Of a DNA stretch of 64,000 bases, positions 1 through 64,000 are shown one piece after another. The position numbers and the translations under genes are program-made. The stretch is from Elusimicrobia bacterium GWA2_56_46 (GTDB lineage: Bacteria > Elusimicrobiota > Elusimicrobia > Elusimicrobiales > UBA9959), in NCBI GenBank assembly GCA_001799575.1, contig MGTT01000028.1, forward strand, positions 79,274 to 143,273, written 5' to 3'. The notes beneath the pieces are model-generated. The model searched no databases. It saw only the letters and a list, made by a program, of their open reading frames with translations, and had not been told where the DNA came from. How positions within the stretch are numbered: position 1 is the first letter of the stretch; every line of letters starts with the position of its first letter.

Positions 1-1694
1 TTGACGCGCCGCTTACGGCGGAGATCTCCCTGGAGGAAGCTCTGGCGCGCGGAAAAAAAGACGGTTTTATCTGCCTGGCCCACTCCTCGGGCGCCGTCTG
101 CGCCGGTTCGGAACTGGGCGCGGCATATTTCGCCCCTGGGGAACTTAAAGGCGAAGACAAAGCCGGCCTTTCGGTGCTGGTGCAGGATGTCCGGATCTTC
201 AAGGTCGCGGCCGGCCTGAAAAGCGTTCTGCATCTCATCGATTTCGAGCCGGTCCGCGAAATGAACAATTTTTTCGAACTTGAGATCGCTCACTCGCTCC
301 TGAGCGCGCGCAAGAGCGATCTCTCCAGGCTGGTCTTTGAGAAGACCGGCGCCCTTCCGCGTGAAGAAGGTTCCAGGGAAGAGCTCCTCACCGCCGCCGG
401 GGCTATGCCTCGCCTCTACCCGGAGATAAAGAAAGAACTGGCGGCGGCCGGGATGGAAAAGGTCTATTCCGAACTGGAACTGCCGCTGATCCCCGCGATC
501 TACGCCATGGAGCGCGCCGGTTTTAAAGTGGATCTCGGCGTGCTTAAAGAGCTTTCCGCCGATTTTTCGGCCAAGCTGGCCGCCATAGAGGCGGAAGCGG
601 AGCGGCTGACCGGGCATAAGGTGAATCTCAATTCTCCCAAGCAGCTGGGCTGGCTTTTATACGAGAAATTGAATATCCAGCTGGACGACGCCCAGAAAAA
701 GATGTTTAAGACCAAGGACGGCTACTCGACCGCCGAGGAGGTGCTGACTTTCCTGAAACCGGCCCATCCAGTGATAGAAAAACTCCTGGAATTCCGCGAG
801 ATCTCGAAACTGAAGTCATCTTTCGTGGACAACCTCCTGGCCGCGGCCGACGGGGAGGGCAGGGTTCACAGCACCTTTGAACAGGCCGGCACGGCCACCG
901 GCAGGTTCTCAAGTTCGAAGCCCAATCTCCAGAATATCCCGGCGCGTTCGGCCTACGGTCAGCTGGTGCGCCGCGCTTTTTGCGCCCGCCGCGGGTTCTC
1001 TCTTATGAGCGCCGACTATTCGCAGATAGACCTGCGGGTGCTTGCCCATGTTTCAGGAGATAAAAATCTGGTTTCGGCGTTCCGCTCAAACGAAGACATA
1101 CACCTGCGCACGGCCTCTGAAGTTTTCCACGCCGCTCCGGAACTGGTCACCAGGGAAATGAGGCGCTCCGCCAAGGCTATCAATTTCGGCATCGTCTACG
1201 GCCAGACCGCCCAGGGGCTTGCCCGTGAACTGGGGATTCCCAGGCCGGAGGCGGCCAAATACATAAAGCACTATTTCGAGGTTTACTCCGGGGTTAAATC
1301 CTGGATAGACGGGACTATAGATGCCGCGAAAAAGAACGGCTGCGTGACGACTTTTACCGGCAGGCGACGGGGCGTGCCGGAGATCAACGGAGCTAACGGG
1401 AACCTGCGGGCTTTCGCGGAGCGCGTGGCTGTGAATACGCCTATACAGGGCGGTTCGGCCGATATCATAAAGAAAGCCATGATAGACATCCACGCGAAGA
1501 TAAAGGGTTCCGATAAGATCGTCCTGGTTCTGCAGGTGCACGACGAGCTGGTTTTTGAAGTAAAAGCCGGCCACGAAGCCGAAGCCGCGCGTCTGATCAG
1601 GGACGGCATGGAGAACGCTTTCAAGCTGGAAGTGCCCCTGCGCGCAGACATCAAAGCCGGCCCCAACTGGCAGGATATGGAGCCTGTTCTTTGA
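1..1694 (+). CDS. polA: DNA polymerase I, C-terminal polymerase domain. The reading frame is open from the window start (phase 3) with no stop before 1694, so the gene begins upstream of the window.
   Basis: The translation contains family-A polymerase motifs such as QIDLRVLAHVSGD, NTPIQGGSADIIK and LQVHDELVFEV. The frame is continuous from position 3. Confidence 0.93.
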   Translation, partial: DAPLTAEISLEEALARGKKDGFICLAHSSGAVCAGSELGAAYFAPGELKGEDKAGLSVLVQDVRIFKVAAGLKSVLHLIDFEPVREMNNFFELEIAHSLLSARKSDLSRLVFEKTGALPREEGSREELLTAAGAMPRLYPEIKKELAAAGMEKVYSELELPLIPAIYAMERAGFKVDLGVLKELSADFSAKLAAIEAEAERLTGHKVNLNSPKQLGWLLYEKLNIQLDDAQKKMFKTKDGYSTAEEVLTFLKPAHPVIEKLLEFREISKLKSSFVDNLLAAADGEGRVHSTFEQAGTATGRFSSSKPNLQNIPARSAYGQLVRRAFCARRGFSLMSADYSQIDLRVLAHVSGDKNLVSAFRSNEDIHLRTASEVFHAAPELVTREMRRSAKAINFGIVYGQTAQGLARELGIPRPEAAKYIKHYFEVYSGVKSWIDGTIDAAKKNGCVTTFTGRRRGVPEINGANGNLRAFAERVAVNTPIQGGSADIIKKAMIDIHAKIKGSDKIVLVLQVHDELVFEVKAGHEAEAARLIRDGMENAFKLEVPLRADIKAGPNWQDMEPVL

Positions 1695-1794
1695 ACAGGT
1701 TCCTGCCACAAACCGAATATGGAATTAATACAGATGCTTATGGAAGCGGCGCACGATAGAGCGGGGTCCTGCCGGGGGGCAACCTTTTCGCGTT
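1689..1794. repeat. Left copy of a ~105 bp direct repeat. It begins inside the polA stop codon and ends partway into the first arm of a palindromic element.
   Basis: Positions 1689-1794 (tttgaacaggtt ... atggaattaatacagatgcttatggaagcggcgcacgatagagcggggtcctgccggggg) are near-identical to 3527-3632. Confidence 0.8.
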
Positions 1795-1943
1795 TTTATA
1801 TAATATAAATATGGGTTCCAAATTAACTAAATATTCTTGCAGCCTTAACCAGGAGGAACTTGACTGGCTTCGTCTTTCTCCCGCAAAACGGATGATTGAG
1901 TCCGCGAAGCTGTGGAAGTTTTACCTGGCGATAGGAGGAAAAC

Positions 1944-2693
1944 TTGACTCTCAGCCCGATCCTCAAGGTCCTTTCAACTTTCCGAAAGCAAAAAGTTAAA
2001 TCCCTGCTTATAGGCGGGCAGGCATGTATCGTATACGGAGCCGCGGAATTCAGCCGTGATTCCGACTTTGTCGTGCTGGCTTCCCCGTCAAATCTTAAAG
2101 CGTTGGCCGGCGCATTAAAAGTGTTAAAAGCCGTTCCGGTATACTATCCCGAATTGACGATCCATTATCTGCTTAAGGGCCATGCCTGCCATTTTCGCTG
2201 TGGAGCGAGCGGGGTGGAGGGTTTGCGGGTTGATATTATGTCGAAACTGAAGGGTTGCGACGCCTTTGGGAAACTTTGGGCCCGGCGTAACCGCGTGAAA
2301 ATTTCAGGATTGGGCGCGGTAGATATAATTTCGCTTGCAGATCTTGTTCAAAGCAAAAAAACCCAGCGTGACAAGGACTGGTTTATGTTAAACCGTCTTG
2401 TGGAAAATGACATTTTTATAAATGAGGGCTCCGGTTCCGCCGCCAAAGTTAACTGGTGGCTTGCCCAATGCCGGGCGCCGGAAACGCTTGCGCGGCTTTG
2501 TTCTGATCATCCGGGACAGGCCCGCGGAGGTATCACGCGCAGGCCGCTTTTACGCGAAGCTGTGAAAAATAATTTAAAAAAGCTGTCTGAGCTGCTTAAA
2601 AAAGAAGAGGCTGCGGAAAGGGCAAAAGATTTAAGCTACTGGCTGCCATTAAAAAAAGAACTGGAAAAGCTCCGTCTGTCCCGTGAGCGATAA
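1944..2693 (+). CDS. Nucleotidyltransferase-fold protein, AbiEii/DUF1814-like (a putative type IV TA/Abi toxin). The assignment is by motif only.
   Basis: The N-terminus carries LIGGQACIVYGAAEFSRDSDFVV, which matches the hGG...(R)FSxDhDh nucleotidyltransferase signature of the AbiEii family. The ORF is 249 aa and is flanked by AT-rich DNA. Confidence 0.5.
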   Translation: MTLSPILKVLSTFRKQKVKSLLIGGQACIVYGAAEFSRDSDFVVLASPSNLKALAGALKVLKAVPVYYPELTIHYLLKGHACHFRCGASGVEGLRVDIMSKLKGCDAFGKLWARRNRVKISGLGAVDIISLADLVQSKKTQRDKDWFMLNRLVENDIFINEGSGSAAKVNWWLAQCRAPETLARLCSDHPGQARGGITRRPLLREAVKNNLKKLSELLKKEEAAERAKDLSYWLPLKKELEKLRLSRER

Positions 2694-2905
2694 GCGTTGG
2701 TGTGATCGGGTCAACGAAGCTCATATAGAGTAAAAAAGGTAGACGCTGCCTTTTCCTTAAAGCCGGCCACAAGTCGAGCGGTATTGAATTTTAACCCTTG
2801 ACGGCGCACTATATTTTGTATATACTATATGTAGCACAATAATGTAGTGCACGGATGTTTGCCGGCCATAGGCCGGATACGGCGCCGGTATGGACTGGGA
2901 GTCTC

Positions 2906-3175
2906 ATGAAAATCTCCGATTTTGAGTGGGATAGGGCCAACGAAGCTCATATTGCCAGGCACAATGTTACTCCGGCTGAGGCGGAAGAAGTTTTTCTTTC
3001 GGAATATTTTCTCCGTAAAACTCATTCAGGGCGTTACGGTCTCTATGGCCGGAGTTTTCATGGCCGCTGTTTATTTATCGTTTTCGAAAAACTTAAAGGT
3101 AATGTTGCCAGGATAATCACAGCCAGGGATATGGCGGACAAAGAGAAAATATTTTATCGGAGGGTGAAAAGATGA
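2906..3175 (+). CDS. brnT: BrnT-family toxin (DUF497 ribonuclease toxin).
   Basis: The start motif MKISDFEWDRANEAHIARHNVTPAEAEEVF is typical of BrnT/DUF497. The stop overlaps the downstream start as ATGA. Confidence 0.75.
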   Translation: MKISDFEWDRANEAHIARHNVTPAEAEEVFLSEYFLRKTHSGRYGLYGRSFHGRCLFIVFEKLKGNVARIITARDMADKEKIFYRRVKR

Positions 3176-3486
3176 AAAACCGCAAACTGCCGCATTTTAA
3201 AACAAGGGAAGAAGAGGCCGAATTCTGGGATACTCATTCCATGGCGGATTATCTGGGCGAGTTGGAATGTGCGGATGAGGTTTTTACCCTCGCGCCGTCT
3301 TTGGCGGAGAAAATCAAGGAGAGGGCAAAGACAAAGGCTGTTTCGCTAAGGCTTCCTCAATGGGAAATCGACGGGGCCAAAAGAGTCGCCAAAAAAGAGG
3401 GCGTAGGCTATCAGGTTTTAATCAATACCTGGATCGCCGAAGCTTTGAGACGTGAAGCGCACCGCACCCGCAGGGCCGGTACATAG
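3172..3486 (+). CDS. brnA: BrnA-family antitoxin (CopG/RHH-like).
   Basis: The gene is translationally coupled (ATGA) to the upstream brnT. Its size of 104 aa and its context fit BrnA, and the C-terminus is an RHH-like basic region. Confidence 0.65.
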   Translation: MKNRKLPHFKTREEEAEFWDTHSMADYLGELECADEVFTLAPSLAEKIKERAKTKAVSLRLPQWEIDGAKRVAKKEGVGYQVLINTWIAEALRREAHRTRRAGT

Positions 3487-3526
3487 CGATTAATGAATGG
3501 GAAAGGTAGTTGCTGCCTTTTTTATT

Positions 3527-3680
3527 TGAACAGGTTTAAGTCACAAGTCGAACATGGAATTGATACAGATACTTATGGAAGCGGCGCACGATAGAGCGGG
3601 GTCCTGCCGGGGGATAACCTTTTCGCGTTCCCTCGGCCGCCTGCGGGGTCGAAAAGGTTACGCCCCCGTCACCCCTTCCC
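3527..3680. repeat. Right copy of the ~105 bp direct repeat, followed by a complete palindromic hairpin element.
   Basis: Positions 3527-3632 match 1689-1794. The palindrome ggggataaccttttcg...cgaaaaggttacgcccc closes the element. Confidence 0.8.
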
Positions 3681-3888
3681 TGTTCCCTTATCCTGAGATC
3701 CTTAAAAAATATAATTGTTACCATCCAAATTATCTCTTAAATTATCCGCCCTTTAATAGTCGAGGAATGGGGGGGACGTAGCTCGGTTTCTTGATTATTT
3801 TTAATATGCTTGGATTCGCAATTATGCGCCCAGTAAAAATAGTTAGTCAACTAGTCAACAACGTCCCCGTACCCTCGGGAAGATATAA

Positions 3889-4085
3889 AATGGAGGGGGC
3901 GGCGGCGGGTTTTCTGCGCGCTCCATTTGAGGGTTTAAAACCGGAGTCTGGAGCAGTATCCCTCCGGGACGGCGAGGATGTTTGAGGGCAAAAGCTTTGT
4001 CTTTTGCCCGAGTTCCGGAGCCGGCGGAGGACTCCGGTTTTCTTCCCCGGAAACCCGAACCCGGAGCGCGCGGGAAACCCGGCGA
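3889..4085. ncRNA. Structured RNA, copy 1. It is a rod-like hairpin of ~180-195 nt with a long closing stem. The family is unassigned (6S-like is the working hypothesis) and the strand is undetermined.
   Basis: The closing helix pairs cgggttttctgcgcgctcc with ggagcgcgcgggaaacccg. An inner helix pairs ccggagtc with gactccgg, and there is a central hairpin gggcaaaag...cttttgccc. A second copy at 54805-55005 preserves these helices through compensatory changes. Confidence 0.55.
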
Positions 4086-4135
4086 CGACCCCGGACAGTG
4101 CAATCGTCTTTAACAGCGGGCATCGTATTGAGGAT

Positions 4136-4159
4136 CATTTTGCTGACGTCAGCAAAATG
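4136..4159. promoter_or_regulatory. 24 bp perfect palindrome, CATTTTGCTGACGTCAGCAAAATG, a candidate operator upstream of the rhomboid gene.
   Basis: The sequence is an exact inverted repeat centred on GACGTC. It lies ~100 bp upstream of the ATG at 4257 and ~70 bp upstream of an AT-rich -10-like stretch (tatataat). Confidence 0.35.
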
Positions 4160-4256
4160 GTGGATATTGGGAGTGGTGCGGAGCGATCCATTAAACCTCT
4201 GGCAGCTTAAACCGATTTGTGAGCATATATAATATAAAAAGATCGGATGGGCGGAG

Positions 4257-5060
4257 ATGACGCTGTCATTGCGCCCGCCCTCTTTGAATGACCTGCCGCC
4301 TGTGGCTCGGGGGGTGGTGGTGGCGTGTTTCTGCGGATGGGTGCTGGAACTGGCGTTCGGGGGGGCGCTGAACCATTATTTTGGCCTCGTGCCGGCTAAA
4401 GTTATCGGCTCCGGCTGGCTCTGGCAGCCTCTTACTTACATATTCATACACGCCGGTTTCTGGCACTTCCTCTTTAACGCCTTCATGATCTGGATGCTGG
4501 GCCCGGTAATAGAATCGGCCCTGGGTTCCAGGAAGTTCTTTGTTTATTTCCTGTTCTGCGGCGCGGCGGCGGGACTTTTTACGGTAGCCGTAAGTCCCGC
4601 CTCTCTCCGGCCCGTAATAGGCGCTTCCGGCGCCGTCTACGGGCTTATGTACGCTTTCGCCGCGCTTTATCCGGAGCAGATCGTATATATGTATTTCCTT
4701 TTCCCCATGACCGCGCGCCAACTGGTCGTCTTCCTGGCCGGTCTTTCGCTGATCCTCAGTTTCACCACCCCCAATTCCAGCGTGGCCAACTTCACCCATT
4801 TAAGCGGCCTCGCCGCTGGCTGGTTGTATTTCCACACCGCGGTGTGGCTGGAAAATAGCGCGGCAGGAAGAGTAGTGGCTAGAGGACTCGAGGGCTGGAG
4901 GACTCGCAGCGAGTCACGAGTCACGAGTCACGAAATACAAAACTCCAGAAGGGTTGACGCTATTCTCGAAAAAATTTCCAGTCAAGGCGAAGCCGCCCTT
5001 ACCTCCGCCGAGCGCCGCGAACTGGACGAATACGCCAAAACGCGCGGCGGCCGCGCGTAA
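4257..5060 (+). CDS. Rhomboid-family intramembrane serine protease.
   Basis: The protein has multiple TM helices, the rhomboid motif GASGAVYGL and a conserved His in a later TM. The C-terminal tail contains a (GAGTCAC)x3 repeat. Confidence 0.8.
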   Translation: MTLSLRPPSLNDLPPVARGVVVACFCGWVLELAFGGALNHYFGLVPAKVIGSGWLWQPLTYIFIHAGFWHFLFNAFMIWMLGPVIESALGSRKFFVYFLFCGAAAGLFTVAVSPASLRPVIGASGAVYGLMYAFAALYPEQIVYMYFLFPMTARQLVVFLAGLSLILSFTTPNSSVANFTHLSGLAAGWLYFHTAVWLENSAAGRVVARGLEGWRTRSESRVTSHEIQNSRRVDAILEKISSQGEAALTSAERRELDEYAKTRGGRA

Positions 5061-5201
5061 CAGGGCGGGTAATTACGCCGTACCATGATTGGGTGGGATT
5101 AAGATGCTATATTTTAAGGGAGCGCCGGGGATTTGATCTTAACCGGCATCCATTGCGTAAGTTTAATGGAGGGCCGCCGGCGGGTATAGTTGGAGGGGTG
5201 G

Positions 5202-5259
5202 CGGGACCATGCCTTTTCGTCCCGCAGGTTGCCGAGGGAAGCGGAAAGGCATGGTCCCG
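5202..5259. repeat. Palindromic hairpin element of the same family as 3590-3680 and 54528-54610, in inverted orientation.
   Basis: cgggaccatgccttttcg ... cggaaaggcatggtcccg forms a ~17 bp stem. The loop is approximately the reverse complement of the loop in the other copies. Confidence 0.6.
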
Positions 5260-5370
5260 ACAGGACCCCGAACTCGCAGCCGCCTGTGTCCCGACTGGGC
5301 ATCTCGCGGCTTTAAACCCAAAGTCAACTATCCCGGCGTTACATTGCGGTGAAAAGGTGAACGGGAATTT

Positions 5371-6009
5371 ATGAACATAAAAGACATATGTCGGGAATTC
5401 AGGAAGCTGAAGGGCAAGACCATTGTCGGCCTTACCGGCGCCCCCGCCTCCGGCAAAAGCGCCGTCCTCGACCGGTTCGGAAAGCTGGGCGCTTTTTGCG
5501 TTTCCACCGACGCCCTCGCAAAAGAAGTGTTGACATCCCGGGCCGGTTATAATAGAATTTCTAAGAGTTTTAGTTCCGGGGTATTCCTAAAAGACGGTTC
5601 AATCGACAGAAATAAACTTGCCAAAGAAGTTTTTTCTGACAAATCCAAAAGAAAACGGCTTGAACGCATACTTCACCCTCTAATTCTCGGCCGCGCGCTC
5701 GCTTTAATTGAAAAATCCAATGAAAAGCTGATTATCGTAGAAGTCCCGCTGCTGTTCGAAGCCGGCCTTGAAAAGTGCTTCGCTCTTACGGTATGCGTGG
5801 AGACCCCCGGCAAGCTGCGCCTCAGGCGCGCCGCCGCCAGGGGATGGAGTTCCGGAGAACTCAAGCGCCGAAGCGCGGCGCAGTTCACGGCCGGGAAAAA
5901 AGCGGCCCTGGCGGACGTACTGATAAGCAACGACGGTTCCCTGAAAGACCTTTGGAAGCGGGTGGACTGGCTTCACGGTTTTTTAAAGAACAGACCGGAG
6001 AAAAAATGA
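5371..6009 (+). CDS. coaE: Dephospho-CoA kinase.
   Basis: The P-loop is [11 protein letters not shown]. The size of 212 aa and the family fit CoaE. Confidence 0.85.
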
Positions 6010-7367
6010 CCGACAATTCCGCGGATACAAGGAGAAATCACAAGATGGAAAACAACAACAGCCAGGCCCATGGCCCGAGCAATAATCCCGCCGGCCAGCA
6101 GATGCCCAAAATGGATACCGCGATCCTCTCTAAGATGACCGTGGCGGAACTGCTCAAGATAGCCGACCAGTTCAAGCTTGAGGGCGTTTCCGGCATGCGC
6201 AAGCAGGAGCTTATCGGCAAGCTTATGGAGGCCCAGGCCAAACAGAACGGCATCGTAAAGGGCACGGGCGTGCTGGAGATCCTGCCGGACGGCTTCGGTT
6301 TTCTGCGCTCGCAGGAATACGACTACCTTTCGAGCCATGAGGACATCTATGTTTCTCCCTCCCAGATCAAGAAGCTCGGTCTCCGCAAGGGCGACGAGGT
6401 CACCGGCCTCATCAGACCGCCCAAGGAAGGCGAGAGATTCTTCGCCCTCTTACAGGTTAAAACCGTCAATGGAGTGGAAATAGAAAAGATAATCAACCGC
6501 GACCTTTTCGACAATCTGACCCCGCTGCATCCCAATAAACGTTTTGTGCTGGAAACCGCCAAGAACGAGATGACCGCGCGCGTCATAGACCTTATCTCGC
6601 CCATCGGCAAAGGCCAGCGCGCCCTTATCGTGGCCGCGCCCAAGACCGGCAAGACCATGATCCTCCAGCGCATAGCCAATTCGCTTACCACCAATCACCC
6701 CGACATCGAGCTCCTGGTTCTCCTTATCGACGAACGCCCCGAAGAAGTCACGGATATGAAGCGCTCCGTTAAAGGCACGGTGATCGCCTCCACCTTTGAC
6801 GAACCGGCTGACCGCCATGTGCAGGTGGCCGAGATCGTTCTGGAAAAAGCCAAGCGTCTGACCGAACTGAAGAAAGACGTCGTCATTCTGCTGGATTCGG
6901 TTACCAGGCTGGCCCGCGCCTATAATACCATCTCGCCCTCCAGCGGCAGGGTGCTCTCCGGCGGCCTTGAATCCACTTCCCTTCAGCGGCCCAAGCGGTT
7001 TTTCGGCGCCGCGCGCAACATCGAAGAGGGCGGATCCCTTACCATCATCGCAACCGCGCTGGTGGAAACCGGCAGCCGCATGGACGACGTCATCTTTGAA
7101 GAGTTCAAAGGCACCGGCAATTCGGAGATCTACCTGGATCGCAAACTTTCCGACCGCAGGATCTTCCCTGCCATAGACATCAATAAAACTTCCACCAGGA
7201 AAGAGGAACTGCTGATGAGCGAAGACGAGCTCAATAAGGTATGGATCCTGCGGAAAGTCCTGGCCCCGCTGTCTCCGGTGGACGCCCTGGAACTGCTCTA
7301 CACGAAGCTGGCGGCCACCAAATCGAACAAGGATTTCCTGAAATCCATGGAAATGGCGGGAATGTAA
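6006..7367 (+). CDS. rho: Transcription termination factor Rho.
   Basis: The N-terminal RNA-binding domain, the Walker A motif AAPKTGKT and the R-loop/Q-loop regions are all present. The ATG at 6006 overlaps the coaE stop. Confidence 0.93.
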
Positions 7368-7371
7368 CAGT

Positions 7372-7447
7372 AGTGGCCGGTGAATAGTGGATAGTGGTCA
7401 GTAGTTAAGAATTTTTTTGTTTGCTACTCACCACTTGTCACTGATCA
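7372..7447 (+). repeat. Tandem heptamer array (AGTGGCC GGTGAAT AGTGGAT AGTGGTC AGTAGTT) followed by an inverted partner (caccacttgtcactgatcactg). It lies downstream of rho and ~65 bp upstream of the M23 peptidase start.
   Basis: The 7-nt periodicity can be read directly. The motif recurs at 63785-63825 and, on the opposite strand, at 23522-23549. Confidence 0.7.
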
Positions 7448-7470
7448 CTGTTTTTAACGGGAGGCTGACA

Positions 7471-8394
7471 GTGCGGAAAGGCTATCTTATCGGGCTGCTT
7501 GGGTTGGCCGGGTTGGCCGCTATGGCCGCGGCCAGCCTGCCTTCGGCCCGGAACCTGGATTACGAAGGACTTTCCGTGCTGACGCCCGCCGGGCCCGCGG
7601 AACCTCCGCCTGAAGCTTTCCGCGGCATTCCCCGCCTCGTACACGCTCCGCATAAAATATTAAAAGGCGAAGATATCAGGATCATCGCGGCCAGATACGG
7701 CACCGATGTGCGTTCGCTCCAGAGCACTAATTTCAACGAGTTTATACTACCCCTTTCCAAAGGCCGCTCTATCAGGGTGCATAACGGCATCGGTTATCTT
7801 TATGAGGTGGCCGTAGACGGGGAGACCCTGGAGGGCATTGCCCGCCGTTTCAAACCTAAAGAAACCGGCCTCAAAGACTTCAAAGCCGCGATAATAAAGA
7901 GTAACGGTCTGCCCGCGGTGGATATGCTGGTGTCCCGCAAGTTAAAAAAAGGCGACCGTCTGCAGCTGCCCAATTTTTTTCAGAATCTGGATATGTACCG
8001 CATGCCGCTGCCTTATTATTCCGGAAGGATTAGTTCCAATTTCGGTATGAGGTATCATCCCGTTCTTAAGCGCCGGATTTTCCACAGCGGCTGCGACATC
8101 CCGATGCCCGTCGGCACGCCGGTGTATCCTTCCCGGTCAGGCACGGTAAGTTTCGCGGGTTGGAAAGAAGGTTATGGGAATACCGTGGAGTTGAAGCACC
8201 ATGATGGTTCGATGACGCGCTACGGGCATCTCTCAAAGGTTCTGGTCTCGGCGGGGGAGACGGTGCAGAAATCCAGAAGTATGCTGGGGAGGGTGGGATC
8301 CACCGGCATGTCCACCGGCCCTCATCTGCATTTTGAGATCATCACGCCCGGCGGAAGATCGGTGAATCCGCTCGCCAAGATCGGCAAGCGATAA
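7471..8394 (+). CDS. M23 family metallopeptidase with an N-terminal TM anchor or signal. The GTG start sits behind a GGGAGG RBS; an alternative upstream start is at 7417.
   Basis: The C-terminus HHDGSMTRYGHL...GSTGMSTGPHLHFEI is the M23/LytM signature. Confidence 0.8.
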   Translation: MRKGYLIGLLGLAGLAAMAAASLPSARNLDYEGLSVLTPAGPAEPPPEAFRGIPRLVHAPHKILKGEDIRIIAARYGTDVRSLQSTNFNEFILPLSKGRSIRVHNGIGYLYEVAVDGETLEGIARRFKPKETGLKDFKAAIIKSNGLPAVDMLVSRKLKKGDRLQLPNFFQNLDMYRMPLPYYSGRISSNFGMRYHPVLKRRIFHSGCDIPMPVGTPVYPSRSGTVSFAGWKEGYGNTVELKHHDGSMTRYGHLSKVLVSAGETVQKSRSMLGRVGSTGMSTGPHLHFEIITPGGRSVNPLAKIGKR

Positions 8395-8464
8395 ATAGAG
8401 GCAACGAAGCAATTTAGAAGCAAGGCGGATCAGTGCCCCGGAAGTTTCCCACGCGTCTTTTCTT

Positions 8465-8498
8465 CCGAGAGACTACGGCTTCGCGCATATGGTATAAT
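8465..8498 (+). promoter_or_regulatory. Putative sigma70-type promoter for rpmE with an extended -10 (TGgTATAAT).
   Basis: tggtataat lies at 8490-8498, ~37 bp upstream of the rpmE ATG. Confidence 0.35.
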
Positions 8499-8534
8499 TT
8501 GACTTATATCTCAGCCGTGCAAGGAAAACTAATT

Positions 8535-8888
8535 ATGAAAACCGATATTCATCCCAAATATGTTGTTTCAGAGGTTTCATGCGTCTGCGGGAACGCGTTT
8601 GTAACCCGCTCCACCAGACCCGCCATCAAAGTGGAGGTCTGTTCCGCCTGCCACCCCATGTACACCGGCAAGCAGAAGATGCTTGATACCGCGGGCAGGG
8701 TGGAGAAATTCAATAAGAAATTCTCCGCTACCGGCGGCAAGACGGTGGTACGGAAACCCAAAAAGGCGGCCAGAACCTCCGTGGCTCCCAAGCACGCCAA
8801 AAAGGTGCTTTCCTCCTCCCCAAAAGCCAAGACGGCCAAAGCCGTAAAGGCCGCGGCCAAAGCGGAGAAGAAGCCGGAAACCAAGTAG
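8535..8888 (+). CDS. rpmE: 50S ribosomal protein L31 with a ~45 aa Lys/Ala-rich C-terminal extension.
   Basis: The L31 core is MKTDIHPKY...[11 protein letters not shown]. The tail is [18 protein letters not shown]...[10 protein letters not shown]. Confidence 0.85.
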
Positions 8889-8904
8889 CGATCCGGATCC
8901 GATG

Positions 8905-8945
8905 AGCAGGCAAATCATGGCGTACATGTTTGCCTGCTTTTAATT
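8905..8945 (+). terminator. Rho-independent terminator downstream of rpmE.
   Basis: The stem agcaggcaaa...tttgcctgct is followed by tttaattt. Confidence 0.6.
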
Positions 8946-8953
8946 TGCGGATT

Positions 8954-10030
8954 ATGCTTGAAAAAGAACTGGAAAAAATAATTTCGGAACTGGCCGAGAC
9001 CGAATCCCGCCTGTCTTCCGGCGGACTTAAACCGGAAGAGATCGAAACCCTTTCACGCAAGCACGCGCGCCTTAAAACCATCCTTGATACCAGGCGGGAG
9101 CTTGAGGCCGCGCGCGCCGAACTCGCCCAGACCCAGAGTATGCTTACCGACACCGACCCCGCCATGGCGGAACTGGCCGGCGCCGAATTGGGCCCGCTCA
9201 AGGCCAAAACCGAAGCGCTCGAGAAAAAAATGGAACTCCTGATCCTGCCCCCGGATCCGCAGGATTCAAAGAACATCTTCCTGGAGATCCGCGCCGGAGT
9301 GGGCGGGGACGAATCCGCCCTGTTCGCGGCGGATCTGCTGAGGATCTACACCAGGTTCGCGGCCGCCATGGGCTGGAAAGCCGAACTGCGCGATCTGAAC
9401 TCCACCGGCCTTAAGGGCATAAAGAACGCGGTGCTGTTCATAGAGGGCGTTAACGCCTTTGCCTGGCTGAAATACGAGGGGGGCGTGCACCGTGTGCAGA
9501 GAGTGCCGCTCACCGAAGCTTCCGGGCGCATCCACACCTCCACCGTTACGGTGGCCATTATGCCCGAGCCGGAAGAGGTGGAGATAAAGATAGAGGCCAA
9601 AGACCTGAAAGTCGACACTTTCCGCGCCGGCGGCGCAGGCGGACAGAACGTCAATAAGGTTGAAACCGCCGTGCGCATCACCCATATTCCAACCGGCACC
9701 ATCACCCAGTGCCAGCAGGAGCGCTCCCAGGGGCAGAACAAGCAGAAAGCCCTTCAGCTCCTGGCGGCCAAGCTGATCCTGGTGGCCGAGGAAACCCAGG
9801 CGGCTTCGCTCGCCGGCGAGCGTAAGAAGCAGGTGGGCACGGGCGGCCGCACCGAAAAGATACGGACATATAATTTCCCGCAGAACCGCGTTACCGACCA
9901 CCGCATTCAGATGTCCTGGTACAACATGGACGAGATCATGGAGGGCGGCATAAAGAGCCTGCTGGAAGACGTTAAACTGAACATGGTTAAAAAAGGGAAC
10001 CTTGCAAACGACGAAGACCTTGCTGACTGA
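8954..10030 (+). CDS. prfA: Peptide chain release factor 1.
   Basis: The GGQ motif ([12 protein letters not shown]) is present and the protein has the RF1 family layout. Confidence 0.92.
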
Positions 10031-10856
10031 AGGCGCCAGGCGGCTTGAGGCCGCCGGCATTTCCGAGGCAGCCCTGAACTGTCAGTGGCTGCTGGCGCAT
10101 TTGTTGAAGACCGACAGGCTCTCCATGCTGGCCGACGGCGGGGCCCGCGTGCCGGCCAGGGCCGCGGCGGACTTTGAAAAGTTCGTGTCGCGCAAGGCGG
10201 AGGGAGAGCCCCTCGCTTACATACTCGGCTCCCAGCCTTTCTGCGGCCTGTCGCTTAAAGTGGATCATCGGGTTCTGGTTCCCAGGCCGGAAACCGAAGA
10301 ACTGGTGGGATTGGCCGTGGACTTCATACTTAAGGCGCGCATAGGCGGCGCCCCCGACGTGCTGGATTTCGGGGCCGGCTCCGGCGCTATAGCTTTGGCG
10401 CTGTCCGCCAGGTTTCCGGAGGCAAAGATCGCCGCGGCGGAAAAATCCGCGCGGGCGCTGGCCTGCGCCCGTGAAAACGCGCGCGCGCTCGGCCTGGCGA
10501 ACCGGCTGACTTTTCTGGCGGTGTCTTCCGTAAGCGCCGCCGGCGGCCCTTTCGATCTGATAGTTTCAAATCCGCCGTATATCCCGACGGGCGTTATAGC
10601 CGGGCTGGATAAAGAGGTTCTGGCGGAACCGCGGCTGGCCCTGGACGGCGGCGCCGACGGACTTGCCGTGGCCAGGGAGATAATCGCCCAGGCGCCGCGG
10701 GCGCTGAAAAAACGCGGCGCCCTTTTACTGGAACTGGGAGACACCCAGGGGCCGGCGGCCGTGAAGCTGCTGGACAAAAAGATCTGGAAGACGCGCGAGG
10801 TCGTTAACGACCTTAACGGCAGGCGCCGTTTTGTGCGCGCGGTAAAAGCAGGGTAG
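10002..10856 (+). CDS. prmC: Release factor glutamine N5-methyltransferase (HemK/PrmC).
   Basis: It carries the SAM-binding motif DFGAGSGAI and the NPPY motif. The gene overlaps the prfA 3' end, as is usual for this pair. Confidence 0.85.
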
Positions 10857-10869
10857 TTATTTTACAAAG

Positions 10870-10945
10870 CTGTCATTCCGGCAATCTGGCCGGGATCCAT
10901 TGAGAAAAACTTATGGATTCCCGCCAACAGCTGCGGGAATGACAG
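10870..10945. mobile_element. MITE-like miniature inverted-repeat element, copy 1. The termini are CTGTCATTCC / GGAATGACAG.
   Basis: ctgtcattccggcaatctggccgggatccattgagaaaaacttatggattcccgccaacagctgcgggaatgacag. The reverse complement aligns with 42405-42531. Confidence 0.7.
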
Positions 10946-10968
10946 ACAGCAGGGAGTAAATTTCATCT

Positions 10969-12225
10969 ATGGACAATTTTGTCATACAGGGCGGCGGGAA
11001 GCTGGCCGGCGAGATAAGGGTAAGCGGCTCCAAAAACTCGGCCCTGCCTATACTTGCCGCCACTATGCTGACCGGAGAAAAATCCGAGATCTCCAACGTC
11101 CCCGACCTGATGGACATTAGATCCACTCTCTCGCTTTTAAACTACATGGGCAAGACCTGTTCTTTCGGGTCAAATAACTTTACGGTACGGGAGACGTCCG
11201 TTCTCAAACATCACGCGCCGTACGAGCTGGTACGGAAAATGCGCGCCTCAATGCTGGTCGCCGGGCCGCTGCTCGCCCGCTTTAAAAAAGTCCGGTTCTC
11301 GCTGCCCGGGGGCTGTTCCATAGGCGTGCGCCCTATAGACATCCACCTGGAGGCTTTTAAAAAGCTGGGGGCCGAAGTGTTTTATGAGAAGGGCGACGTC
11401 ATACTGACCGCCGCGAAGCTCCGTCCCGCGCGTCTCAGGTTCCGTTTCCCGAGCGTGGGCGCGACCGAAAACCTTATGATGTGCGCTTCACTGGTCAAAG
11501 GATCCACCGTGCTGGAGAACTGCGCCCGCGAGCCGGAAATAGCGGATCTGGCTCGCGCGCTGAGGAAAATGGGCGCTTTCGTGGAAGGCGAAGGTACCTC
11601 CATAATTAAGATCTCCGGCGCGGAAGAACTGAAAGGTCTGAAGTACGAGGTGATGCCGGACAGGATAGAAACCGGCACTTTCATGCTTGTCGCGGCCGCC
11701 GCCGGCGGTACGCTGAAACTATCGGATACCGATATAGCCCTTGTGGAACCTCTGGCCCGCGCTTTGAAGAAAGCCGGGGTGGAGATCGTTTCCGGCAAAA
11801 ACACGATTCTAGTAAACTCATCCGGCGGACGCCCGCGGCCGGTGAACGTGGCCACCAAACCGCATCCGGGTTTCCCGACCGATCTGCAGGCGCCGTGGAT
11901 GGCTTTCATGGCGCGCGTCGATGGAAAGTGCGAGGTGCACGAGGCCATATTCGAGAACAGATTTATGCACGCGGCCGAACTTATGCGCATGGGCGCGGAG
12001 ATCATGGTCACGGATCGCAAGGCGGTGATAAAGGGCGTTGAGCGCCTTCTGGGCGCGCCGGTCATGGCTTCGGATATCCGGGCCGGCGCGGCGCTGATAG
12101 TCGCCGCGGCCGCCGCTAAGGGCGAAACCGTTATAAGAAGGGTGTATCACATAGACCGGGGCTACGAAAAAATAGAAGCCAAACTCCGCCGGGCCGGGTT
12201 AAGGATAGAACGGGTCAAAGCGTAA
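10969..12225 (+). CDS. murA: UDP-N-acetylglucosamine 1-carboxyvinyltransferase.
   Basis: The MurA family N-terminus and EPSP-synthase fold are recognisable, and the active-site Cys region is present. Confidence 0.92.
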   Translation: MDNFVIQGGGKLAGEIRVSGSKNSALPILAATMLTGEKSEISNVPDLMDIRSTLSLLNYMGKTCSFGSNNFTVRETSVLKHHAPYELVRKMRASMLVAGPLLARFKKVRFSLPGGCSIGVRPIDIHLEAFKKLGAEVFYEKGDVILTAAKLRPARLRFRFPSVGATENLMMCASLVKGSTVLENCAREPEIADLARALRKMGAFVEGEGTSIIKISGAEELKGLKYEVMPDRIETGTFMLVAAAAGGTLKLSDTDIALVEPLARALKKAGVEIVSGKNTILVNSSGGRPRPVNVATKPHPGFPTDLQAPWMAFMARVDGKCEVHEAIFENRFMHAAELMRMGAEIMVTDRKAVIKGVERLLGAPVMASDIRAGAALIVAAAAAKGETVIRRVYHIDRGYEKIEAKLRRAGLRIERVKA

Positions 12226-12314
12226 CTGGATTCAAGATTGCGGAGTGGTTTTTTTCTTAATCTTAAATCTGGAATCTTAAATCCGGAATCCGGCCGGATT
12301 TTGAATTTACTTTT

Positions 12315-13640
12315 ATGACTTTTAAACAGGCGTCCGAAATCTTGACGGCGCGGAATAACTTCGTGAAAAAGGACGTAGGGGAAACCGCTTATGCGGTTTC
12401 CACCTGTGGTTCAATCCCCGGGAAGGGGTACCGCCTGGAAAGGGTCTATGCGGCTCTTGGCAAGCTGGGGAATCCGCACGAAAAGATCCGGGCGGTGCAT
12501 GTGACGGGCACCAACGGCAAGGGCTCGGTCTGCGCGCTTTTCGATTCCGTGCTGCGGGCGGCCGGCTACAGAACCGGGCTCTTTATCAGCCCCCATCTGT
12601 CGAAGCTTACGGAACGCATAAAGATCGACGGCGGCGAGATAAGCGAAAATGAATTTGCCGCGTTATTGGAAGAGGTGTTAAAAGCCGGTCCGGATCTGAG
12701 TTTTTTTGAACTTTTGACCTGCATGGCTTTTCTTTATTTCGAGCGCGGCGGAACCGATATCGCGGTCATCGAAGTCGGCATAGGCGGGCGCTTTGACGCC
12801 ACCAATGTCCTGCCCCGGCCGGAGCTGGCCGTCATAACTTCGGTGGATTACGACCACGAAAAATACCTGGGCGGCGAGATCAAAGAGATCGCGGGGCAGA
12901 AAGCCGGCATTATAAAACGCGGCGGTATCTGTCTGGCGCCTCTTTTGCCCGAAGCCGCCCGCGGCCCGATCCTGCGGGAAGCGGCCGGGATGTCGGCGCA
13001 GGCGCATTTTTTCGCGCCTGTTTTTGAGATCACCGGCCATGACTGGACGCGCGGCCTGATGAAATTACGGCATAAGAAGACCGGTATGGAGTTGGAATTA
13101 GGGCTCCTGGGGGAAGCGCAGGTTTCCAACGCCACGCTGGTATACGAGGGGGCGGCCGTTCTGGCCGGCTCCGGCTTTAAAATAAGCGGGGAGCATCTCG
13201 CGGCGGGGTTCGCGCGCGTGAACTGGCCGGGCCGTTTCCAGATCCTTAACCGGGGCGGGGTCGTTTATATTCTGGACGGCGCGCATAATCCGGAGGCGGT
13301 AAGGGCTTTCGCCGCGACTTTTGAAAAATCCCCTTTCAAGGATAAGGACGCGGTGTTCGTGGCGGGTTTTCTCAACGACAAGGATCACGCGGCCATCCTG
13401 GGGACGCTGGCAGCCTGCGCCGCGAAAGCGGTGTTCACCAGGCCGCCTTCCCCGAGGGCGCTGGATCCATACGCGCTGGCTGATGAGTTTTGCGGCCTGC
13501 GGCCCGGCGCCGAGATAGAAGTTCAGGAAGATATAGAAGCGGCTCTCGCGGCCGGAGCGCGGACGGGAACGGCGGTGGTGCTTGGGTCTTTTTACCTGGT
13601 CGGCGCGGCGCTGGAGATTTTAAAAAAGGAGCGTTTATGA
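12315..13640 (+). CDS. folC: Folylpolyglutamate synthase / dihydrofolate synthase.
   Basis: The P-loop HVTGTNGKGS is present and the protein has Mur-ligase-family architecture. Confidence 0.85.
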   Translation: MTFKQASEILTARNNFVKKDVGETAYAVSTCGSIPGKGYRLERVYAALGKLGNPHEKIRAVHVTGTNGKGSVCALFDSVLRAAGYRTGLFISPHLSKLTERIKIDGGEISENEFAALLEEVLKAGPDLSFFELLTCMAFLYFERGGTDIAVIEVGIGGRFDATNVLPRPELAVITSVDYDHEKYLGGEIKEIAGQKAGIIKRGGICLAPLLPEAARGPILREAAGMSAQAHFFAPVFEITGHDWTRGLMKLRHKKTGMELELGLLGEAQVSNATLVYEGAAVLAGSGFKISGEHLAAGFARVNWPGRFQILNRGGVVYILDGAHNPEAVRAFAATFEKSPFKDKDAVFVAGFLNDKDHAAILGTLAACAAKAVFTRPPSPRALDPYALADEFCGLRPGAEIEVQEDIEAALAAGARTGTAVVLGSFYLVGAALEILKKERL

Positions 13641-14587
13641 AAGGTATCGGCATAGATATAGGCGGGACCAATACCAAGCTTATAGTCATGGACGACAGGA
13701 ACACGCTCCTGCACGCGGAAAGGTTCCATACCATGGCCGCGCGCGGCCGGGCCGATTTCACCCGGAGGCTGGCGGCGGCGGTCAAAAGGCTTAAAAAAGC
13801 GTGGGATCCGGTTTCCATCGGTATAGGCGCGGCGGGCGATGTAGACCCCGATAAAGGACTGATCCGCTTTTCCCCGAACCTGGCCGGGTGGCGCGGCGTC
13901 AGTCTGACGCGCCCTCTTGAAAAGGCCGCTGGTCTGCCTTGCGTGCTGGAAAATGACGCCAATATGGCCGCCTGGGGCGCTTACGAACTGGAACTTAAAA
14001 GGAAATACAGGAACGTCATCGCCGTGACCATGGGCACGGGCATAGGCTGCGGCATCATAATGGAGGGAAAACTTTATCACGGCGCGAACGGTTCGGCCGG
14101 GGAACTGGGGCACAGCAAACTGGACCGTTCGGGGGAGAGGTGCCATTGCGGCGGCAAAGGCTGCCTGGAGGCATACTGCGGCAGCTATGCCATAATGCGC
14201 GCGGCCCGGCGCGGGATAAAGGATCCGGGCGCTTTCACCGCCGCCTATTCGGAGCCCGGACGAAAAAAATTCAACACCATCTGTCTCACCAGGGCGGCCG
14301 ACCGGGGGCACAGGGCCGCGTGCGGGATCTGGCGGGATGTCGGAGAAAATCTGGGCCGCGGACTGGCCGGCGCCATACTGTTTTTTAATCCGGACTGCGT
14401 CGTGCTGACCGGCGGAGTTTCCAGGGCTTCCCGGCATTTTCTGGATCCGGTCAGGAAAGTTTTCTCCTCCCAGCAGATAAAGACGCCTTTCGCGCGATTA
14501 AAGCTGGTGGTGGCCGGGAACGCCGATCTGGGCGTTTACGGCGCGGCGCTGCTGGGGATGGACAATTTTTTACGCGGCAAAAAATAA
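13637..14587 (+). CDS. ROK family sugar kinase (glucokinase-like).
   Basis: IGIDIGGTNTKL, the ROK signature with the CxCGxxGCxE zinc motif, and the ATG overlapping the folC stop. Confidence 0.8.
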   Translation: MKGIGIDIGGTNTKLIVMDDRNTLLHAERFHTMAARGRADFTRRLAAAVKRLKKAWDPVSIGIGAAGDVDPDKGLIRFSPNLAGWRGVSLTRPLEKAAGLPCVLENDANMAAWGAYELELKRKYRNVIAVTMGTGIGCGIIMEGKLYHGANGSAGELGHSKLDRSGERCHCGGKGCLEAYCGSYAIMRAARRGIKDPGAFTAAYSEPGRKKFNTICLTRAADRGHRAACGIWRDVGENLGRGLAGAILFFNPDCVVLTGGVSRASRHFLDPVRKVFSSQQIKTPFARLKLVVAGNADLGVYGAALLGMDNFLRGKK

Positions 14588-14591
14588 ATTG

Positions 14592-16670
14592 ATGCGAATC
14601 ACGAATCTCGTTGTAATGATTGTTGCCTTATGCGCCGCGGCGGCGCGGGCATACGACCTGCCTTCGTCCACCGGCACGCACAGGATAGTGTTCTCCTCGG
14701 ATCAGGGCGATTTCAACGAGAATACCCGCATCATAAATCTTCAGGGCAACGTGCAGCTGGACGAGCTGGGCCCGGACGAAAAGCTGGTGAAAACCATCAA
14801 GGCCAGACGCCTGACGGTAAAGTCCTCCAGCAATACGGTCTACGCCCCGGAGGATTTTGTGATGAACAACGCTTCCGGAACCGTCTATGGCAAAAGCGGG
14901 GTTTTCGACTACGCTTCCAATACCGGCTATATAAATTACGGCCGGTTCGCTTATCAGGATTTTTTCTTCTCCGGTAAAAAAGTGGAACTGGATCCGCAGC
15001 GCTATCTTTACAAAAAGGCCGAGATCACTTCCTGCGACGAGACGCCGCCGCATTTCAAGATAAAATCCTCCCGGATCTATCTCGCTCCCGGTAAATACTT
15101 CCTGGCTTACAATAACTTTTTTTACCTGGGCCGGCTGCCGATCTTCTATTTCCCGGTGCTGTACAAGCCGCTGATCGGGGGGACGCCGTTCGTGAGCAGT
15201 TTCTACCCCGGTTACGATGAGCGCAGCGGGTTCTACATCAAATCCAACTACGCCTACAGGTTCAATTCCAGCGTGAGGGGGAAACTGTACCTGGATTATT
15301 TCACCAAGCTGGGCTTCGGCACAGGCGGCGAGGTGGATTATAACAAACCGGAAAAGACCATCTCGAATCTTTCCGTCTACCGCATCCGCGAGGCTGACAC
15401 GAAGAAAGAACGCTGGGGGCTTAACGGCGGTTTCTGGCACAGGCTCAACCGGTTCAGCGAGAGCGATAACGCCGCCTATTACGCCCAGTCCGCCTACCGC
15501 CTGCTTTCGGATCCGGAATTCAACAACGATTATTTCAGAACCAACCCTTTTGCCATAAGCCCGGACAAGCAGGCCAGCCTGGCTTTTACCCGGGCCTCCA
15601 ACACCACGGTCACCAGGGTAAGCGCTTCCACCAAATACTACCGCGCCGGCGACCGTAACGGTTTTTACAAGGCCTATGAATCCGCTCCGCGGGTTGATTT
15701 TCAGAAAATGCCGTTCGCCATAGGCAAGCTCCCCGTCCTCCACTCTTTCAGCGGATTTTTTGAGAGCGCCAAGGAAGTCGGCCTGCCGTATTACCAGCGC
15801 AAAGGCGCCGGTACCTGGACTGTTTCCCGGACGGTGCCGCTGACGCGCGGCCTCACGCTGCTCCCTTCGGTATTCTACAATCAGTCGCTTTTCATCGCCA
15901 CCAGCGCCCAGACCACCAACCAGTGGATAGGGCGCTACGGCACAAACGTGAATATGCGCTACGAGCGTCTCCTGGGCTCGCTGGATCTGAGCTACGCCTA
16001 CCAGGCGCGCATGGTAGTGAACCGCTTAGGCCGGGACCGGCTCGCGGCGGACAAAGGCGAGGAAGTAAAGTCCCTGTTCTCCCAGCTTTTTATCGCACCC
16101 GCTTACAACACTTACTTTAAGGCGTTCACCACCTACGATCTTCGCGACGGAGTGGGGGGGAGCCTGTCAAAGCGCCTCGCGCCGGTGAACCTGGAGCTTT
16201 ACCACGCGCCCAGAAAAAATCTGAACGTCTATTTGCAGGACTCTTATAAATTCGGCCAGGGGAACGAGAGTCTGGTGACGCAGCTCTACTCGGGGGACGA
16301 AAAAAATTACTTCGGCCTGGGTTTGGCTAATTACAGCAGCGAGCCCAACACCTATGTCGTGAACCAGATGATGGGCTTCCGGATGCCGTGGGCGCCGTCC
16401 TGGCGGGCCGAAGGCGTGCTGCGCTACAAGATAGTCCGGTTCGCCGGCCCGGAAGACAGGGGTTTTGTTTTTTTTGAAAAGGGCCTGACGCTGCACAAGA
16501 ATTTCCACGATTTCCATACAAGCTGGTTTTTCAAGGTACGGAAGGACGTGAAAGAATTTTTCTTCCTGGTAAGTCTGAAAATGAACGACCGGGGCAAGCG
16601 CGACGCGTTTGAGGACGTCTCCAGGAATTACTGGCACCCCTGGCGCAAAGAGGGGGATTTAAGGGACTGA
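14592..16670 (+). CDS. lptD: LPS-assembly outer-membrane protein LptD-like (OstA N-terminal domain plus beta-barrel).
   Basis: There is a signal peptide and an OstA-like N-terminal region. The remainder is aromatic-rich, beta-strand-rich barrel sequence, and the length is 690 aa. Confidence 0.65.
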   Translation: MRITNLVVMIVALCAAAARAYDLPSSTGTHRIVFSSDQGDFNENTRIINLQGNVQLDELGPDEKLVKTIKARRLTVKSSSNTVYAPEDFVMNNASGTVYGKSGVFDYASNTGYINYGRFAYQDFFFSGKKVELDPQRYLYKKAEITSCDETPPHFKIKSSRIYLAPGKYFLAYNNFFYLGRLPIFYFPVLYKPLIGGTPFVSSFYPGYDERSGFYIKSNYAYRFNSSVRGKLYLDYFTKLGFGTGGEVDYNKPEKTISNLSVYRIREADTKKERWGLNGGFWHRLNRFSESDNAAYYAQSAYRLLSDPEFNNDYFRTNPFAISPDKQASLAFTRASNTTVTRVSASTKYYRAGDRNGFYKAYESAPRVDFQKMPFAIGKLPVLHSFSGFFESAKEVGLPYYQRKGAGTWTVSRTVPLTRGLTLLPSVFYNQSLFIATSAQTTNQWIGRYGTNVNMRYERLLGSLDLSYAYQARMVVNRLGRDRLAADKGEEVKSLFSQLFIAPAYNTYFKAFTTYDLRDGVGGSLSKRLAPVNLELYHAPRKNLNVYLQDSYKFGQGNESLVTQLYSGDEKNYFGLGLANYSSEPNTYVVNQMMGFRMPWAPSWRAEGVLRYKIVRFAGPEDRGFVFFEKGLTLHKNFHDFHTSWFFKVRKDVKEFFFLVSLKMNDRGKRDAFEDVSRNYWHPWRKEGDLRD

Positions 16671-16737
16671 CGCTCCGTTCCGGCGGTTTTTTGATTTTTT
16701 CAAAAATGGTAAACTATAAGCGTACCGGGGAATTTAC

Positions 16738-17694
16738 ATGAAAAAACCTGTGTGGTTAGTGACCGGCGGGGCCGGCTTTATAGGCTCCAATATAGTGGAG
16801 GAACTGCTGCGCAGACGCTGCCGCGTGCGCGTCTTTGACAATTTTTCAACCGGCAAGAAAGAAAACCTGGAACCTTTCGCCGGTGAATTCGAGCTGGTGA
16901 AAGGCGACTTGCGCGACCCTAAACACCTGGTTAAGGCGATGAAAGGCGTTGCCTATGTGCTGCACCAGGCGGCTTTCCGGTCCGTGCCCAAGTCAGTGGA
17001 TAACCCGCGCGCGGCCCATGACAACAATGCCACGGGCACGCTCAACGCTCTTATGGCGGCTAGGGCGGCGGGGGTCAAGCGGTTCGTTTACGCCGCCACC
17101 AGTTCCGCTTACGGCGACTGTCCGATATTCCCTCAGAAAGAAACCCTTCCCACGGCTCCCATCTCGCCCTATGCCGTGAGCAAACTGGCCGGAGAGCATT
17201 ACTGCCGCGTATTCGCCAAAACTTACGGGCTTGAGACGGTGGCGCTGCGTTATTTTAATGTTTTCGGACCCAGGCAGAATCCGGAGGCTGTCTATTCGGC
17301 GGTCATCCCGCGCTTTATGGAACTGGTTATGCAGGGCAAGGCGCTTGAAATACACTGGGACGGCAGACAGTCGCGTGACTTTACGTTCGTGTCCAATGTG
17401 GTGGACGGCAATATCCGGGCGGCCCTGGCGCCGTCCAGGGTTTCCGGCCTGACCATAAATGTGGCCACCGGCACCAATATTTCACTTCTGGATATAGCGC
17501 GTGAACTTGAAAAAATAACCGGGCGCAGGATAGAAAAAACATTTTCCCCGAAGCGCCAGGGCGACATCCGTAAAACCTACTCCGACATCTCGCGCGCCCG
17601 CAGGGAGCTGGGATATAAGCCGCTGGTGAAGTTTCCGGAAGGACTCAGGTTTACCTGGGATTATTTTTCAGCTAAATTCAGGGGGGTAAAATGA
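16738..17694 (+). CDS. NAD-dependent epimerase/dehydratase (extended SDR; UDP-sugar 4-epimerase-like).
   Basis: The Rossmann motif TGGAGFIGS and the YxxxK catalytic pair are present. Confidence 0.85.
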   Translation: MKKPVWLVTGGAGFIGSNIVEELLRRRCRVRVFDNFSTGKKENLEPFAGEFELVKGDLRDPKHLVKAMKGVAYVLHQAAFRSVPKSVDNPRAAHDNNATGTLNALMAARAAGVKRFVYAATSSAYGDCPIFPQKETLPTAPISPYAVSKLAGEHYCRVFAKTYGLETVALRYFNVFGPRQNPEAVYSAVIPRFMELVMQGKALEIHWDGRQSRDFTFVSNVVDGNIRAALAPSRVSGLTINVATGTNISLLDIARELEKITGRRIEKTFSPKRQGDIRKTYSDISRARRELGYKPLVKFPEGLRFTWDYFSAKFRGVK

Positions 17695-18254
17695 TCTTTA
17701 ACGTCTCGAATTCTTCCGGCTGGATAGAGGTGGTCTGCGGGAGTATGTTCTCCGGCAAGACCCAGGAACTTATAAGGCGTCTGCGGCTTGCCAGTATCGC
17801 CAGACAGAAAGTGCAGGTTTTCAACTCGCATCTGGATGTGCGGTACGGCAAGGAACATCTCGTTTCCCACGACAAATCCATGCTTCCCTCCCGTCCCGTA
17901 AAGACGGCCAGGGACATCCTCAAAGAGGTGGATCACGACACCCAGGTTGTGGGCATAGACGAGGCGCATTTTTTCAAAGAGGATATAGTGGAGGTCTGCC
18001 AGAAGCTGGCTAACTCCGGGAAGCGCGTGATAGCGGCGGGCCTGGATCAGGATTACCGCGGGGAGCCTTTCGTTAATATGGCCAGCCTGATGGCGATTTC
18101 CGAGTTCGTCACAAAGAACCTCGCCATCTGCATGGTCTGCGGCAACCCGGCGCATTTCAGCCAGCGCCTTACCGACAGCTCCAGGCGCATAGAGGTCGGC
18201 GCCGCGGACAAGTATGAGGCGCGCTGCCGCAAATGCTTCACGCCGGAGAAGTAG
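17691..18254 (+). CDS. tdk: Thymidine kinase.
   Basis: The P-loop GSMFSGKT, the C-terminal zinc ribbon CxxC...CxxC and the ~190 aa size fit Tdk. Confidence 0.88.
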   Translation: MIFNVSNSSGWIEVVCGSMFSGKTQELIRRLRLASIARQKVQVFNSHLDVRYGKEHLVSHDKSMLPSRPVKTARDILKEVDHDTQVVGIDEAHFFKEDIVEVCQKLANSGKRVIAAGLDQDYRGEPFVNMASLMAISEFVTKNLAICMVCGNPAHFSQRLTDSSRRIEVGAADKYEARCRKCFTPEK

Positions 18255-18255
18255 C

Positions 18256-18753
18256 ATGTACCGTTCCGACAAGTCCAATGAGCCCATGCTTTTCCCCAGG
18301 CTTTTTCACCTCGGGGCCAGGCTGGACTATTCCAACCGCTGGCTGAAACTGGCCGAGGCCATGCCGTGGGAAAAACTGGACGAACTGTACGGGAAATATT
18401 TCGCGAAGAATTCCGGCCGCCCCGCCAAAGACTCCCGGCTCATAACGGGGCTTTTGACGGTGAAGCTGGTGAAGAATCTTTCAGACGAGGAAGCCGTTAG
18501 GGAATTCATGGAGAGTCCCTACATCCAGGCTTTCTGCGGCGCCGAATATTTCTCCGTGGAAGACGTCCTCAGTCCAAGCGTCCTCTCGGAACGCCGCAAG
18601 CGTCTCGGCGAGGATTTCTTCTCTTTCTTCGATTCGGAAGTAGTCCGCCTCCTCAAAGATTCAAAAGCCTTCCGCCTTAAATCCGTCAAAGACCCCGGAA
18701 ACGCCGGTCTGATCGCCCGTCTAATAACCGCAATAAAAAACATATTCGGTTGA
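18256..18753 (+). pseudogene. Transposase N-terminal fragment (DUF772 domain of IS5/IS1182-type transposases), truncated and lacking the DDE domain.
   Basis: SRLITGLLTVKLVKNLSDEEAVREFMESPYIQAFCG matches the conserved transposase N-terminal domain. The ORF stops after ~165 aa, and the next gene is on the other strand. Confidence 0.6.
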
Positions 18754-18831
18754 TTCCCGATATAAGGTAACGCCGGGCTGGTTGGCTTTGGGTTATGCTT
18801 CGCTATCCTGCGGTTCTATACCCAAAGCTGT

Positions 18832-20127
18832 TTACGGGCTCCAGTTGGGGGTGGTGGTGCGGCCTTTCAGGTCGGTCAGGGGGTGGGGGGCCGAACCGTC
18901 GGCGTCCATGATATACAGTTCCCGCCGGCCCCTCCGGCTGGACGTGAACGCGATGAACCGGCCGTCCGGCGACCAGGACGGATCCTCGTTGTCGCCGCTG
19001 TTGTTGGTCAGACGGCGTATCTGACCGCCCGTCAGATCCGTAAGGAAAATATTCAACTTTTCCTTAGCCGTCTCCCGCCCGGAAAAAACTATCCATTCCC
19101 CGGACGGAGACCAGTTGGGGGAGTCGCACCAGTTCAGACGCGTAAGTTTGCGTGTTTTCTTCGTCTCAAGATCCAGCACGTAGATCTGCGGGTTTCCGGC
19201 CAGATCGGAAATAAAGGCTATCTGCCGCCCATCGGGGGCGTAGGTCGGTGAAGAACTGACGCTGAAACGGGTCAGCAGCTTTTTCAATTCTTTCGTGACC
19301 ACGTTAAGGCTGTAAATATTGGGGTCGTCGCCCCTTGAAAGGGTCATCACCATGGTCAGGCCGTCGGGCGAGAAGCCGCCGGGGATGTTCAGGCCCTGGA
19401 AAACCGTGAAAGGCCTTATCTTTCCGGCTTTCAGGTCTATCTCAAACATATCCGGATTGCCGTAGCGGTAGGTCGTGTAATATATCCTGGAGGAGTCCTG
19501 CGACCACCTGGGCAGCAGCGCTATGGAGCGGTCGTCCGTGAGCTTCGTCAGGTTCTCTCCGTCGTAGTCCACGGAGTAGATCTCCTTGGAGCCGGTCGCG
19601 TTGTTGGAGAAAGCGATCTTTGAATGCGCGATACCCTTTCTTCCCGTCACCCGCAGGATCACGTCGTCCGAGAAAAGATGGGCGGCCCGCCGCATGGCTC
19701 TCGGCTCTCCCTGGTAGAATTTTTCCAGAAGGATCTTCCCGCTCTCCAGTTCGTGGAGACGGGCCGTGAAGGTCCAGACTTTTTCGTTTTGGGAGGCCTT
19801 GCCGCTCACCAGCCATCCGGCGCCAAGAGTTTTCCAGAATTTAAGGGCTTCGGGGGCCGTGGACAGGCTGGCCGGGTTAAGGGGCTCTTCCTTGATATCG
19901 AAGTACCGTGAATACATCAGATCCGCCCGGATGATGTCGCGGAACCGGCCTGCGAGCTCCAGGTCTTCCGGCTTTTCCGGTCTGGCCGGCAGGAAGTCGG
20001 CGATGGCCAGGGCGGTCTTATTGTATTCCTTGCCGGCGGCGACGCCGATATAGACGTCGGTCTGCGCCCCCACGCGGCCGGCTCCGGCCAGGCAAAGGAT
20101 CAGCACCGTTACGAAAGCTCTTTTCAT
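18832..20127 (-). CDS. tolB: Tol-Pal system beta-propeller protein TolB.
   Basis: There is a signal peptide, a TolB N-terminal domain and repeated PDG..IAF/YV propeller blades. Confidence 0.9.
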   Translation of the reverse strand: MKRAFVTVLILCLAGAGRVGAQTDVYIGVAAGKEYNKTALAIADFLPARPEKPEDLELAGRFRDIIRADLMYSRYFDIKEEPLNPASLSTAPEALKFWKTLGAGWLVSGKASQNEKVWTFTARLHELESGKILLEKFYQGEPRAMRRAAHLFSDDVILRVTGRKGIAHSKIAFSNNATGSKEIYSVDYDGENLTKLTDDRSIALLPRWSQDSSRIYYTTYRYGNPDMFEIDLKAGKIRPFTVFQGLNIPGGFSPDGLTMVMTLSRGDDPNIYSLNVVTKELKKLLTRFSVSSSPTYAPDGRQIAFISDLAGNPQIYVLDLETKKTRKLTRLNWCDSPNWSPSGEWIVFSGRETAKEKLNIFLTDLTGGQIRRLTNNSGDNEDPSWSPDGRFIAFTSSRRGRRELYIMDADGSAPHPLTDLKGRTTTPNWSP

Positions 20128-20138
20128 CAGGAGGAGGC

Positions 20139-20903
20139 TTATTTGGTTTTTTCGGTTCTGGCTTTAGGTTTTGACGTTTCCGCTTTCGGCGGACGCAGCT
20201 TCGTTATGTAGGCCCTGGCTGTGGCGGCTTCCTGCGACTTGGGGTAGTCGCGGGAAATGGATTCCAGATATTTTAACGCCTCGGTTTTCTTGTCTTCGGG
20301 GAACTTCAGTATGGAGAGGGCGTATTTCAGCCGGGCCGCGGGGATCCGGGGAGAGCCTGGAAATTTGTCCAGGATCGTGGCATAGCTGAGAGCGGCATCC
20401 TGCCACTTTTCCCTGAGATAAAGCGCCTCGCCGAGATAATAATAGGCCCCTTCGGCCATATCGCCCCCCGGGAATTTGGACAGGTAGGTCTTGAACCCGG
20501 TCGCGGCTCCGTCGAAGTTATTATTCAGGAAAGCGTTGTAGGAATCGTTGTAGATCTTCGCGGGCAGGAGGGCGGATTCCACGTCCTCCTGCTGTTTCTT
20601 GATGCTGGCTCCGATGGCGTTTACGCGCTTGTTCATCCCGCTGTCCACTTCGTCCAGCCGGGAGGAAAGACGGGTCATCTGCGCGGTGATATCTTTAAGG
20701 GTTTCGGAGAAAGCGTTGAGACTGGTGGAAAGGGTATCTATCTTGACCGCCAGATCGGCCTGGTTCTTCTGCATATTATTGATGTTGGTGTTCAGATCGT
20801 CCATCTGGCTCTGCATCTGGAGCATATCCTGCTGCGTCGCCACGCAGCCCCACAGAGGGGCGAGCGCGGCTAGGACGGCGGCGGTCTTTAAGAAAGTTTT
20901 CAT
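20139..20903 (-). CDS. cpoB: Tol-Pal associated coiled-coil/TPR protein YbgF (CpoB).
   Basis: There is a signal peptide, an N-terminal coiled coil and C-terminal TPR repeats. The gene lies between pal and tolB. Confidence 0.75.
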   Translation of the reverse strand: MKTFLKTAAVLAALAPLWGCVATQQDMLQMQSQMDDLNTNINNMQKNQADLAVKIDTLSTSLNAFSETLKDITAQMTRLSSRLDEVDSGMNKRVNAIGASIKKQQEDVESALLPAKIYNDSYNAFLNNNFDGAATGFKTYLSKFPGGDMAEGAYYYLGEALYLREKWQDAALSYATILDKFPGSPRIPAARLKYALSILKFPEDKKTEALKYLESISRDYPKSQEAATARAYITKLRPPKAETSKPKARTEKTK

Positions 20904-20915
20904 ATTGTTCCGGAC

Positions 20916-21458
20916 TTACTTCGCTTTCACCTTGGTGTCGGCCCGTCTGTTCTTCGCCCAGCAGTCGTCAGTTTCTTCCTCGCAAACGGGCTTTTCCTTG
21001 CCGTATGAAATGGTTCCGATAGAGGCCTCGGGTACGCCCAGGCGGAGGTAATACGCGCGCACTTCCTTGGCTCTTTTCTGGCCCAGGGCGAGATTGTATT
21101 CCACGGTTCCCCGGCTGTCGCAGCGGCCCTCCACCAGCACAACCCACTCTTTATGCGCTTTAAGAACGGCGGCGTTCTTCTGCAGGGTCTTGCGGATATT
21201 GTCGGAAAGGCCGTATTTGTCAAAATCAAAGTAAACGGGCTGGACGGTCTCCTGGGAAACGAATTCCCCTCCGCGGATGTCTCCCTCCGTGCTCATGGTG
21301 TCGGAGCTTCCCTGTATGTCCATGGACGGTTCCGCGGAAATATCGGTCGTCATGTCGGCTTTAAGGCCGTTGTTCTTGAGATTTTTCTTGCTGCAGGAAA
21401 CGGCGGCCAGCGCCACGAAAACGGAAAGCAGGCTTACGGACAGGGTCCTGAATTTCAT
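20916..21458 (-). CDS. pal: Peptidoglycan-associated lipoprotein (OmpA-family C-terminal domain).
   Basis: There is a lipobox (AVSCS). The OmpA-like domain has NLALGQKRA...NRRA. Confidence 0.88.
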   Translation of the reverse strand: MKFRTLSVSLLSVFVALAAVSCSKKNLKNNGLKADMTTDISAEPSMDIQGSSDTMSTEGDIRGGEFVSQETVQPVYFDFDKYGLSDNIRKTLQKNAAVLKAHKEWVVLVEGRCDSRGTVEYNLALGQKRAKEVRAYYLRLGVPEASIGTISYGKEKPVCEEETDDCWAKNRRADTKVKAK

Positions 21459-21531
21459 GTAATATCCTCCGGTCAAAGTGTAGCGTCAGTTATAATCTAT
21501 AAAAAAAACAGCGATAAAACAATCGGAAAGG

Positions 21532-22374
21532 TCAGATCCACAGGCCGGCGGAAAAAAGCAGGCCGAAGACGGCGACGAATTTTGCGGTTTCTCCGACCAG
21601 CGGCGGAAAATTTTCCCGGGCGCACATAGCGTCGAGTTTAAGGGCGGACGGGAGGGAGACCGCGGTGAAAACCGCCGGCCAAAGCCCGCCGAACAGGGCG
21701 AAAGCGTACGGGGCGTACAAAAGGGCGCGGTAAAAATTCTTGGACTTTTTCCGGCCCAGCGTCCCGGCCAGGGTCTTTATCCCCGAGCCGAGGTCGGAAT
21801 CCAGATCGCGCATATTATTAGCGTGCAGAATGGCCGCTATAAGCAGCCCCACCGGGGCGGAGGCCCACAGAGCTTCCGGGAGGAACCGGCCCGTCTGTAT
21901 GAGCGCCGTGCCGGCCACGATGAGGGGGCCGAAAGCCAGGAAAACGCCGAAATCGCCCAAAGCCTTGTACTTGTAACTTATCTTCCCCGCGGTATAAAAC
22001 CAGGCGAGCAGGAAACCGGCCGCGCCCAGACCGAGCAGCAGCGGGAGGCGGAGGCTGAACGCAAAGTAAACGCCTATCGCCGCCGCGGCGCCGAAGAGCG
22101 CCAGGGAGAGCTTCAGCGCGGCGGGAGGCGTTATCAGCCCGTCCACCAGCGCGCGGTCGTCGGAGAAGTCCGGCCGGTCTATACCGTTCCTGAAATCAAA
22201 GTATGTGTTGGCCAGGTTGGCGCCGGAATGAACCGCCAGGGCCGCGAGCAGCGTCAGGGCCAGGGCCGCCGGAGAAAAAGCCCCGGCATTGTACGCGATG
22301 ACCGTGCCGAGGACGACGGGCACGGCCGAGGCCGGCCAGGAATAAGCGCGAAGGATGACAAGTGTTCTTTTCAT
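21532..22374 (-). CDS. menA: UbiA-family prenyltransferase, MenA-like (1,4-dihydroxy-2-naphthoate polyprenyltransferase).
   Basis: It has multiple TM helices, the NTYFDFRNGID motif and a second Asp-rich motif (NNMRDLDSD). Confidence 0.75.
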   Translation of the reverse strand: MKRTLVILRAYSWPASAVPVVLGTVIAYNAGAFSPAALALTLLAALAVHSGANLANTYFDFRNGIDRPDFSDDRALVDGLITPPAALKLSLALFGAAAAIGVYFAFSLRLPLLLGLGAAGFLLAWFYTAGKISYKYKALGDFGVFLAFGPLIVAGTALIQTGRFLPEALWASAPVGLLIAAILHANNMRDLDSDLGSGIKTLAGTLGRKKSKNFYRALLYAPYAFALFGGLWPAVFTAVSLPSALKLDAMCARENFPPLVGETAKFVAVFGLLFSAGLWI

Positions 22375-22380
22375 AATCGG

Positions 22381-23367
22381 TTATTTTGTGCGCGTGGACA
22401 TGGTAAAAATAAAATCCTTGAAAACGCCTGCCGCTTCCCGTTCGGGCAGGAGGGAGATCTCTTTTTCAAGAGCGAGCGTTTTGGCGGCCGCCGCGGCGCG
22501 GGCACTTTCGGTGAAACCGTTCTCTTTTACAAGGGCGGCTACGCGGAGCGCCGGCGCCAGATCTCCGTTAGCGGCGGCTTTTAGCTCCGCGAGACCGGTT
22601 TCTATCTGTTCCGCGAAACGGGCGTCGTTAAGCGCCAGTATGAGCGGCAGCGTGGTTCTGCCCTCGGTGATGTCTTTGAGCGCTTCTTTGCCGGTAAATC
22701 CGGCCTCGCCCTCAAAATCCAGGATATCGTCCACGATCTGAAAAACTACCCCCGTGGTTCTGCCGATTTTTCCGCAGGCTTCGTAGAGATCCGGTCTTTT
22801 GGCTATTCCGGCCGCGGTAAGGGCGCACCAGCGGAAAAGTTCCCCGGTTTTAAGTTCCAGTATTCTTTCCGCCTGCGCGGCCGGGATCTTTTTGTAACGC
22901 AGATTTTCTTCCAGAAGGGCGCCCTCCGTCATCCTGCGCACCGACCTTACCAGATCCCCGGGCGCGCCGGGAGCGATACCCGCCGCGTAGTCAAAAGCGA
23001 AAGAGACCACCAGGTCGCCTGTCAGAATGGCGGTGTTTACGCCGCGCCTTTCGTTCAGGGTCGGGAGGCCCCTCCTGAGGGCCGCCCTGTCTATACAGTC
23101 GTCGTGCATCAGGGAAGCTGTGTGGACGAGTTCGGCCGCCGCGCTTATGCGCTCGGTCGCGCCGCGTTCCAGGCCCAGGGCGTCTCCGAGCAGCAGGGTG
23201 AACCGGGATCGGACGGCTTTCCCCACGAAAACAAACCCGTTATTGCCGTGATCGTATACGGTTTTGTCCACGCTGCCCAGAAGCGAATTTATTTCCCGGT
23301 TTATGCGGGCCAGGGAGTCGTCAAGAGGGCGCGGGATGTTCATATCGGCGAAAAAGTATTTTAGCAT
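22381..23367 (-). CDS. Polyprenyl diphosphate synthase (hepta/octaprenyl; IspB/HepT-like). The start is uncertain; 23424 is the alternative.
   Basis: The first DDxxD motif is LMHDDCID and the second is DDILD. Confidence 0.82.
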   Translation of the reverse strand: MLKYFFADMNIPRPLDDSLARINREINSLLGSVDKTVYDHGNNGFVFVGKAVRSRFTLLLGDALGLERGATERISAAAELVHTASLMHDDCIDRAALRRGLPTLNERRGVNTAILTGDLVVSFAFDYAAGIAPGAPGDLVRSVRRMTEGALLEENLRYKKIPAAQAERILELKTGELFRWCALTAAGIAKRPDLYEACGKIGRTTGVVFQIVDDILDFEGEAGFTGKEALKDITEGRTTLPLILALNDARFAEQIETGLAELKAAANGDLAPALRVAALVKENGFTESARAAAAAKTLALEKEISLLPEREAAGVFKDFIFTMSTRTK

Positions 23368-23521
23368 AAATCCATAACCGCCCAGGTCGCCAGGTTCATG
23401 GTTAATCTGAACAGCCGCTTTCAACCGGTCATTTAGGGTTTACACGGATTGCAATTGTTATATAATTGAGTGCGGGAATGTGGCTATGAGCGACCACTGC
23501 TATAAAACTTGATTTCTTGCC

Positions 23522-23549
23522 GCCCACTGACCACTGATCACTACCCACT
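23522..23549 (-). repeat. Tandem heptamer array. On the minus strand it reads AGTGGGT AGTGATC AGTGGTC AGTGGGC. It sits in the divergent promoter region between the polyprenyl synthase gene and the large membrane protein gene.
   Basis: The reverse complement of 23522-23549 shows the same AGTGGNN period as 7372-7406 and 63785-63825. Confidence 0.65.
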
Positions 23550-23558
23550 TCTTCAATC

Positions 23559-26500
23559 ATGTCCGTCTCGATCATCAGAAAAAAAGTATCCGCCTGGCGG
23601 GCCGCCTGGTTCTGCCTGCTGTCGGCCGGAGTTCTTCTCGATTGCCTGACGGCCGCCCTGTGGCTGGCCGCGTCGGTGGCCGGGGCGGTACTCCTTCTGG
23701 ACGTGACGCGGGAACAGCGCATTCTGTTCACCGCCCTCTCCGCCGCCTGGCTTGTATGGAAACTGGGTTCCGGCTTCTCGGTTTTTCTGCCCGGTCTGCG
23801 TCTCAGGCGTTTCGCCGCTCGCGTAGAGGCCGCTCTCCCGGAGCTGCGCGGCCGCCTGCTGACCGCCCTGGATCTTGCCGCCGGGGCGCCTCCGCCGGGA
23901 GCTTCTCCGGCTTTCGTGCGGCGGCATCTTGAGGATTCAGCGCGGCTGATCGGGGCCTCGCCGCGTCCGGCTTTTATTTCCTTTAAAAAGCTTTTGACCG
24001 CCGGCCGCCTGGCCGGACTCTCTTCGGGGCTTTTCGCCGCGGGCATGATCGCCTGGAGCGACCCGAAAGCTTTTTACTGGTTCCTGCGCCCGCTGGCCCT
24101 GCGGCCCCTGGAAGACGCGATGGAGATAAGTCCCGGCGACGCCGAAGTTCTGAGGGGCCGTCCTTTCAGGATCGAAGCGTCATTCAAACGCGGCGGAGAA
24201 GGGGAGCCGGCGCTGTTCCTCCGGGGCGCTGGCTCATCCTGGAACAGGGGTTTCATGGCGGCGGCCGGCCCCGGCCGGTTCGTTTACGCCGGCGCGGCCC
24301 TGGAGTCGGATCTTTCTTACCGTCTGGCGCACGGGGAACTTCAAAGCCGGGTCTACCGCCTGAAAGCGGCGGAGCCGCCGGTTCTGAAAGACCTCCTTTT
24401 TTCTGTCATTCCGCCGGCCTATACCGGTGAAAAAAGGCGCGATTATCCGTACCTGCCTTTTGAAAGCGCGGCGCTTAAAGGGAGCCTTGCGGTCGTTTCA
24501 GGCGCGGCGGCCGGGAAGCCCTTTTCGGCGGCCTTGGTATTTCAGGGAGCGCCGCCGCTGCCTCTCCGGCCGTACTCCGGAGGGAAGCTGGGGGCTGAAT
24601 TTACGGTTACAGGCGACGCTTCGTACCGGCTTGTATTGAAGACGGCGGACGGGGTTGAAGACGGGTCTGCCGAAACTCATTCCATAAAGGCCCTCTCGGA
24701 TCAGTCTCCCTCCGTGGAAGTCCTCTCTCCCGCGTTCGGGGCTCTGGAAGCCGCGCCGGAAGAGGAGATCACGGCGGTCTATGAGGCTTCCGACGATCTA
24801 GGTCTCAGGGAAGTACGTCTCAGGCGGTCGGTGTATTCCGCGGGCGCGCCGGTTCCCGCCCTCTCTTTCGAGCGAGGCGTTAAGGCCTTTACGGAATTTT
24901 CGGTCAGGAATTTTTCGGGAGAGGCCGCGCTCGATCTGTACGACCTGCCCGATGGGACGGAGGCCGAATTCTATTTTTCCGCCTGCGACCGTTCGCCCTC
25001 CGGCGTCTGCGCGAAAAGCGGGATCATTAAAATCAAAGCCGTGGATTTCTCCGCGCGGCACGCTTCCGCATACGCCGGGCTCGATGCTCTTAAAAAGGAA
25101 CTGGGCGCCCTTAAAGAGAGGGAGAACGGGATAATCGCGGATCTGGGTAAAGGCAAGGTGTTTACTTCGGAAGAGATGTCGGCTTATGCCGAAGCCTGGC
25201 GGAAAGCCGCCGCTTCCGCGGAACGGCTGGGCGCGGAAGTTAAAAAAGATCCCTATATGGCGTCCGGGACGCAGGCCCGTTACGAATTACTCGGGGACGA
25301 CATGGCTTACGGCGCCCGCACCGCCCGGGAAAAGGCCGTCCCGGAAACTTTGTCCGGGCCGTCCGCCGCGGCGGCAAAGACCCATGAAACTTTAAGGAAC
25401 TCGCTTGAAGCCGGAGAGCGGGATCTGGAGGCGGCCCTGCGTTTTGAAGGAGCCCGCTTGTCCGCGTTCGGTTTTGAAAGCATGGCGCGGAACGCTTCGG
25501 CAATGGCCGGGGAGTTATCGGCGTTCCCAGGCGCTTCGGAGAATTCGTCCGGCGGCGCGCCGGTGGACGAGGATTGGCGTAAACTGGAAAGAACTCTTGA
25601 GAAAATAAGCGCTGAACTCTCCAGAATAAACGCAATGCTCAAAGACCGTCCGCCCCGAAAATCCGACGGCAGGACTTTCGTCCTGCCCGCCGGAAGCGCT
25701 CTGACGGCCGCGGGAGAGCTGGCCGCCGCTATAAAAGCGAAAGACGCCGGCAAAGCCGCGGCGCTGGCCGCCGGACTCGCCGAAAAACTTTCGCAGATGC
25801 GACGGGTGATGGAGGAGTACGCGGCCTATCAGTCTTCCCCGGCCGGGGGGGAAAGCGGCGGAGATAAAACTTCGGAACTGTCCGGGCGCTGGAAAACCCT
25901 TTATGAGGAGCAGGGCGCGGAAACCGCCGCCGGCAGGGATCTGGCGGAAAAATTATTCCCCAAGACCGAACGGGCGCGAACCGCCCTGCTCGCGGAGCTG
26001 GAAGCCGCCCAGGCCGGAACCGCGGAACGTCTGCTTCCGTTCAGAAAGGAAGAGCCGGGTGTTTACGCGGCGATCCTGCGGGCGGGGGAAAAACTTAAAG
26101 TCCGCGACATGGATTCCGCCAGCGCGGCGCTCGGTGACGCGCTGGCGGAGATCAGGAAAAGCACCTGCGCCCCCTGCGCCGCCGTTTTGCGCGCGCTCCA
26201 GGCCGAAGTCGGCGGCAGTCTTGACGCTTTCTCCAGATTGAAATCGGACGCGGCCCTGCTGGGGCCGGACGACCTGTCCCTTTTCCCGCCGGCCGCCGGG
26301 AGGCAGGACAGGATCCGGCAGGAAAGCGGCGAATTATCGCGTCTGATAGAGCGGGAGTATTCCGGCGCCCTGGCCGGCCGGTTGCTGGAACGGCTTGAAA
26401 GAGCCGGTTCGCACATGGGTAAGGCCGTCGAAGCTCTTTCGGCCAAAGAAATAAGGCCGGCCGCGGAGGAGCAGCTGAAGGCGCTGGAGGAGCTTGAACT

Positions 26501-26756
26501 GGGCGGCCAGAGTCTCGACGAGATGCTTGAGAAAATGAAGTCGGCCGCTTCCGGGACGGATCCTTCTGCCAGGCCCCGGGGTGTGTTCGTCCGTCCGGCG
26601 CAGGGAGTGGACGCGGCGCCTGTAAAGCTGCCCAGGGCCGGAGATTACGTTCCGCCCGCGGAGCTGCGCAAAAAAGTAATGGAGTCGCTTAAAGAACGCT
26701 ACCCCGCCTCGCAAAAAGACCTGATAGAGGAATATCTCAAAAACGTGGCGAAATGA
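23559..26756 (+). CDS. Large (1065 aa) Ala-rich membrane-anchored hypothetical protein with two N-terminal TM helices. It may be DUF4175-like.
   Basis: It is a long uninterrupted ORF with GC-typical codon usage and N-terminal hydrophobic helices. The C-terminal tail ...ERYPASQKDLIEEYLKNVAK resembles DUF4175-type proteins. Confidence 0.6.
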   Translation: MSVSIIRKKVSAWRAAWFCLLSAGVLLDCLTAALWLAASVAGAVLLLDVTREQRILFTALSAAWLVWKLGSGFSVFLPGLRLRRFAARVEAALPELRGRLLTALDLAAGAPPPGASPAFVRRHLEDSARLIGASPRPAFISFKKLLTAGRLAGLSSGLFAAGMIAWSDPKAFYWFLRPLALRPLEDAMEISPGDAEVLRGRPFRIEASFKRGGEGEPALFLRGAGSSWNRGFMAAAGPGRFVYAGAALESDLSYRLAHGELQSRVYRLKAAEPPVLKDLLFSVIPPAYTGEKRRDYPYLPFESAALKGSLAVVSGAAAGKPFSAALVFQGAPPLPLRPYSGGKLGAEFTVTGDASYRLVLKTADGVEDGSAETHSIKALSDQSPSVEVLSPAFGALEAAPEEEITAVYEASDDLGLREVRLRRSVYSAGAPVPALSFERGVKAFTEFSVRNFSGEAALDLYDLPDGTEAEFYFSACDRSPSGVCAKSGIIKIKAVDFSARHASAYAGLDALKKELGALKERENGIIADLGKGKVFTSEEMSAYAEAWRKAAASAERLGAEVKKDPYMASGTQARYELLGDDMAYGARTAREKAVPETLSGPSAAAAKTHETLRNSLEAGERDLEAALRFEGARLSAFGFESMARNASAMAGELSAFPGASENSSGGAPVDEDWRKLERTLEKISAELSRINAMLKDRPPRKSDGRTFVLPAGSALTAAGELAAAIKAKDAGKAAALAAGLAEKLSQMRRVMEEYAAYQSSPAGGESGGDKTSELSGRWKTLYEEQGAETAAGRDLAEKLFPKTERARTALLAELEAAQAGTAERLLPFRKEEPGVYAAILRAGEKLKVRDMDSASAALGDALAEIRKSTCAPCAAVLRALQAEVGGSLDAFSRLKSDAALLGPDDLSLFPPAAGRQDRIRQESGELSRLIEREYSGALAGRLLERLERAGSHMGKAVEALSAKEIRPAAEEQLKALEELELGGQSLDEMLEKMKSAASGTDPSARPRGVFVRPAQGVDAAPVKLPRAGDYVPPAELRKKVMESLKERYPASQKDLIEEYLKNVAK

Positions 26757-26768
26757 AGCCCCGCCATT

Positions 26769-27452
26769 CTATCGTAAAAAATCCTGGTCGGGCCAGTCGC
26801 CGGGGCGGCCTTCCACCGAACTCAGGCGGAGGTCTTCGTTGGAGAGGGCGCTCATTCTCTGGAAAGATTCTTTCAGTTCCGTGAGCGAAATGTCCGATTT
26901 TTTCACTTTCATCAGGACGAGATAGGTGACCGCCGCCATGACCAGCGACAGCGGCAGGATCATAAGCCAGGCCGAAGCGTGCAGGCGGAAAAGCAGCCAT
27001 GCGCAGAGGAGAACCCAGAAGCTCAGGACGGCGCTGGAGCCGGAGATCACGTAGGAAATTATGATGTTGTGCTCGTCGTTTTTTGGCAGGGAAAGAAGTA
27101 TTACCATCAGGGCTATGTCCAGGAGCAGCAGATATACCGCCCTCGCCACCCAGTTCTTCCAGCGGTTTTTTGAAACCATGAACACTCCCTGGACGGGATC
27201 GTTTATCAGTTCGGCGTCGGCATAATCCACGGAAACGGTCTTTTGCTGCACCTCCGGCATTTCCGCTGGGGCCGGATTGTAGTCAAAGGCCTGCTGGCTT
27301 TCCTCGCTGCCGTACTGGGCCGAAACCGGGAGAGAGGCGGCAAAAAAAGCGAGCGTCAGCGCCGCCGCGGCAAGGCACCGGGGCGCAAAGCGACGGAGGA
27401 AAAGAGAGGCGGAACGTCCGCCCGGATAAAATTTTTTCCGGCTAATTGCCAT
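26769..27452 (-). CDS. Hypothetical membrane protein (signal peptide plus 3 TM helices).
   Basis: The ORF is 227 aa with hydrophobic segments. It lies between valS and the large gene. Confidence 0.5.
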   Translation of the reverse strand: MAISRKKFYPGGRSASLFLRRFAPRCLAAAALTLAFFAASLPVSAQYGSEESQQAFDYNPAPAEMPEVQQKTVSVDYADAELINDPVQGVFMVSKNRWKNWVARAVYLLLLDIALMVILLSLPKNDEHNIIISYVISGSSAVLSFWVLLCAWLLFRLHASAWLMILPLSLVMAAVTYLVLMKVKKSDISLTELKESFQRMSALSNEDLRLSSVEGRPGDWPDQDFLR

Positions 27453-27750
27453 TGTTTTCCTCAGGCAGGTCGGGGATAACGGGCAGGGCGCTTTTTTCCT
27501 CCAGCCTGTAATAACGCGTGGCGCCGACCTGGAGCTTGGGCGCGAAATATCCGACTTCCTTCAGTTTCTGGAACTCGGCCGTTCTGCTGATGCGCGGCTG
27601 TTGTATCCTGAAATTGCGCTGTACGCTTATACGGTCGGAAAAATGCCAGTAGGAGGAGACAAAGCCGGCTATCGCGCAGGTCACTATGGCTCCGCTCAGA
27701 AAATACTGCTCCCGGTCTTTTCGTATCCAGAACTTTCTGTTTAGGATCAT
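27442..27750 (-). CDS. Hypothetical small membrane protein (1 TM).
   Basis: The ORF is 102 aa. Its 3' end overlaps the next gene and its start abuts the valS stop. Confidence 0.45.
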   Translation of the reverse strand: MILNRKFWIRKDREQYFLSGAIVTCAIAGFVSSYWHFSDRISVQRNFRIQQPRISRTAEFQKLKEVGYFAPKLQVGATRYYRLEEKSALPVIPDLPEENNGN

Positions 27751-30464
27751 GAGCCCAGGTCCTTTATTATTTCTTTGAGCCGGCTTAACCTGCTGCCGGT
27801 GTCGGCTTTGCGCAGCGTTATCTTTTCAACTTCTTCCCTGGGCGCGTGGCTGATAAAATTCACGTTTTTAAGGCGCTCTTCCGAAACGGCCAGTTCTCCG
27901 GCGAGTTTTTCTATCTCCCCGGCCAGGCGCGCCCGTTCTTTGTTCAGATCTACCACGCCTTCCACCGGGATGTAGATGTTGAAAGCTCCCGAAAGGGCGG
28001 TCACGGCGCGGCGCGGTTTTGAGAGCCCGGCCGCTATCTCCAGCTTTTCTACTTTCGCCAGGCGGGTGATGTAGCCCGGGTATTTTTGAAGGAGGCCGAG
28101 TCCTGACGTGTCGGCGGAAGCGATAAGCGCGGTTATGTTCTTAGCCGGCGAGATCTCCAGCTGGGCCCGCACCATTCTTATCTGGGTGATGATATCCATG
28201 ATCTTTTTCATGTCCGCTTCGGCGGTTCCTCCGGAGGCGCCGCCGCTCCGCGGATAGGCCTCTTTCAGCAGGAAAGGTTTGTCTGAGCCCAGCCAGGGCT
28301 TGAGGCTGGAGAAAATCTCCTCGGTGACATAGGGCATGAAAGGATGAAGGGCTTTCAGGGTTCCGCCGAAGACGTGGAGAAGCAGGCCCAGGACGCGGTC
28401 TTTACCGTCCGCCGTTTCCAGGCGGGGTTTTGCCAGCTCCAGATACCAGTCGCAGAACTCGTCCCAGAGGAAACCGTAGAGAGCTCCCACGGCCTTTGGA
28501 ATGTCGTAATCCTCCATGGAGAGACGCGCTTCTTCCAGGGTTTTATTGTAGCGCTCAAGGATCCATTCATCGGCCAGTTCCAGATCCGCCGGCGCGGCCG
28601 CCGGGGCCGCCGGAGTTTCCGGCAGATGCATCTGGATGAACCGGGAAACGTTATAGATCTTGTTGACGAAATTCCTGCCGCCTACTATCGCCTCTTCGGA
28701 AAAAGGAATATCCTTGCCGCCGATGGCCTGGCTCAGGATGGTGAAGCGCATCGCGTCGGTCCCGTACTTGTCTATCATGGTCAGCGGGTCGATGACGTTG
28801 CCCAGCGATTTGGACATCTTTTTCCCGTGCTTGTCGCGCACGATGCCGTGCACGTAGACGCGGCCGAAGGGAACGCCGCCCATATGCTCCAGTCCGCTCA
28901 TGACCATCCTGGCCACCCATAGGTAAAGGATCTCATAGCCGGTCACCAGCACCGAGGTGGGATAGTAGTATTCAAGTTCTTTGGTCTTGTCCGGCCAGCC
29001 GAATACGGAAAAAGGCCAGAGGGCCGACGAGAACCAGGTGTCCAGCACGTCGGGATCCTGTATCAGGTTGTGCCCGCCGCACTTAGGGCATTTCTCCGGC
29101 TTGTCCATGCTCAGGATGGGGTTCGAGCCTTTTCTGGAGCCGGGCAGCAGCGTGCCGCCTTCCCCCGCCGTCCCCACGATATAAGGCAGGGCGTCCCGGT
29201 CGCAGCCGAGGCAGTACCAGACTGGTATGCGGTGGCCCCACCAGATCTGGCGGGAAACGCACCAGTCCTGGATGTTCCTGAGCCACTCTATAAAAGGTTT
29301 TTTCCAGGAGACCGGATAAAATTTAACCTCTTCTTTTTCGGCCGCGGCTATGGCCGGCGCGGCCAGGTCTTTCATTTTCACGAACCACTGCTCCGATACC
29401 AGCGGCTCGATGTGCTGGTTGCAGCGGTAACATTTATTTACGGAATGCTTGTAGTGTTCTTCTTTCTCCAGGAAGTTCCCGGCTTTAAGATCTTCCAGCA
29501 CCTCTTTTCTCGCCGCCTGGACGCTTTTGTCCTCGTATTTCCCGGGACAATTTATCATCTTGCCGTTGAAATCTATGACCTGCCTGGTTTCAAGTTTGTG
29601 CCGGCGGCCTATCTCAAAGTCCAGCGGGTCGTGGGCGGGGGTCACTTTAACCGCCCCGGTGCCGAAAGTTGTGTCCACTTCTTCGTCGCCGATCACCGGG
29701 ATAGGGCGGCCGGCAAGCGGGAGCAGCAGCGTTTTGCCGATGAGGCCTTTATACCTGGGGTCTTCCGGGTTCACGGCCACGGCGGTGTCGCCCAGCATGG
29801 TTTCAGGGCGCGTGGTGGCGACCACCAGGCCCCTTGAGCCGTTTTCCAGTGGGTAATGGATATGCCAGAGTTTTGACTTTTCCTCTTCGTATTCCACTTC
29901 TATGTCCGAGAGGGCGGTTTCGCAGCGCGTGCACCAGTTTATCATGCGTTCGTCGCGGTAGAGCAGGCCTTTCTCCCACAGGGATCTGAAAGCCTCAAAA
30001 ACGGCTTTGGCGCGTTGAGGATCCATGGTGAACCGGACATTATCTTTGTCGGTATCCAGGGCGCAGCCGAGTTTCCTGAGCTGGTTCAGTATGGTTCCGC
30101 CGCATTCTCCGTACCAGGCCCACATACGTTCCAGGAATCGTTCCCGTCCCAGGTCTTCCCTGGTTTTGCCTTCGGCCCTGAGCATCTTCTCCATGACGTT
30201 CTGCGTGGCTATGCCGCCGTGGTCGGTGCCGGGAACCCAGTAAGCTTCCTTGCCGGTCATGCGCTCATAGCGCACCAGCGAGTCCTGGAGGGAATTGTTC
30301 AGGGCGTGGCCCATGTGGAGCGCCCCCGTTATGTTGGGCGGGGGGATGACCACGACGAACGGCTTCTTGTTCTTGTCCGTCGTAGAGACGAAAAGTTTTT
30401 CTTTCTGCCAGACTTCGGACCACTTGGCCTCTACCGGTTTGGGATCGTAAACTTTTGGGAGCAT
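27747..30464 (-). CDS. valS: Valine--tRNA ligase.
   Basis: HIGH motif (PPPNITGALHMGHALN), KMSKS motif and a C-terminal coiled coil. The length is 905 aa. Confidence 0.95.
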   Translation of the reverse strand: MLPKVYDPKPVEAKWSEVWQKEKLFVSTTDKNKKPFVVVIPPPNITGALHMGHALNNSLQDSLVRYERMTGKEAYWVPGTDHGGIATQNVMEKMLRAEGKTREDLGRERFLERMWAWYGECGGTILNQLRKLGCALDTDKDNVRFTMDPQRAKAVFEAFRSLWEKGLLYRDERMINWCTRCETALSDIEVEYEEEKSKLWHIHYPLENGSRGLVVATTRPETMLGDTAVAVNPEDPRYKGLIGKTLLLPLAGRPIPVIGDEEVDTTFGTGAVKVTPAHDPLDFEIGRRHKLETRQVIDFNGKMINCPGKYEDKSVQAARKEVLEDLKAGNFLEKEEHYKHSVNKCYRCNQHIEPLVSEQWFVKMKDLAAPAIAAAEKEEVKFYPVSWKKPFIEWLRNIQDWCVSRQIWWGHRIPVWYCLGCDRDALPYIVGTAGEGGTLLPGSRKGSNPILSMDKPEKCPKCGGHNLIQDPDVLDTWFSSALWPFSVFGWPDKTKELEYYYPTSVLVTGYEILYLWVARMVMSGLEHMGGVPFGRVYVHGIVRDKHGKKMSKSLGNVIDPLTMIDKYGTDAMRFTILSQAIGGKDIPFSEEAIVGGRNFVNKIYNVSRFIQMHLPETPAAPAAAPADLELADEWILERYNKTLEEARLSMEDYDIPKAVGALYGFLWDEFCDWYLELAKPRLETADGKDRVLGLLLHVFGGTLKALHPFMPYVTEEIFSSLKPWLGSDKPFLLKEAYPRSGGASGGTAEADMKKIMDIITQIRMVRAQLEISPAKNITALIASADTSGLGLLQKYPGYITRLAKVEKLEIAAGLSKPRRAVTALSGAFNIYIPVEGVVDLNKERARLAGEIEKLAGELAVSEERLKNVNFISHAPREEVEKITLRKADTGSRLSRLKEIIKDLGS

Positions 30465-30472
30465 GGGGGTCC

Positions 30473-31564
30473 TTATACGAATTCGCGGAAGACGACGTTG
30501 GAAACGTAGAGTGCTTCTCTTTTTATCCTTATGCGCCGGCCCGAAACTTCCAGCAGGCCGCGGGCGGACAACCCGTCTATCCGTTCCTTAAATTCTATAA
30601 ATATATCCTCCGGCAGTTCAATTCCGCCGGTTTTGCGCAGGCCCAGCATTATTTTCTCAGCCCGGCGCCGGGCCGGAGTAAGGGTCTCGGAATATTCGAG
30701 AGCCGGGCCGCCGGGGCCGGCGGCCGTCCTTATGTAAAGTTCCGGGTCTTTGGTATTGGCCCGGCGGACGCCGCCGCTGTGCGAGGCCGCGGCGGAGCCA
30801 AGTCCCAGATAATCGCCCTGATCCCAGTAATTCAGGTTGTGCAGGGATTCCCTGCCGGGCCGCGCGAAATTGGAGATCTCGTAATGCCGGAAGCCTCCGG
30901 CCTCAAGGACGGGCAGGGCCAGCGCGAACATCTCGGCGGCCGCTTCGGGCGCTTCGCGGACGCCTTGCGCGGCGAAAGGCGTGCCCTCGTGCACTTCCAG
31001 GGCGTAAAAAGAGATGTGCTCCGGCTCCAGAGCCATGATTTCTTTCAGAGACGTCATGAAATCTTCCGGGCTCTGCTCCGGCAGCCCGGTCATAAGATCG
31101 ATGTTAATGTTGTCGAACCCCGACAGTCTTAAGTGTCTGAAGGCTTTTAAAAAATCCTCAAAGGACGCCAGGCGGCCCAGCCGGTCCAGAAGGCGATCCT
31201 GTGACGCCTGAAGCCCGAGGCTGACCCTGCCGATCCCCGCGGTTTTCAGCAGCGCCGCTTTTTCAGGAGTTAGGCTTTCCGGATTCGCCTCGAAGGAGGC
31301 CTCCCTGAGATCTTTTATCGGGCCGAACCCCGTTTCTATCAGGGAGAAAAGCGTTTGAAGCCGCTCCGGCCCCAGCAGGCTGGGCGTTCCGCCTCCGATA
31401 TAGAGGGTATCGGGTTTTGCGAAAACGGCTTTTGAGCGCCCGGCCTCCGCTTTTAAAGCCCGCAGGTAGGGGTCTATAAGTTCGTCCCTGCCCGCCAGTG
31501 AGGCAAAATCGCAGTAGCCGCACTTGCGTCTGCAAAAAGGTAAATGAACGTATAAACCGGGCAT
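30473..31564 (-). CDS. hemW: Radical SAM heme chaperone HemW (coproporphyrinogen III oxidase-like). The start is uncertain and may be as far upstream as 31621.
   Basis: CxxxCxxC appears as HLPFCRRKCGYCDF, and the HemN-like C-terminal domain is present. Confidence 0.82.
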   Translation of the reverse strand: MPGLYVHLPFCRRKCGYCDFASLAGRDELIDPYLRALKAEAGRSKAVFAKPDTLYIGGGTPSLLGPERLQTLFSLIETGFGPIKDLREASFEANPESLTPEKAALLKTAGIGRVSLGLQASQDRLLDRLGRLASFEDFLKAFRHLRLSGFDNINIDLMTGLPEQSPEDFMTSLKEIMALEPEHISFYALEVHEGTPFAAQGVREAPEAAAEMFALALPVLEAGGFRHYEISNFARPGRESLHNLNYWDQGDYLGLGSAAASHSGGVRRANTKDPELYIRTAAGPGGPALEYSETLTPARRRAEKIMLGLRKTGGIELPEDIFIEFKERIDGLSARGLLEVSGRRIRIKREALYVSNVVFREFV

Positions 31565-31625
31565 AGGAAGAAGGGGAGACGGCGCCAGACCGCCGCTCCC
31601 CTTTTGAACCATTCGCCGCACTACA

Positions 31626-32375
31626 CTAGCCCTGGTTCTTCTTGAGGAACATCTGTATCAGATCCATCGGCACTGGGAAGATGATGGTCGAGTTGTTGTC
31701 GGTCGCTATCTCGGTCAGGGTCTGCAGGTACCTGAGCTGGATGGCGGCGGGGTTGATGGCCATGATCTGCGCCGCGTCTGAGAGCTTCTGCGCCGCCTGG
31801 AATTCGCCTTCGGCGTGGATGACCTTGGCGCGGCGTTCGCGCTCGGCTTCCGCCTGTTTGGCGATGGCGCGCTGCATTTCCTGCGGCAGATCCACGTTCT
31901 TCACCTCCACGCTGGAGATCTTTATGCCCCAGGGCTCGGTGTGCAGATCCAGGATCTCCTGGAGGTTTTTATTGATCTTGTCGCGGTTGGCGAGCAGATC
32001 GTCCAGCTCCTGCTGGCCGAGGACGCTCCTGAGCGTGGTCTGCGCCAGCTGGCTGGTGGCGTACATATAATTTTCCACGTTCAGCACCGCGGCCTGGGGA
32101 TTGACCACCCTGAAATAAATGACGGCGTTGACTTTCACCGAGATATTGTCCCTGGTGATGACGTCCTGCGGCGGGACGTCCAGCACTACCACGCGGGTGC
32201 TCATGCGGAACATCTGCTGGAGGCCGGGTATGATGAACGCCAGGCCCGGACCTTTGACGCCGGTGAAGCGGCCTAGCGTCAGTACCACGCCTCTTTCGTA
32301 CTCGTTAAGCACTTTGATGCTGGTGAAGACCACCACGACGGCTATTATGATGAGCGGAGTCATTCCTACGAACAT
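31626..32375 (-). CDS. SPFH/band-7 (stomatin-like) membrane protein.
   Basis: There is an N-terminal TM helix, and the SPFH domain includes the EAERER...KAxAExE coiled region. Confidence 0.85.
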
Positions 32376-32537
32376 TGAAACCTCCCTTATCCTGTACCGG
32401 ATTTTTAGTGTAGTGAAACAAATCCTGTCCCGATTAAAGTCTACTACAAAAACCGCAACCCGTAAAGCGAAAAGAGCGGAGCGTCCCGGGAATTTTGTAT
32501 CATATTAACAGGATGGGTTCTCTATAACGGACAAAGT

Positions 32538-35004
<2,467 letters not shown>

Positions 35005-35020
35005 GGAACAGTTGCGTTTT

Positions 35021-36520
35021 ATGAACAAAACCGCTTACCTTAGCGTTTATGATAAGACCGGGATCGTGGATCTCGCCCGGGGCCTGGACGGCCTGGGCTT
35101 TGAGATCTACTCCTCCGGCTCCACTTTCAAGCTCCTTAAGGAATCCGGGATAGACGCGGAGGAAATACGCTACTCGCCTCCCGTGCCGGTATCGGTGCTG
35201 AAAGCCATTTCAGGTTTCCCGGCCGTCCTCTCGGAGAACGGCGTGGAAGTGCCCAAGCCTTATCTCGTGGCCGCGAACCTTTACCCCATCGCCAATATCG
35301 TGGGGCAGGAGGAATTCGCCGTGGAGGAACTGGCTGATTATCTCGATCAGGCCAACGCTTCCGTTCTGCGCGCCGCCGCGCGGGATTTTGAAAATATCAT
35401 AACGCTCTGCCGTCCCGAAGATTACGGGCCGGTTCTGGAAACGCTTGGAGAGGCGGGGGGGCTTGAGCCGGAGAAGAAGCGGCAGCTCTCCGCAAAGGCC
35501 TGGCAGTATATGGCCGCCTACGAGGCCACTGTCGCGCAGTATCTTTCCGAGACGCGGGATCTGCTGGGAGAGGAAGTGGTCATGAGCCTTAAGAAAGTCA
35601 TGGATCTCTCCTACGGGGAAAACCGCCACCAGAAAGCGGCTTTTTACGCCCTGAGCGGCGCCAGGCCGCGCGGCCTGAATTCCGCCAGGATACTTTCCGG
35701 CGGACAGTTCAACCTTAACCATTATCTGGATCTTAATACCGCGTTTGAGCTGGCCGCGGAATTCGAGGAGCCGGTCTGCGTTATCTCAAAACACGCCCGT
35801 CCGGCGGGGGTCTGCGCCGCGGCCAAACCGGTGGATTGTTTCCGCGGCGCGTTCAAGGCCGATCCCGCCGGGTCGGCCGGCGGCACCGCCGCGTTCAACC
35901 GGGCGGTGGACGAGGAAACGGCGCTTGCGCTGAAGGAAGTTTTTATCGAGAGCGTGGTGGCTCCGGATTACGGCAAGGAAGCGCTGGCGCTTCTGCGCGC
36001 CAAGGAGGGGCTCAGGGTCATCGCTCTTCCGGCCCCGGTTCTTTCGCCCCGCGAGGTGGAGCTTTATTCCGTGTCCGGAGGGCTGCTGGTCGAGATAAAG
36101 GATCAGGAGGTGCTGGGCTCCGGGCTCCAGTGCGTGACCAGGCGCAAACCGTCCGATGAAGAATTACGCTCGCTTAAACTGGCCTGGAAGATTTCCAAAT
36201 ACGCGAAAACTTACGCGGTGGCGCTGGCGTCCGGGGGAGCTTCCGTTTCCGTGAGCGCGGGAGAGAGTTCCACTTACGACGCGGTGCTCGGAGCGGTCGC
36301 GAAGCTCAGGGAAAAACACCCGATATTCGGGAATAAGGCGCCGCTGGTGATGGCTTGCGACGCCGCGCTGCCTTTAAAGACGCTGGAAGTCGCGCTGCTG
36401 GCGGGGGTGAACGCGGTGATCCAGCCCGGCGGCTGGCGCGAAGATCTCCTGTGCGCCCAATTCTGCGACCTGAAGAACGCCGCCATGCTCCTCACCGGCG
36501 TCCGCCACTTCAAACACTGA
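35021..36520 (+). CDS. purH: Bifunctional AICAR transformylase / IMP cyclohydrolase-like protein (PurH family). A TTG at 35012 is an alternative start.
   Basis: The N-terminus has an MGS-like fold (AYLSVYDKTGIVDLA...SSGST). A YGENRHQ motif is present and the C-terminus is AICARFT-like. Confidence 0.7.
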   Translation: MNKTAYLSVYDKTGIVDLARGLDGLGFEIYSSGSTFKLLKESGIDAEEIRYSPPVPVSVLKAISGFPAVLSENGVEVPKPYLVAANLYPIANIVGQEEFAVEELADYLDQANASVLRAAARDFENIITLCRPEDYGPVLETLGEAGGLEPEKKRQLSAKAWQYMAAYEATVAQYLSETRDLLGEEVVMSLKKVMDLSYGENRHQKAAFYALSGARPRGLNSARILSGGQFNLNHYLDLNTAFELAAEFEEPVCVISKHARPAGVCAAAKPVDCFRGAFKADPAGSAGGTAAFNRAVDEETALALKEVFIESVVAPDYGKEALALLRAKEGLRVIALPAPVLSPREVELYSVSGGLLVEIKDQEVLGSGLQCVTRRKPSDEELRSLKLAWKISKYAKTYAVALASGGASVSVSAGESSTYDAVLGAVAKLREKHPIFGNKAPLVMACDAALPLKTLEVALLAGVNAVIQPGGWREDLLCAQFCDLKNAAMLLTGVRHFKH

Positions 36521-36636
36521 GATATAAGATTTTTTATATTCCCGAGCCCCCCTTGCGGATTTTAATTTCCTCCGCTATACTATCGTAGCGGTTGCGCGTT
36601 GGTTTGAATGGTTCGGTTTGAGCGGAGGAAACTTGT

Positions 36637-37332
36637 ATGAAATGTAAAAAGATCATCGTTCTGGCTCTGGCAATGGCTGCCGCTAATACCGTCGCTTATG
36701 CCGGGGACGAATATTCGGTTACGCAATTGCCGGAGCTTGATTCGCAGTCGGTTGCCGTTGTGTCCCCTCCGGCCCCGCAGAAAGTAGCGGCTCCTATAAA
36801 GAACTTTGGGGTGGCGGTATGGAAAAATTCAGAACGGGGCCCGCGGGAAGGGCTGGTTTTCAGGGGCGGCACTCCCATGGGCGAAGCCGCGTTCAAGTTC
36901 CTTGCCGAACTGGGAATTAAAACCACGATTAATTTGCGCATGACGCACACGGATGACCAGCAATTGTGCGCCGCCAATGGTATAGAGTGCCTGGAATACG
37001 GAGTTATTCCCATTCCTGTCATCAACATCGTCTGGCATGTAGATTTCAGGCGGGCGTTTGCGCGAGCTGCGGCGGAGCTGGACGCGGGGCACAAGATTTT
37101 TATTTCCTGCCAGGGAGGGCGTCACCGCACCAGCGCGCTGGTGGCGGCGCTCACTATAAGAAATGCCGCCTGCGGCAAGGCCTTTGATAAAGAGGAGTTA
37201 CGCAAGCATCTGGAGCAGTCGCTTGAGGTCTTCGGTTTTCATAACTTCAACGGTAAGCTGCTCGGCTCCTGGGAACATGAAATACTCGAGTGGGTGGATG
37301 ATTTTGAGGAGAACCAGTGGCTCTGCGAGTGA
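36637..37332 (+). CDS. Secreted CX5R protein-tyrosine / dual-specificity phosphatase-like protein.
   Basis: There is a signal peptide and the P-loop FISCQGGRHRTSAL, a Cys-X5-Arg-(S/T) signature. Confidence 0.6.
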   Translation: MKCKKIIVLALAMAAANTVAYAGDEYSVTQLPELDSQSVAVVSPPAPQKVAAPIKNFGVAVWKNSERGPREGLVFRGGTPMGEAAFKFLAELGIKTTINLRMTHTDDQQLCAANGIECLEYGVIPIPVINIVWHVDFRRAFARAAAELDAGHKIFISCQGGRHRTSALVAALTIRNAACGKAFDKEELRKHLEQSLEVFGFHNFNGKLLGSWEHEILEWVDDFEENQWLCE

Positions 37333-37393
37333 ACGAAAATTTTTAACCAGGATTTTTTCACCCCGCTCCGCCCTGTCGACGGCCGGTCGTGTT

Positions 37394-38791
37394 TCAATTC
37401 GCCGTTATCCACTTGACAAAATCGTCCCATCCGCCCTCTTTGGCCCAGGCGAGTTCGTCGTAGGCCGGCTCGTATCTGTAAGAGGGAAGATAGGCGGCTA
37501 CGCCGTAGGCGTTCGCGAACCTGGCCCCGGTGGCGCCGTTGTGCAGGATCACTCTGCTGCGCAGATGGTCTATAACGGCAGAAGTCCTTGCCTTTAGATC
37601 GGCGGACGCGGTTGCGGCGCGTACAAGTTCCAGGAAATGTATCAGGTCGCGGGAACCGGCGGTTCCGCGGAAACCGGTGGAGGAGTCACGCGCCTTTTTT
37701 ATCAGGGCGGGATTTTCTTTCATGGCCGGTTCGGCCCACTGGTCCAGCAGGATCCGGAAAACCTCCAGCCCCGAGGCTCGCAGCGCGGACTGGGTTGCGG
37801 CTACGCCTTGCTCTTCATAGAAGGCTTTGTAGCCATCTACCGCCGCGGCGGCCATTACTTCCGGAGTCAGGCCGGTTTTGTTGGCGTGCACTTGGGCCAG
37901 GAAGTGGTCGTAAGACCAGCCGTCAGCCGGTTCAGTTTCCTCCGATCCTACGATGATCCCGGCCGCGTCCTTCAGCTCGTATGCGACTTCGGCCATTTGC
38001 ATCAGGCAGGCGTCGGAGGCGTAGATGTCCACGCCGCCCATCCCGCGCACGGCGCGGCCCAGGTCGACGGTGCTGATGGCGTTGCCAGTCTCGTAGTCGT
38101 AGGAGATGCCTCTCGCCGGCGGCGGGCCGGGAATTCTGTCTTTCCAGCCGGTGCCGTGGTTCCAGACTATGAGCATATACCTTTTAGCGGGGTAGTTCCG
38201 TTTGGCCCAGTTGCCGAAGTCGATCAACTGTCTGTAGTCTCCCATATCAACTTTCCCCAGGTCCGCCAGCATGGTGGAACTGAGGGCGGGGTTATCGCCG
38301 TCGCCAGCCACCAGATACCGGCGTACTCCGGTCCAGTTGGCGGAGGCGTCCGGGACGCCGACTTCACGCGCATCCCGGGAGACGGAAAGCCAATTAGGAC
38401 TGGGCCAGCCGGGATGCGGTATGGTCGGGCCTCCCCCCGGGAAAGTGTCGTCATAACCGCCGCCGGGATAGTAGGACGGAACCTCCCTCATGCGGCCGGC
38501 CTGGGTGACTATATTGATGTTTTCGGTCGGGCCGAACTTTTCCATTTCGTTCATATCGCTTGTGACGTATCCGGAAAGGTCGTTCTTGCCGTTCATGAAA
38601 ACCATGATGGTCCACTGTTTCTGGGCGCGCGTATTTTTGGGGCGAAACGGGATGGGGACTGAAATTTCAGCGCTTTTGATCCGGATTGCGATGTCTTTTA
38701 CGGAAAGCAGACCGTCCAGATTCTGCGCGGCGGCGGATGTGGTCAGCAGGGTCGAGATCAGCAGCAGTTCGTTCATGCAGGTCTTTTTCAT
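37394..38791 (-). CDS. Secreted clostripain-like cysteine peptidase (C11 family).
   Basis: There is a signal peptide, and the motifs WTIMVFMNGKNDL, IVWNHGTGW and YASDACLM contain the catalytic His and Cys. Confidence 0.7.
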   Translation of the reverse strand: MKKTCMNELLLISTLLTTSAAAQNLDGLLSVKDIAIRIKSAEISVPIPFRPKNTRAQKQWTIMVFMNGKNDLSGYVTSDMNEMEKFGPTENINIVTQAGRMREVPSYYPGGGYDDTFPGGGPTIPHPGWPSPNWLSVSRDAREVGVPDASANWTGVRRYLVAGDGDNPALSSTMLADLGKVDMGDYRQLIDFGNWAKRNYPAKRYMLIVWNHGTGWKDRIPGPPPARGISYDYETGNAISTVDLGRAVRGMGGVDIYASDACLMQMAEVAYELKDAAGIIVGSEETEPADGWSYDHFLAQVHANKTGLTPEVMAAAAVDGYKAFYEEQGVAATQSALRASGLEVFRILLDQWAEPAMKENPALIKKARDSSTGFRGTAGSRDLIHFLELVRAATASADLKARTSAVIDHLRSRVILHNGATGARFANAYGVAAYLPSYRYEPAYDELAWAKEGGWDDFVKWITAN

Positions 38792-39082
38792 TAATTGTTC
38801 CCCTTTTACAGGTCTGGAAGCCGCTTGTTATAATGATACTCCATTTCGGGCTTTTGTTTATGGGTTTATGTGCCCACTCCGCCGAAGTTATTCGGCCTGC
38901 CCGCAAAGGGGACTTTAGTCCTACGCGTGTGCGGGACAGCGGCCTGTGAAAAAATTCATGGTTGCTGGGGGGGTGGGGATAGACGCCGCGCAGCGGAAGC
39001 CGCGGCCGCGGCCGGACAGATCATGGAAAATATGAAAAAGACTGTTAGTGCTTTCATCGGTTCCCCGGTGTGAGTCGGTTTT

Positions 39083-40264
39083 TCAGATAATCCCCAGTTC
39101 TTTGCCGGCTTTTTTGAATTTTTCGATCGAGAATTCCAGATCCTTTATCGTGTGTCCCGCGGTCACTATTGTGCGCAGCCTTTCCTTGCCGCGCGGCACC
39201 GTCGGAAAGCCGAGGGCGAGCGCGAACACGCCCTCTTCGAACAGCCGGCCTGAGAATTCAGCGGCCTTGGGCGTCATTATCGGGGTTATCGGCGTCACCG
39301 AGGCGCCGGTATCGAATCCCGCCTTTCGGAGTTCTTCCTTTAAAAAAGCGGTATTGTCCCAAAGATTCTTAAGGTGCCGCGGATCCGTGAGCAGGATGTC
39401 CAGCACGGCCAGGCAGGAGGCCGCGACCGAAGGCGGCTGGGAGCTGGAGAAGAGGTAGGGCCTGGCCACGGAACCCAGGTAATCGCGAAGCTCCCTGGTC
39501 GTGGCCGCGTAACCGCCGACGGCGGCGAAAGCTTTCGAAAGAGTGCCTATCTGGATCTCCACTTTGCCGTCCAGGCCGAAATGACTGACGGTGCCGCGGC
39601 CTTCCTTGCCGATGACGCCGCTGGCGTGCGCGTCGTCCACCATCACAAAAGCGCCGTATTTATGCGCCACGGCCACGACCTCGTCGAGCTGCGCGATATC
39701 CCCGTCCATGGAAAACACGCCGTCGGTGACCACCATTTTGCGCCGCGCTTTTTTCGCTTCGGGGGTTTCCAGGATCTCCGCGAGGTGTTTCATATCCTTG
39801 TGGCGGTAGATCTTCCTGGGGGCCTTGGCCAGGCGGGCGCCGTCTATGATCGACGCATGGTTGAGTTCGTCGGAGATGAGAAGATCGTTCTCGCTGGACA
39901 TCAGCGACTGGCAGACCGCGACGTTGGAGGTGAAACCGGACTGGAAGAGGATGGAAGCGTCGGCGTGTTTGAAAGCCGCGAATTTTTTTTCCAGCTCTTC
40001 ATGAAGGGACATGGTGCCGATTATCGTGCGCACCGCGGCGGAGCCTACGCCGTATTTTTCTATGGCCTCGATGGCGGCTTTCTTCACTTTCGGGTTGTTG
40101 GCCATCGCCAGGTAGTTGTTGGAGGTGAGGTTCACCACTTTTTTGCCGTCTATGACGGAAACCGGTTCCTGGGCGGATTCGAGAACGCGGGGTTTCAGGA
40201 AGCGGTTCTCCTTTTTAAGCGCGGCGACTTCTTCTTCGGCGAACTTCAGGGTGTCAAAGTGCAT
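39083..40264 (-). CDS. kbl: PLP-dependent alpha-oxoamine synthase (glycine C-acetyltransferase Kbl / BioF family).
   Basis: It has an AAT-I fold and a PLP-lysine region (TLSKAF). The length is 393 aa. Confidence 0.8.
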   Translation of the reverse strand: MHFDTLKFAEEEVAALKKENRFLKPRVLESAQEPVSVIDGKKVVNLTSNNYLAMANNPKVKKAAIEAIEKYGVGSAAVRTIIGTMSLHEELEKKFAAFKHADASILFQSGFTSNVAVCQSLMSSENDLLISDELNHASIIDGARLAKAPRKIYRHKDMKHLAEILETPEAKKARRKMVVTDGVFSMDGDIAQLDEVVAVAHKYGAFVMVDDAHASGVIGKEGRGTVSHFGLDGKVEIQIGTLSKAFAAVGGYAATTRELRDYLGSVARPYLFSSSQPPSVAASCLAVLDILLTDPRHLKNLWDNTAFLKEELRKAGFDTGASVTPITPIMTPKAAEFSGRLFEEGVFALALGFPTVPRGKERLRTIVTAGHTIKDLEFSIEKFKKAGKELGII

Positions 40265-40387
40265 GGGTTGGGCTCCTTTTCTCCGTCTCCTTTATAATAT
40301 AAAAAAAGAAACCGTAAAAAAATGTTTTTAATGCGGGGGAAATTTAGTAGATTATTCTTAAACAGGCTCCTGATCCGCATCCGCCTT

Positions 40388-40783
40388 ATGTCTGACAAAA
40401 CTAATTTAATCCTTTCAACCGACAAGGTTTATCTCCTGCCCAGGAACCCGTCCGCCTTTTTTATCTGCTGGACCTGGGGCAGATCCAGGGCGGAGGCTTT
40501 CGAGGCCCGGGAGTATGAGTCCGAAATACTTGTCAGGCTTTCCGTCTGCGAGGATAAGGCCGTTTCCGGGGAAGCCTCAGTCCGGTGGGATTCCGGCAAG
40601 CTTTACATGAAGCCGCCGGCCGAAGGCCGCACCTGCTCCGTGTCCGTTTACGGACGCAGGAAAGACGGCGCTCAGGAAAAACTGCTGGAGAGCAACTCCG
40701 TAGCCGCGCCCGTCCCGGCTCCGGCGCCGGAAACCTCGTCCGGTTATTCGAGCGCCGAATTTTTCCGTAAGGAACCGGTATGA
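40388..40783 (+). CDS. Small protein often paired with GH57 enzymes (DUF4912-like). This is a tentative call.
   Basis: It is positioned immediately upstream of the GH57 gene and overlaps it. The N-terminal motif is LLPRNPSAFFICW. An alternative start is at 40322. Confidence 0.45.
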   Translation: MSDKTNLILSTDKVYLLPRNPSAFFICWTWGRSRAEAFEAREYESEILVRLSVCEDKAVSGEASVRWDSGKLYMKPPAEGRTCSVSVYGRRKDGAQEKLLESNSVAAPVPAPAPETSSGYSSAEFFRKEPV

Positions 40784-42384
40784 GCTCCAAGGGATCCCTG
40801 ATTTTTCTTCTGCACGCGCATCTGCCTTACGTCAACCACCCCGAACATACCGATTTTCTTGAGGAGAACTGGTTTTTTGAAGGCGTGGTCGAGACTTATA
40901 TCCCGCTCATCTCCGTGCTGGACAGGCTGGTGCGCGACGGTATCCGGCCCGGTATCGCCATTTCCGTTTCCCCGACCCTTGGCGCGATGCTGGAAAACGA
41001 ACAGCTGGAAAAGAAGCTGGCCCGGTATATAGACTCCCGCCTGGAGTTGATAGAAAAAGAACTTCTCCGGACGGAGAATGATCCCGTCCTCTCAAAGATC
41101 GTGCGTCTTTACGCCCGGCTTTACGAGGAAGCCGCGGCGATGATCCATAAATACAGCGGCGATCTCATAACCCCTTTGAAACAGCTTCAGCACGCCGGGC
41201 ACATAGAGATCATCACCACTTCGGCCACGCACGCGGTTCTTCCGCTGCTGGCGCATCCGGAAGCGCTGCGCGCCCAGATAGCGGCGGCGGCCGACGATTA
41301 CTTCGACAGGTTCAATATCAAGGCGTCGGGTTTCTGGCTGCCGGAGTGCGCCTATGATCCGCGTGTGCAGACTTATCTCAAGCTTTCCGGTTTCGAATAT
41401 ATCTTTACGGAATCGCACGCGGTTAATTTCGCCGATCCCGCGCCTGGAACAGGGGTCTATGCCTCCTATCGCACCCAGAACGGGATAAATATTTTCGCCC
41501 GCGACGCCGACTCCTCCAGGGAGGTGTGGAGCGCCAAGTTCGGCTATCCCGGCGACCCGTCCTACCGGGAGTTTTACCGCGACATGGGCTATGACGCGGA
41601 CTACGATTATATAAAACCGTATTTAAGCGCCGACGGCCTGCGCCGGTCGCTGGGCCTGAAATACCACCGCATTACAGGCGAGGTGGATCTTTCCAAAAAA
41701 CTTTATTACGATCCAGACGAGGCCATGGCTACCGTGGAGCGCCACGCCGCGGATTTCCTGGACCGGCGCATGAGGCAGGTGGAAGAGCTGCATTCCTCTA
41801 AAGGCATCCGGCCTGTGATCGTAGGTTGTTATGATGCCGAGCTGTTCGGCCACTGGTGGTTCGAAGGTCCAGCTTTTCTGGAAAGCGTTTTGAGGAAGAT
41901 CCGGGCCGACCGGCTGCCTTTGCAGTTCGTTACGCCGGGCGAATATCTCAATTCCTGCCACGAGCCGGCCGGGCTCAATCCGCAGATTTCATCCTGGGGG
42001 GAGAACGGTTATTTCGATCCCTGGGTGAACGAAACCAACGACGCCATCTACCCCAGGGTGCTGGATCTGACGGACAGGATGATAGAGACCGCCAACCGTT
42101 TCCGCAGCCAGGATCTGTCCAGCGTGACGCTGAGGGCCCTTAACCAGGCCGCCCGCGAAGTGCTGCTGGCCCAGAGTTCGGATTGGCCTTTCCTTATGTA
42201 CATCGGCTCCCATTCCCAGTACGCCGCCTCCAGAGTGGACGGCCACGCGGCCAACGCCGCCCGGCTGCTCTCCGAGGTGCTGGAGAGGTGCGTGGACGAA
42301 AAATTCCTCGGCGACCTGGAAAAAAAGAACAATCTGTTCCACAGACTGGATTTCCGCCTCTTCGCCTCCGTCTCAAAATTCTAA
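40780..42384 (+). CDS. Glycoside hydrolase family 57 enzyme (1,4-alpha-glucan branching enzyme type).
   Basis: The N-terminus LHAHLPYVNHPE and the catalytic region are typical of GH57. The length is 534 aa. Confidence 0.82.
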   Translation: MSSKGSLIFLLHAHLPYVNHPEHTDFLEENWFFEGVVETYIPLISVLDRLVRDGIRPGIAISVSPTLGAMLENEQLEKKLARYIDSRLELIEKELLRTENDPVLSKIVRLYARLYEEAAAMIHKYSGDLITPLKQLQHAGHIEIITTSATHAVLPLLAHPEALRAQIAAAADDYFDRFNIKASGFWLPECAYDPRVQTYLKLSGFEYIFTESHAVNFADPAPGTGVYASYRTQNGINIFARDADSSREVWSAKFGYPGDPSYREFYRDMGYDADYDYIKPYLSADGLRRSLGLKYHRITGEVDLSKKLYYDPDEAMATVERHAADFLDRRMRQVEELHSSKGIRPVIVGCYDAELFGHWWFEGPAFLESVLRKIRADRLPLQFVTPGEYLNSCHEPAGLNPQISSWGENGYFDPWVNETNDAIYPRVLDLTDRMIETANRFRSQDLSSVTLRALNQAAREVLLAQSSDWPFLMYIGSHSQYAASRVDGHAANAARLLSEVLERCVDEKFLGDLEKKNNLFHRLDFRLFASVSKF

Positions 42385-42404
42385 AAACGAGGGTTAAAAG
42401 CTTT

Positions 42405-42531
42405 TGTCATTCCCGCAGGCTGTTAGCGGGAATCCATAAATCTTTACTCAATGGATCCCGGCCAACAATACCTGCGTAGGTGCCGTTTCAGGGGCTATGC
42501 CCCTCAGACGGCCAGATCGCCGGGATGACAG
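42405..42531. mobile_element. MITE-like element, copy 2 (127 bp, with an internal ~45 bp insertion relative to copy 1). It lies between the convergent GH57 and rluD genes.
   Basis: tgtcattcccgcaggctgttagcgggaatccataaatctttactcaatggatcccggcc...gccgggatgacag has the same termini as the element at 10870-10945. Confidence 0.7.
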
Positions 42532-42537
42532 AGCTTT

Positions 42538-43455
42538 CTATTTTTCCGCTTTCTTGATTTTTGTCCATTCGCGGCGGAAATCTTCCGGGAGGTCCGCTTT
42601 TAACGTCATCTTCTTGTTCTTCGAGGGGTGGAGGAAAGTGATCTCCCGGGAGTGGAGCAGCAGGCGGGAAGATCTTTCCCCGCCGTAAAGCCTGTCTCCG
42701 ACCAGCGGATGGCCGATGAACTCAAGGTGGATCCTTATCTGATTCGTGCGGCCGGTGCGGGGATAGATCTCCAGCAGAGCGTGTTTCTTTGTTTTTTCCG
42801 TTATAAGGAAGTCGGTCTGCGCGGCCCGGCCGTATTCCCAGACCTTTATTTTCTTGAAGCCGGAAGCCCGGCCGATCGGTGCGTCTATTGTCCCGGATTT
42901 TTTGGCCGGCACGCCGCCGACGACTCCCACATACGTTTTTTCCACCAGCCTTTCGCGGAACTGGGTCTGCAGGGCTGTTTGCGCCTCAAGCGTCTTTGCC
43001 ACCAGCATAAGACCGCTGGTGTCCCTGTCCAGGCGGTGCACCAGGCCCATGCGGGGCAGCATATTATCTCCGAGCGCCGGCCGGGCCTTCAACAGCATGG
43101 AGACCAGCGTTTCCTCGCTGACCAGGCAGGTTTCGGGGCGGCGTTCCCAGTTGGAGTCGTTGGGGTGCACGGGTATGCCGGCGGGTTTATCAACGGCCAG
43201 CAGGTCTTTGTCCTCGTAGATTATGATGGAGTCCAGGGGGGCCGTCTCCTTTTTTCCCATGGCGGGCAGATCCAGCGCCACCGAGTCGCCGGGGCTGAGC
43301 AGGAAAGAGGGTTTCCTGGGCTTGCCGTTGACCAGCGCCCTGCCGTCATTTATCAGCCGTTTTACGAACTCCCGCGAGAGCCCGGTTTCCGAGCGGGTTA
43401 TGAAGATGTCCAGCCTCTCCGGCGCGCCTTCGAAGATCATTGCCTGTGGTTTCAT
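42538..43455 (-). CDS. rluD: RluA-family 23S rRNA pseudouridine synthase (RluD-like) with an S4 domain.
   Basis: The HRLDxxTSG motif appears as HRLDRDTSGLM, and there is an S4-like N-terminus. Confidence 0.85.
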   Translation of the reverse strand: MKPQAMIFEGAPERLDIFITRSETGLSREFVKRLINDGRALVNGKPRKPSFLLSPGDSVALDLPAMGKKETAPLDSIIIYEDKDLLAVDKPAGIPVHPNDSNWERRPETCLVSEETLVSMLLKARPALGDNMLPRMGLVHRLDRDTSGLMLVAKTLEAQTALQTQFRERLVEKTYVGVVGGVPAKKSGTIDAPIGRASGFKKIKVWEYGRAAQTDFLITEKTKKHALLEIYPRTGRTNQIRIHLEFIGHPLVGDRLYGGERSSRLLLHSREITFLHPSKNKKMTLKADLPEDFRREWTKIKKAEK

Positions 43456-44234
43456 TTTTTTATCCTGACTATCATAAATACCGCGGCCAACGCCGCGGCG
43501 GCCGACACCGCCTGGGCGGGTGAAAGCCCCAGCCAAACTCCGCCCCTGTCGTCGCCCCGCAGGAACTCAAGGGAGAACCGCAGTACGGAGTACGCCAGGA
43601 TGTAGGCGGAGAGAATCATTCCCGCGGCGGAGGTCTTTTCCCGGCGGGATAACCAGACCAGCCCTCCGAATATGAGAAAATTTCCGGCGGATTCGTAAAT
43701 CTGAACCGGGTGGAGGGGTACGTCGAGCCAGGCGGCCGGCACTTCGCATCTTGGGTCAGTAAAAATCACGCCGAAACTGTTTCCTGAAGGCCGCCCGTAG
43801 CAGCAGCCGGCCAGGAAGCACCCCAGCCGCCCGAATCCGTGCGCCAGAGCCAGTGCCGGGGCGAAGTGATCGGCTGTCATTAAAAAATCAAGTTTATGGC
43901 GCCGGCAATAAAAGAAAAATGCCGCGGCTCCGGCCGCAAGACCCCCGTAAAATACGAAACCGTACGGGAATGATTTGAAAATGTAGATAAGACGTGAGAG
44001 CGTATCAGGGCCAAGTTCGGGCCAATAAGTGAGCGCGTAAGCCGCTTTCGCGCCCAGGATGCCTGCCAGGGCGGAGTAAAATACCAGATCCGCCGCCCGA
44101 TCCCGGTTTAAAACGGCGCCTGCCCGGCTTTTAACGGTCATCAGATAGAGAATGGCGGCCGCGTAGCCGAGGGCTATCATGAATCCGTAAGCGGGCAGTT
44201 TGAAACCGCCGATATGGAATAAAACAGGGTGCAT
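43452..44234 (-). CDS. lgt: Prolipoprotein diacylglyceryl transferase.
   Basis: The Lgt signature GRLGCFLAGCCYG is present, along with multiple TM helices. Confidence 0.9.
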   Translation of the reverse strand: MHPVLFHIGGFKLPAYGFMIALGYAAAILYLMTVKSRAGAVLNRDRAADLVFYSALAGILGAKAAYALTYWPELGPDTLSRLIYIFKSFPYGFVFYGGLAAGAAAFFFYCRRHKLDFLMTADHFAPALALAHGFGRLGCFLAGCCYGRPSGNSFGVIFTDPRCEVPAAWLDVPLHPVQIYESAGNFLIFGGLVWLSRREKTSAAGMILSAYILAYSVLRFSLEFLRGDDRGGVWLGLSPAQAVSAAAALAAVFMIVRIKK

Positions 44235-44247
44235 AAGGATTCCGCGC

Positions 44248-44892
44248 TCACACTGCCGCTTTCAGGAACTCCGCTTCGCTTTTGGCGGCTAGTTTCATAT
44301 ATATATTATATTCCTTTTGTGCGCCGATGGTGGAAGTGTCTCCATTGTATGAGTGGCCGGGGTAGAGCTCCGTCCCGTCCGGCAGAGCGGCCAGTTTTAG
44401 AAGGCTGCGGCGCAGCGCCCGCGGATCCGAGCCCGGCAGATCCGCGCGGCCGCACGCTCCGACGAAAAGCGTATCTCCGGAGAAGACGGCTCCCTCCGCC
44501 AGGTAGCAGACCGAGCCGGGGGTATGCCCCGGAGTGTGGATGACCTCTATTTTAACACGTCCGATCTCCAGCTCTTCGTCCCCGGCCAGCAGAGTCAGAG
44601 GGCCGATGCCCGGCTCCAGAAGAAAAGTATCTTCCTTATGTACGGTCAACGCCAGTCCCTTATCTTTTCCGAGAAAATAACGCGCGGCATTTGCATGATC
44701 CGGATGGGCGTGCGTGAGCAGGAGGAGCCTGACGGAAAGTTTCTCTTTCCGCAGGAATTCTTCCACGGTCTCCGGCTGCCAGGCCGGGTCGATGACAGCG
44801 GCCTCTTTCAGACCCTTATCCCAGACAATGTAGGAGAAATTGTCCATGGGGCCGAGCTTCAGCTGTTTTATTCTTACTGTTTTTTCCCTCAT
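44248..44892 (-). CDS. MBL-fold metallo-hydrolase (glyoxalase II-like).
   Basis: HAHPDH motif. The start codon is embedded in a heptamer repeat. Confidence 0.82.
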   Translation of the reverse strand: MREKTVRIKQLKLGPMDNFSYIVWDKGLKEAAVIDPAWQPETVEEFLRKEKLSVRLLLLTHAHPDHANAARYFLGKDKGLALTVHKEDTFLLEPGIGPLTLLAGDEELEIGRVKIEVIHTPGHTPGSVCYLAEGAVFSGDTLFVGACGRADLPGSDPRALRRSLLKLAALPDGTELYPGHSYNGDTSTIGAQKEYNIYMKLAAKSEAEFLKAAV

Positions 44893-44912
44893 CCTTCATC
44901 CTTCATCCCTCC
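44889..44912. repeat. Heptamer simple-sequence repeat. On the plus strand it is (TCATCCY)x3; on the minus strand it is GGATGAA GGATGAA GGATGAG. It overlaps the start codon and RBS of the MBL hydrolase gene.
   Basis: Read on the minus strand: aagggaggg ATGAAGG ATGAAGG ATGAGGGAAAAA. This gives three ATGs 7 nt apart, and only the third is in frame with the ORF. Confidence 0.7.
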
Positions 44913-44913
44913 C

Positions 44914-45192
44914 TTATTTGGGAGGGGGGAAACGGTATTCGATTTCGTCGGGTCTGACCAGGCCGAGTTCTTTGCGGGCCATGTGTTCGATCCGGCCGGG
45001 TTCTTTCATTGTCCTAAGCCGTGTTTCCAGACGGATCTTTTCCGCCTCGAACTTCACTTTCTGGTTTTTCAGCCGGCGGTACTCCAGCGAGTTCCGGATC
45101 AGGGTTCTGAATCCTCTGTTGGACAGCAGGAAGAGGGCCATCAGGAGCAGGACGGCGTATTTCAGCCTGGCGCTGTGTTTTTTTAACTGCAT
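44914..45192 (-). CDS. ftsB: Septum formation initiator family protein (FtsB/DivIC-like).
   Basis: The protein is ~92 aa with an N-terminal TM helix followed by a coiled coil (EYRRLKNQKVKFEAEKIRLE...). Confidence 0.7.
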   Translation of the reverse strand: MQLKKHSARLKYAVLLLMALFLLSNRGFRTLIRNSLEYRRLKNQKVKFEAEKIRLETRLRTMKEPGRIEHMARKELGLVRPDEIEYRFPPPK

Positions 45193-45249
45193 GGCGGGAG
45201 AATCAGCTAAAGGCACGCGGGAATGACAGGGATTCGCCGCGTCCCGCTA

Positions 45250-46530
45250 TTAGAACCTGAAGACCATGTCTTTCGCGTACCGGGCCTTATTGCCCAGTTC
45301 TTCCTCTATCCTGATGAGCTGGTTGTATTTACAGAGGCGTTCCGAGCGGCAGGGGGCGCCGGTCTTGATCGCGCCGGCGTTGGTGGCCACGGCCAGATCC
45401 GAGATGAAAGCGTCTTCCGTTTCTCCGGAGCGGTGCGAGATGATGGTCGCGAAGCCGGCCTTGTGGGCCATCTCTATGACGCGTACGGTCTCGGTCAGGG
45501 AGCCTATCTGGTTAAGCTTGATAAGGATAGCGTTGGCGATGCCCTCTTCGATTCCCCGTTTAAGGCGCACGGGGTTGGTCACGAAAAGATCGTCTCCCAC
45601 GATGCGGGCTTTTTTTCCAAGATGTTTGGTCATGTGTTCCCAGCCGTCCCAGTCATCCTCGGCAAGAGGATCCTCATAGGAGACGATGGGAAAATGTTTT
45701 TTCCATTCCGAGTATTTGGCGGTCAGTTCCTGGTAGGTGAGATTGGAACTTTCAAAAACGTAGCGGTCGTTCTGGTAGAATTCGCTAGCGGCGGAGTCCA
45801 GCGCTATCTGCACTTCCTTGAACGTGTACCCGGCGTCCTTGATCGCCTTGCAGATGGTTTCGATGACCGCCTCATGGGTGAAGATCTTGGGAGCAAAGCC
45901 GCCCTCGTCGCCCACGGAGACGGTGTAGCCGCCCTTGGAGAGGATGCTCTTGAGCGTATGATAGATCTCGGAGCCGACGCGGATGGCCTCGGAAAATTTC
46001 GCCGCCCCGGTCGGCACTATCATGAATTCCTGGATGTTGATGCCGCTGTCGGCGTGCTTGCCGCCGTTCACGATGTTGAGCATCGGGGCCGGAATGATGA
46101 AATTTTTGTGTTTCAATCCGTAGGCCTTGCGGATGTAGGCGTAAAGCGGCAGGCGGGCCGAGGCGGCCGCCGCGCGCGCCAGCGCCATGGAAACCGAGAG
46201 GATGGCGTTCGCCCCCAGCTTGGATTTGGTATGGGTGCCGTCCAATTCTATCATCAGCCCGTCTATCTTGACCGGATCGGCTTTGAGCCCGGCTATTTCG
46301 GGGGCGATCAGATCCGCTACGTTCTCCACGGCCTTGACCACGCCTTTGCCCATGTAACGTTTGCCGCCGTCGCGGAGTTCCAGGGCCTCGTGGGCGCCCG
46401 TGGAGGCGCCGCTGGGCACCGCGGCGCGGCCGAAAGAACCGTCCGTCAGGTAAATATCGGTTTCCACGGTGGGGAACCCCCTGGAATCAAGGATTTCCCT
46501 GGAAATGACTTTTTTTATTTTGGCGTCCAT
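45250..46530 (-). CDS. eno: Enolase.
   Basis: The N-terminus is [23 protein letters not shown] and the rest is full-length enolase. Confidence 0.95.
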
Positions 46531-46599
46531 AATTTTCTCCTTTCAAAATCCGGCCCCGTACGCCTCAGGCGGACGGTGTCGTTCCGACCAGCTGTTGTT

Positions 46600-48096
46600 C
46601 TAAAATTTTCCGTTCACGATCTTTTTTCCGGAATCTATGAGCGCGTCCATCCTCGGCTTAGTGGCGGCCTCGGCGTAGATCCCGACCGTTTGTCCCGCGC
46701 CGGAGGGATGAAGGCCCAGCCAGCTGCCGTCTTTCATGATGAACTTGAAACCGTCCGTATGGTCTATTCTCCAGACCGAGGCGCCGGCCAGGGTCAGCGG
46801 AGGGCGGTGCGTCAGTTTCTCTATGACGGCGGCGAAGTTCACGCCTTCGTCCACCCTCAGTTCCATTCTGGTGTTCACGAAATCCCCGACTTTTTTATTG
46901 AGTTCCGCCAGCAGCTTTTTTATGGGTTTGCGTTCGTAGGCCGCCATTTCCGCCATAAGCAGGCAGGCCAGTATACCGTCCTGTTCCGGAGTGTGGCCCA
47001 GGATTGAAAGTCCGCCGGAGTCGTCTCCGCCGATCAGGTACTGGCCGGTGCGCAGCAGATTCCCGATGTGCCTGAAGCCGACCGGGGTTTCTCTTACCGC
47101 AAGACCGTAATGGCGGGCGATGGAATCCACGAAATGCGAGGTCATCAGCGACCGGGCCACCTTGCCTTTGAGGCCGCGGTTCTTTACCAGGTGTTCCAGC
47201 GCCAGGCCCAGCACCAGGTTGGGATGTATCCACGTCCCGTCGGAATCTATTACGCCGTAGCGGCCGGCGTCGCAATCGCAGGCCAGGCCCAGGTGAAGGC
47301 GGTTCCCGGTCACAGTTTCCCTCAGGACTCTGAGGTTTTCCGCGTCGGTATCGGGAGCCGCGCCGCCGAACAGCACATCCCGGTTTTCCCGCAGGGGGAT
47401 GACCCTGACGCCGAGCTTCTCAAGCGCCGGCCGCAGATAAGCGCGGGCGGCGCCATGACTGGAATCGGCCGCGACTTTAAGGCCGGCTTTTTTTATGGCT
47501 CCCGCGTCCAGCAGGGAGTAAAGCTGGTTGAGATAACTTTCGCGAAAATCCAGAATTTTTATGACTCCGGCGGAGAGAGCCTGGTCGAACGGAACGATCT
47601 TTTCGGCTTCGGCTATGGTGAGGCCTTGCGCGCGGGCATCAAGATCGTCCGCTATCTGCGGGAGGGCCGGCCCGCCCCAGTAGGGGATCCATTTGAAGCC
47701 GCTATAGTGGGCGGGGAAATGGCCCGCTGTCACCGTTACTCCGCCCGCCGCGAAAGTTTTCATGACCGTCCAGGCCACCGCGGGGGTCGGCGCGTCCGCG
47801 TTCGACAGCAGCACCGTCAGGCCTTCCGCGGCGAACGCTTCCGCGGTGTTTTTGGCGAATTCCTCTGAAAAGTAGCGCGTATCGTAGCCCACCGCCACGT
47901 GCTGGATCTTTGGGGCGGTTTTTCCGTTATTTTTCAAATGCAGGAGATATTCTTCGCTTTTATAGCCGTATTCCCGGTTTTCCTTTATGTGCTCGGCGGC
48001 GGCATGGGCGGCTCTGCGCAGATTGGTCACGTTAAAACCGTCGGCGATAACGGCCCTCCAGCCCGAGGCGCCGAATCTTATATTTGCGGTTGCCAT
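46600..48096 (-). CDS. Alpha-D-phosphohexomutase family protein (phosphoglucomutase / phosphomannomutase).
   Basis: It has the four-domain PGM/PMM architecture, the sugar-binding loop and a metal-binding DxDxDR-like motif (ACDCDAGR). Confidence 0.75.
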   Translation of the reverse strand: MATANIRFGASGWRAVIADGFNVTNLRRAAHAAAEHIKENREYGYKSEEYLLHLKNNGKTAPKIQHVAVGYDTRYFSEEFAKNTAEAFAAEGLTVLLSNADAPTPAVAWTVMKTFAAGGVTVTAGHFPAHYSGFKWIPYWGGPALPQIADDLDARAQGLTIAEAEKIVPFDQALSAGVIKILDFRESYLNQLYSLLDAGAIKKAGLKVAADSSHGAARAYLRPALEKLGVRVIPLRENRDVLFGGAAPDTDAENLRVLRETVTGNRLHLGLACDCDAGRYGVIDSDGTWIHPNLVLGLALEHLVKNRGLKGKVARSLMTSHFVDSIARHYGLAVRETPVGFRHIGNLLRTGQYLIGGDDSGGLSILGHTPEQDGILACLLMAEMAAYERKPIKKLLAELNKKVGDFVNTRMELRVDEGVNFAAVIEKLTHRPPLTLAGASVWRIDHTDGFKFIMKDGSWLGLHPSGAGQTVGIYAEAATKPRMDALIDSGKKIVNGKF

Positions 48097-48171
48097 AGAC
48101 TGAGAATATAGCAAAAAATCCGGAGTAAAGCAAAAAAACCACAGCGGGTATTTTGCTAGAATGTTCTACCA

Positions 48172-48600
48172 ATGAAAAGCATCTCCGCCAAATCCACGGT
48201 TTACCTTATAGACGGTTCCAATTTCTCCAGGAGTTTCTGGGATCGGAGGCAGGGGGAGAAGCCGGACGCGCTTGAGGCCGAGTTTCTCGACTGGCTGGAT
48301 GAGGTCTCCAGACTTGAACCCCTGAGCGCCTCGTGTTTCCGGGTCATCTTTGACGGCGGTTTCCGGCCCGTGCGGAGCCTGGCCAATCCGGCCATCAGCG
48401 TTCATTTCAGCGGGGACGAGCCGGCGGACGATTTTCTGCTGGAGCGGTCTTATTTCCTGGTCACCGAGGGCGCGCGGTGCGTAATCGTTTCGAATGACCG
48501 GGAGATAAGGGAAAAGGCCGCGGCCGAGAAAGTGAAGTCCATGCCCTGCGAAGTTTTCTACCGCCTCTGCGACGTGGAGCTGAAGAAAGGAAACAGGTAA
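48172..48600 (+). CDS. NYN-domain protein, YacP/Rae1-like predicted RNase.
   Basis: The motifs LIDGSNF and VIFDGG, plus acidic residues, match the YacP-like NYN fold. Confidence 0.6.
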   Translation: MKSISAKSTVYLIDGSNFSRSFWDRRQGEKPDALEAEFLDWLDEVSRLEPLSASCFRVIFDGGFRPVRSLANPAISVHFSGDEPADDFLLERSYFLVTEGARCVIVSNDREIREKAAAEKVKSMPCEVFYRLCDVELKKGNR

Positions 48601-48630
48601 GGCGTGCCTCAAAAGTTCACGTAATTTTTC

Positions 48631-48690
48631 TGTCATTCCTGCAATTTGTTGGCAGGAATCCAAACAACGTTTATGGGGATTGCTTTTGGA
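48631..48690. mobile_element. MITE-like element, copy 3 (divergent and partial).
   Basis: tgtcattcctgcaatttgttggcaggaatccaaacaacgtttatgggg shares the terminus and first hairpin with copies 1 and 2. Confidence 0.5.
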
Positions 48691-48795
48691 CGCCCTCAAA
48701 AGCCTAACTTTCCGCAGTAACTGACACAGGGAACACCGCTATGCGGCGTTCCCTGTGTGTGTCCTCAAATGGTCGGAACCTGTTGTTTTCTAATC

Positions 48796-49236
48796 TTACT
48801 TCCCGACTACACCACACAGTATTCTAACCAGGCCCTCAGCAGCTGTGTGCATACTCAGCGATGCGGGATCTCCGAGCTTGGGCAAAGCCATCATGGCCGT
48901 GCCGCCGAAGTCCCTGTCACCAGTACGACTGATCATTAATACCAAACCAGCCTCTTCCTTAATAGCGCTGAACCGGAAAGAGCGTATGACCCCGGTGCTG
49001 GCAACACTCTCAGTCAACACTCCTAGTTCCACTTCTGCCATGTTGGCGCCAAAACCTAAATACCCATTGCACGAATATTTTTCACTGGCTACGGCCTTAA
49101 CACCGACCACTGCGGGAACCGGGGTGACACCATCGGTTCCAGAAGAGCTATTAAGCTGTTCCACCACAGGCCCGGCATAAACTCCGCCAGAGAGCCCAAG
49201 CAACACTGTCGCCATCGCTATTATCTTTTTCATTTT
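48796..49236 (-). CDS. Hypothetical secreted protein, lying in a local low-GC patch.
   Basis: There is a signal peptide (MKKIIAMATVLLGLSGGVYA) and a strong RBS (GGAGGA). The local GC is about 50%, compared with ~62% for the window. Confidence 0.55.
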   Translation of the reverse strand, partial: KMKKIIAMATVLLGLSGGVYAGPVVEQLNSSSGTDGVTPVPAVVGVKAVASEKYSCNGYLGFGANMAEVELGVLTESVASTGVIRSFRFSAIKEEAGLVLMISRTGDRDFGGTAMMALPKLGDPASLSMHTAAEGLVRILCGVVGK

Positions 49237-49639
49237 ATTTTCTCCTCTAAGTTTAAGTTCCACATCTTGTTTTGATATCTGTCGCCCATAGTAAACCTTG
49301 TTGCGTTACTATAGTTTAGCCTGTAAAGAAGTTCCCACCAAGAGTCATAAGACCCAATCGTTTTTTTTTGACTAATTTCACCTGGGCCTTTCGGTCCGTA
49401 AAATATAGGTGCACAAACATGGTTGTCGGGTTAGTTGCCTCGTCACACCGGCGCAAGTCGTTCGGCATACCGGCGAAAGCCGCTATCCAGCATTAGGAAT
49501 ACCTGGATTCCGGCTTGCGCCGGAAAGACGACTTGGGCTTATGTGAGCTTTTGGGGATAACAGGTAAGGCAAAATCTCCTTGGCGGGAAAAATGCTAAAA
49601 TAAATCGTAGATTTTGTGCGCTAAATAGTGGGAAGAGAG

Positions 49640-49724
49640 CCCGGGTGCTGTAACTGGTAGCCAGAGCTGACTTAAAATCAGCTGGAGGTTTCCTCCGTGT
49701 GGGTTCGAGTCCCACCCCGGGCAT
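49640..49724 (+). tRNA. tRNA-Leu (anticodon UAA), type II with a long variable arm.
   Basis: Acceptor GCCCGGG/CCCGGGC, anticodon loop CTTAAAA, variable stem GGAGG/CCTCC, T-loop GTGGGTTCGAGTCCCAC. There is no encoded CCA. Confidence 0.85.
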
Positions 49725-49808
49725 TATAGGCGTTTTTTGAAAGGATATCAGCGAGAAATTTGAGGATTAAAGGGTCATAAAACTTGATCCGCAAAGAGGT
49801 GAAAAATT

Positions 49809-50435
49809 ATGGGTATAGTCCCCGAAGGCGTAAAACTTATCTGGATCGGAGCCGCGGCCGCCGTAGTGGGCGGCGTGGCGTCTTTCTGGCTGAAGTGGCT
49901 GGGCGTGCCGGTGCTGGCCCTGGGCGTTTTTTTCGCGGTGTTCTCGGCTTATTTTTTTCGCGACCCCGACAGGGACAAGATCTTCGCCCCGGGCGAGATC
50001 GTCTGCCCCGCCGACGGTAAAGTGCTGAGCGTGAGGACCGAGGACGATCCCAATGTCACCGTGGTGCGGATCTTCCTTTCCGTTTTCAACGTGCATCTCC
50101 AGCGGTCGCCGATGGAGGGAAAAGTTGAGAGCGTCACTTATACAAAGGGTAAATTCGCCATCGCTTACAAGCCGGAAGCTTCGGAAAACGAACGCAACCT
50201 TATAAAAATAACGGGCGCAAACGGGCGTTTCGCGCACGTCGAGCAGCTTACCGGCTCGATAGCCAGGCGCATAGTCGCTTATGTCAAGGCCGGAGAGGAA
50301 GTAAAGGCCGGGGCTAAAATAGGCATGATCTATTTCGGTTCCCAGGTGGCGGTGTATCTGCCCAAGGACGTCCGCGTCCTTGTGAAGCCCGGAGATAAAG
50401 TCCGCGGCGCTGAAACTATACTGGGACTTTGGTAG
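49809..50435 (+). CDS. psd: Phosphatidylserine decarboxylase (short, archaeal/bacterial Psd type).
   Basis: It has the FGSQV self-cleavage (GS) motif and N-terminal TM helices. Confidence 0.82.
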   Translation: MGIVPEGVKLIWIGAAAAVVGGVASFWLKWLGVPVLALGVFFAVFSAYFFRDPDRDKIFAPGEIVCPADGKVLSVRTEDDPNVTVVRIFLSVFNVHLQRSPMEGKVESVTYTKGKFAIAYKPEASENERNLIKITGANGRFAHVEQLTGSIARRIVAYVKAGEEVKAGAKIGMIYFGSQVAVYLPKDVRVLVKPGDKVRGAETILGLW

Positions 50436-50443
50436 GAGGCGAC

Positions 50444-51262
50444 ATGGAACAGAACGAGCGGCCGCGCGGCGGGATAGACATACAGAAGCTCAAGAAGACG
50501 GGGGCTGTGGTGCTCCCTTCTCTTTTCACTATCGCCAATATGGGTTTCGGTTTCTTTTCCATAATCTCGGCTTCCGAACGCAATTACGTTCTGGCGGCCT
50601 GGTTCGTCATCATGTCTTATGTGATGGATATGCTGGACGGCCGCATCGCCCGTCTGGTGCATGGGGAGAGTTCTTTCGGCGTGGAGATAGATTCGCTGTC
50701 CGACTGGATCTCGTTCGGCATAGCGCCCGCCTATCTGATGTACAATCTTGTGCTGAAAGACTACGGTTTCTGGGCCTATCCCGTGGCCTTTCTTTACGTT
50801 CTGTGCGGGGCGCTGCGCCTGGCGCGTTTCAACGTCAAGGCCCATTTAGGGGAGAGTTCAAAATCCTACTTCCAGGGTCTGCCTATTCCGGCGGCGGCCG
50901 GCATCCTCGTCTCTTTTGTCCTGGCGTACAGCCTGCTGGAGGCGGAGGGCAGCGTCAGGAACATAAAACTGATCATGAATCAGATGCCTTTTGTCTACGG
51001 TATCGCGCCGTTTATTATGATAGCGTTGTCCCTGCTGATGGTCTCCTCCGTACCCTACGCCGCTTTCAAACAGGGCGGCTTCTTCAAGCCCGCTTCCATA
51101 AAGGGCATGCTTCTGATCCTGAGCGTGATCTTTCTTATAGCGGCTTATCCGCAGGACGCGCTGTTCCTTTTCTTCTCGCTGTACGCTTTGTCGGGCCTGT
51201 TTATCGGTCTGTTCAAAGCCGCGTATTCCATAGGAAAGGCGAAAGCCGACAGTAAACCATAA
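50444..51262 (+). CDS. pssA: CDP-diacylglycerol--serine O-phosphatidyltransferase.
   Basis: It has the CDP-alcohol phosphatidyltransferase motif D(x)2DG(x)2AR...G(x)3D(x)3D. An AGGAGG RBS sits 5 nt upstream. Confidence 0.85.
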   Translation: MEQNERPRGGIDIQKLKKTGAVVLPSLFTIANMGFGFFSIISASERNYVLAAWFVIMSYVMDMLDGRIARLVHGESSFGVEIDSLSDWISFGIAPAYLMYNLVLKDYGFWAYPVAFLYVLCGALRLARFNVKAHLGESSKSYFQGLPIPAAAGILVSFVLAYSLLEAEGSVRNIKLIMNQMPFVYGIAPFIMIALSLLMVSSVPYAAFKQGGFFKPASIKGMLLILSVIFLIAAYPQDALFLFFSLYALSGLFIGLFKAAYSIGKAKADSKP

Positions 51263-51319
51263 ACGACGGGCAGCCCGCCAGTCAGCCTCTTCTTCCGTTC
51301 TCCCGGATCCGGGATCCTG

Positions 51320-52690
51320 TTATTTCTTTTTCGGGAACAGCGCCGCCGCCTTTTGCGTTTCAAAGCCGGCGGCGGAAGTCCTGGCTACCGCCAGGCCCAG
51401 CTGCATTCTGGTGGCGGTATCGGGCATGAAGGGGTAGATCCAGCCGGCGATGGCCCGCAGGGACCAGACAAGGTCGTATAGAAAAAGTTTAAGAGTTTCC
51501 GGTTCCGTATCGGCCAGTTTCCAGGGTTGTTTTTCTTCTATGGCCTTGTTGAGCAGCGCCACGGCCCGCCGGACATCGTCCAGCGCTTCCGAAAATCTAA
51601 GAGCGTCTATCTTCCTGTCCAGCTCCGGGCCGCCGGCCGAGATCTTTCCGAAGAGCTCCGCGTCGCCGGGACGGTCGGGCAGGCGGTCGGCCAGGTATTT
51701 CCGGACCATGCCCAGAACCCTGGAGAAAAGATTGCCCAGGCCGCCGGCCAGATCCGAGTTGTAGCGCCGCTTCAAAGTTTCAGGGGAAAAATTCCCATCG
51801 GCGGCGAAAGGGACTTCGCAGAACAGATAGTAACGGAGCGCGTCCGCCCCGTATTCCCGGATGATCTCTTCCGGCTCGATAAAGCCGCTTTCCGTTCCGG
51901 CCGCGCGGGCTGCGAACATCTTGCGCCCGTGGAGGTGGATCGTCTTTGGCGGTTCCAGGCCCAGCGCCAGAAGGAGGGCTGGCCAGAGAACCGCGTGAAA
52001 ATGGAGGGACTCTTTCCCCGTCACGTGCGCGTCCGCGGGCCATTTCATCTGGAAATTATCGGAGGGAGCGTCCGGATCATAGCCCGCCCCTGTGGCGTAA
52101 CCGAGCAGCGTGTCGAACCACGCTGAGATGGTGAGCCTCGGGTTTGCGGGTATTGTTATTCCCCAGCCGGTTTTGGCGCTGGAAACCGGGATATCTTTGA
52201 GACCCGATCCGACGAAGTTCGCCGCTTCCCGGGCAAAGCGGCCGGGCGTGAGGAACATCGGGTTGTCCGCGTAATGCGCGAGCAGCGCTTTCCCGTACCC
52301 GGAGAGCCGGAAGAAGCAGGCGTCCTTTCCGTAATAGATGTCCCCGGTCTTAACCAGTTTTTCAAAAGCCGCGCGCACCGCTTTTTCGTGCGCCCGGCCG
52401 CTGGTTCCGGTGAACAGGTCGCGGCTGATTCCCAGCGATTTCCAGAGCTTGTCTAATTTTCCGGAGACCGAGCCGCACCAGGCTTCCGCGGTCAGGCCTT
52501 TTTCCGCGGCCGCCCTTTCGACCCCGGCGCCGTGTTCCGCGGCCACGGTCTGAAAAAAAACGGGGATCTGGCGCGCGCGCTTGTGCCGGGCCAGGATATC
52601 GGCGGCCAGGGCGGAGTAAATGTGGCCGAGATCGGGAGCGCCGGTCACGGAACAGGGCGCGCTGGTGATATAAAAATAGATCTTCGGCAT
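51320..52690 (-). CDS. Methionyl-tRNA synthetase-like protein with degenerate catalytic motifs: HIGH reads DLGH and KMSKS reads KMFAA.
   Basis: It aligns to short-type MetRS along its whole length, including AAD..ARxKR, WFDxL, HxxGKD..FHAVxWP and the C-terminal anticodon-binding domain. The two class-I signature motifs are not conserved. It lies 1 nt after the holB stop. Confidence 0.7.
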   Translation of the reverse strand: MPKIYFYITSAPCSVTGAPDLGHIYSALAADILARHKRARQIPVFFQTVAAEHGAGVERAAAEKGLTAEAWCGSVSGKLDKLWKSLGISRDLFTGTSGRAHEKAVRAAFEKLVKTGDIYYGKDACFFRLSGYGKALLAHYADNPMFLTPGRFAREAANFVGSGLKDIPVSSAKTGWGITIPANPRLTISAWFDTLLGYATGAGYDPDAPSDNFQMKWPADAHVTGKESLHFHAVLWPALLLALGLEPPKTIHLHGRKMFAARAAGTESGFIEPEEIIREYGADALRYYLFCEVPFAADGNFSPETLKRRYNSDLAGGLGNLFSRVLGMVRKYLADRLPDRPGDAELFGKISAGGPELDRKIDALRFSEALDDVRRAVALLNKAIEEKQPWKLADTEPETLKLFLYDLVWSLRAIAGWIYPFMPDTATRMQLGLAVARTSAAGFETQKAAALFPKKK

Positions 52691-52691
52691 T

Positions 52692-53744
52692 TCAGCGGTT
52701 CCGGAGACCGTCCAGGGATACCGACAGTTTGTCGCTTTCAAGCAGCGCCGCTTCCAGCACCAGTCCGTGAGAAACGTTCTGGTTCAGGAACCGGCGGTAT
52801 TCCATAAGTTTACCGATCAGGGCCGCATAGGCGCGCGCGCTCCCGCCGGGGGGCTGCGCCAGCCAGCGTTTTCTGGCGGAAACCAGCAGCATCTCCAGCA
52901 TGAGCTTCGCTTCCTCGCGCGCCAGATAGGGTTCGCGGGGAAGGCTTGAGACCAGTTTGAAAATTTTGGCCGGGCCGGAAGCCGCGATGCCTGCAAGCCG
53001 GTCGCGGACCTTTTTGATATCGACGGCTTTTTTTACCGAGCCACCCGACAGTTCGCTCAGGACGGAAGCTTCGTCCAGCGTCATGCCGTCCCTTTCCAGA
53101 AGCTCTTCCACCGCCGCGGCGGAAAGCCGCGTGAATTCCACGGCGTAGCTCCGGGAGATGATGGTCGGAAGGAGCAGGTTTTTCTTGGCGGCGATAAGGA
53201 GGAAAACGGTGCCGGGGGGCGGTTCCTCAAGAACCTTTAACATCGCGTTCTGGGCGTTCGCGTTAAGCGTGTGGGCGTCGTTTATAATAAAGATCTTCCA
53301 CTCGGAGAGAATGGCTTTTTGGTAGACATGGCGCGTGAATTCCCTTACGGTGTCGATGCGCAGGGTCTTCTGTTTCCGGGCGTCCTCTTCAAGAAGGAGC
53401 CCCTGGAATTCGGAGTCTATGATCCTCACGTCGGGGTGCACACCTTTGTCGATCTGCGAGCAGGAAACGCACCGGCCGCAGGCGTCTTCAGAGGGATGAG
53501 GGATGAGGGATGAGGGATGAAGGGGGGAGCCGGAGGAGGGGGCGAAAAGGTCGTCTTCGGGTTTTGGTTCCTGCCGGGGGGTGTGGGTGCAGTTAAGAGC
53601 TTTGGCGAATTCTTTCGCCGCCAGGAATTTACCGGTCCCTTCGGGGCCTGAGAACAGAAGCGCGGGCGGTACGCGCCCGCCGGAGACGAGGGCCTTAAGT
53701 TTTTTTATCGCGCTTTCGTGGCCGAGGATGTTGTTGAAAGACAT
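52692..53744 (-). CDS. holB: DNA polymerase III delta-prime subunit.
   Basis: There is an AAA+ N-terminus (LLFSGPEGTGK) and a Zn module. A Pro/Ser-rich insertion is encoded by a heptamer repeat. Confidence 0.85.
   Translation of the reverse strand: MSFNNILGHESAIKKLKALVSGGRVPPALLFSGPEGTGKFLAAKEFAKALNCTHTPRQEPKPEDDLFAPSSGSPLHPSSLIPHPSEDACGRCVSCSQIDKGVHPDVRIIDSEFQGLLLEEDARKQKTLRIDTVREFTRHVYQKAILSEWKIFIINDAHTLNANAQNAMLKVLEEPPPGTVFLLIAAKKNLLLPTIISRSYAVEFTRLSAAAVEELLERDGMTLDEASVLSELSGGSVKKAVDIKKVRDRLAGIAASGPAKIFKLVSSLPREPYLAREEAKLMLEMLLVSARKRWLAQPPGGSARAYAALIGKLMEYRRFLNQNVSHGLVLEAALLESDKLSVSLDGLRNR
53493..53520. repeat. Heptamer tandem repeat (GGGATGA)x4 inside the holB coding sequence.
   Basis: gggatgagggatgagggatgagggatga. 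On the coding (minus) strand it encodes ...HPSSLIPHPS... Confidence 0.8.
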
Positions 53745-53808
53745 GGTTGTTTGAAAGAGACAGGGACGTAAAGTAATTCAGTTCGCAGACTTTACGTCCT
53801 TGTCCAGA

Positions 53809-54432
53809 TCACTTTGCAGCTATCCCAAACCTTGCCGCCAGCCTGGCGGTTATGGCCGCGTGTATTTTCTCCACGGATCCGGCGGCGTCGATCCTGAAAG
53901 AGCCTGGACGCGCGGCCAGAGCCGAGTAGGCCTTGTTGACCCTGAGCCTGAAAGCGGTGTCCTGGCGTTCCATCCTGTCCGATCCAAGGTTCCTGCCGCG
54001 CTTGAAAAACTCGCTGTCAGGCATGGTGAAAACGATGGTCAGATCCGGCTTGAGGCCGGCGGTGGCTATGCGGTTCAGTGTCGCGACCATTTTGAGATCC
54101 AGTTTTCTGCCGTAGCCCTGGTAGGCCGTGGTGGCCATGGTGAAGCGGTCGGAGATGATTATTCTCCCGGCTTTCAGGGCGGGCCTGATTATGTCGGCGG
54201 TATGCTGCGCCCTGGCGGCCTCGTAAAGCAGGAGTTCGGTCAGGGGGCTGATCTTGTTTTCAGGGTCGAGGAGAATCTCGCGGATGGCCTCGGAAATGCG
54301 CGCCCCTCCGGGTTCGCGGGTTAAAACCGTTTTGAGGCCTTTTTTCTTCAGCCAGGCGGCCAGAAGTCCGGCCTGGGTGGATTTGCCGGAGCGATCCGGT
54401 CCCTCGAAGACTATAAAGAGGCCTCTTTTCAT
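53809..54432 (-). CDS. tmk: Thymidylate kinase.
   Basis: The P-loop FIVFEGPDRSGKST, the DRF motif and the position upstream of holB fit Tmk. Confidence 0.9.
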   Translation of the reverse strand: MKRGLFIVFEGPDRSGKSTQAGLLAAWLKKKGLKTVLTREPGGARISEAIREILLDPENKISPLTELLLYEAARAQHTADIIRPALKAGRIIISDRFTMATTAYQGYGRKLDLKMVATLNRIATAGLKPDLTIVFTMPDSEFFKRGRNLGSDRMERQDTAFRLRVNKAYSALAARPGSFRIDAAGSVEKIHAAITARLAARFGIAAK

Positions 54433-54527
54433 ACCTATATGATAGCAACAGAAAGCTAAAGAAAGCAACGGAACGCCAATCGAAGTAATGTAACGCCGAG
54501 CCAGTGGATTTTGGGTGAAGCTCCGCA

Positions 54528-54610
54528 GGATAGTAAAGCGGGGGCCTGCCGGGGTGAGGCCTTTTCGCGTTCCGTCGGCGGCCTGCCGGGTCGAAAAGGC
54601 CTCACCCCGG
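54528..54610. repeat. Palindromic hairpin element of the same family as 3590-3680.
   Basis: ggggtgaggccttttcgcgttccgtcggcggcctgccgggtcgaaaaggcctcacccc is a perfect 17 bp stem. It is preceded by a gatagtaaagcgggggcctgccgggg leader similar to the one at 3590. Confidence 0.75.
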
Positions 54611-54804
54611 CACCCCGCATAAGGCTTACGCGCTTGATGGTCGCTCGACTAAATTTCCCGGCGCTCGCCTCAACCCCAAGCCACTTATAAAACAAAGCCG
54701 CCGGTTTCCCGGCAATGGTGGTAAATGCACTGTATCTTAAAAAGGGCGGGATAATGATGTTGTGTTTTAGGTCGTAACGTGAGGAACTACAATACGCGTA
54801 AGTT

Positions 54805-55005
54805 TTAGGGAGGGGCGGCGCCGGGTTTTCTGTGCGCTCCATTCGGAGGGTTTTAAGACCGGGGTCTGGAGCGTATCCCTCCGGGACGGCGGTGAATGTT
54901 TGAGGCAAAAAACTTTGCTTTTTTGCCGAGTTCGCACGCCGACGGAAGACCCCGGTCTTCTTCTCCATAAAACCCGAACCCGGAGCGCGCGGGAAACCCG
55001 GCGCC
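54805..55005. ncRNA. Structured RNA, copy 2. It is paralogous to 3889-4085, and its helices are maintained by compensatory substitutions.
   Basis: The closing helix pairs ccgggttttctgtgcgctcc with ggagcgcgcgggaaacccgg. The inner helix pairs ccggggtc with gaccccgg, compared with ccggagtc/gactccgg in copy 1. The central hairpin is ggcaaaaaac...ttttttgcc. Confidence 0.55.
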
Positions 55006-55417
55006 GCCCCGACTCCGCTATCCTGCGGTTCGTAACTCAAAGTCAATCAGCCATGCGCAAGTTTACGAACATCCGGAGCGGCCGCAGTCGTGGCAGGTGG
55101 GGCCGGAACAGCCGGGATTCATAACTTGCATGGGAGGACTCCCAGGCGATGCCGACGCTGGCCGGTGATACGTGATGTTTTGCCGAGCCGCGAAATTAAA
55201 CTATAATCTGGAGATGTCAATGAGGACAGGTGTGGCGATGATTTTAACCGCTAATATACCTTTAGGCAATATTTATGCAACACGGAAATACTAAAGTCAG
55301 TCTGGAGGCGCGGCAATCTGGAAGCGGGGCAATTTATAGCCTTACATCCCGAACCTGAACCGCTTTACGCCTTTGCCTCTAAGCGGTTTTGCATCTATAT
55401 AACGGAGCGAATAAAAT

Positions 55418-57844
55418 ATGCCCGATCAATTCGACGAGTCCTCGCTTAACGAGGAAGCCATAACCGACGTGGAAACGGCCAGGCTGGCTTTACGCTGGGC
55501 ACTGGACAAGATCCGCGCTTTGCAGGAAGAGGCCATGCGTTCCAGGCAGAATCTGCAGGAGAAGTCTTCCCAGGCGGCGTTCATTGAGAACCAGCTGAAA
55601 GGGAAGAACTCGGAGATCGAAAGGATCCTGCGCACCCACGAAGAGGAGCTGAAGTCCACCCAGAATTCGCTGGAGTACCAGTTCCGCTCAAAACTGGAGC
55701 GGCTCGCCGAAAGAGAAAAGGAACTGGAAGACAAGTCCTCCAGGCAGGAGGAGATCCTTAAGCAGAAAGAGACCAGACTGCTTGACGATTATCAGAAAAA
55801 ATCTGACGAGCTGCGCGCCCGCTGGGCCCAGGTGGAAGCCGAGCTCTGGCGGCTGCGCCAGGAACATATGCTCAAGCAGCAGGAATTCGAGAAGCTTTAT
55901 GCCGCCAGGCTTGAGGACGAGCGCGCCAAGGCCGCCGCTGAAATGGAGAACGTCCGCGCCGGGTTCGAGAAGACTTACGCCGACAGGATCGCGGATCTGG
56001 AAAAAAGGGAACGCGCCGCCGCCGACGAACTGAAAAAGCAGGAAGCCATGCTCAAGTGGTCCAAAGACAGCTTCCAGGCCGAGGCGGCGGAGCGCGAAAA
56101 AGCTTTAAAGCAGAAAGACCTGGATATCGAAAAAAAATTGATGGAGAAAAACCAGGAGATAGAGGATTACAGGGTAAAAGAGGGCCTGCTTCAGAAGCAG
56201 TTGTCTGATCTGCCCGAGGCTGTCCGCAAGCGCGATGAAGATCTGAACAGGTACAAGCAGGCCATGGAGAGCCTCGAAAGCGTCATCCGCACCCTCGAAA
56301 ACGAGAAAAAAAACCTGCGGGCCGAGCTGGAACAGAAGGTGTCGCGCCTGAACGAGGCCCTGGAGGCGGAGAAGAAAAAGTACGGAGAAATGGAGGCTGA
56401 GATCCCCAAGCGGCTCAAGATCGCCGTAGAGCACGAGCGCGGCCGGCTGACCGAACGGCTTGCCGGCGTGGAGGCCGGTTACAAGGAGGATCTGCGCCGC
56501 CGCCAGGAAGAGGCGGCGTATCTTGAAAGAACCCTTAAGACCCTGGAGGAGAACAACAAGACCCTGCAGGCGGAGCGGGACTCTTTTTCGTACAAGATAG
56601 AGCAGTTACAGACCCAGTACGGCATAAAACAGGAGGAATTTTCTTTCAGGGAAAAGCAGCTTCAGTCCGAATATGACGTCAGGCTCAAGGTGGAACTGGA
56701 AAAACAGTCGGAGGCCATGAGGAACGAGCTTGAGTCGGCCCGGCGTATTTACGAGGACAATCTGCGCCTGAAAATAGAGGAGATAGCGCACCTGCGCCGG
56801 GAACTGGAGGGGGCCGTAAACGACAGGATGTCTTTCCAGACCCAGGCCGCCGAATTACGCCGCGCCGTGGACGCCGTCAAGGCCAAAGGCGAGAACGAAC
56901 TGTCCGCCCTCCGGGCGCAGCTTAAAGGCGCGTATGAACGGCAGCTTTCCGCGGAGCTTGCGGAAGCCGGGGATCGCCAGGCCGCGGAAAAGCAGAAGCT
57001 CGCCGCGGCTTTCGACGCGCGGCTCAAAGAAGAGGGGCTTGAAGTTTCCAGAAAAGAGGAGGAACTTCAGCGCCTCAGGAACGACATGAACAGGCTGGAA
57101 GCGGCCGGCAGGGAGGCCCTGGCCGCGGAGCGCCAGCGCGGGAAGACTGAGCTCCAGGTCCAGGCGGCGTCGTTCGCCGATACGGTGAAGATCTACGAGG
57201 ACAAGGTGAGCAACCTTAACAAGGCGATGGAGTCGCTGAAAGTGGAAAGAGAGGAGATGATCCTCCTGGAACGGGAGCGGCTTGAGAGGTTATATTCCGA
57301 AAAAGAGAAAGATTTCGACGAAAGGCTTTACCGGAAAGATCAGGAAGCGGTGCGTCTGCGGGAAGAGGCCTCCGGCCTGCGCAACGAGCGCGCCAATCTC
57401 GCCGCCGAACTGGCCAGGGAAAAAGAGCTGGGGAATGGGCGGATCCGCGTTCTCAACGAGAAACTGACGGGCAAGGAAGCGGAATTCCAGGGCCGCCTGG
57501 ACGAAGCCCTCGGGAAAGAGATGCGGCGGGCGGGGGAAACGCTTGACAAAAAGAATCAGGAACTGGACGCTCTGCTTCAGGCGAAAGAGACCCAGGAAAA
57601 TATGTACCGTAAGTCGCTGGAGGAGTTCCGGGCCAGGCTTTCCGAGGCCGTGACCAGGCTTGAGACGCTTAAAAAACTGGCTGATGAACGGGGCGCGCGC
57701 GTGGACGCCCTGGAGCGGGAACTGGATCAGATCCGGAAGTTCTCTTCCGAAGAGAACTCCTCCCTCGCCGCCAGGCTGGCCGCAAAGGAAAAGGACTGGC
57801 GCGAGCTGAGGGCCGAGTATGAGAAGCTGAAGAATGGGGGATGA
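55418..57844 (+). CDS. 808-aa protein that is coiled-coil for nearly its whole length (cytoskeletal or scaffold-like, with no recognisable enzymatic domain).
   Basis: It is extremely rich in E, K, R, L and A, with heptad-like periodicity throughout. There is no TM helix or signal peptide, and the ORF is long and uninterrupted. Confidence 0.7.
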   Translation: MPDQFDESSLNEEAITDVETARLALRWALDKIRALQEEAMRSRQNLQEKSSQAAFIENQLKGKNSEIERILRTHEEELKSTQNSLEYQFRSKLERLAEREKELEDKSSRQEEILKQKETRLLDDYQKKSDELRARWAQVEAELWRLRQEHMLKQQEFEKLYAARLEDERAKAAAEMENVRAGFEKTYADRIADLEKRERAAADELKKQEAMLKWSKDSFQAEAAEREKALKQKDLDIEKKLMEKNQEIEDYRVKEGLLQKQLSDLPEAVRKRDEDLNRYKQAMESLESVIRTLENEKKNLRAELEQKVSRLNEALEAEKKKYGEMEAEIPKRLKIAVEHERGRLTERLAGVEAGYKEDLRRRQEEAAYLERTLKTLEENNKTLQAERDSFSYKIEQLQTQYGIKQEEFSFREKQLQSEYDVRLKVELEKQSEAMRNELESARRIYEDNLRLKIEEIAHLRRELEGAVNDRMSFQTQAAELRRAVDAVKAKGENELSALRAQLKGAYERQLSAELAEAGDRQAAEKQKLAAAFDARLKEEGLEVSRKEEELQRLRNDMNRLEAAGREALAAERQRGKTELQVQAASFADTVKIYEDKVSNLNKAMESLKVEREEMILLERERLERLYSEKEKDFDERLYRKDQEAVRLREEASGLRNERANLAAELAREKELGNGRIRVLNEKLTGKEAEFQGRLDEALGKEMRRAGETLDKKNQELDALLQAKETQENMYRKSLEEFRARLSEAVTRLETLKKLADERGARVDALERELDQIRKFSSEENSSLAARLAAKEKDWRELRAEYEKLKNGG

Positions 57845-57862
57845 GGTAAATTTGGCTGAAAA

Positions 57863-57908
57863 CAAAAATTCCCCGTCCGCTTTAAGCGGACGGGGAATTT
57901 TATTTTTA
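57863..57908. terminator. Bidirectional rho-independent terminator between the convergent coiled-coil and pilin genes.
   Basis: ccccgtccgc-tttaa-gcggacgggg is flanked by A-run and T-run tracts on both strands. Confidence 0.7.
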
Positions 57909-57925
57909 CCCTGAAATTTTCCAGG

Positions 57926-58396
57926 TTAATCCAGCAGTTCGGCGCAGTTGGCCGCGCCGCCGGGGCAGGCCGATATTACGACAGCCGGCGAGTCTGGAAC
58001 CGTGGCGCTTATGGCGTAGGCGCCGTACCGGGGGGCCACGGTGGGCGTGGTGCGGCGCGTCATCGTGATCCTGTATCCGGGGCCGCCGCCCGCGGCGACC
58101 ACGAGCGCCAGGCTGCCTGTGAAAAACTTGGTGGGCAGGACTGTCGCGGTCATTGGAACCCCGGAGTAGGAGTAGGAGATGTCCAATTGCGTAAAATCGG
58201 CGGTATATACGCCGCCCTTGGCGAGAAAGCGCTCTTCCGCGGATTTTATGGTGGAGATGACGCTCATGGCCTCGGAAACGCGCGCTTTTTCCACCACTTT
58301 AAAGTACTGCGGTATGGCGATGGACGCCAGGATGCCGATGATCAGCACCACGACCAGCAACTCGATGAGTGTAAAACCCTTTTTATTCGCGGTCAT
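57926..58396 (-). CDS. Type IV pilin / pseudopilin with a prepilin N-terminal methylation motif.
   Basis: KGFTLIELLVVVLIIGILA is the classic class III signal and hydrophobic alpha-1 helix. Confidence 0.88.
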   Translation of the reverse strand: MTANKKGFTLIELLVVVLIIGILASIAIPQYFKVVEKARVSEAMSVISTIKSAEERFLAKGGVYTADFTQLDISYSYSGVPMTATVLPTKFFTGSLALVVAAGGGPGYRITMTRRTTPTVAPRYGAYAISATVPDSPAVVISACPGGAANCAELLD

Positions 58397-58423
58397 AGTC
58401 CCCCTGCCGAGAGAATTTTGTTT

Positions 58424-58495
58424 TGCGCCCGGCGCGATTCGAACGCGCGGCCACTCGCTTAAAAGGCGAATGCTCTACCCCTGAGCTACGGGCGC
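58424..58495 (-). tRNA. tRNA-Lys (anticodon UUU).
   Basis: The reverse complement is GCGCCCGTAGCTCAGGGGTAGAGCATTCGCCTTTTAAGCGAGTGGCCGCGCGTTCGAATCGCGCCGGGCGCA, with anticodon loop CTTTTAA. Confidence 0.85.
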
Positions 58496-58570
58496 AAAGT
58501 GCTACGGATTGATTATACCAAAATACGGCCGCCTTGCAAATTTTGCGATCTTTTGAAATTACACGGGGTA

Positions 58571-59476
58571 ATGAAATATAATGTACGGATGGCTCCGGCG
58601 AAAAAGTACAGAGTTAAGGTGCGTCTGAAAATCCGGAACCGGATTTTCAGGAATGCCGGGTTTGCGCTGTCCTCGTTCGCCGCAGCCGCCGTCCTCGCGT
58701 ACTGTTGTTTCAGCGCCGCCCGGTTCGCCGCCGCGCGTTTCCCCGGACATTTTTTTGCTTTCACTTTTAAAAGCCTGTCGGTGGAGGCTCCTTCCGGAGA
58801 GATCTCCGCGGAGATTTCCCGACGCCTTGACGGGAAGCTGGGCGGGACTTTTTCCACGGGGGAGGCGGCGGAGTTCGCCGCCGGCCTGAAAAAAAACTAT
58901 CCCGCCTTGAGCCGGGTGGAAGTCAGCCGGAATTTTATCAGCGGACGAGTGAGCGTTCGCGCAGAGGCCGAGAAAGTGGTGGCAAAAGTCCGGCTTAACG
59001 GCGGGGAAACTTTTTATCTTTCGGAGAACGGGCGCCTTCTCAGGGAATACTGCGGCGTCGGGCCGGAAGACAGCTTTGAAACCGAGATCTACGCCGGTCC
59101 GGCCGCCGGCCTGGGGCCGTTCGCCGTTTTTTTGAGGGAACTTAAGACCATGACTCCGGATTTCTTTTCCCGGCCGGTAAGGCTGGAATACCGCCTCCCG
59201 GGCGCGGAGGGCCGTTCAGGAACAAGCCCGGGATCCCCGGCCCCGGCGGCCCCCGATCCCCGCATCCCGCGTCCTCCGGACGGCGGATACTGCCGGCTTA
59301 CTCTTGAAAACAGCGCGCTGGTGCTGTGGGGGGAATTGGGATTTACGAAATCCAAGATCTCGCGGCTTAACGAGGTTCTCGGCGACGCCGCGCGCAGGAT
59401 AAACGGCCCCCTGAAAGTGGACTTCCGTTATTTCCGGGACGGAAAAGTTTTTGTTTCTAAACTGGCCGGTATTTAA
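58571..59476 (+). CDS. ftsQ: Cell division protein FtsQ/DivIB-like (TM plus POTRA). The start is uncertain; the longest ORF begins at 58499.
   Basis: There is a single TM helix, a POTRA-like region, and a position immediately upstream of ftsA-ftsZ. Confidence 0.6.
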   Translation: MKYNVRMAPAKKYRVKVRLKIRNRIFRNAGFALSSFAAAAVLAYCCFSAARFAAARFPGHFFAFTFKSLSVEAPSGEISAEISRRLDGKLGGTFSTGEAAEFAAGLKKNYPALSRVEVSRNFISGRVSVRAEAEKVVAKVRLNGGETFYLSENGRLLREYCGVGPEDSFETEIYAGPAAGLGPFAVFLRELKTMTPDFFSRPVRLEYRLPGAEGRSGTSPGSPAPAAPDPRIPRPPDGGYCRLTLENSALVLWGELGFTKSKISRLNEVLGDAARRINGPLKVDFRYFRDGKVFVSKLAGI

Positions 59477-59566
59477 GTAGAATAAAGGAAGACGCCGGAT
59501 TCGCGCGGCTCCGCGGATTTGGCGCCCCTTTTCGCGGCAATTTTCTGATAAAACTGGAGCTCTCAT

Positions 59567-60799
59567 ATGGCAAAGTCAGACATCATCGCCGGACTTGACA
59601 TGGGGTCAAGCCGGGTAACCTGCGTTTTGGCCGAGCACGATCCCGGATCGGAGAAAATAAGGATCCTCGCCGGCGCCTCGGCGCCCTGTAAGGGGCTCAA
59701 AGGCGGCGTGGTCGTCAATATCGCCGAAACGCAGCGCGCGATAGCCAATGTCATGGAGGCCGCCGAGGAAAAGGCCAAAGAGATCGTCGGAGAGGTTTAT
59801 CTCGGCGTGCGCGGCGGACATTTTCAGACTTTCAATAACCGCGGAGCTTACAATATCGCCCGCGCCGACAAGGAAATCACCGCCGAGGACGTTTCCAACG
59901 TCATAGAGAACGCCAAAGCGATACCTATTCCGTCCGACCGCGAGATCCTGCACGTCATTCCCCAGGGATTTTCGCTTGACCGCCAGCGCGGCGTGCCCAA
60001 CCCGGTGGGGATGGAGGGCGCGCTTCTGGAAGTCGGGGTTCACATCGTCACCGCCCAAAGTTCTCACATCAACAACCTTATGAAGTCGGTGTCGCAGGCC
60101 GGTTTCCGGGTGGTCGATACCGTTTATAATCTGCTGGCTATAGGAGAGCTCGTGGTCTCGCCCGAGGAGAAAGATCTCGGCTGCCTGCTTATCGATATCG
60201 GCGGCCAGACCACCGCCGTGGGGGTTTATTACGAGGGCAGCCTGCATTTCTCCAGCGAGATCCCGCTGGGAGGGGATCACGTGACGCGCGACATCGCTTA
60301 CGGCCTGGGAACCTCCATGTCCACGGCCCAGGAGATAAAGGAGAAATACGGCGCCGTCCTTTCAAGTCTGGTGGATGGCGACCGGATTCTGAACATAACC
60401 GGTCTGGACGCCAGAACCAAGAAAGAGATAAAGGCCCGCGATCTGCTGGATTATGTGCAGCCCAGAACCGAGGAGATGTTCGAGCGCGTGAATACTTTCC
60501 TGCAAAACTGTAATTCTTCCGACCTTCCCGGCGGGGCCATTCTCACCGGCGGCGGAGCCCTGCTGAAAGGCATGAACGAAGCCGCGGAGCAGCTGCTGGA
60601 GCTCAAGCAGGCCCGGTACGGGTTCGCCCGGCCCGACATTATAGAATGTCCAGAGGAGTATCTCAGCCAGACTTATACTTCGGCGATAGGCCTGGTATGC
60701 TATCAGTACCTTAAACCCTGGGCCAACGAACCCTCGGCCGCGCGCCGTCCGCCCATGATCCCGGCGGCCTGGTGGCGCTGGGTAAAGGATTTGTTTTAA
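59567..60799 (+). CDS. ftsA: Cell division protein FtsA.
   Basis: The actin-like ATPase fold begins GLDMGSS, continues with LIDIGGQTT, and ends in a C-terminal amphipathic tail. Confidence 0.92.
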   Translation: MAKSDIIAGLDMGSSRVTCVLAEHDPGSEKIRILAGASAPCKGLKGGVVVNIAETQRAIANVMEAAEEKAKEIVGEVYLGVRGGHFQTFNNRGAYNIARADKEITAEDVSNVIENAKAIPIPSDREILHVIPQGFSLDRQRGVPNPVGMEGALLEVGVHIVTAQSSHINNLMKSVSQAGFRVVDTVYNLLAIGELVVSPEEKDLGCLLIDIGGQTTAVGVYYEGSLHFSSEIPLGGDHVTRDIAYGLGTSMSTAQEIKEKYGAVLSSLVDGDRILNITGLDARTKKEIKARDLLDYVQPRTEEMFERVNTFLQNCNSSDLPGGAILTGGGALLKGMNEAAEQLLELKQARYGFARPDIIECPEEYLSQTYTSAIGLVCYQYLKPWANEPSAARRPPMIPAAWWRWVKDLF

Positions 60800-60806
60800 G
60801 GTTTTT

Positions 60807-61961
60807 ATGACCGACGCAAGAATCAGATATAACGGGGATTTTCAGGACCGGGAAGCCAGGATAAAGGTCATTGGCGTGGGAGGCGGAGGCGGAAACGCCG
60901 TCAACCGCATGGTGGAAGCGGATATCCGCATGGTTGACTTTATTTCCCTCAACACCGACGCGCAGGATCTCCGCCGCAATAAAGCCCCGAGCCGCGTGCA
61001 GATAGGGGAAACTCTCACCAAAGGTCTCGGGGTCGGCGGCGATCCGGCAAGAGGGCGTCAGGCGGCGCTGGAATCGGAGGAACTGGTAAAGGAAGCCGTT
61101 TCCGACGCCGACCTGATCTTTATCACCGCCGGCATGGGGGGCGGAACCGGCACCGGCGCCGCTCCCGTGGTCGCCCAGCTGGCAAAGGAGACTTCCTCGG
61201 CGCTGGTCATCGGCGTGGTCACCCGCCCGTTCGAATTCGAAGGTACAGTCAGGGCCAACCAGGCCGACCAGGGGATCCATGAGATGCGCAAGCACGTGGA
61301 TTCCCTCCTTGTGATCCCCAATGACCGTCTCCGCGACATAGTCGGGAGCGATACGGCGGCGACCGAGGCCTACCGCATAGCCGACGACGTGCTGAGGCAG
61401 GCTATCCAGGGCATCGCCGATGTTATAACCACCGCCGGTCTCATTAACGTGGATTTTCAGGATGTCCGCAAGATCATGACCAAGTCGGGAGAGGCTTTGA
61501 TCGGCATCGGCCAGGCTTCCGGCGAGAAGCGCCACCTGGACGCGGCTTCCCAGGCCATACACTCCCCGATGCTGGAGAACGCCGTTATAGACGGGGCCAA
61601 AGGCATCCTGGTGAATTTCACCAGCGCCAGGAACCTGAAGCTCTCGGAGATCCAGGAAGCCATGGAATATATCAGGAAGTCCTCCAACCCCGACGCGTTC
61701 ATAAAATTCGGGCAGGCGGACGACGACGCCGTGGGCGACGCCCTGAAGATAACCGTGATCGCGACCGGGTTCCCGTCGCGTCCCAAGACCGACCTGAGCA
61801 TAGATCTGGAAAGGCACCGCCATAAAAAACGGCCGCGTCCCGCGGGGGATTTTTTCGACAGTATCGACGGCCCGAACATGATCAATTCCGGTATGCCGGA
61901 CGAGGATCTGGACAGGCCCGCCTTTATGAGGCGTAAAACCGGAGGCCGGAGACTGAAATAA
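60807..61961 (+). CDS. ftsZ: Cell division GTPase FtsZ.
   Basis: The tubulin signature GGGTGTG appears as AGMGGGTGTGAAP, preceded by IGVGGGGGNAVNRM. Confidence 0.95.
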   Translation: MTDARIRYNGDFQDREARIKVIGVGGGGGNAVNRMVEADIRMVDFISLNTDAQDLRRNKAPSRVQIGETLTKGLGVGGDPARGRQAALESEELVKEAVSDADLIFITAGMGGGTGTGAAPVVAQLAKETSSALVIGVVTRPFEFEGTVRANQADQGIHEMRKHVDSLLVIPNDRLRDIVGSDTAATEAYRIADDVLRQAIQGIADVITTAGLINVDFQDVRKIMTKSGEALIGIGQASGEKRHLDAASQAIHSPMLENAVIDGAKGILVNFTSARNLKLSEIQEAMEYIRKSSNPDAFIKFGQADDDAVGDALKITVIATGFPSRPKTDLSIDLERHRHKKRPRPAGDFFDSIDGPNMINSGMPDEDLDRPAFMRRKTGGRRLK

Positions 61962-61971
61962 ATCCAAATTT

Positions 61972-63060
61972 ATGGCTATAAATCTTAATATGCTGCTGAA
62001 AGTGATGGTGCAGAACAAGGCGAGCGATACGCATATAAGGGGCGGCTCTCCCGTGTTCCTGCGCATAGACGGCCGGATCACGCAGATCAACGACTCTTCC
62101 ATGACTCCCAAAGAAGTGGAAGATATGATTTTCCCGCTGATGAACCCGCGCCTCCGGTCGGTGTTTAACGAGAAACACGAGGTTGATTTTTCGGTGGACG
62201 GCGGGGACACGGGCCGCTTCCGTTTCAATGTCTACGTTCAGAAAGGCAGGATCTGCGTGGCCATCCGGCATATTCCCCTGAAGATCCCCACATTTGAAGA
62301 GCTCCGGCTCCCCGTCGACCCCGTAAAGAAGCTGCTTGTGAACGAACGCGGCCTCATCCTGGTGACGGGTATTACCGGTTCCGGCAAGACCTCCACCCTG
62401 GCCGCCATGGTGGAATACCTGAACCAGAGCTGGGAGAGCCACATCATAACCATCGAGGATCCGATAGAATTCGTTTTTACGGACAAGAAAAGCATAATCA
62501 GCCAGCGCGAGATCGGAACCGATACCAATAGTTTCGTGGACGCCCTGCGCGCGGCCATGCGTCAGGATCCCGACATTATCCTTGTGGGAGAGATGCGCGA
62601 CCTGGTGACCACGCAGGCGGCTATAACCGCCGCGGAGACGGGACACCTGGTTTTCGCCACAATGCACACCGTCAACGCCGTTCAGACCCTTTCCCGGATC
62701 GTGGATCTTTATCCGCCGCACCAGCAGCCGCAGGTGCGTATGCAGCTGTCGGAAACTCTCAGGGGCGTAGTTTCCCAGCGCCTGCTGCCCTGCACCGGCG
62801 GCGGGCGTATCCCGGCCGTGGAGATTCTCACCGGCACGGCGCACATAAAGAAGATGATCGCCGAGAATAATATGGATTCGATAAGCCAGGCGATAGCGAA
62901 AGGCGCCTTTTACGGAATGCAGTCTTTCAATCAGTCCCTGGTCGGGCTGCATAAAAAAGGCCTGGCGAAACTTGACGACATTATCCAGGCGGCTTCTAAC
63001 CCGGACGATGTTCTGCTGGCCATCAAAGGCATAGAGCAGGAAATAGAGACGAAACATTAG
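61972..63060 (+). CDS. pilT: Type IV pilus retraction ATPase PilT.
   Basis: Walker A GITGSGKT, Asp box, Walker B and His box are present. The length is 362 aa. Confidence 0.88.
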   Translation: MAINLNMLLKVMVQNKASDTHIRGGSPVFLRIDGRITQINDSSMTPKEVEDMIFPLMNPRLRSVFNEKHEVDFSVDGGDTGRFRFNVYVQKGRICVAIRHIPLKIPTFEELRLPVDPVKKLLVNERGLILVTGITGSGKTSTLAAMVEYLNQSWESHIITIEDPIEFVFTDKKSIISQREIGTDTNSFVDALRAAMRQDPDIILVGEMRDLVTTQAAITAAETGHLVFATMHTVNAVQTLSRIVDLYPPHQQPQVRMQLSETLRGVVSQRLLPCTGGGRIPAVEILTGTAHIKKMIAENNMDSISQAIAKGAFYGMQSFNQSLVGLHKKGLAKLDDIIQAASNPDDVLLAIKGIEQEIETKH

Positions 63061-63069
63061 GAGATAATT

Positions 63070-63789
63070 ATGTTCGCAGAGGGTTATATCGGCGTGGCGG
63101 GTCTTATCGGCGTGGGAAAGTCCACTCTCACCATGGAGCTGGCCAAGGCCCTCAATTTCGAGCCCGTGCTTGAGGAAGTGGGCGGCAATCCCTACCTGGA
63201 AAATTTTTACGGCGACATGAAAAAATACGGAACCATCATGCAGATCTGGCTTCTGAACCACCGCTTCCGACAGCACCGGGAGTTCGTTTCCAGGATAAGT
63301 CTCGGCAAGATCCGCGGCGTGGTGCAGGACCGCACCATCTGGGAAGACACGATCTTCGCGCGCATGCTGAACCAGCATCCCGACAAGATCATAAGCGACA
63401 TGGATTATAACACCTACCTGGATCTCTTCGACAACATGGTTCTGCGCGAGCTGGTGTTTCCGCAGCTGCTGATCTTCCTGGATTGCCGCGTGGAGACGTC
63501 CATAGAACGGATAAATTCCCGCGGCCGCAACATGGAAAAAGCGATCGAAGCGGACTATCTGAAGAGTCTCCAGGAGAACTATTACCAGTTCATCGAAGAG
63601 ATGGAGTCCGCCGGCGTCAGGATCCTGCGGCTCAACTGGGAAAATTTCCAGCCGATAAGCGAAGTGGTGCGCCTCGTGAACGAGTACTCGCTTAAACCGT
63701 CCAATTTTACGAAGTGGGTCCGTCCGTTGAGGAAGATGGGGATGGAAAATAAGGCCAACCTGCCCAATAAGATCACGGTGGCTAAGTGA
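63070..63789 (+). CDS. Deoxynucleoside kinase (dGK/dCK family).
   Basis: The P-loop GLIGVGKST, an ERS-like motif and the dNK fold are present. Confidence 0.78.
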   Translation: MFAEGYIGVAGLIGVGKSTLTMELAKALNFEPVLEEVGGNPYLENFYGDMKKYGTIMQIWLLNHRFRQHREFVSRISLGKIRGVVQDRTIWEDTIFARMLNQHPDKIISDMDYNTYLDLFDNMVLRELVFPQLLIFLDCRVETSIERINSRGRNMEKAIEADYLKSLQENYYQFIEEMESAGVRILRLNWENFQPISEVVRLVNEYSLKPSNFTKWVRPLRKMGMENKANLPNKITVAK

Positions 63790-63825
63790 GAGTGGTCAGT
63801 GATTAGTGGATAGTGGTCGGTGGGG
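63785..63825 (+). repeat. Tandem heptamer array (AGTGAG AGTGGTC AGTGATT AGTGGAT AGTGGTC GGTGGGG). It overlaps the dNK stop and lies ~42 bp upstream of cmk.
   Basis: The 7-nt periodicity can be read directly, and the motif is the same as at 7372-7406. Confidence 0.7.
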
Positions 63826-63866
63826 AAATAGAAACCGCTTACCCGGGTAACGACAGAATAATTCAC

Positions 63867-64000
63867 ATGGGAAAACGTCCGAAAGGCATCATTGTGGCGA
63901 TAGACGGGCCGGCCGGTGTCGGCAAGTCCACCATAGGCAGGATGGTGGCCTCAAGCCTTGGCTACAGCTTTATAAGCACCGGGAAAATGTACAGGGCGCT
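63867..64000 (+). CDS. cmk: Cytidylate kinase, 5' part (the gene continues past the window end).
   Basis: [20 protein letters not shown] is the CMP kinase P-loop. Confidence 0.85.

Follow-up and report, generated by a model that had tools for sequence, protein, structure and literature searches.

An integration hotspot between polA and a rhomboid protease gene in an Elusimicrobia genome, holding two toxin-antitoxin-type modules

The end of polA in this Elusimicrobia genome is followed by toxin-antitoxin-type genes enclosed by direct repeats, which raises the question of whether one cassette was inserted there and what machinery could have done so. We examined the surrounding 64,000 nucleotides (hereafter the window). 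The polA-rhomboid spacer (1694 to 4257) is an integration hotspot, a real and fairly ordinary site of gene insertion. To its left lies the 3' part of polA (174-1694, plus strand; DNA polymerase I, PF00476, E 5e-144), whose stop codon TGA occupies 1692-1694 and whose homology to lineages L018 and L019 extends as far as 1692. Its conserved right flank is a rhomboid protease gene (4257-5060, plus strand; PF01694), and the order polA-rhomboid-coaE is retained in relatives down to 50% polA identity. The same arrangement occurs in GCA_001799775.1, GCA_003489595.1 and several ENA assemblies, all independent, so the layout is not an assembly artefact. The composition of the cargo is foreign: GC content is 47.8% between the repeats versus 57.0% for the window, and GC3 is 41-56% in the cargo genes versus 60-75% in polA, rhomboid, coaE and rho. 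The initial annotation had described an AT-rich accessory insertion of toxin-antitoxin type in a housekeeping region, and these values agree with it. So do the empty sites, as the insert is missing in relatives with a polA-rhomboid spacing of 27-340 nt (27 nt in L024, 117 nt in L104 and 340 nt in L019). We assign a probability of about 0.55 to the overall reading that this hotspot holds two self-contained toxin-antitoxin-type operons acquired independently, and that recombination needing no dedicated recombinase filled it.

The contents of the same spacer in related lineages show what the site can hold. L001 carries a nucleotidyltransferase pair together with IS256 and hsdR and no BrnTA, while L107 carries BrnTA (87% nucleotide identity to the brnTA genes here) with a membrane ORF and no nucleotidyltransferase. 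Each set of genes thus occurs alone, which shows that the insert comprises two independent modules and not the single cassette originally proposed. Finding the same genes in the same place without flanking repeats had been named as evidence against that cassette, and this was found in part: the pair in L001 follows polA without a left repeat. Elsewhere the spacer holds a Bro-N gene (L106) or a gene for a TPP enzyme (L018, L105 and L108). A Bro-N-domain gene remnant is also present in the window (4105-4210, plus strand), recognized by its DNA match to the intact gene at the L106 locus (4105-4172 versus L106 5903-5971, 91% identity), where the ORF matches PF02498 with E 1e-9. Upstream of the remnant lies a long-hairpin element of about 200 nt, block 2 (3895-4092; folding energy -116 kcal/mol, z = -5.4). 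It has a second copy in the window at 54812-55010 and also occurs within the polA-rhomboid spacer of L019 (inverted) and L106. Between block 2 and the insert is an AT-rich tail (3676-3894), inspected by eye only. Near 3770-3790 it contains a short motif, GGGGGGGACGTAGCTCGG, that looks by eye, with no alignment, like a stretch after the L018 hairpin.

Module 1 (1795-2696, plus strand) is a discrete unit of a 62-aa ORF and a nucleotidyltransferase gene, with a TATAAT box (1799-1804) just upstream of the ATG. Its DNA is conserved in other contexts: 1794-2692 shows 83-86% identity, with sharp ends, to units located after CsgG and after a Laminin_G protein, both lying without flanking repeats, and 1787-2696 is 95% identical to the post-polA sequence of L001. 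The 62-aa ORF (1811-1999) shares 56 nt with the following gene, which is read in a different frame. It is intact and conserved in L001, L002, L004, L005, L098 and L099, and is kept beside the nucleotidyltransferase in five unrelated genomic contexts. It had been pointed out as the only trace of an AbiEi partner; the ORF exists where described, but it is the conserved partner of this nucleotidyltransferase family in those five contexts and not a degenerate AbiEi. None of its 11 database homologues is named, and it has no Pfam domain. We infer that this small protein neutralizes the nucleotidyltransferase as a putative antitoxin. The 249-aa ORF (1944-2693, plus strand) starts with TTG and is preceded by GGAGG at 1934-1938. 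At E <= 0.1 no model of Pfam, NCBIfam or PADLOC matched it, not even PF08843/AbiEii, so the AbiEii-like assignment made earlier does not hold at the sequence level. The family profile gave no sequence-level match to MenT1. By contrast, its predicted fold is closest to the Mycobacterium tuberculosis toxin MenT1, and the family has the invariant residues S37-R38-D39-x-D41 and K138. Judged by modelled fold and active-site motif, this enzyme most resembles MenT1, and it is probably a toxin that arrests growth and adds nucleotides to the 3' ends of tRNA.

Module 2 (about 2797-3486) encodes, according to its Pfam matches, a BrnT ribonuclease toxin and a BrnA antitoxin, as the initial annotation had proposed. 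The 89-aa brnT product (2906-3175, plus strand) matches PF04365 (E 1e-11) and the 104-aa brnA product (3172-3486, plus strand) matches PF12441 (E 3e-12), both above the gathering scores, and the two genes overlap in ATGA (3172-3175). The NCBIfam BrnA equivalog model gave 34.6 bits, under its 60-bit cut-off. Upstream is a promoter-like site (2798-2826, plus strand; TTGACG and TATACT, 17 nt apart), after which come GTAGCAC/GTAGTGCAC repeats, and L107 retains the region 2797-2838 ahead of its brnTA genes. The two modules are separated by 2697-2813, which consists of a remnant of the 5' end of brnT and a degenerate third copy of the repeat. The remnant (2697-2732, plus strand; repeat family D6) is identical to 2926-2952 at 24 of 27 positions, with an alignment score of 18.5 versus 4.0 +/- 1.7 in shuffles, a value that none of 1000 shuffles reached.

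The direct repeats that enclose the insert are real. They span 108 nt (1687-1794 and 3522-3629, both plus strand, start-to-start spacing 1835) and are identical at 96 positions (89%), so that "near-identical" was a generous description, and the earlier right-copy coordinates, 3527-3632, were off by 3-5 nt. Ten of the 12 mismatches fall in 1689-1736 and none in 1737-1778. The left copy consists of polA-proximal spacer and the 5' arm of a hairpin element, cut in its apical region: it contains the polA stop codon, ends four bases beyond the hairpin 5' arm, and gave only a partial match to the hairpin covariance model (1755-1791). The right copy continues into the complete 75-nt hairpin element (3597-3675, plus strand), again as first described. 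The left boundary of the repeat lies at the tip of a second hairpin, the polA-stop hairpin (1680-1702, plus strand; GAGCCTGTTC-TTT-GAACAGGTTC, read from the sequence), which has a 10-bp stem including one G-T pair and a palindrome that also follows polA in L105 and L107.

The hairpin element recurs elsewhere in the window, with further copies at 54532-54622 (plus strand) and 5189-5277 (minus strand), both isolated between core genes and without cargo. A 33-nt core of the repeat occurred exactly twice in the window (0 expected by chance). The ends of the element are conserved and its interior is variable yet keeps its pairing: over three copies, 8 of 33 pairs are maintained through changes on both sides, and a second such count gave 13 of 50. 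Only the last ~45 nt of the repeat belong to this dispersed family; its first ~65 nt are locus-specific spacer including the polA stop, so that recombination between dispersed palindromic copies, the route suggested at the outset, does not explain the repeat. The middle copy (2733-2813, plus strand) opens with a terminator-like hairpin (2733-2754), and the rest of it is a truncated and degenerate version of the repeat start; it scored 21 in alignment versus 9.9 +/- 1.8 in shuffles, none of 500 reaching this value. Its hairpin is identical to L001 3637-3658 at 22 of 22 positions and to 3502-3521 at 18 of 20, the latter within a terminator-like hairpin beside the right copy (3500-3521, plus strand; repeat family D10, read from the sequence). 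The three copies (1687-1794, 2733-2813 and 3499-3675) are copies of the resident post-polA spacer, in which the order is stop-codon hairpin, unique spacer, hairpin element.

Inserts in sister lineages are usually bounded by direct repeats too, and these differ in length and position. While the window repeat spans the polA stop to the hairpin apex, the L018 repeat is 47 nt of the hairpin 3' arm (100% identical), those of L105 and L108 come from the coding end of polA and measure 51-53 nt (86-91%), and that of L107 is about 340 nt long (79-85%). There is no single att core. The junctions of the TPP cargo (AGATTTTGTATCAC...CAAATAGCCG) differ on both sides between L018 and L105, and the right-hand polA fragment of L105, with its Gly-to-Cys change, has the look of a decaying relic. 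Four lineages have a duplication, and not a deletion, bounding the insert.

We infer that recombination free of a dedicated recombinase filled the hotspot. The donor DNA would come from related bacteria already bearing cargo at the same locus, entering on one side by homologous recombination in polA or the spacer. Its other end would be joined illegitimately before the homology runs out, close to hairpin tips and T-runs; alternatively, a circular fragment could integrate via a single crossover with the same outcome. Each event would leave one donor and one resident spacer copy on either side of the cargo, with no element-encoded recombinase taking part. The uneven differences between the window copies, with 10 of 12 mismatches in the first 50 nt, fit a donor and a resident copy better than a fresh duplication. 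This route is read from junction anatomy in about eight loci only, and neither a donor nor a circular intermediate nor an excision product was seen. Several points argue against it. Along its whole length polA keeps an even level of identity to that of sister lineage L001 (85-95%), giving no sign of an imported 3' end. Random illegitimate joining would not predict duplications unless selection purges deletions that damage polA or the rhomboid promoter. Moreover, the window repeat and those of L105/L108 meet at the same few bases, the TTCTTT that forms the tip of the polA-stop hairpin, and a specific crossover site would be an equally good reading of this coincidence.

That shared meeting point also speaks for site-specific integration with tandem accretion, an unlikely alternative in which the polA 3' end and spacer serve as attB. 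The integrase would then be encoded elsewhere, by an integrative element since lost or beyond the window. Of the three repeat copies, the outer two would represent attL and attR and the middle one a hybrid att, and both modules would be integrase-less, cis-mobilizable remnants resembling CIMEs, which adjoin ICESt1/ICESt3 at the fda 3' end in Streptococcus thermophilus. Direct repeats that take in the 3' end of a housekeeping gene while polA stays intact, and two cargo units set apart by three copies, suit this scheme, and the L001 locus, running on into IS256 and hsdR, may be part of a larger island. However, no integrase or recombinase domain is recorded for any called gene across the whole window, in line with the initial annotation, and no integrase is found in any of the 1.8-2.6 kb inserts. 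The L018 and L107 repeats lie 80-135 nt from the polA stop and have no core in common with the window or L105, repeats of 47-340 nt with 79-91% identity are unusual for att sites, and the nucleotidyltransferase unit stands at other loci without any repeats.

That the repeat begins and ends at the tip of a hairpin or close to it (1687-1693 on the left; 1794, four bases beyond the 5' arm, on the right) would also be expected if structure-specific nicks on opposite strands, at the tips of the polA-stop and 75-nt hairpins, had opened a 108-nt staggered break into which foreign DNA was ligated, fill-in synthesis then leaving a long target-site duplication. The perfect L018 repeat is what a fresh duplication predicts. 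We nevertheless consider such duplication in place improbable: 12 differences in 108 nt, clustered in one half, would take a long period of divergence as well as local gene conversion, additional events are needed for the middle copy and the brnT remnant, and no enzyme making staggered insertions of 47-340 nt is known to us. The order element-cargo-element-cargo-element in L107 and the window, together with hairpins whose ends are conserved and whose interior keeps its pairing, recalls an integron-like array in which the hairpin is an attC-like, structure-recognized site, cargo gene plus hairpin is a cassette and the integrase acts in trans; chromosomal integrons typically carry toxin-antitoxin cargo. 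Yet the window has no intI, the conserved R''/R' boxes (AAC...GTT) are absent, with none in copy B, the cargo has its own promoters, its junction is not fixed relative to the hairpin, and the two further window hairpins stand alone among core genes, all of which makes this very improbable.

Among known systems, the closest parallel to module 1 is MenAT1 (Rv0078B/Rv0078A) of M. tuberculosis, of the MenT/AbiEii DUF1814 toxin family. In both, a small protein is encoded directly upstream of a nucleotidyltransferase-fold protein (62 aa here; MenA1, the antitoxin of MenT1, has 68 aa, PMC10435456), and the [S/T]-R-D-x-D motif and the lysine near position 138 match T39-R40-D41 and K137 of MenT1 (PMC11375011). 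Both are also mobile pairs in variable genomic contexts. Unlike MenT1 (195-197 aa), the protein here has 249 aa and carries an additional helical region at its C-terminus (residues 166-248), and it matches neither PF08843 nor, with its family profile, MenT1 at the sequence level; the 62-aa partner has no detectable similarity to MenA1. The genes of module 1 overlap by 50-56 nt, and its nucleotidyltransferase, a putative toxin, is known from Elusimicrobia, Omnitrophota and CPR bacteria. Module 2 belongs with the BrnT/BrnA type II toxin-antitoxin system, first described in Brucella abortus: the BrnT_toxin and CopG-type antitoxin domains exceed Pfam cut-offs, the toxin gene comes first and the overlap is 4 nt. 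Apart from the BrnA equivalog score, which falls under the model's cut-off, this module is ordinary. As for the locus, CIME/ICE accretion at S. thermophilus fda resembles it in having direct repeats that hold a gene 3' end, an internal copy that parts tandem units, and units without an integrase; it differs in that no integrase was found here and that repeat position and length are inconstant between lineages. Integration hotspots and minimal mobile elements (MMEs), such as the Neisseria MMEs and the defence hotspots of E. coli and Pseudomonas, hold variable cargo between two core genes that is exchanged by recombination in the flanks. The polA-rhomboid spacer shares with them its conserved flanks, its empty and variously filled alleles in related lineages, and the abundance of toxin-antitoxin, restriction (hsdR), Bro-N and IS genes among its cargo. 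Unlike theirs, its cargo is repeatedly bounded by spacer duplications (47-340 nt), which a simple double crossover does not make.

The spacer between the polA stop codon (1694) and the rhomboid gene (4257) is a hotspot that has received at least five kinds of cargo, because related genomes carry it either empty or variously filled. The gene order polA-rhomboid-coaE was kept down to 50% polA identity. Empty sites, which the initial annotation had proposed looking for at the polA 3' flank, were present in three relatives, with spacers of 27 nt (L024), 117 nt (L104) and 340 nt (L019, a long-hairpin element only). The closest filled locus, L001 (polA 96% amino acid identity), contained polA, the nucleotidyltransferase pair, the same terminator hairpin as the window (22/22 identical), the hairpin element, IS256 and hsdR; it had neither BrnTA nor the left repeat, and its last four polA codons were replaced. 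In L107, polA was followed by an element, BrnTA (87% nucleotide identity), a second element, a 176-aa membrane ORF, an inverted element and the rhomboid gene, and the elements on either side of BrnTA formed direct repeats of about 340 nt with 79-85% identity. L106 harbored a Bro-N protein in this spacer, and L018 a 555-aa TPP enzyme between perfect 47-nt repeats derived from the hairpin 3' arm. The same TPP cargo with identical ends was found in L105 and L108, where it lay between 51-53-nt repeats of the polA coding end (86-91% identity), the right-hand copy being a decaying fragment. Overall, the insertions were mostly bracketed by duplications of local sequence with variable length (47-340 nt) and position. 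The locus can serve as a worked example of an insertion hotspot from an almost entirely uncultured phylum, and alleles that are empty or carry one or two inserts can be compared. We also observed that the L001 locus (4065-6435) extends into a transposase gene of the IS256 family and into hsdR of a type I restriction system, and its contig breaks off short of the rhomboid gene. In this lineage the island may be much larger and related to defence.

Within positions 1-6000 of the window, the repeat search and alignment returned a single outstanding direct repeat, 1687-1794 versus 3522-3629 (108 nt, 89% identity), so the direct repeats originally described around the insert do exist. A 33-nt core of the repeat occurred exactly twice in 64 kb, with 0 expected. 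Ten of the 12 mismatches fell within 1689-1736 and none within 1737-1778. The polA stop TGA (1692-1694; PF00476, E 5e-144) lies inside the left copy. A hairpin with a 10-bp stem (1680-1702) spans the final polA codons plus ten bases beyond them, and its tip is where the repeat begins. The left copy stops at 1794, four bases beyond the 5' arm of the hairpin element, which is whole only after the right copy (3597-3675). The suggested check of composition also agreed with a foreign insert: GC content between the repeats was 47.8% versus 57.0% in the window, and GC3 was 41-56% in the cargo genes versus 60-75% in the neighboring core genes. The layout of repeat and insert recurred in GCA_001799775.1, GCA_003489595.1 and ENA assemblies, which are independent and from the same Elusimicrobia population; therefore it is not an assembly artefact. 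Rfam searches of the repeats in gathering and E-value modes gave generic miRNA-hairpin models alone, far under the thresholds, and tRNA and tmRNA scans gave no match. The repeat thus does not correspond to any known RNA gene, and neither a tRNA nor a tmRNA is the target of the island.

The initial annotation read the insert as a single 1.8 kb toxin/Abi cassette. We did find accessory toxin-antitoxin genes set as an islet among housekeeping genes, and no integrase in the window; the single cassette resolved into two modules and a third repeat copy. The first module, whose sequence starts with TTTTATATAAT, was seen on its own elsewhere: window positions 1794-2692 showed 83-86% DNA identity to loci located after a CsgG or a Laminin_G protein, where the flanks were unrelated, no repeats flanked the unit and its ends were sharp. 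Both a polA copy and a CsgG copy of this unit were present in one genome, GCA_003489595.1. Directly past the nucleotidyltransferase stop, positions 2697-2732 carried a leftover 5' fragment of brnT (score 18.5 versus 4.0 +/- 1.7 for shuffled sequences). It was followed by a terminator-like hairpin (2733-2754) identical at 18/20 positions to the hairpin after brnA (3502-3521), and by a degenerate and truncated third copy of the repeat start, which reached about 2813 (score 21 versus 9.9 +/- 1.8). A candidate brnT remnant shared with L001 downstream of the nucleotidyltransferase was dropped, as 260 of 1000 shuffles scored as well. Past the right repeat came an AT-rich tail, a 200-nt long hairpin (block 2, below) and the remnant of a Bro-N gene (4105-4210).

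The second module is confirmed as a BrnT/BrnA type II toxin-antitoxin system by its profile matches, with a predicted RNase toxin and its antitoxin at 2906-3486, in line with the pair first noticed there. The brnT gene (2906-3175) scored 45.4 bits against PF04365 (cut-off 34.5, E 1e-11) over profile positions 1-77 of 77. The brnA gene directly downstream (3172-3486) scored 47.7 bits versus a cut-off of 28 against PF12441, a CopG/RHH-type family; with the NCBIfam BrnA equivalog it reached 34.6 bits, under the 60-bit cut-off. The two genes overlap by ATGA (3172-3175) and are translationally coupled.

The hairpin element in its 75-nt form had three full copies in 64 kb, at 3590-3680 (+), 54532-54622 (+) and 5189-5277 (-), so the proposed search for the hairpin beyond the insert succeeded within the window; the left repeat copy contains one further, truncated copy. 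A covariance model of the 75-nt form added no window copies to those from the repeat search. The stems differ among copies and still pair, with both sides changed in 8 of 33 pairs, and in the 130-156-nt form of the sister lineages both sides were changed in 13 of 50 pairs. The element has no Rfam family; with several intergenic copies and a conserved hairpin, it resembles dispersed intergenic hairpin repeats (REP/REPIN/MITE-like). Of the 108-nt repeat, this family covers the final ~45 nt alone; the ~65 nt ahead of them, with the polA stop, are particular to the polA locus. Therefore recombination between dispersed copies, the origin initially suggested, cannot have made the repeat. The two repeat copies represent local spacer sequence that was duplicated, not a pair drawn from a dispersed family. 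As a separate observation, the alignments of 3590-3680 and its relatives contained several G-U pairs present in all copies on the given strand (for example columns 45-64 and 51-58 of alignment A7 and columns 4-168 of alignment A6), which become C-A mismatches on the opposite strand. This hints at a strand-specific structure of RNA or single-stranded DNA.

Other repeated sequences were also seen. Block 2, an imperfect long hairpin of ~200 nt (-116 kcal/mol, z = -5.4), was found at 3895-4092 and 54812-55010, with the window copies 85-95% identical, and again in distant relatives, within the spacer from polA to the rhomboid gene (L019 9651-9758, inverted; L106 6775-6928). It has no Rfam family; a MITE and a structured RNA are both possible identities. 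Besides, a ~560-nt unit (54487-55044) in the interval from tmk to a gene for an 808-aa coiled-coil protein contains both the hairpin element and block 2, each as its second copy; with 39-nt imperfect inverted repeats at its bounds (54507-54545 and 55006-55044), this unit looks like a composite MITE. A module AATGTAACGCCGGG...TTTGGGT was common to 5301-5345, 18764-18827 and 54487-54531. Its copy at 18764 forms a small hairpin directly after a truncated DUF772 transposase gene (18256-18753), and this adjacency together with the hairpin suggests that the module may be an IS end or a MITE derivative. A short motif, AGTGGTCAGTGATTAGTGG, appeared in tandem-like runs directly past gene ends (7372-7402 and 63770-63821), namely after rho in the window and after polA in L105 (about 5003-5035) and L107 (about 4503-4530).

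We then weighed how the cargo could have entered. None of the called genes in the window carried an integrase or recombinase domain among the Pfam families on record, as the initial annotation had stated for integrases, and the sole transposase-related gene was the DUF772 fragment, 14.5 kb off. The repeats in the window, L018, L105/L108 and L107 had no common core and differed in position and length. The same cargo had different junctions in different lineages, and the copies within a repeat pair were mostly diverged. The best-fitting explanation is recombination without a dedicated recombinase. Cargo-bearing DNA from relatives would enter by homology in polA or the spacer, and illegitimate joining at hairpin tips or T-runs would fix its other end upstream of where the homology stops. 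Alternatively, a circular fragment could integrate by a single crossover with an equal outcome. One donor and one resident copy of the spacer would remain after the event. Two observations count against this recombinase-free route: no imported polA 3' segment was found as a drop in identity toward the 3' end, and, at the tip of the hairpin over the polA stop, the window repeats and the L105/L108 repeats abut at a common TTCTTT.

The shared TTCTTT would be in favor of site-specific, CIME-like accretion. An integrase-mediated island with attL and attR, however, should have an integrase, and none was encoded on the element or nearby in the window; nor did independent insertions share a constant crossover core. 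We consider such accretion unlikely, and the remaining two explanations less likely still. A long break staggered between the two hairpin tips, where the repeat begins and near which its left copy stops, is quite improbable. An integron-like cassette array comes last, with very little probability: no intI or other integrase was found in the window, the hairpin copies had no conserved AAC/GTT (R''/R') boxes, and brnTA carries its own promoter-like site (TTGACG-17-TATACT, 2798-2826), although cassettes are expected to be promoterless. It is also quite improbable that the structured hairpin after polA is a dedicated landing pad for a recombinase acting in trans, which would build integron-like cargo arrays in these uncultured bacteria. 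The recurrence of long flanking duplications (47-340 nt) at one spacer is a small puzzle of how cargo gets into genomes with no visible integrase.

The first module required a new reading of its genes. The 249-aa nucleotidyltransferase ORF (1944-2693) had no match in Pfam, NCBIfam or PADLOC (none at E <= 0.1), and neither did the 62-aa ORF (1811-1999). Among 31 homologues of the enzyme, there were weak matches to DUF6036 (three members, best 8.9e-5), NTP_transf_5 and DUF2204, and not one to PF08843/AbiEii. The enzyme is MenT1-like and not demonstrably AbiEii, the class first assigned to it. A literature search for DUF6036 gave no result, and the profile of the 31 homologues matched only kinase and CFTR entries among PDB sequences, which we judged spurious. 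The unnamed family is large, with over 3100 clusters at the 90% identity level and 1386 cluster representatives at 50%; its hosts are Elusimicrobia, Omnitrophota, CPR bacteria and Margulisbacteria. Neither tblastn with the nucleotidyltransferase against plasmids and phages nor a scan of IMG/VR contigs gave a match, and these searches thus lend no support to transport of the module by known plasmids or phages.

The initial annotation had listed the 62-aa ORF where a full-length AbiEi partner was missing. No AbiEi-like gene (AbiEi/COG5340) was found upstream of the nucleotidyltransferase; the ORF itself is intact and conserved. In L001, L002/L004, L005, L098 and L099, an ORF of 62-64 aa lay upstream and overlapped the nucleotidyltransferase start by 50-56 nt, and it was kept across five genomic neighborhoods at nucleotidyltransferase identities down to 58%. 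Judged by this conservation, it is a genuine partner and putative antitoxin, not a leftover. The 56-nt overlap (1944-1999) is coding in two frames, and both were kept in distant homologues (LDxxPDPQSPFxF versus PILKVLSTF). A TATAAT box lies 6 nt ahead of the start of the 62-aa ORF, which suggests a leaderless transcript. In the Omnitrophota locus L098 (3549-5015), PqqD-like genes flank the pair within a glycosyltransferase and radical-SAM cluster, an unusual neighborhood for a toxin-antitoxin module.

In most respects the locus is as expected of toxin-antitoxin genes, which are mobile, foreign in composition and placed between core genes. This kind of locus is already known; what merits follow-up is the family of the nucleotidyltransferase, together with the long duplications that recur at one hotspot. 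An AlphaFold2 model built from the 31 homologues was confident (pLDDT 89, pTM 0.81), and the solved MenT toxins were nearest to its predicted fold. G24 G25, S37-R38-D39-S40-D41 and K138 K139 were invariant in the 31 homologues, and D156 was present in at least 90%. MenT1 has T39-R40-D41, K137 and D152 (PMC11375011); S37-R38-D39, K138 and D156 stand at like sequence positions, a correspondence of motif placement along the sequence. The MenT1 antitoxin MenA1 has 68 aa and no DNA-binding domain (PMC10435456), and the partner here is similarly small. Because of fold, motif and gene arrangement, not family membership, we regard the first module as a putative MenAT1-like toxin-antitoxin pair. The family, which has no Pfam model and comes with a small overlapping partner, is a good candidate for a new MenT/AbiEii toxin-antitoxin branch; with its conserved 50-56-nt stretch read in two frames, the pair would be an undescribed, very widespread toxin-antitoxin family distantly akin to MenAT1.

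Follow-up and report, generated by a model that had tools for sequence, protein, structure and literature searches.

Within the 64,000 nucleotides of the Elusimicrobia bacterium GWA2_56_46 genome analysed here (the window), one palindromic hairpin motif recurs at four places, which raises the question of what kind of element it is. A preliminary description had offered three options, namely a REP/BIME-like repeat, a terminator module or a small-RNA gene. We find that the hairpin represents a previously undescribed family of the same general kind as ERIC, BOX and REP/REPIN, rather than a new type of RNA gene or terminator. Members of the family occupy many non-orthologous intergenic sites, their structure is conserved by compensatory changes, and their occupancy of sites turns over. 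We consider it rather probable that they are small interspersed repeats of modular, non-coding build, confined to a clade of Elusimicrobiota, non-autonomous and dependent on the hairpin.

The sequence read at each of the four places described earlier contains three full hairpins of 75-78 nt and one 5′ half, here numbered c1 to c4 along the window (Table 1). The pattern CCTTTTCG-N15-40-CGAAAAGG has 2 exact matches in the window against 0.00 expected, and the basal 15-mer CGGGGNCCTGYCGGG is matched exactly in the window by the four copies only. A covariance model (R1), built from 58 copies and run over the 64-kb window, recovers the three full copies at 83-101 bits on the strands given in Table 1 and at 32-47 bits on the opposite strands; the next match in the rest of the 64 kb scores 13.6 bits, and none exceeds 14 bits. 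The window copies far exceed chance expectation. The truncated copy, c1, breaks after CGCGTT in the apical region, its sequence ending in ...CCTTTTCGCGTT at 1794, and its nhmmer match ends at model position 74. In the window, c3 fills the rhomboid-coaE spacer, and c4, whose closing stem is AACGCCG.G/CCCGGCG, lies in the divergent spacer between tmk and a coiled-coil gene. The common inner core proposed earlier holds as the pattern CCTTTTCG/CGAAAAGG, but c3 has CCTTTCCG instead of CCTTTTCG on one arm, which amounts to one C.A mismatch. Similarly, the outer stems, described as perfectly complementary, are so in c3 and c4, whereas the c2 stem contains a 1-nt and a 2-nt bulge. What had been taken for a shared leader, GGGGNCCTGCCGGGG, is actually the basal stem, paired with CCCCGNCACCCC across an asymmetric bulge. 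The middle stems of all four window copies differ, so that a recent burst in GWA2_56_46 is not indicated.

Table 1. Positions of the repeat units and associated features in the window.
Feature	Position	Strand	Description
c1, truncated unit	1719..1794	+	C-type 5′ flank and hairpin 5′ arm only
c2, full C-type unit	3554..3715	+	Hairpin 3598-3675; covariance model 87.3 bits; 5′ flank ATGGAATT..CTTATGGAAGCGGCGCACGATAGAGC, 3′ flank TTCCCTGTTCCCTTATCCTGAGATCCTTAAAAAATATAAT
c3, composite unit	5063..5342	-	Hairpin 5195-5269; covariance model 82.6 bits; order: B-type shell (GTAACGCCGGG...), A-type module (GGGACACAGGCGGCTGCGAGTTC), hairpin, TCCAACTATACCCGCC, 3′ part of the shell, two CCCRCCC boxes
c3, CCCRCCC boxes	5091-5097 and 5063-5069
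c4, B-type unit	54490..54669	+	Hairpin 54540-54616; covariance model 100.9 bits
Block 2A	3896..4091	-	200-nt rod-like imperfect hairpin, convergent with c2; -101.4 kcal/mol, z -4.9
Block 2B unit	54735..55080	-	200-nt hairpin 54812-55010 in B-type shell, convergent with c4; -119.7 kcal/mol, z -7.6
Left copy of 108-bp direct duplication	1687..1794	+	From polA stop region to hairpin apex; flanks the cassette
Inserted cassette, 1.7 kb	1795..3521	+	249-aa ORF, BrnT toxin, CopG/BrnA-type antitoxin (PF04365, PF12441)

The hairpin core is composed of four layers. Specifically, a GGGG/CCCC clamp at the base, which has an asymmetric 3-nt bulge, is followed by a middle stem that is variable yet complementary, by an invariant stem, CCUUU(U/C)(C/U)G / C(G/A)AAAAGG, and by a small conserved stem-loop at the apex. 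Together they form one continuous stem, the arms of which (GGGGNCCTGCCGNNNNNNNGCCTTTTCG and its partner) have no self-complementarity. Alignment of many copies defines three types of conserved flank that recur at differing loci across genomes, and points to the hairpin being the core of a larger mosaic unit of 150-300 nt. The B type, represented by c4, runs GTAACGCCGGG...GGCTTTGGG...CCGCAGGATAGNAAAGC up to the core and continues after it with GCGTAAAACTTACGC...CCCGGCG. The A type, represented by c3, has extra 23-nt modules (GGGATGGCAGCGGCTGCCAGKTC, one to three in tandem) before the core and TCCAACNATACCCGCC after it, and the C type, represented by c1 and c2, has ATGGAATT..CTTATGGAAGYGGCGCANGATAGAGC before and TTCCCTGTTCCCTTA.CCTGA.ATCCTTAAAAAATATAAT after the core. 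The 5′ flanks end in ...GATAGNAAAGC, ...CAGTTC or ...GATAGAGC before GGGG. At the other end, the tail of many units carries two CCCRCCC boxes 21-26 nt apart, the second of which lies in the loop of another small hairpin, and TATAAT-like boxes occur in the 3′ tail, i.e., downstream of the hairpin.

Further modules are nested within these units. A 43-nt module (GRRCCCAGTGTCCGTAGCAAAACTTAACNNCAGYGTAGTCCAC) sits at a fixed apical point in loci L018, L069, L073, L079, L081 and L142 and in a 3′ half in L112, and is also found standing alone elsewhere. In L093, a 55-nt hairpin is inserted at nearly the loop position of this module, and the copy in L047 carries a palindromic module, GCCCCGCACTTT...AAAGTGCGGGGC, nested in the bulge. 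Additionally, the 22-23-nt module is present in one and absent from the other of the two closest species at the rsmE site. B-type units alone have candidate terminal inverted repeats, AACGCCGGG...CCCGGCGTT, near their ends, with 3′ conservation running beyond; the A and C types are without such ends. At sampled loci, compared without a clean empty site from a close strain, no consistent direct repeat that would represent a target-site duplication was found at the boundaries. Reading the flanks as synteny around an orthologous conserved RNA was rejected, as tblastn shows different neighbouring genes. The conserved flanks are therefore part of the element itself.

Two longer hairpins in the window, blocks 2A and 2B, are candidate long-core variants of the family. 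They are 84% identical in the window self-comparison, and each lies ~200 nt downstream of a short-core copy, c2 and c4, respectively. The 5′ flank of block 2B on the minus strand aligns to the c4 and c3 shells, and by sharing this shell block 2B looks like a long-core variant; block 2A, whose own flanks have little shell similarity, is linked through its identity to block 2B and is also present in the related genome L157. Across the family, core length ranges from 75 to 200 nt. Since the sequence between the hairpin and the second repeat differs between the c2 and c4 regions, the two arrangements are not one segmental duplication. The concern that the copies might all be parts of one larger duplicated segment applies to c1 and c2, which share a local duplication, but the other copies are not so related. 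What looked like a 95-nt indel separating the window from L152 is an artefact of an NN scaffold gap.

Beyond the window, the motif is found at many further loci in other Elusimicrobia genomes and in metagenomes. Scanning 185,579 species, each represented by one genome, with a strict pattern gave 31 matches, the window's own species not being among them, and the hairpin-bearing matches fall only in Elusimicrobia/Elusimicrobiota MAGs. The metagenome scan matched at least 115 stretches, and nhmmer (E <= 1e-5) gave at least 95 matches in at least 70 loci, some of them reverse-strand or split matches of one copy. At least 67 distinct full hairpins were extracted, with 58 distinct short cores among them. 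Several contigs carry two or three copies within a few kb, and the neighbouring genes vary between genomes, including gdhA, agmatinase, rsmE, polA and tmk. Viral contigs gave no match to the repeat, and neither nhmmer nor the covariance model detects a canonical copy at the polA-rhomboid-coaE loci in four related genomes, where only related long-core variants appear. A motif scan of 739 ORFs in ~1.1 Mb of repeat-containing loci revealed no RAYT- or IS200-like ORF that could serve as a transposase partner; the same loci contain one Xer-like recombinase only. Likewise, no full-length IS bounded by the terminal repeat of the shell was found.

The position of the units relative to genes bears on the alternative that the hairpin is a selected cis-acting RNA element of 3′ ends, either a terminator without a U-tract or a barrier to 3′ exonucleases, whose repetition reflects recruitment rather than mobility. 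With crude gene calls (longest ORFs), 19 of the copies listed lie between convergent genes, 7 between divergent genes (c4 and six others) and 26 between tandem genes. Among those with a callable upstream neighbour, 37 of 61 lie just downstream of a co-oriented gene, mostly at 10-170 nt from unit start to gene end. The predominance of convergent over divergent placements and the location behind co-oriented genes are what a 3′-end element would display, as are the very stable folds of the three full window hairpins (-44 to -65 kcal/mol), the strong co-variation described below and an orthologous copy at the rsmE site in four species; moreover, an influence on mRNA decay is known for ERIC and REP (PMC3184786). 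In the tandem contexts, however, 11 units are co-oriented with their neighbours and 15 anti-oriented. This orientation is random, so the suggestion that orientation relative to flanking genes might reveal terminator function leads to a negative answer. The placements indicate that promoter regions are avoided and that there is no strand preference with respect to transcription, and the same distribution has been reported for BOX, RUP, SPRITE and MITEs in general (PMC3049150; PMC3184786).

In addition, the hairpins lack the features of a terminator. Their 3′ flanks read CACCCC followed by TCCAAC, GCGTAA or TTCCCT, with no T-run, and no U-tract follows the three full window copies, though the same genome uses canonical intrinsic terminators (e.g., at 57859-57907). 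Moreover, 8 of 63 units lie just past a strict canonical terminator, located 20-170 nt upstream of the hairpin, compared with 8 of 315 control windows. The clearest case is the 3′ side of gdhA in two genomes (GdhA 92.6% identical), in which the same canonical U-tract terminator is kept and different family members follow directly, one genome having a 77-nt C-type unit and the other an A-type composite of roughly 500 nt, before the sequences re-align beyond the inserts. Taken together, the missing U-tract, the canonical terminators of the genome, the units behind terminators and the random orientation make a terminator role unlikely as the primary function, and the terminator module proposed in the preliminary description is not borne out. 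A 3′-end RNA element would also have to accommodate c4 and the six other copies between divergent gene starts and the about equal folding of both strands, and the conserved flanks, nested modules and long-core variants would be superfluous for it. We therefore regard this alternative as unlikely, while a secondary effect on 3′ RNA stability is plausible.

Comparison of related genomes shows that site occupancy turns over, while the rsmE site persists. Where the window has c3, in the rhomboid-coaE spacer, L157 carries another palindrome and L158 tandem repeats; the spacer is empty of a unit in L159, where the genes overlap, and in L160, where it measures 69 nt. At the rsmE site, which follows the hrcA-grpE-dnaK-dnaJ-rsmE cluster, four species (RsmE 74-93% identical) have a copy, each with its own middle stem. 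This persistence is equally compatible with a host function.

Co-variation was assessed on the 58 distinct short cores from Elusimicrobia MAGs and metagenomes, using an author-specified structure of 31 base pairs and 500 column shuffles. Standard pairing occurs in 93.3% of cells compared with 82.1% in the shuffles, and 11 of the 31 pairs have changed on both sides, in 195 cells where 65 are expected; for both measures, 0 of 500 shuffles were as high. Sliding the 3′ partners by 1-3 columns reduces pairing to 36-60%. One apical pair is C-G, G-C and A-U in 17, 13 and 10 copies, respectively, and the middle stem takes 42 combinations in 62 copies. The earlier claim that co-varying arms preserve the hairpin thus becomes much stronger with 58 copies. 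At the same time, certain imperfections are retained. The 3-nt bulge (CCU) after GGGG is kept in many copies, the apical stem keeps a U/C opposition as well as a G.U pair, and a C.A mismatch (GAC/ATC) recurs, next to which the pairs switch among TAG/CTA, CAG/CTG, TAC/GTA and GAC/GTC. Some of the most strongly conserved positions are unpaired nucleotides of the apex and the bulge.

These imperfections weigh on a second alternative, that the complementarity is a neutral by-product of intra-strand template switching at quasipalindromes and that the elements are inert relics. In bacteria, the correction of quasipalindromes through template switching is a documented source of mutation, and the elements are long near-perfect DNA palindromes without strand bias relative to genes, of which both strands fold equally well. 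Two measures of the strand of action disagree: counting G.U against A.C in the alignment gives more G.U to the plus orientation (109 versus 25), and the mean folding energy per copy slightly favours the minus strand (-46.3 kcal/mol for plus and -48.6 kcal/mol for minus). However, correction should erase the bulge, the U/C opposition, the G.U pair and the C.A mismatch, which are kept in dozens of copies, and the strong conservation of unpaired nucleotides does not fit with it either. Since the bulge and the C.A mismatch are kept while adjacent pairs co-vary, the data favour selection on a particular folded architecture over mere palindrome homogenisation. Neutral correction may contribute to arm matching without explaining the conserved imperfections, and as a full account we judge it distinctly improbable.

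The cassette after polA raises the possibility that the hairpin is a recombination site. In agreement with the preliminary description, self-comparison and gene annotation place one copy, c1, at the boundary of this cassette, which is not part of the repeat family yet is bounded by it. The 108-bp segment is directly duplicated at 3522-3629 (89% identical in the window self-comparison), and c1 and c2 share their 5′ flank because both lie in this duplication. Here c1 represents the chromosomal 5′ half, and the duplicate restores the full hairpin of c2. Such a topology is expected for a crossover in the apical region between a chromosomal unit and a circular molecule with a homologous 108-bp segment. 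The 249-aa ORF of the cassette has no Pfam match, and no integrase is found in or adjoining the cassette. The polA-rhomboid slot is a hot spot that differs across four relatives, with no cargo in L157, a TPP enzyme gene flanked by the duplicated 3′ end of polA (2940-2990 and 4757-4807) in L158, a Bro-N protein gene in L159, and AAA_14/DUF4143, DUF6088 and CsgG genes in L160.

One reading of this arrangement is that the conserved hairpin architecture, with its GGGG clamp, bulge, fixed mismatch and conserved apex, is recognised in Elusimicrobia by a trans-acting recombinase or transposase specific for single-stranded hairpins, with the apical loop as the integration point of cassettes such as BrnT/BrnA. 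We consider this very unlikely; if true, it would represent a dispersed attC-like or REPIN-like system with a new enzyme partner. A related reading treats the hairpin as an att-like site at which cassettes or islands enter the apical loop via a site-specific recombinase, so that the family would mark hot spots. The broken hairpin at the left edge of the cassette, restored by the duplicate at the right as expected for attP x attB, agrees with such a site, as do the varied cargo of the slot, the polA duplication around the L158 cargo and the other inserts that sit at almost this place in the loop (the 43-nt module and the 55-nt hairpin of L093). Nevertheless, the arrangement of half hairpin, cargo and full hairpin occurs in one case among the copies listed (the window and the conspecific L096), against at least 67 full copies, and most copies do not adjoin variable cargo. 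The L158 duplication lies in polA coding sequence rather than in a hairpin, and the arms are 24 nt apart at the apex, unlike a tyrosine-recombinase core site. Given the single case and the lack of an integrase, the att-site role is kept as a reading of very low probability.

The small-RNA genes of the preliminary description, i.e., paralogous genes whose conserved flanks would be promoter and 3′ end, are the least probable reading, for although the flank types are conserved across genomes, co-variation is strong and TATAAT-like boxes are present, these boxes lie downstream and not upstream of the hairpin, no terminator follows it and no consistent promoter and terminator surround it, there is no strand bias and orientation to genes is random, the composition is mosaic with cores of variable length, the units nest within one another, and no Rfam family is matched even at E <= 10. 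Specifically, a gathering-score scan of the whole window against Rfam 15 returned two tRNAs only, and the E-value scans of both regions (E <= 10) returned only chance miRNA-like hairpin matches far below threshold. A 12.9-bit Rfam match to alpha-tmRNA fell to 8.3 bits with an extended region, and ARAGORN finds no tmRNA.

By contrast with these alternatives, the mosaic nesting, non-orthologous sites, turnover, avoidance of promoters, absence of strand bias, restriction to a clade and conserved fold match small interspersed non-autonomous repeats. We therefore return to this explanation and propose that the units are spreading, or did so in the past, as non-autonomous DNA elements. Their propagation or retention may proceed via the single-stranded hairpin, as DNA or as RNA once transcribed, recognised by a trans-acting factor, and such recognition would explain why the pairing, the bulge and particular mismatches are retained. 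The units would accumulate where they are least harmful, after gene 3′ ends and after terminators, and once settled may secondarily act as 3′ RNA hairpins affecting transcript stability. Because strict REP membership fails and MITE ends and target duplication are not definable, we call this a new family of a known kind. The closest analogues are the modular BOX elements, the ERIC-type MITEs and REP/BIME/REPINs.

The BOX elements of Streptococcus, boxA-(boxB)n-boxC, are likewise small non-coding interspersed repeats of modules that fold into a long stem-loop. They are composites of distinct end modules and a variable number of internal modules, vary in length between strains, and lie preferentially behind gene 3′ ends and between convergent genes (PMC3049150), as do the units described here. 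The optional short module in variable tandem number has its counterpart in the 23-nt GGGATGGCAGCGGCTGCCAGKTC present one to three times, and the family as a whole displays BOX-type modularity, with constant 5′ and 3′ shells, 0-3 copies of the 23-nt module, an optional 43-nt module and cores of 75-200 nt. The family differs from BOX in that one long GC-rich hairpin, whose middle stem co-varies, makes up the core, and no terminal inverted repeat, target duplication or candidate IS partner is identified. The different phylum and the GC-rich composition make homology to boxA, boxB or boxC implausible.

The family also resembles the REP/BIME/REPIN elements of Proteobacteria, which are intergenic, high-GC palindromic repeats in mosaics. 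REPINs form long hairpins with frequent compensatory changes in their less conserved part (PMC3116915), and hairpin-keeping compensatory changes are found here too. E. coli REPs have a conserved stem bulge that is needed for TnpAREP, and REP/REPIN palindromes are immediately preceded on the 5′ side by a conserved tetranucleotide, usually GTAG (PMC8266576). A bulge or mismatch is similarly conserved within the present stem, but the 5′ flanks of the aligned copies contain no conserved tetranucleotide before the hairpin. The arms are not short palindromes themselves, so that no REP doublet is formed. No RAYT- or IS200-like ORF that could belong to a REPtron, i.e., a single-copy RAYT/TnpAREP gene flanked by repeats, was found among the 739 ORFs of the repeat-containing loci. 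Insertion into the loop is also a feature of the IS elements that target REPs, such as IS1397 and ISKpn1. REP/BIME-like was thus the best of the three options offered earlier, as the units are mosaic, intergenic, interspersed and confined to one clade, but without GTAG, palindromic arms or, at the sampled loci, a RAYT-like ORF the label holds in this general sense, and the interpretation given in the preliminary description is partly supported.

ERIC/IRU, a 127-bp imperfect palindrome of Enterobacteriaceae that is classed as a MITE, shares with the present units a size of 100-200 nt and an intergenic location, often in transcribed regions, and in both families gain or loss of certain copies goes along with the persistence of others at orthologous sites. 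Longer ERIC variants reportedly carry internal insertions at fixed positions, as longer units do here. Several properties of MITEs are found in the present family, which is non-coding, smaller than ~400 bp, multi-copy and polymorphic for presence and absence, and forms a long stem-loop. ERIC-type elements end in terminal inverted repeats and are flanked by TA and target duplications, and effects of ERIC on mRNA decay have been reported (PMC3184786). Such ends are not definable here, and the sequences are unrelated. The attC sites of integrons (e.g., the Vibrio VCR) are comparable in being repeated imperfect palindromes with extrahelical bases, in which structure is more conserved than sequence, and one copy here bounds a toxin-antitoxin cassette. 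In contrast to attC, the present copies are dispersed among housekeeping genes rather than arrayed, the base is GGGG/CCCC without RYYYAAC/GTTRRRY core sites, the junction lies at the apex and not at the hairpin base, and no IntI gene is seen nearby. Integron attC, CRISPR, retron and omega-RNA were all dropped as candidates, since arrays of copies, core sites and associated genes are all lacking.

To our knowledge, characterised examples of small interspersed palindromic repeats come almost exclusively from Proteobacteria, Firmicutes and cyanobacteria, and a full-text literature search retrieved no paper mentioning Elusimicrobia together with repetitive extragenic palindromic sequences. For the biology of the GWA2_56_46 genome the repeat is an ordinary feature, and it constitutes a well-defined family in an under-studied phylum. 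The model R1 and the list of parts allow such elements, which create spurious ORFs, to be masked or annotated, and R1 can also be used to look for the mobilising enzyme. The elements may break MAG assemblies, as a conspecific assembly has one scaffold gap at a block 2 unit, and they could serve as strain markers. With its 42 stem variants and conserved imperfections, the family additionally provides a natural data set on selection for structure versus palindrome correction.

Two rod-like hairpins of 200 nt in the window, candidate long-core variants of the modular palindromic hairpin units of Elusimicrobia, share 84% identity. When these are compared by eye, compensatory changes are apparent; in the apical GGGCAAAAG/CUUUUGCCC stem, for instance, a G-C pair is replaced by A-U. 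Additionally, a further copy is located 3' of polA in L157, the polA-rhomboid-coaE locus of a relative. In the conspecific genome GCA_003489595.1 (L152), an NN scaffold gap falls exactly at the unit that contains the second of these long hairpins, and this single case suggests that such repeats may break short-read assemblies or cause them to collapse.

Many hairpin units continue into a conserved tail, found in the window and at many other loci, which consists of a TATAAT-like box, a first CCCRCCC box, a spacer of 21-26 nt, a second CCCRCCC box and GGTGGTAAACAGATATCC, in that order. The second CCCRCCC box lies within the loop of a hairpin, and at some loci an intrinsic terminator follows. The tail could represent a module in its own right or else a small transcription unit. 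The spacer between a coiled-coil gene and a pilin-like gene contains a canonical bidirectional intrinsic terminator, which shows that ordinary terminators are in use in the GWA2_56_46 genome.

The hairpin units also host smaller modules. Specifically, the 43-nt module GRRCCCAGTGTCCGTAGCAAAACTTAACNNCAGYGTAGTCCAC is non-palindromic, and its insertion point in the apical region is fixed. Another small module, GCCCCGCACTTTGG...CCAAAGTGCGGGGC, is palindromic and repeatedly adjoins or nests within hairpin units. The TTATTTTTCAGCAGAAAAATGTGCCTGGCTCCTTTGC motif, which recurs on different contigs 5' of units with B-type flanks, one of three flank types (L137, L099, L146 and L065), appears to be an additional mosaic component.

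Distinct from and unrelated to the hairpin units, a 60-nt repeat is present in two inverted copies with 92% identity and sits within a GTCATTCC..GGGAATGAC palindrome. The tail at L082 carries a comparable motif, and the repeat looks like a second interspersed family of the GWA2_56_46 genome.

The polA-rhomboid spacer is a gene-insertion hot spot, with cargo that differs by genome among the window and the corresponding loci of four relatives. A perfect 24-bp palindrome, TTTTGCTGACGTCAGCAAAA, precedes the rhomboid gene by about 100 nt; this palindrome is kept in L159, whose rhomboid is 71% identical, and may be bound by a dimeric regulator.

Locations of repeats, modules and spacer cargo (L, loci from Elusimicrobia MAGs or metagenomes)
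Feature	Location	Details
200-nt hairpins	window 3896-4091; 54812-55010
Scaffold gap	L152 ~4438-4441	= window 54993-55087
Conserved tail	window 5063-5097
Intrinsic terminator	window 57859-57907	24-nt arms, A-tract and T-tract
43-nt module, in hairpin loops	L018, L069, L073, L079, L081, L112, L142
43-nt module, free-standing outside hairpins	L047, L128
GCCCCGCACTTTGG...CCAAAGTGCGGGGC module	L047 9790-10110; tails of L055, L109, L142, L144, L128
60-nt repeat	window 10887-10944; 42405-42464
polA-rhomboid spacer	window 1687-4256	BrnT/BrnA and 249-aa ORF
polA-rhomboid spacer	L157	no cargo
polA-rhomboid spacer	L158	TPP enzyme gene, flanked by duplicated polA 3' end
polA-rhomboid spacer	L159	Bro-N protein gene
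polA-rhomboid spacer	L160	AAA_14/DUF4143, DUF6088 and CsgG genes
TTTTGCTGACGTCAGCAAAA palindrome	window 4136-4159; L159 3933-3960

What the first reader, a model, noticed from the sequence alone, without database searches (positions are those of the whole stretch)
3889..4085. Two paralogous copies of a ~180-195 nt rod-like structured RNA with compensatory base changes (unassigned, possibly 6S-like)
The segments 3889-4085 and 54805-55005 align over ~190 nt. Their differences are concentrated in positions that stay paired. The inner helix ccggagtc/gactccgg in copy 1 becomes ccggggtc/gaccccgg in copy 2. The central hairpin gggcaaaag/cttttgccc becomes ggcaaaaaac/ttttttgcc. The 18-19 bp closing helix (cgggttttctgcgcgctcc with ggagcgcgcgggaaacccg) is kept in both. 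Covariation of this kind is a hallmark of a functional RNA. Neither copy has a plausible ORF. Each lies in a long noncoding gap and is preceded by AT-rich, promoter-like sequence. The rod shape with internal loops and a long closing stem resembles 6S RNA, but no defining 6S feature can be verified by eye and the strand is unknown.
Basis: seen in the sequence. Interest (0 to 1): 0.8.

Follow-up and report, generated by a model that had tools for sequence, protein, structure and literature searches.

The report
New multicopy rod-shaped RNA in Elusimicrobia
The two segments are real paralogous copies of a roughly 200-nucleotide rod-shaped RNA with strong base-pair covariation that matches no curated RNA family, is not demonstrably 6S RNA, and belongs to a larger undescribed set of multicopy structured RNA units in groundwater Elusimicrobia.

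Summary
Window 3893-4092 and 54809-55011 are 91% identical and fold into the same rod.

With 25-27 homologs from metagenomes and Elusimicrobia MAGs:
- 94% of predicted pairs are kept.
- 42 pairs show changes on both sides, and 0 of 500 shuffles reach this.
- G-U pairs outnumber A-C 82:14, which puts the RNA on the + strand.

No Rfam 15 family matches, 6S included, even at E<=10.

The RNA has at least 6 diverged copies in one related genome. Copy 2 sits inside a modular unit: promoter-like region, leader, structured "cargo", then a conserved ~55-nt C-rich trailer. Other cargo RNAs share these flanks. One is the ~84-nt hairpin transcribed divergently upstream of each copy. A third unit lies at 5063-5345.

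Units lie among housekeeping genes. No transposase, integrase or reverse transcriptase is associated with them, and no phage or plasmid homolog was found. They vary in presence between related genomes.

Best reading: independently transcribed, stable non-coding RNA genes of a new family. The invariant internal region probably binds a protein.

Rivals are a BOX/ERIC-like interspersed repeat and a 6S-like RNA polymerase decoy. Function and transcript ends are untested.

The parts
3893..4092 (+). B-type RNA, copy 1 (B1). It is a ~200-nt rod: a 26-bp closing helix, an invariant central region, helix P2, a three-way junction and an apical arm. It has no canonical leader or trailer.
   Evidence: R1 model hit, 227.5 bits. 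MFE -115.3 kcal/mol, z = -5.7. A homolog sits at the same position upstream of rhomboid in L001/L043.
3884..3889 (+). TATAAA box just upstream of B1. It is a possible -10 element that would start transcription near the base of the closing helix.
   Evidence: Read from the sequence. Leaderless homologs have similar AT-rich boxes 6-25 nt upstream of the helix. The simple sigma-70 scan did not call it.
54809..55011 (+). B-type RNA, copy 2 (B2), with a perfect 29-bp closing helix.
   Evidence: R1 hit, 237.1 bits. MFE -135.9 kcal/mol, z = -10.9.
54744..54808 (+). Promoter-like region and leader of the B2 unit: a GGGCGGG box, an AT-rich box, then ...ACGCGTAAGTTTTAG.
   Evidence: Conserved upstream of B and of other cargos in many loci. 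The GGGCGGG box lies at 54744-54750.
55007..55064 (+). Conserved ~55-nt C-rich trailer of the B2 unit (GACTCCGCTATCCTGCGGTTCGTAACTCAAAGTCAATCAGCC...).
   Evidence: nhmmer with a trailer profile built from 38 units, E = 2.8e-13. The same trailer follows A-, B-, D- and E-type cargos.
54486..54680 (-). A' unit on the minus strand, divergent from B2. It comprises a leader, an 84-nt hairpin (54537-54620) and a canonical trailer (54486-54541). The tmk gene starts about 50 nt downstream.
   Evidence: Minus-strand read. Trailer profile E = 2.6e-08. Hairpin MFE -64.3 kcal/mol, z = -7.2.
3522..3760 (-). A unit on the minus strand, divergent from B1. It comprises a hairpin at 3592-3675 and a variant trailer (CTCTATCGTGCGCC...). 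It is convergent with polA.
   Evidence: Repeat family D2, 81% identical to 54534-54608, with compensatory stem changes. Minus-strand read. A promoter-like TTGACT-N18-CATAAT lies at 3850-3821 on the minus strand.
5063..5345 (+). Third unit (C). It has two GGGYGGG boxes (5063-5097), a leader, a 122-nt cargo (5171-5292) with an A-like core, and a canonical trailer (5290-5345). It fills the whole rhomboid-coaE gap.
   Evidence: Sequence. Fold -110 kcal/mol, z = -4.2. Trailer profile E = 2.2e-15. In L001 the two genes overlap and there is no unit.
1687..1794 (-). Displaced duplicate of the 3' half of the A unit (half hairpin plus trailer), abutting the polA stop codon.
   Evidence: Direct repeat D1, 108 nt, 89% identical to 3522-3629. 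Sequence.
18763..18834 (.). Rearranged trailer remnant: an inverted trailer 3' half joined to a trailer 5' half, with no cargo.
   Evidence: Exact match to the trailer consensus on the minus strand. Trailer profile hits on both strands. Sequence.

Best explanation
The two segments are paralogous genes for a ~200-nt highly stable rod-shaped non-coding RNA, here called B-type. It is transcribed from the + strand. The family is undescribed and occurs in a clade of groundwater Elusimicrobia; the window is from Elusimicrobia bacterium GWA2_56_46.

Shown:
- The fold is under purifying selection at the RNA level. The long closing helix, helix P2 and the apical helices covary freely. Two regions are almost invariant in sequence: the central region between P1 and P2 (5' AUU.GAGGGUUUUAAG / 3' UUC.CCAUAAAACCCGG.CCC), and the three-way junction (AGC-GUAUCCCUCCGGGACGG ... 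GCCGGCGGA). Part of the junction's invariance comes from the search pattern used.
- There are several diverged paralogs per genome.
- Copy 2 is embedded in a modular unit (promoter-like region, leader, cargo, conserved C-rich trailer). Unrelated cargo RNAs use the same unit, including the hairpin RNA transcribed divergently from each B copy.

Inferred:
- Each unit is transcribed from its own sigma-70-type promoter.
- The 3' end is made by processing, or by Rho-dependent termination in the C-rich, G-poor trailer, since no intrinsic terminator follows.
- The mature rod acts in trans. Its invariant internal-loop region would bind and titrate or scaffold a cellular protein, and the covarying helices would serve as rigid, nuclease-resistant spacers.

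The identity of the partner is unknown.
For: Structure and covariation:
- 94% of cells pair, 42 pairs change on both sides, and 0/500 shuffles reach any measure. The values collapse when the partners are slid.
- G-U to A-C is 82:14, which gives strand-specific, RNA-level selection.

Not a known family: no Rfam match for B, or for A-, D- or E-type cargos.

Old, retained paralogs rather than fresh insertions:
- Copies within RIFOXYA12_FULL_51_18 are 72-87% identical to each other.
- B1 and B2 each have a closer relative in that genome, at 92% and 88%.
- A B copy sits upstream of rhomboid both in the window and in L001/L043, whose rhomboid proteins are 71% identical.

Promoter-like sequence:
- A conserved region lies upstream of the units.
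- It resembles the tRNA promoters in the window.
- Leaderless copies have an AT-rich box a few nt before the helix.

B is autonomous. Many homologs lack the canonical leader and trailer (L043, L057, L032, L116, L050, L052, L013, L020, L100, L042).

No partner encoded in cis:
- 92 neighbouring proteins show no enriched family, and no transposase, integrase or reverse transcriptase is among the 25 best-represented families.
- There are no phage, plasmid or viral-contig homologs.

The unit behaves like a structured RNA gene. An island carrying BrnT/BrnA is flanked by a 108-nt duplication of the 3' half of the A unit, as happens at tRNA and tmRNA genes.
Against: - There is no transcript evidence of any kind. 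Start, end and even expression are inferred.
- The simple sigma-70 scan calls no promoter directly upstream of either B copy, and no terminator follows them.
- Units are present or absent among close relatives. L002 has none near rhomboid. L057 carries a D-type cargo fused to the leftover 3' arm of B at the same site. Contigs often break inside the element. This is repeat-like behaviour.
- One copy (L132) is flanked by a full inverted trailer, like a terminal inverted repeat.
- A perfect 29-bp helix would normally be an RNase III substrate (my own knowledge, not tested).
- No binding partner or target is identified.
Confidence: 0.5

Rival explanations
1. It is a BOX/ERIC-like interspersed intergenic repeat. 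On this reading the unit is a non-autonomous, slowly moving or recombining palindromic element (left module, variable middle, right module). It is co-transcribed with neighbouring genes and acts in cis, if at all, as an mRNA stabiliser, insulator or terminator. The RNA structure is maintained because it is what the element is.
For: - The architecture is modular, with a shared leader and trailer and interchangeable middles.
- There are several to about 20 units per genome, scattered between housekeeping genes and packed tightly against gene starts or ends.
- Presence or absence and cargo swapping occur at the same locus in close relatives.
- The start of the leader resembles the reverse complement of the end of the trailer. 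L132 and window 18763-18834 carry inverted trailers.
- Contigs break inside copies.
- Pneumococcal BOX elements have the same boxA-boxB(n)-boxC logic, fold extensively and are transcribed (PMC3049150).
Against: - The 82:14 G-U to A-C asymmetry and the invariant internal loops show selection on one RNA strand well beyond what terminal repeats need.
- Copies are old and diverged (72-92% identical) rather than near-identical.
- A conserved promoter-like region travels with the units.
- No target-site duplication was seen by eye, and no transposase was found among 92 neighbours.
- Orientation relative to the next gene is mixed, so no single cis role fits.
- Many B copies lack the shared flanks altogether.
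Confidence: 0.25
2. It is a 6S-like RNA. The rod mimics an open promoter and sequesters RNA polymerase holoenzyme through the conserved central region. The multiple paralogs would serve different sigma factors or conditions.
For: - The size (~200 nt) fits, as does the layout: a long closing helix, a conserved asymmetric central region (about 16 nt on the 5' side and about 25 nt on the 3' side) and a second long helix.
- The conservation pattern, with covarying helices around an invariant centre, is the one 6S RNAs show (the comparison with 6S rests on my own knowledge).
- The 7-bp pairing inside the central region is invariant, so it is unproven.
Against: - No Rfam 6S model hits at E<=10 on either copy or on eight homologous loci.
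- GGGUUUU/AAAACCC would close most of the bubble. By eye it changes register coherently in divergent members, to GGGGUUU/AAACCCC in L032, L116 and L050.
- One genome has at least 6 copies, against the 1-2 usual for 6S (my own knowledge).
- The same expression cassette carries plain hairpins and other cargos that cannot be promoter mimics.
- A three-way junction interrupts the downstream arm.
Confidence: 0.1
3. It is a long-hairpin precursor. The 20-30 bp near-perfect helices would be cut by RNase III or a similar enzyme into small duplex RNAs that act as guides or regulators.
For: All cargo types carry unusually long, near-perfect GC-rich helices: 29 bp in B2 and about 24 bp in the A type. Shared flanks could be common processing signals.
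Against: - Helix sequences covary freely and are not conserved, which is the opposite of what a guide needs. The loops are the conserved part.
- No complementary targets exist in the window.
- No associated nuclease or Argonaute-type gene lies nearby.
Confidence: 0.05
4. It acts at the DNA level. The palindromes would serve as recombination or attachment sites that organise a variable genomic hotspot, and any RNA would be incidental.
For: - The BrnT/BrnA island is inserted at the apex of hairpin A, with a 108-nt duplication.
- ORFan genes lie between divergent unit pairs.
- The cargo is replaced at the rhomboid site in L057.
- The polA-rhomboid gap holds different inserts in three genomes.
Against: - The strand-specific G-U bias and the loop conservation are not explained.
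- No integrase was found in the island or among the neighbours.
- The unit ends do not match the integron attC core consensus (GTTRRRY / RYYYAAC), and units do not form same-orientation arrays (the consensus is from my own knowledge).
- Integration into structured RNA genes is a consequence of their being genes, not a function.
Confidence: 0.05

Closest known systems
6S RNA (ssrS; Rfam RF00013 and relatives)
   Same: - It is a rod of about 180-200 nt.
- A long closing helix and a second long helix flank a sequence-conserved asymmetric internal region.
- The helices covary.
- It is a stand-alone intergenic gene.
- Some bacteria have two 6S paralogs.
   Different: - No covariance-model match.
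- The central region contains a 7-bp complementary stretch.
- A three-way junction and an extra arm are present.
- There are at least 6 paralogs in a genome.
- It shares its flanking cassette with unrelated cargo RNAs.
Pneumococcal BOX elements (boxA-boxB(n)-boxC), with ERIC and Correia-type intergenic repeats
   Same: - The build is modular: a conserved left module, a variable middle and a conserved right module.
- Secondary structure is extensive.
- Copies are dispersed in intergenic regions.
- Turnover is slow, and no transposase is known.
- BOX elements are transcribed (PMC3049150).
   Different: - Copy number is far lower: about 10-20 units per genome, an estimate, against more than 100.
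- The middles are several distinct, individually conserved structured RNA families rather than tandem boxB repeats.
- A promoter-like region is part of the unit.
- There is strong strand-specific covariation.
- Leader-trailer pairing is not supported.
- Many B copies exist without the flanks.
tRNA and tmRNA genes as integration targets of genomic islands
   Same: An accessory island (BrnT/BrnA) lies next to an intact A unit. A displaced duplicate of the unit's 3' half lies on the far side. The crossover is at the apex of a symmetric stem-loop.
   Different: - The target is not a tRNA or tmRNA.
- No integrase is left in the island.
- This concerns the A-type unit beside copy 1, not the B RNA itself.
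Multi-paralog bacterial sRNA families (for example Qrr, or RsmX/Y/Z-type protein sponges)
   Same: Several diverged paralogs per genome carry a conserved functional motif inside a variable structural frame. Each is independently transcribed from an intergenic site.
   Different: - B is much larger and more rigid.
- It has no repeated GGA-in-loop motifs and no intrinsic terminator.
- No seed or target is identified.

Membership tests
6S RNA | Scores with the curated 6S covariance models | tested here: not met
   No 6S hit at gathering score in the window. None at E<=10 on 3400-4300 or 54400-55450. None at E<=5 on eight homologous loci.
6S RNA | Largely double-stranded rod of about 160-200 nt with a closing stem and a terminal or internal stem | tested here: met
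   The RNA is 200-203 nt. P1 is 26-29 bp, P2 is 13 bp and there is an apical arm, all with covariation.
6S RNA | Large open central bubble whose two strands do not pair | tested here: inconclusive
   The region between P1 and P2 has about 16 nt on the 5' side and about 25 nt on the 3' side. It contains GGGUUUU/AAAACCC, which can pair in 89-90% of cells. The pairing is almost invariant, so covariation neither proves nor disproves it.
6S RNA | One or two copies per genome | tested here: not met
   Two copies lie in this 64-kb window. Elusimicrobia bacterium RIFOXYA12_FULL_51_18 has at least 6 diverged copies.
6S RNA | Binds RNA polymerase holoenzyme and templates product RNA | not testable with these tools
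   This needs co-purification and product-RNA sequencing.
MITE / IS-derived non-autonomous transposon | Terminal inverted repeats bounding every copy | tested here: inconclusive
   The leader start (AAGGAAGCGCCGGG) resembles the reverse complement of the trailer end (CCCGGCGTTACCTT), and L132 has a full inverted trailer. However, the promoter-like region lies outside these repeats, and B1, L043 and many other copies have no such ends.
MITE / IS-derived non-autonomous transposon | Target-site duplications at the insertion borders | tested here: not met
   No duplicated flanks were seen when unit borders were compared across loci. This was done by eye, not by a statistical search.
MITE / IS-derived non-autonomous transposon | A related autonomous element that encodes a transposase | tested here: not met
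   No transposase family is enriched among 92 neighbouring proteins. The ORFs between unit pairs have no Pfam or PADLOC match, apart from one transglutaminase-like protein. The only transposase fragment in the window (DUF772, 18214-18753) lies next to a trailer remnant but does not share its ends.
MITE / IS-derived non-autonomous transposon | Many near-identical copies from recent bursts | tested here: not met
   B copies within one genome are 72-87% identical. The two window copies are 85% identical by global pairwise alignment and 91% over aligned columns.
BOX-type modular intergenic repeat | Conserved left and right modules around a variable middle | tested here: met
   The leader and trailer are shared by A-, B-, C-, D- and E-type middles.
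BOX-type modular intergenic repeat | Left and right modules pair to close one large stem-loop | tested here: not met
   RNAalifold on leader plus trailer from 17 units finds only a 4-bp consensus pairing (-1 kcal/mol). Single-sequence folds pair the ends in some units only.
Retron non-coding RNA (msr-msd) | Reverse transcriptase gene adjacent to the long-hairpin RNA | tested here: not met
   No reverse transcriptase lies next to either copy, and none is enriched among 92 neighbours of units.
Integron attC site | Conserved R''/R' core sites (RYYYAAC ... GTTRRRY) and same-orientation arrays behind cassette ORFs | tested here: not met
   Unit ends read AAGGAAGCGCC ... GGCGTTACCTT. Units are single or in divergent pairs, not arrays. 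The consensus is taken from my own knowledge.
SRP RNA, RNase P RNA, tmRNA and other curated housekeeping RNAs | Match to the Rfam model | tested here: not met
   The only hits at gathering score in the window are two tRNAs. Nothing relevant appears at relaxed thresholds on the window regions or on 16 related loci.

The most novel reading that the evidence does not exclude
B and its sister cargos (A, D, E) would be a new class of promoter-equipped RNA gene cassettes. Each cassette holds a distinct stable structured RNA inside a common leader/trailer frame. The cassettes are arranged as divergent pairs and are exchanged between loci by recombination. The invariant central region of B would bind a global cellular machine, possibly RNA polymerase in a 6S-like manner. 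That would give this Elusimicrobia clade a multi-paralog, swappable set of protein-titrating RNAs.
Probability: 0.3. Interest if true: 0.8.

Novelty: new variant of a known kind. Interest (0 to 1): 0.62.

Why it matters
Elusimicrobia are almost entirely uncultured, and I found no literature on their non-coding RNAs: no paper in the library pairs the phylum with 6S RNA.

This finding gives a large, well-covarying RNA fold with no curated relative. It is present in several paralogs per genome and is embedded in a modular cassette shared with at least three other unknown structured RNAs.

If these are trans-acting RNAs, they are a new regulatory family and a candidate answer to the question of what replaces or supplements 6S-type regulation in this lineage.

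If they are BOX/ERIC-like repeats, they are an unusually clear case of RNA-level selection acting on an interspersed repeat. They also mark hotspots of genome plasticity.

Either way, the alignment and model built here are enough to seed an Rfam-style family. They also make the question directly testable on existing groundwater metatranscriptomes.

Tried and rejected
1. Rfam at gathering and relaxed thresholds, on the window and on 16 related loci. Only tRNAs and chance microRNA or lncRNA hits to the long hairpins came up.

2. One giant ~330-nt rod closed by leader-trailer pairing. Some single folds suggested it, but only 4 consensus pairs survive across 17 units.

3. The unit as a 5' UTR or promoter module for the downstream gene. 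The orientation of the next gene is mixed; about half are convergent genes ending at the trailer. ORF808 downstream of B2 has its own promoter-like site.

4. Association with a transposase, integrase, reverse transcriptase or defence protein. None was found.

5. Phage or plasmid origin. There is no BLAST match, and the four viral-contig pattern hits fail the model or are coding sequence.

6. A small conserved ORF or type I toxin inside B. The AUG is not conserved and the stop codon differs between B1 and B2.

7. GGGYGGG boxes as a genome-wide motif. They are not enriched in the window: 30 observed against 35 expected.

8. Resemblances noticed by eye and dropped as short and unsupported by any model:
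- Trailer CCUGCGGUU against the 3' end of 16S rRNA.
- A boxA-like GCUCU.UA.
- D-type GGGGGGAAACCACG against RNase P.
- ...GGCAGGCCCCC against the 3' end of 4.5S RNA.
- A possible tandem G-A/K-turn at the cargo base.

9. The weak model hit at 62191-62327 is coding sequence.

10. Literature searches for Elusimicrobia with 6S or structured RNA found nothing relevant.
Full report
**What is at the coordinates.** The window comes from Elusimicrobia bacterium GWA2_56_46: its rhomboid protein (4257-5060) is 100% identical to that MAG's A2X28_06715. The two segments are real. They align at 91% column identity over 204 columns. Copy 1 (3893-4092) folds at -115.3 kcal/mol, z = -5.7. Copy 2 (54809-55011) folds at -135.9 kcal/mol, z = -10.9, and has a perfect 29-bp closing helix.

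**Is it a known RNA?** No. Rfam 15 at gathering score finds only two tRNAs in the window. At E<=10 the two regions give only chance hits of microRNA-precursor and lncRNA models to the long hairpins, and no 6S, SRP, RNase P or tmRNA. Eight homologous loci, and eight further loci with sister elements, are equally empty. No paper in the library mentions Elusimicrobia together with 6S RNA.

**Homologs.**
- A covariance model built from the two copies (R1) found a homolog 59 nt upstream of the rhomboid gene in a related MAG. This is L001, whose rhomboid is 71% identical, and the position is the same as copy 1 in the window. Its closing helix has almost entirely different sequence but is still perfectly paired. 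A second relative (L002) has none there.
About 28 of them carry true model hits.
- A genome scan with a trailer pattern added copies in named Elusimicrobia MAGs.

**Covariation.**
- On a MAFFT alignment of 25 distinct full-length homologs, RNAalifold predicts 60 pairs. 94.2% of cells pair, against 79.7% when shuffled and 38-52% when slid. 42 pairs change on both sides, and 0/500 shuffles reach any measure.
- A model-fitted alignment of 27 sequences gives the same picture.
- G-U pairs outnumber A-C 82 to 14 in the paired cells. Selection therefore acts on the + strand RNA, not on symmetric DNA.
- One caveat applies. The junction motif's invariance is partly ascertainment, because the 17-mer was the search key. 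Second copies picked up inside the same loci (L042, L046b) do vary there.

**Anatomy of B.**
- P1 is a 26-29 bp closing helix; 21-23 of its pairs covary.
- An almost invariant central region follows (5' AUU.GAGGGUUUUAAG, 3' UUC.CCAUAAAACCCGG.CCC).
- P2 is 13 bp, with 8-9 pairs covarying. It is followed by a GGA/GGA internal loop that is Watson-Crick paired in L013 and L020.
- A three-way junction carries a small hairpin.
- The apical arm ends in a covarying 9-bp hairpin. It tolerates insertions of 25-40 nt in some members.
- Within the central region, GGGUUUU can pair with AAAACCC in about 90% of cells. This stretch hardly varies, so the data cannot say whether the centre is open or closed.

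- Upstream and downstream flanks of copy 2 and of many homologs are also conserved. Upstream lies a promoter-like stretch with one or two GGGCGGG boxes and an AT-rich box, then a ~55-nt leader ending GCGUAAGUUU. Downstream lies a ~55-nt C-rich trailer: GACUNNGC(U)AUCYYGCGGYUC..CCAAAGCCAACCAGCCCGGCGUUACC.
- The same leader and trailer bracket a different ~122-nt structured middle at window 5063-5345. That unit fills the rhomboid-coaE gap; in L001 those two genes overlap.
- The conserved ~84-nt hairpin that lies about 200 nt upstream of each B copy (3592-3675 and 54537-54620) is followed, on the minus strand, by the trailer. It is therefore a unit of the same family transcribed divergently from B.
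- A trailer profile built from 38 units finds window sites at 5290-5345 (+), 55007-55064 (+) and 54486-54541 (-), plus a rearranged remnant at 18763-18834.
- In related genomes the trailer also follows two further cargo families, D and E. Neither is known to Rfam.
- Divergent head-to-head pairs of units recur. The units are 75 nt to 2.3 kb apart, sometimes with ORFan genes between them.
- B itself does not need the flanks. Copy 1, the syntenic L043 copy and many divergent homologs lack them and have an AT-rich box just before the helix.

**Copy number and distribution.** The exact trailer pattern matches 9 sites in RIFOXYA12_FULL_51_18, 4 in GWA2_61_42 and 4 in SKS1.bin123. It matches single sites in five other Elusimicrobia MAGs. 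About eight featureless hits fall in other phyla, close to the number I estimated beforehand for chance matches. My own check against the known trailers suggests the pattern catches only about half of them, so 10-20 units per genome is a reasonable estimate, not a count. RIFOXYA12 has at least six B copies that are 72-87% identical to each other. B1 and B2 each have a closer counterpart there (92% and 88%) than they are to each other (85%). These are old paralog lineages, not recent bursts. Six of about forty hits are cut by contig ends, as repeats tend to be.

**Tests of mobility and partners.**
- Among 92 proteins encoded within 2.5 kb of units, no family is enriched. No transposase, integrase or reverse transcriptase appears among the 25 best-represented families.
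- There are no homologs in phage or plasmid collections. The four IMG/VR pattern hits fail the model.
- The next gene downstream of a unit is co-directional in about half the cases and convergent in the rest. This argues against a general 5'-UTR role.
- No intrinsic terminator follows B1 or B2, and the simple sigma-70 scan does not call a promoter directly upstream of either. tRNA promoters in the window look similar to the unit promoters.
- Consensus leader-trailer pairing is negligible.

**Signs of plasticity.**
- A 1.7-kb island with a BrnT/BrnA toxin-antitoxin pair lies beside the A unit next to copy 1. It is flanked by a 108-nt direct repeat equal to the unit's 3' half, with the crossover at the hairpin apex. 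This is the arrangement seen at tRNA and tmRNA genes.
- The polA-rhomboid gap holds different inserts in three genomes.
- In L057, a close relative of L001, a D-type cargo is fused to the leftover 3' arm of B's closing helix at the rhomboid site.
- L132 has a B cargo between inverted trailers.

**Interpretation.**
- It is shown that B is a conserved structured RNA-level element on the + strand. It belongs to a new multicopy modular family restricted to a clade of Elusimicrobia, and it matches no curated family.
- My preferred reading (0.5) is a stand-alone stable non-coding RNA gene. Its invariant internal region would bind a protein, and its covarying helices would act as rigid spacers. Its 3' end would be made by processing or by Rho in the C-rich trailer.
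- The main rival (0.25) is a BOX/ERIC-like interspersed repeat that is co-transcribed and at most cis-acting (PMC3049150). The modularity and turnover fit that. The strand-specific covariation, loop conservation, old paralogs, attached promoter-like region and flank-less copies fit it less well.
- A 6S-like polymerase decoy (0.1) remains possible on shape alone. It fails the model test and the copy-number expectation, and it shares its cassette with RNAs that cannot be promoter mimics.
- Precursor-for-small-RNA and DNA-site readings get 0.05 each.

**Verdict.** This is a genuine, previously uncatalogued structured RNA family. Function and transcript boundaries are open and are testable with existing metatranscriptomes.

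Noticed in passing
window 1795-3521, flanked by 1687-1794 and 3522-3629: A 1.7-kb island carries a 249-aa ORF with no Pfam match (1944-2693) and a BrnT/BrnA toxin-antitoxin pair (2855-3486). A 108-nt direct repeat (89% identical) brackets it. The repeat is the 3' half of the A-type RNA unit, so the insertion is at the hairpin apex, as with islands in tRNA and tmRNA genes. No integrase is present.
   Followed up: partly
window 5063-5345: A third leader-cargo-trailer unit fills the entire rhomboid-coaE intergenic gap. Its A-like core sits inside an extra helix. In the related genome L001 the two genes overlap and there is no unit.
   Followed up: partly
window 18214-18834: A truncated IS5-like transposase N-terminal fragment (DUF772, 179 aa) lies after tdk. 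An inverted-trailer/trailer remnant with no cargo follows it immediately, abutting the end of the convergent TolB-like gene.
   Followed up: partly
L057 7160-7500 (minus strand) compared with L001 5743-5942: In two closely related genomes the site upstream of rhomboid carries either a complete B RNA, or a D-type cargo fused to the leftover 3' arm of B's closing helix. This is a cargo replacement by recombination.
   Followed up: partly
L124 5530-5940; L141, L142, L148, L127 and others: Two further structured cargo families share the trailer and have no Rfam match. D has the motif ...GCAUAGCGGAUGGGGGGCCCCG...GGGAAACCACGGGAGGGUUUCC. E has ...GGUUAGCAAAACC...GCUUGCAUAAGCGC...GAGGCCACGGUGUGGCCGA. 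They are often arranged back to back about 75 nt apart.
   Followed up: partly
window 7372-7402 and 63770-63821: Short AGTGG-rich intergenic repeats (AGTGGTCAGTGATTAGTGGATAGTGGTCGGT). One lies just after rho and the other in a gap near the window end. Similar TAGCTAGTGGCTATTGGCTAG stretches precede B copies in L032 and L116. Their meaning is unknown.
   Followed up: no
window 55418-57844: An 808-aa ORF downstream of copy 2 has no significant Pfam or PADLOC match, only a weak coiled-coil DUF7491 hit. It has its own promoter-like site at 55180-55207.
   Followed up: partly
L132 2210-2262 and 1952-2008: One B copy in RIFOXYA12_FULL_51_18 is flanked by a full inverted copy of the trailer on its 5' side and a normal trailer on its 3' side, which makes a long perfect palindrome. 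It is probably a promoter-less recombinant.
   Followed up: no

Follow-up and report, generated by a model that had tools for sequence, protein, structure and literature searches.

AGTGRNN heptamer arrays at ORF boundaries of an Elusimicrobium: fixed polarity and rapid turnover

Tandem heptamer arrays of the AGTGRNN type lie at three gene boundaries in the DNA analysed here, a stretch of 64,000 nucleotides from an uncultivated Elusimicrobium (the window). The reading that we favour, with a probability of about 0.55, is that these arrays are simple-sequence elements of fast turnover, arising at the boundaries of open reading frames (ORFs) by slippage or template switching and kept in a polarity that translation tolerates. 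They are this Elusimicrobium's version of the class of heptamer spacers to which the STRR, GGGAATC and TAACTGA repeats belong.

The three heptamer arrays described in the initial annotation were confirmed, and their arms are as follows:

7372-7406, + strand: array 1, 5´ arm, five AGTGRNN units (AGTGGCC, GGTGAAT, AGTGGAT, AGTGGTC, AGTAGTT)
7407-7421, + strand: A/T-rich loop region separating the arms of array 1, its apical part weakly paired in the predicted fold
7422-7449, − strand: array 1, 3´ arm (inverted partner), units AGTGATC, AGTGACA, AGTGGTG and AGTAGCA, CACT-type on the + strand and convergent with the 5´ arm
23522-23549, − strand: array 3, four AGTGRNN units (AGTGGGT, AGTGATC, AGTGGTC, AGTGGGC)
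63785-63825, + strand: array 2, six units (AGTGAG, AGTGGTC, AGTGATT, AGTGGAT, AGTGGTC, GGTGGGG)

A search of the 64-kb window with AGTGNNNAGTGNNNAGTG, allowing at most one mismatch, returned 10 matches against 0.05 expected, a number reached by none of 100 shuffled sequences. All ten belong to the four arms at the three loci, which lie after rho, after dNK and before a DUF4175 gene. The tandem 7-nt direct repeats are longer than expected by chance, and their dispersed copies show a strong intergenic bias, with all four arms in the 64 kb being intergenic. Furthermore, an autocorrelation scan that makes no use of the motif detected 8 period-7 stretches in the window (0.4 expected), and the excess at period 7 is larger than that at every other period, multiples of three included.

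The composition of the units is uneven. Over 19 units, positions 1 to 5 (AGTGR) carry 1.0–1.9 bits each and positions 6 and 7 around 0.2 bits, and agreement between adjacent units at these last two positions does not rise above chance. Arrays 1 and 2 have an exact 15-mer in common, TAGTGGATAGTGGTC, and AGTGGATAGTGGTC is found again in the relative L161. The window is also matched by contig MGUC01000017.1 (GCA_001799775.1), and its Rho is identical to the Rho of 'Elusimicrobia bacterium GWA2_56_46'.

Array 1 begins 2–5 nt 3´ of the stop codon of rho (TAA 7365-7367; the gene was identified by Pfam) and precedes an M23 peptidase gene that starts at GTG 7471. It had been suggested that the array and its inverted partner form a long hairpin. 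This agrees with the predicted fold, an imperfect hairpin of 73 nt spanning 7378-7450, with a free energy of −32.7 kcal/mol and z = −3.3. Two short features separate it from the peptidase gene:

7451-7455, + strand: T5 run directly 3´ of the array 1 hairpin, giving a terminator- or attenuator-like layout
7459-7464, + strand: Shine-Dalgarno-like GGGAGG, between the T5 run and the M23 GTG start

The likeness to intrinsic (Rho-independent) terminators consists of a hairpin followed by T5 right after a stop codon. However, the stem of array 1 is long, G+C-poor and interrupted, and its loop region is large. A simple scan for terminators and promoters around array 1 called nothing. Folded as predicted, the two arms of array 1 may act as an attenuator or as an mRNA stabiliser between rho and the peptidase gene; the hairpin plus U5 would attenuate read-through or protect the 3´ end of the rho mRNA.

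Array 2 overlaps the dNK stop and precedes cmk, as had been described: the stop codon TGA 63787-63789 is part of its first unit, and the cmk ATG lies at 63867, 42 nt past the array end. One pipeline placed the start of cmk at a GTG within array 2. The folds of arrays 2 and 3 are no better than those of shuffled sequence, with array 2 showing a weak stem at 63815-63843 in which its final units pair with CCGCTTACC. Array 2 would act as an unstructured spacer inserted in an otherwise overlapping dNK–cmk junction.

Array 3 had been described as a reverse-complement array upstream of a polyprenyl synthase gene, within the divergent region shared with a 1065-aa gene. Its orientation and its divergent setting stand, but the array is nearer to the other gene. 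On the + strand it reads CCACTGA CCACTGA TCACTAC CCACT and, in this CCACT sense, lies 10 nt 5´ of the start codon (ATG 23559) of the 1065-aa DUF4175 gene, whereas the start of the polyprenyl synthase gene is 98–155 nt away (23424 for the longest ORF, or 23367). Array 3 is therefore a better fit to the start of the DUF4175 gene, in antisense, than to the polyprenyl synthase gene. One further feature stands upstream of it:

23439-23466, + strand: sigma-70-like promoter TTTACA-16-TATAAT, a match to 11/12 consensus positions only

Given this promoter, recognised by its consensus match, array 3 is likely to lie within the 5´ UTR of the DUF4175 gene, which it would supply with an unstructured leader devoid of a Shine-Dalgarno sequence. 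All three arrays have the same polarity, with distances of 5, 0 and 10 nt on the 5´ side (arrays 1, 2 and 3) and, on the 3´ side, the 42 nt of array 2 and the 98–155 nt of array 3 already given. Rfam at gathering thresholds returned two tRNAs only in the window and nothing at the arrays.

Comparison with relatives indicates that the arrays turn over rapidly. The synteny of the rho region is kept in three relatives, L125, L126 and L127. L125 and L126, with Rho identities of 98% and 94%, have unrelated spacers that lack the array, and rho and the next gene abut in L127 (Rho 86%). A further relative with an identical 453-aa Rho (L209) has a spacer of ~20 nt without array 1, versus ~100 nt in the window. 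For dNK, 80 relatives were recovered from metagenomes, most of which have a dNK stop that overlaps or directly adjoins the start of cmk. A ~57-nt block including array 2 is missing from L128, whose dNK is ~100% identical. In L139 (dNK 91%) the same junction carries an array of TTCGCTA/TTCACTA units (AGYGAAT-type), which has the opposite orientation and ends at the cmk ATG, and in L144, L161, L170 and L138 other hairpins built from 7–9 nt repeats stand right after the dNK stop codon. Different units, in either orientation, have colonised the dNK–cmk junction independently of one another.

The variation seen is whole-block presence or absence, in clean blocks of ~57 and ~88 nt between near-identical strains. 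No copy-number polymorphism of array 2 was detected, its sequence being identical in five contigs. Moreover, the 21 kb of syntenic sequence in a sister species contain 0 period-7 arrays, as against ~8 per 64 kb here. Since the arrays are absent in close relatives and array 2 is identical among its carriers, they are recent, lineage-specific gains.

These data contradict the proposal that the arrays are cis-elements of the three downstream genes. Strains whose flanking proteins are identical or nearly so lack arrays 1 and 2, as do sister species with conserved synteny, and L139 has the oppositely oriented array at the dNK–cmk junction. Operator repeats for a response regulator were likewise rejected, because the arrays are absent at orthologous junctions and two of the three lie in operon junctions right after stops. 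For annotation purposes, it is better not to treat the arrays as common regulatory sites, and gene callers can be misled by them.

The family extends well beyond this genome. At least 120 stretches of AGTGRNN x4 were found in GTDB genomes, where ~17 would be expected (our own arithmetic, assuming uniform base composition), and at least 120 in IMG/VR. The GTDB matches listed span Planctomycetes, Pyrinomonadaceae, Verrucomicrobia, Bacteroidia, Chloroflexi, Cyanobacteria and others. This adds a family with an AGTGR core that occurs in phage contigs and in many phyla besides that of the uncultivated Elusimicrobium. Gene positions in this survey were assigned by a purpose-built codon log-odds caller, checked on the window, and its start codons are uncertain. 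Intergenic arrays make up 128 of the 136 listed across phyla and 173 of the 184 listed in phage contigs.

The initial annotation held that in every case the AGTGG orientation agrees with that of the downstream gene. This does not hold among the matches listed: at co-directional junctions, AGTG-sense and CACT-sense arrays number 31 versus 28 across phyla and 66 versus 59 in phage contigs. In the window, "in every case" is true only if array 3 is ascribed to the farther of its two genes.

What is fixed is a polarity relative to the ORF end: the G/purine-rich strand has its 5´ end next to a stop codon on the same strand or a start codon on the opposite one. Among the matches listed, a same-sense stop precedes the 5´ end of the AGTG strand by a median of 7 nt in genomes and 3 nt in phage contigs, and an opposite-sense start lies 15–22 nt from that end, a value biased low by ORF over-extension. 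On the 3´ side, the next gene is 72–105 nt away among the same matches. At convergent junctions, solo arrays are closer to the same-sense stop in 16 of 18 listed cases.

The inverted arms obey a comparable rule. An inverted partner lies downstream of 32 arrays in genomes and 48 in phage contigs, and upstream of 2 and 0, respectively, among the matches listed; in period-7 pairs collected independently of the motif, the purine-rich arm comes first in 25 versus 3. Comparable heptamer hairpins are 58–200 nt long, and their arms are complementary at the variable positions too (63%). A T-rich tail is present in 5 of 23 such hairpins only, which argues against heptamer hairpins in general being canonical terminators. 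The most regular case is the phage contig L247, in which nearly every junction of the structural operon reads stop, AGTGGYC x3-5, loop, GACCACT x5-11, ATG, mostly without a Shine-Dalgarno sequence.

Heptanucleotide repeats in bacteria have been on record since 1990, the STRR among them having the units CCCCAGT, TTGGTCA and CAACAGT; to our knowledge, neither a function nor a generating mechanism has been established for such repeats. According to Mrazek (2007), as cited in PMC4679880 and PMC4692102, in many bacteria no long simple repeat is more strongly over-represented than heptamers, and polymerase slippage has been proposed as their origin. Rehm et al. 2015 (PMC4692102) described heterogeneous units with a conserved core, GGGAATC in Xanthomonas and GGGGA(C/T)T in Nostoc PCC 7120. 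These GGGAATC/GGGGAYT repeats are 89–93% intergenic, form 70–75 convergent pairs and lie at a mean distance of 28 nt from the 5´ ORF versus 160 nt from the 3´ ORF. The same study found equal use of the coding and non-coding strands, poor conservation between Xcc and Xac and no regulatory role, and it proposed a G-quadruplex for the heptamers.

The AGTGR arrays share most of these properties: a tandem 7-nt build, a core with free positions, ~90% intergenic location, typically ~4 units, convergent inverted pairs, a G-rich strand whose 5´ ORF is near and whose 3´ ORF is far away, equal strand use, poor conservation between close species and neighbours of all functional classes. The polarity and chirality measured here are not new in kind, matching the rules published for GGGAATC/GGGGAYT (PMC4692102). 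The differences, beyond the Elusimicrobium host, are the AGTGR core and its runs of GG only, which do not allow a canonical three-tetrad G-quadruplex; the arrays were consequently rejected as G-quadruplex-forming repeats, lacking at least four runs of at least three G with short loops. New are therefore the AGTGR core, the breadth across phyla and phages and the inability to form this structure. The polarity rules known from G-quadruplex-type repeats hold without G-quadruplex potential, which weakens the G-quadruplex explanation and points to a cause at the ORF boundary.

The STRR are, as cited in PMC4692102, dispersed tandem heptanucleotides of heterocystous cyanobacteria (Calothrix PCC 7601) whose function is not established. 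The STRR-type likeness noted earlier for the arrays is apt at the level of the class, since they form a non-random dispersed family of tandem heptanucleotides, and Nostoc and Scytonema genomes also have AGTGR-type arrays. However, STRR are cyanobacterial by definition, and with AGTGRNN units in an Elusimicrobium the arrays do not belong to STRR in the strict sense. In Nostoc, according to a preprint, the heptamer repeats found upstream of recF and recO have modest effects in reporter assays.

A third comparison concerns the TAACTGA arrays of MacGregor 2015 (PMC4679880), which stand directly before start codons that have no ribosome-binding site. They occur in marine Beggiatoaceae, cyanobacteria and Bacteroidetes, and S1, Csp and CsrA have been proposed as their readers (PMC4679880). 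Both kinds are heptamer arrays of 2–6 copies, and array 3 shares ACTGA and the position 10 nt before an ATG; arrays 1 and 2, in contrast, have the opposite sense and follow stop codons. The Beggiatoa repeats have perfect units and comprise 169 direct cases and 1 inverted (PMC4679880).

Under the favoured reading, new arrays would form, and existing ones change, through slippage or template switching in a 7-nt register where ORFs begin or end, and only those in a polarity compatible with translation would be retained. Being rich in UGA/UAG stops and GUG codons, the AGUGR strand would do no harm behind a stop codon. Neither start codons nor Shine-Dalgarno-like runs occur in the YCACU strand, which would be harmless or even favourable before a start. 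Any effects on expression would be local by-products and not a common regulatory programme.

Several observations go against the slippage view. The AGTGR core is kept while positions 6 and 7 are free, although a decaying microsatellite would lose all positions equally; a conserved core with a free tail looks more like a recognised motif. Tolerated junk is unlikely at nearly every junction of a compact genome, as seen in L247. The 15-mer common to arrays 1 and 2 hints at copying rather than independent slippage, and unit-by-unit slippage was not observed for array 2 in its five identical contigs. Because the conserved core, the shared 15-mer and the phage with arrays at all junctions are poorly explained by the slippage view, two rival explanations stay alive, one based on translation and the other on REPIN-like mobility.

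The first of these, clearly the less probable reading but the strongest competitor, is that the arrays are functional translation devices, coupling or gating the downstream cistron without a Shine-Dalgarno sequence. The AGUGR arm would lie in the footprint of the terminating ribosome and the YCACU arm over the next start, with termination melting the hairpin. Solo arms would be post-stop or leader elements, and the reader may be a binder of ~7-nt single strands (cold-shock domain, S1 or KH). The spacing suits such a device, the 5´ arm starting 0–15 nt after stops and the 3´ arm ending 3–25 nt before starts, as do the conserved core with its free tail and L247, in which hardly a junction is without the hairpin and most have no Shine-Dalgarno sequence. 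The TAACTGA repeats, whose ACTGA is present on the + strand of array 3, also precede starts without ribosome-binding sites (PMC4679880). Among the matches listed, a Shine-Dalgarno match is present at 9 of 55 array-adjacent starts versus 569 of 1862 other starts at the same loci, a depletion that is partly trivial because the array fills the space of the site.

Against a translation device, conservation is absent even between strains, and a good Shine-Dalgarno sequence stands downstream of array 1, the sole hairpin among the arrays of the window. Convergent junctions, which have no downstream start, show the same polarity. Rehm et al. saw no regulatory effect for GGGAATC (PMC4692102), and a binding protein for the arrays is not known. 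In its broadest form, the idea would be that heptamer hairpins are a widespread gene-boundary device that works without a Shine-Dalgarno sequence and couples or insulates translation, possibly via a universal ~7-nt factor. This proposal is tentative and on the whole improbable; if true, it would explain the period of 7, the fixed polarity and the phages with an array at nearly every junction of the structural operon.

REP elements can stabilise or attenuate mRNA, and many of them also sit right after stop codons. REP and REPIN are conserved sequences of 20–40 nt that are moved by a RAYT transposase (e.g. Bertels and Rainey 2011, PMC3116915). The arrays resemble REP, BIME and REPIN elements in being extragenic imperfect palindromes, often inverted pairs after stops, that vary between strains; they differ in that their arms are made of degenerate 7-nt units and their copies share only the core. 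It is conceivable, though doubtful and less probable than a role in translation, that the arrays belong to the miniature mobile elements (REP/REPIN or MITE type), with a dedicated transposase reading inverted heptamer ends on ssDNA and inserting them beside ORF ends.

Mobility of this kind would account for the clean ~57- and ~88-nt presence/absence blocks between near-identical strains, for the convergent, inverted arms with complementary variable positions and for the location right after stop codons. The 15-mer TAGTGGATAGTGGTC in arrays 1 and 2 and the recurrence of AGTGGATAGTGGTC in L161 also favour it, and the outer ends of array 1, CAGTAG...CTACTG, recall the GTAG motif of REP. However, no full-length element or internal sequence is conserved among the copies, which have no common flanks or loops, and the arms differ freely in length and units. 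The strain junctions compared show no target-site duplication. In addition, many unrelated heptamer units act alike within one clade, and arrays are also found in-frame within coding linkers. A conserved palindromic unit of the REP/REPIN kind was rejected, the copies sharing the AGTGR core and at most a 15-mer.

The two remaining explanations are effectively excluded. Phase variation, in which the arrays would be contingency repeats switching neighbour genes, has in its favour the presence of tandem repeats near gene ends and the heptamer repeats of Haemophilus, which are reported to cause phase variation. Nevertheless, the heterogeneous units suppress slippage, variation is by whole blocks, array 2 is identical in five contigs, and the neighbours rho, dNK and cmk are housekeeping genes. 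The arrays lie neither between promoter elements nor in frames that changes in unit number could shift, and the result of Rehm et al. for GGGAATC was equally negative (PMC4692102). A chance likeness of three unrelated spacers, which the small number of loci could suggest, is refuted by the 10 matches found where 0.05 were expected, by the specific enrichment of period 7 and by the same core in four arms and in relatives.

Other candidate readers and sources were also considered. Pairing of GUGRUC with the 16S rRNA 3´ tail GAUCAC fits AGTGATC and AGTGGTC only, and not many other units. Rho loading at YC dinucleotides on the CACU strand, DnaG priming at CTG/CTA, HutP-like readers of UAG-N4 and, as a source of the convergence, telomere-like repeat addition healing double-strand breaks were all unsupported.

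Finally, the window contains heptamer families with other units:

4910-4933, + strand: CGAGTCA x3.4, in-frame in the linker of a rhomboid protease gene, with an inverted GGACTCG arm upstream at 4885-4908
12256-12294, + strand: period-7/14 repeat AATCTTAAATCCGG x2.3 running into the palindrome AATCCGGCCGGATT, in the spacer between an EPSP-synthase-family gene and a Mur-ligase gene
44885-44908, + strand: TCATCCT/TCATCCC x3.4 (GAAGGAT/GAGGGAT on the − strand), ~40 nt upstream of a metallo-beta-lactamase-fold gene (ATG 44846, − strand)
53491-53520, + strand: perfect GAGGGAT x4.3, inside holB (DNA polymerase III delta´), on the non-coding strand

The GAGGGAT tract of holB has the G-quadruplex feature defined above, and it is a nearer sequence relative of the GGGAATC/GGGGAYT family of Rehm et al. 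than the AGTGR arrays are. It encodes a loop that splits the DNA_pol3_delta2 match. An origin of the tract as an insertion in holB was not supported, as a relative has a loop of equal length with degenerate 7-periodicity. Three further period-7 arrays were found in 10 kb outside the window. Coding linkers are the home of two of the 7-periodic families in the window, those of the rhomboid protease gene and holB, and the linker of a Tricorn-like protein is encoded by differing heptamer arrays in four relatives.

Heptamer repeats were also encountered within coding sequences. The Tricorn-like protease gene, located about 6 kb past the end of the window, contains one linker that is encoded in-frame by heptamer arrays differing among four relatives. 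The array units found across these four linkers are GAGACAC, CGAGTCA, AGTAACC and an AGAAGAC/CTGACCT inverted pair, and this linker appears to be a hot spot for heptamer repeats in coding sequence. The arrays and the two further genes carrying such repeats, both in the window, are as follows:

L001 16082-16117, Tricorn-like linker array
L128 7088-7132, Tricorn-like linker array
L139 16339-16399, Tricorn-like linker array
L161 16325-16407, Tricorn-like linker array
4257-5060, rhomboid gene
4885-4933, inside the rhomboid gene, CGAGTCA x3.4 preceded by an inverted GGACTCG arm
52692-53744, - strand, holB (DNA polymerase III delta')
53491-53520, non-coding strand of holB, perfect GAGGGAT x4.3 tract

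The repeat in the rhomboid gene, including its inverted arm (fold z = -4.3), encodes the linker joining the Rhomboid and DUF6576 domains, and the corresponding linker of the sister species is unrelated in sequence. The holB tract, which is G-quadruplex-capable, encodes the loop PLHPSSLIPHPS of delta', which separates the P-loop from the cysteine cluster. In a relative with 78% identity (L136), the delta' loop is equal in length and the 7-periodicity of CCCTC is only degenerate.

Two spacers and the divergent region upstream of the DUF4175 gene hold additional features:

12256-12294, period-14 repeat and palindrome AATCCGGCCGGATT, spacer between an EPSP-synthase-family gene and a Mur-ligase gene
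44878-44935, TCATCCT/TCATCCC array adjoining a short CCCTCCC/GGGAGGG hairpin
23439-23466, + strand, sigma-70 promoter match close to the consensus (TTTACA, 16 nt, TATAAT)

The equivalent EPSP-synthase-family/Mur-ligase spacer of the sister genome (L125, 17065-17200) carries a GCTAGAC-type repeat hairpin, and that of a third relative (L127) measures just 3 nt. The - strand of 44878-44935 contains a purine-rich block, GGGAGGGATGAAGGATGAAGGATGAGGG, about 40 nt upstream of a metallo-beta-lactamase-fold gene; a comparable TCATCCC array occurs at L001 17877-17917. The candidate sigma-70 promoter, identified by its match to the consensus, is directed towards the DUF4175 gene.

With their many GTG triplets, the arrays can lead start-codon prediction astray. 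The cmk start chosen by one annotation pipeline is a GTG within the array at the dNK-cmk junction (window 63813, corresponding to L001 10744), 54 nt upstream of the ATG in the NCBI record. The rho ORF (window 5775-7367) is extendable to 530 aa, then overlapping the coaE gene; database entries call Rho at 418-456 aa, and its N-terminal extension is variable within the clade. Rfam matches in the window are confined to two tRNA genes (49639-49723 and 58424-58495).

Finally, the entire 10-kb locus of the phage contig IMGVR_UViG_3300047586_000106 (L247) is a structural module of tape-measure-like and tail genes. In almost all of its intergenic junctions, an AGTGGYC arm followed by a longer GACCACT arm, with a short loop separating them, accounts for the whole sequence. 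The GACCACT arms stop 2-6 nt upstream of the ATG, and a Shine-Dalgarno sequence is usually absent. The AGTGGYC/GACCACT junction pattern was also noted in two other loci, L263 and L269.
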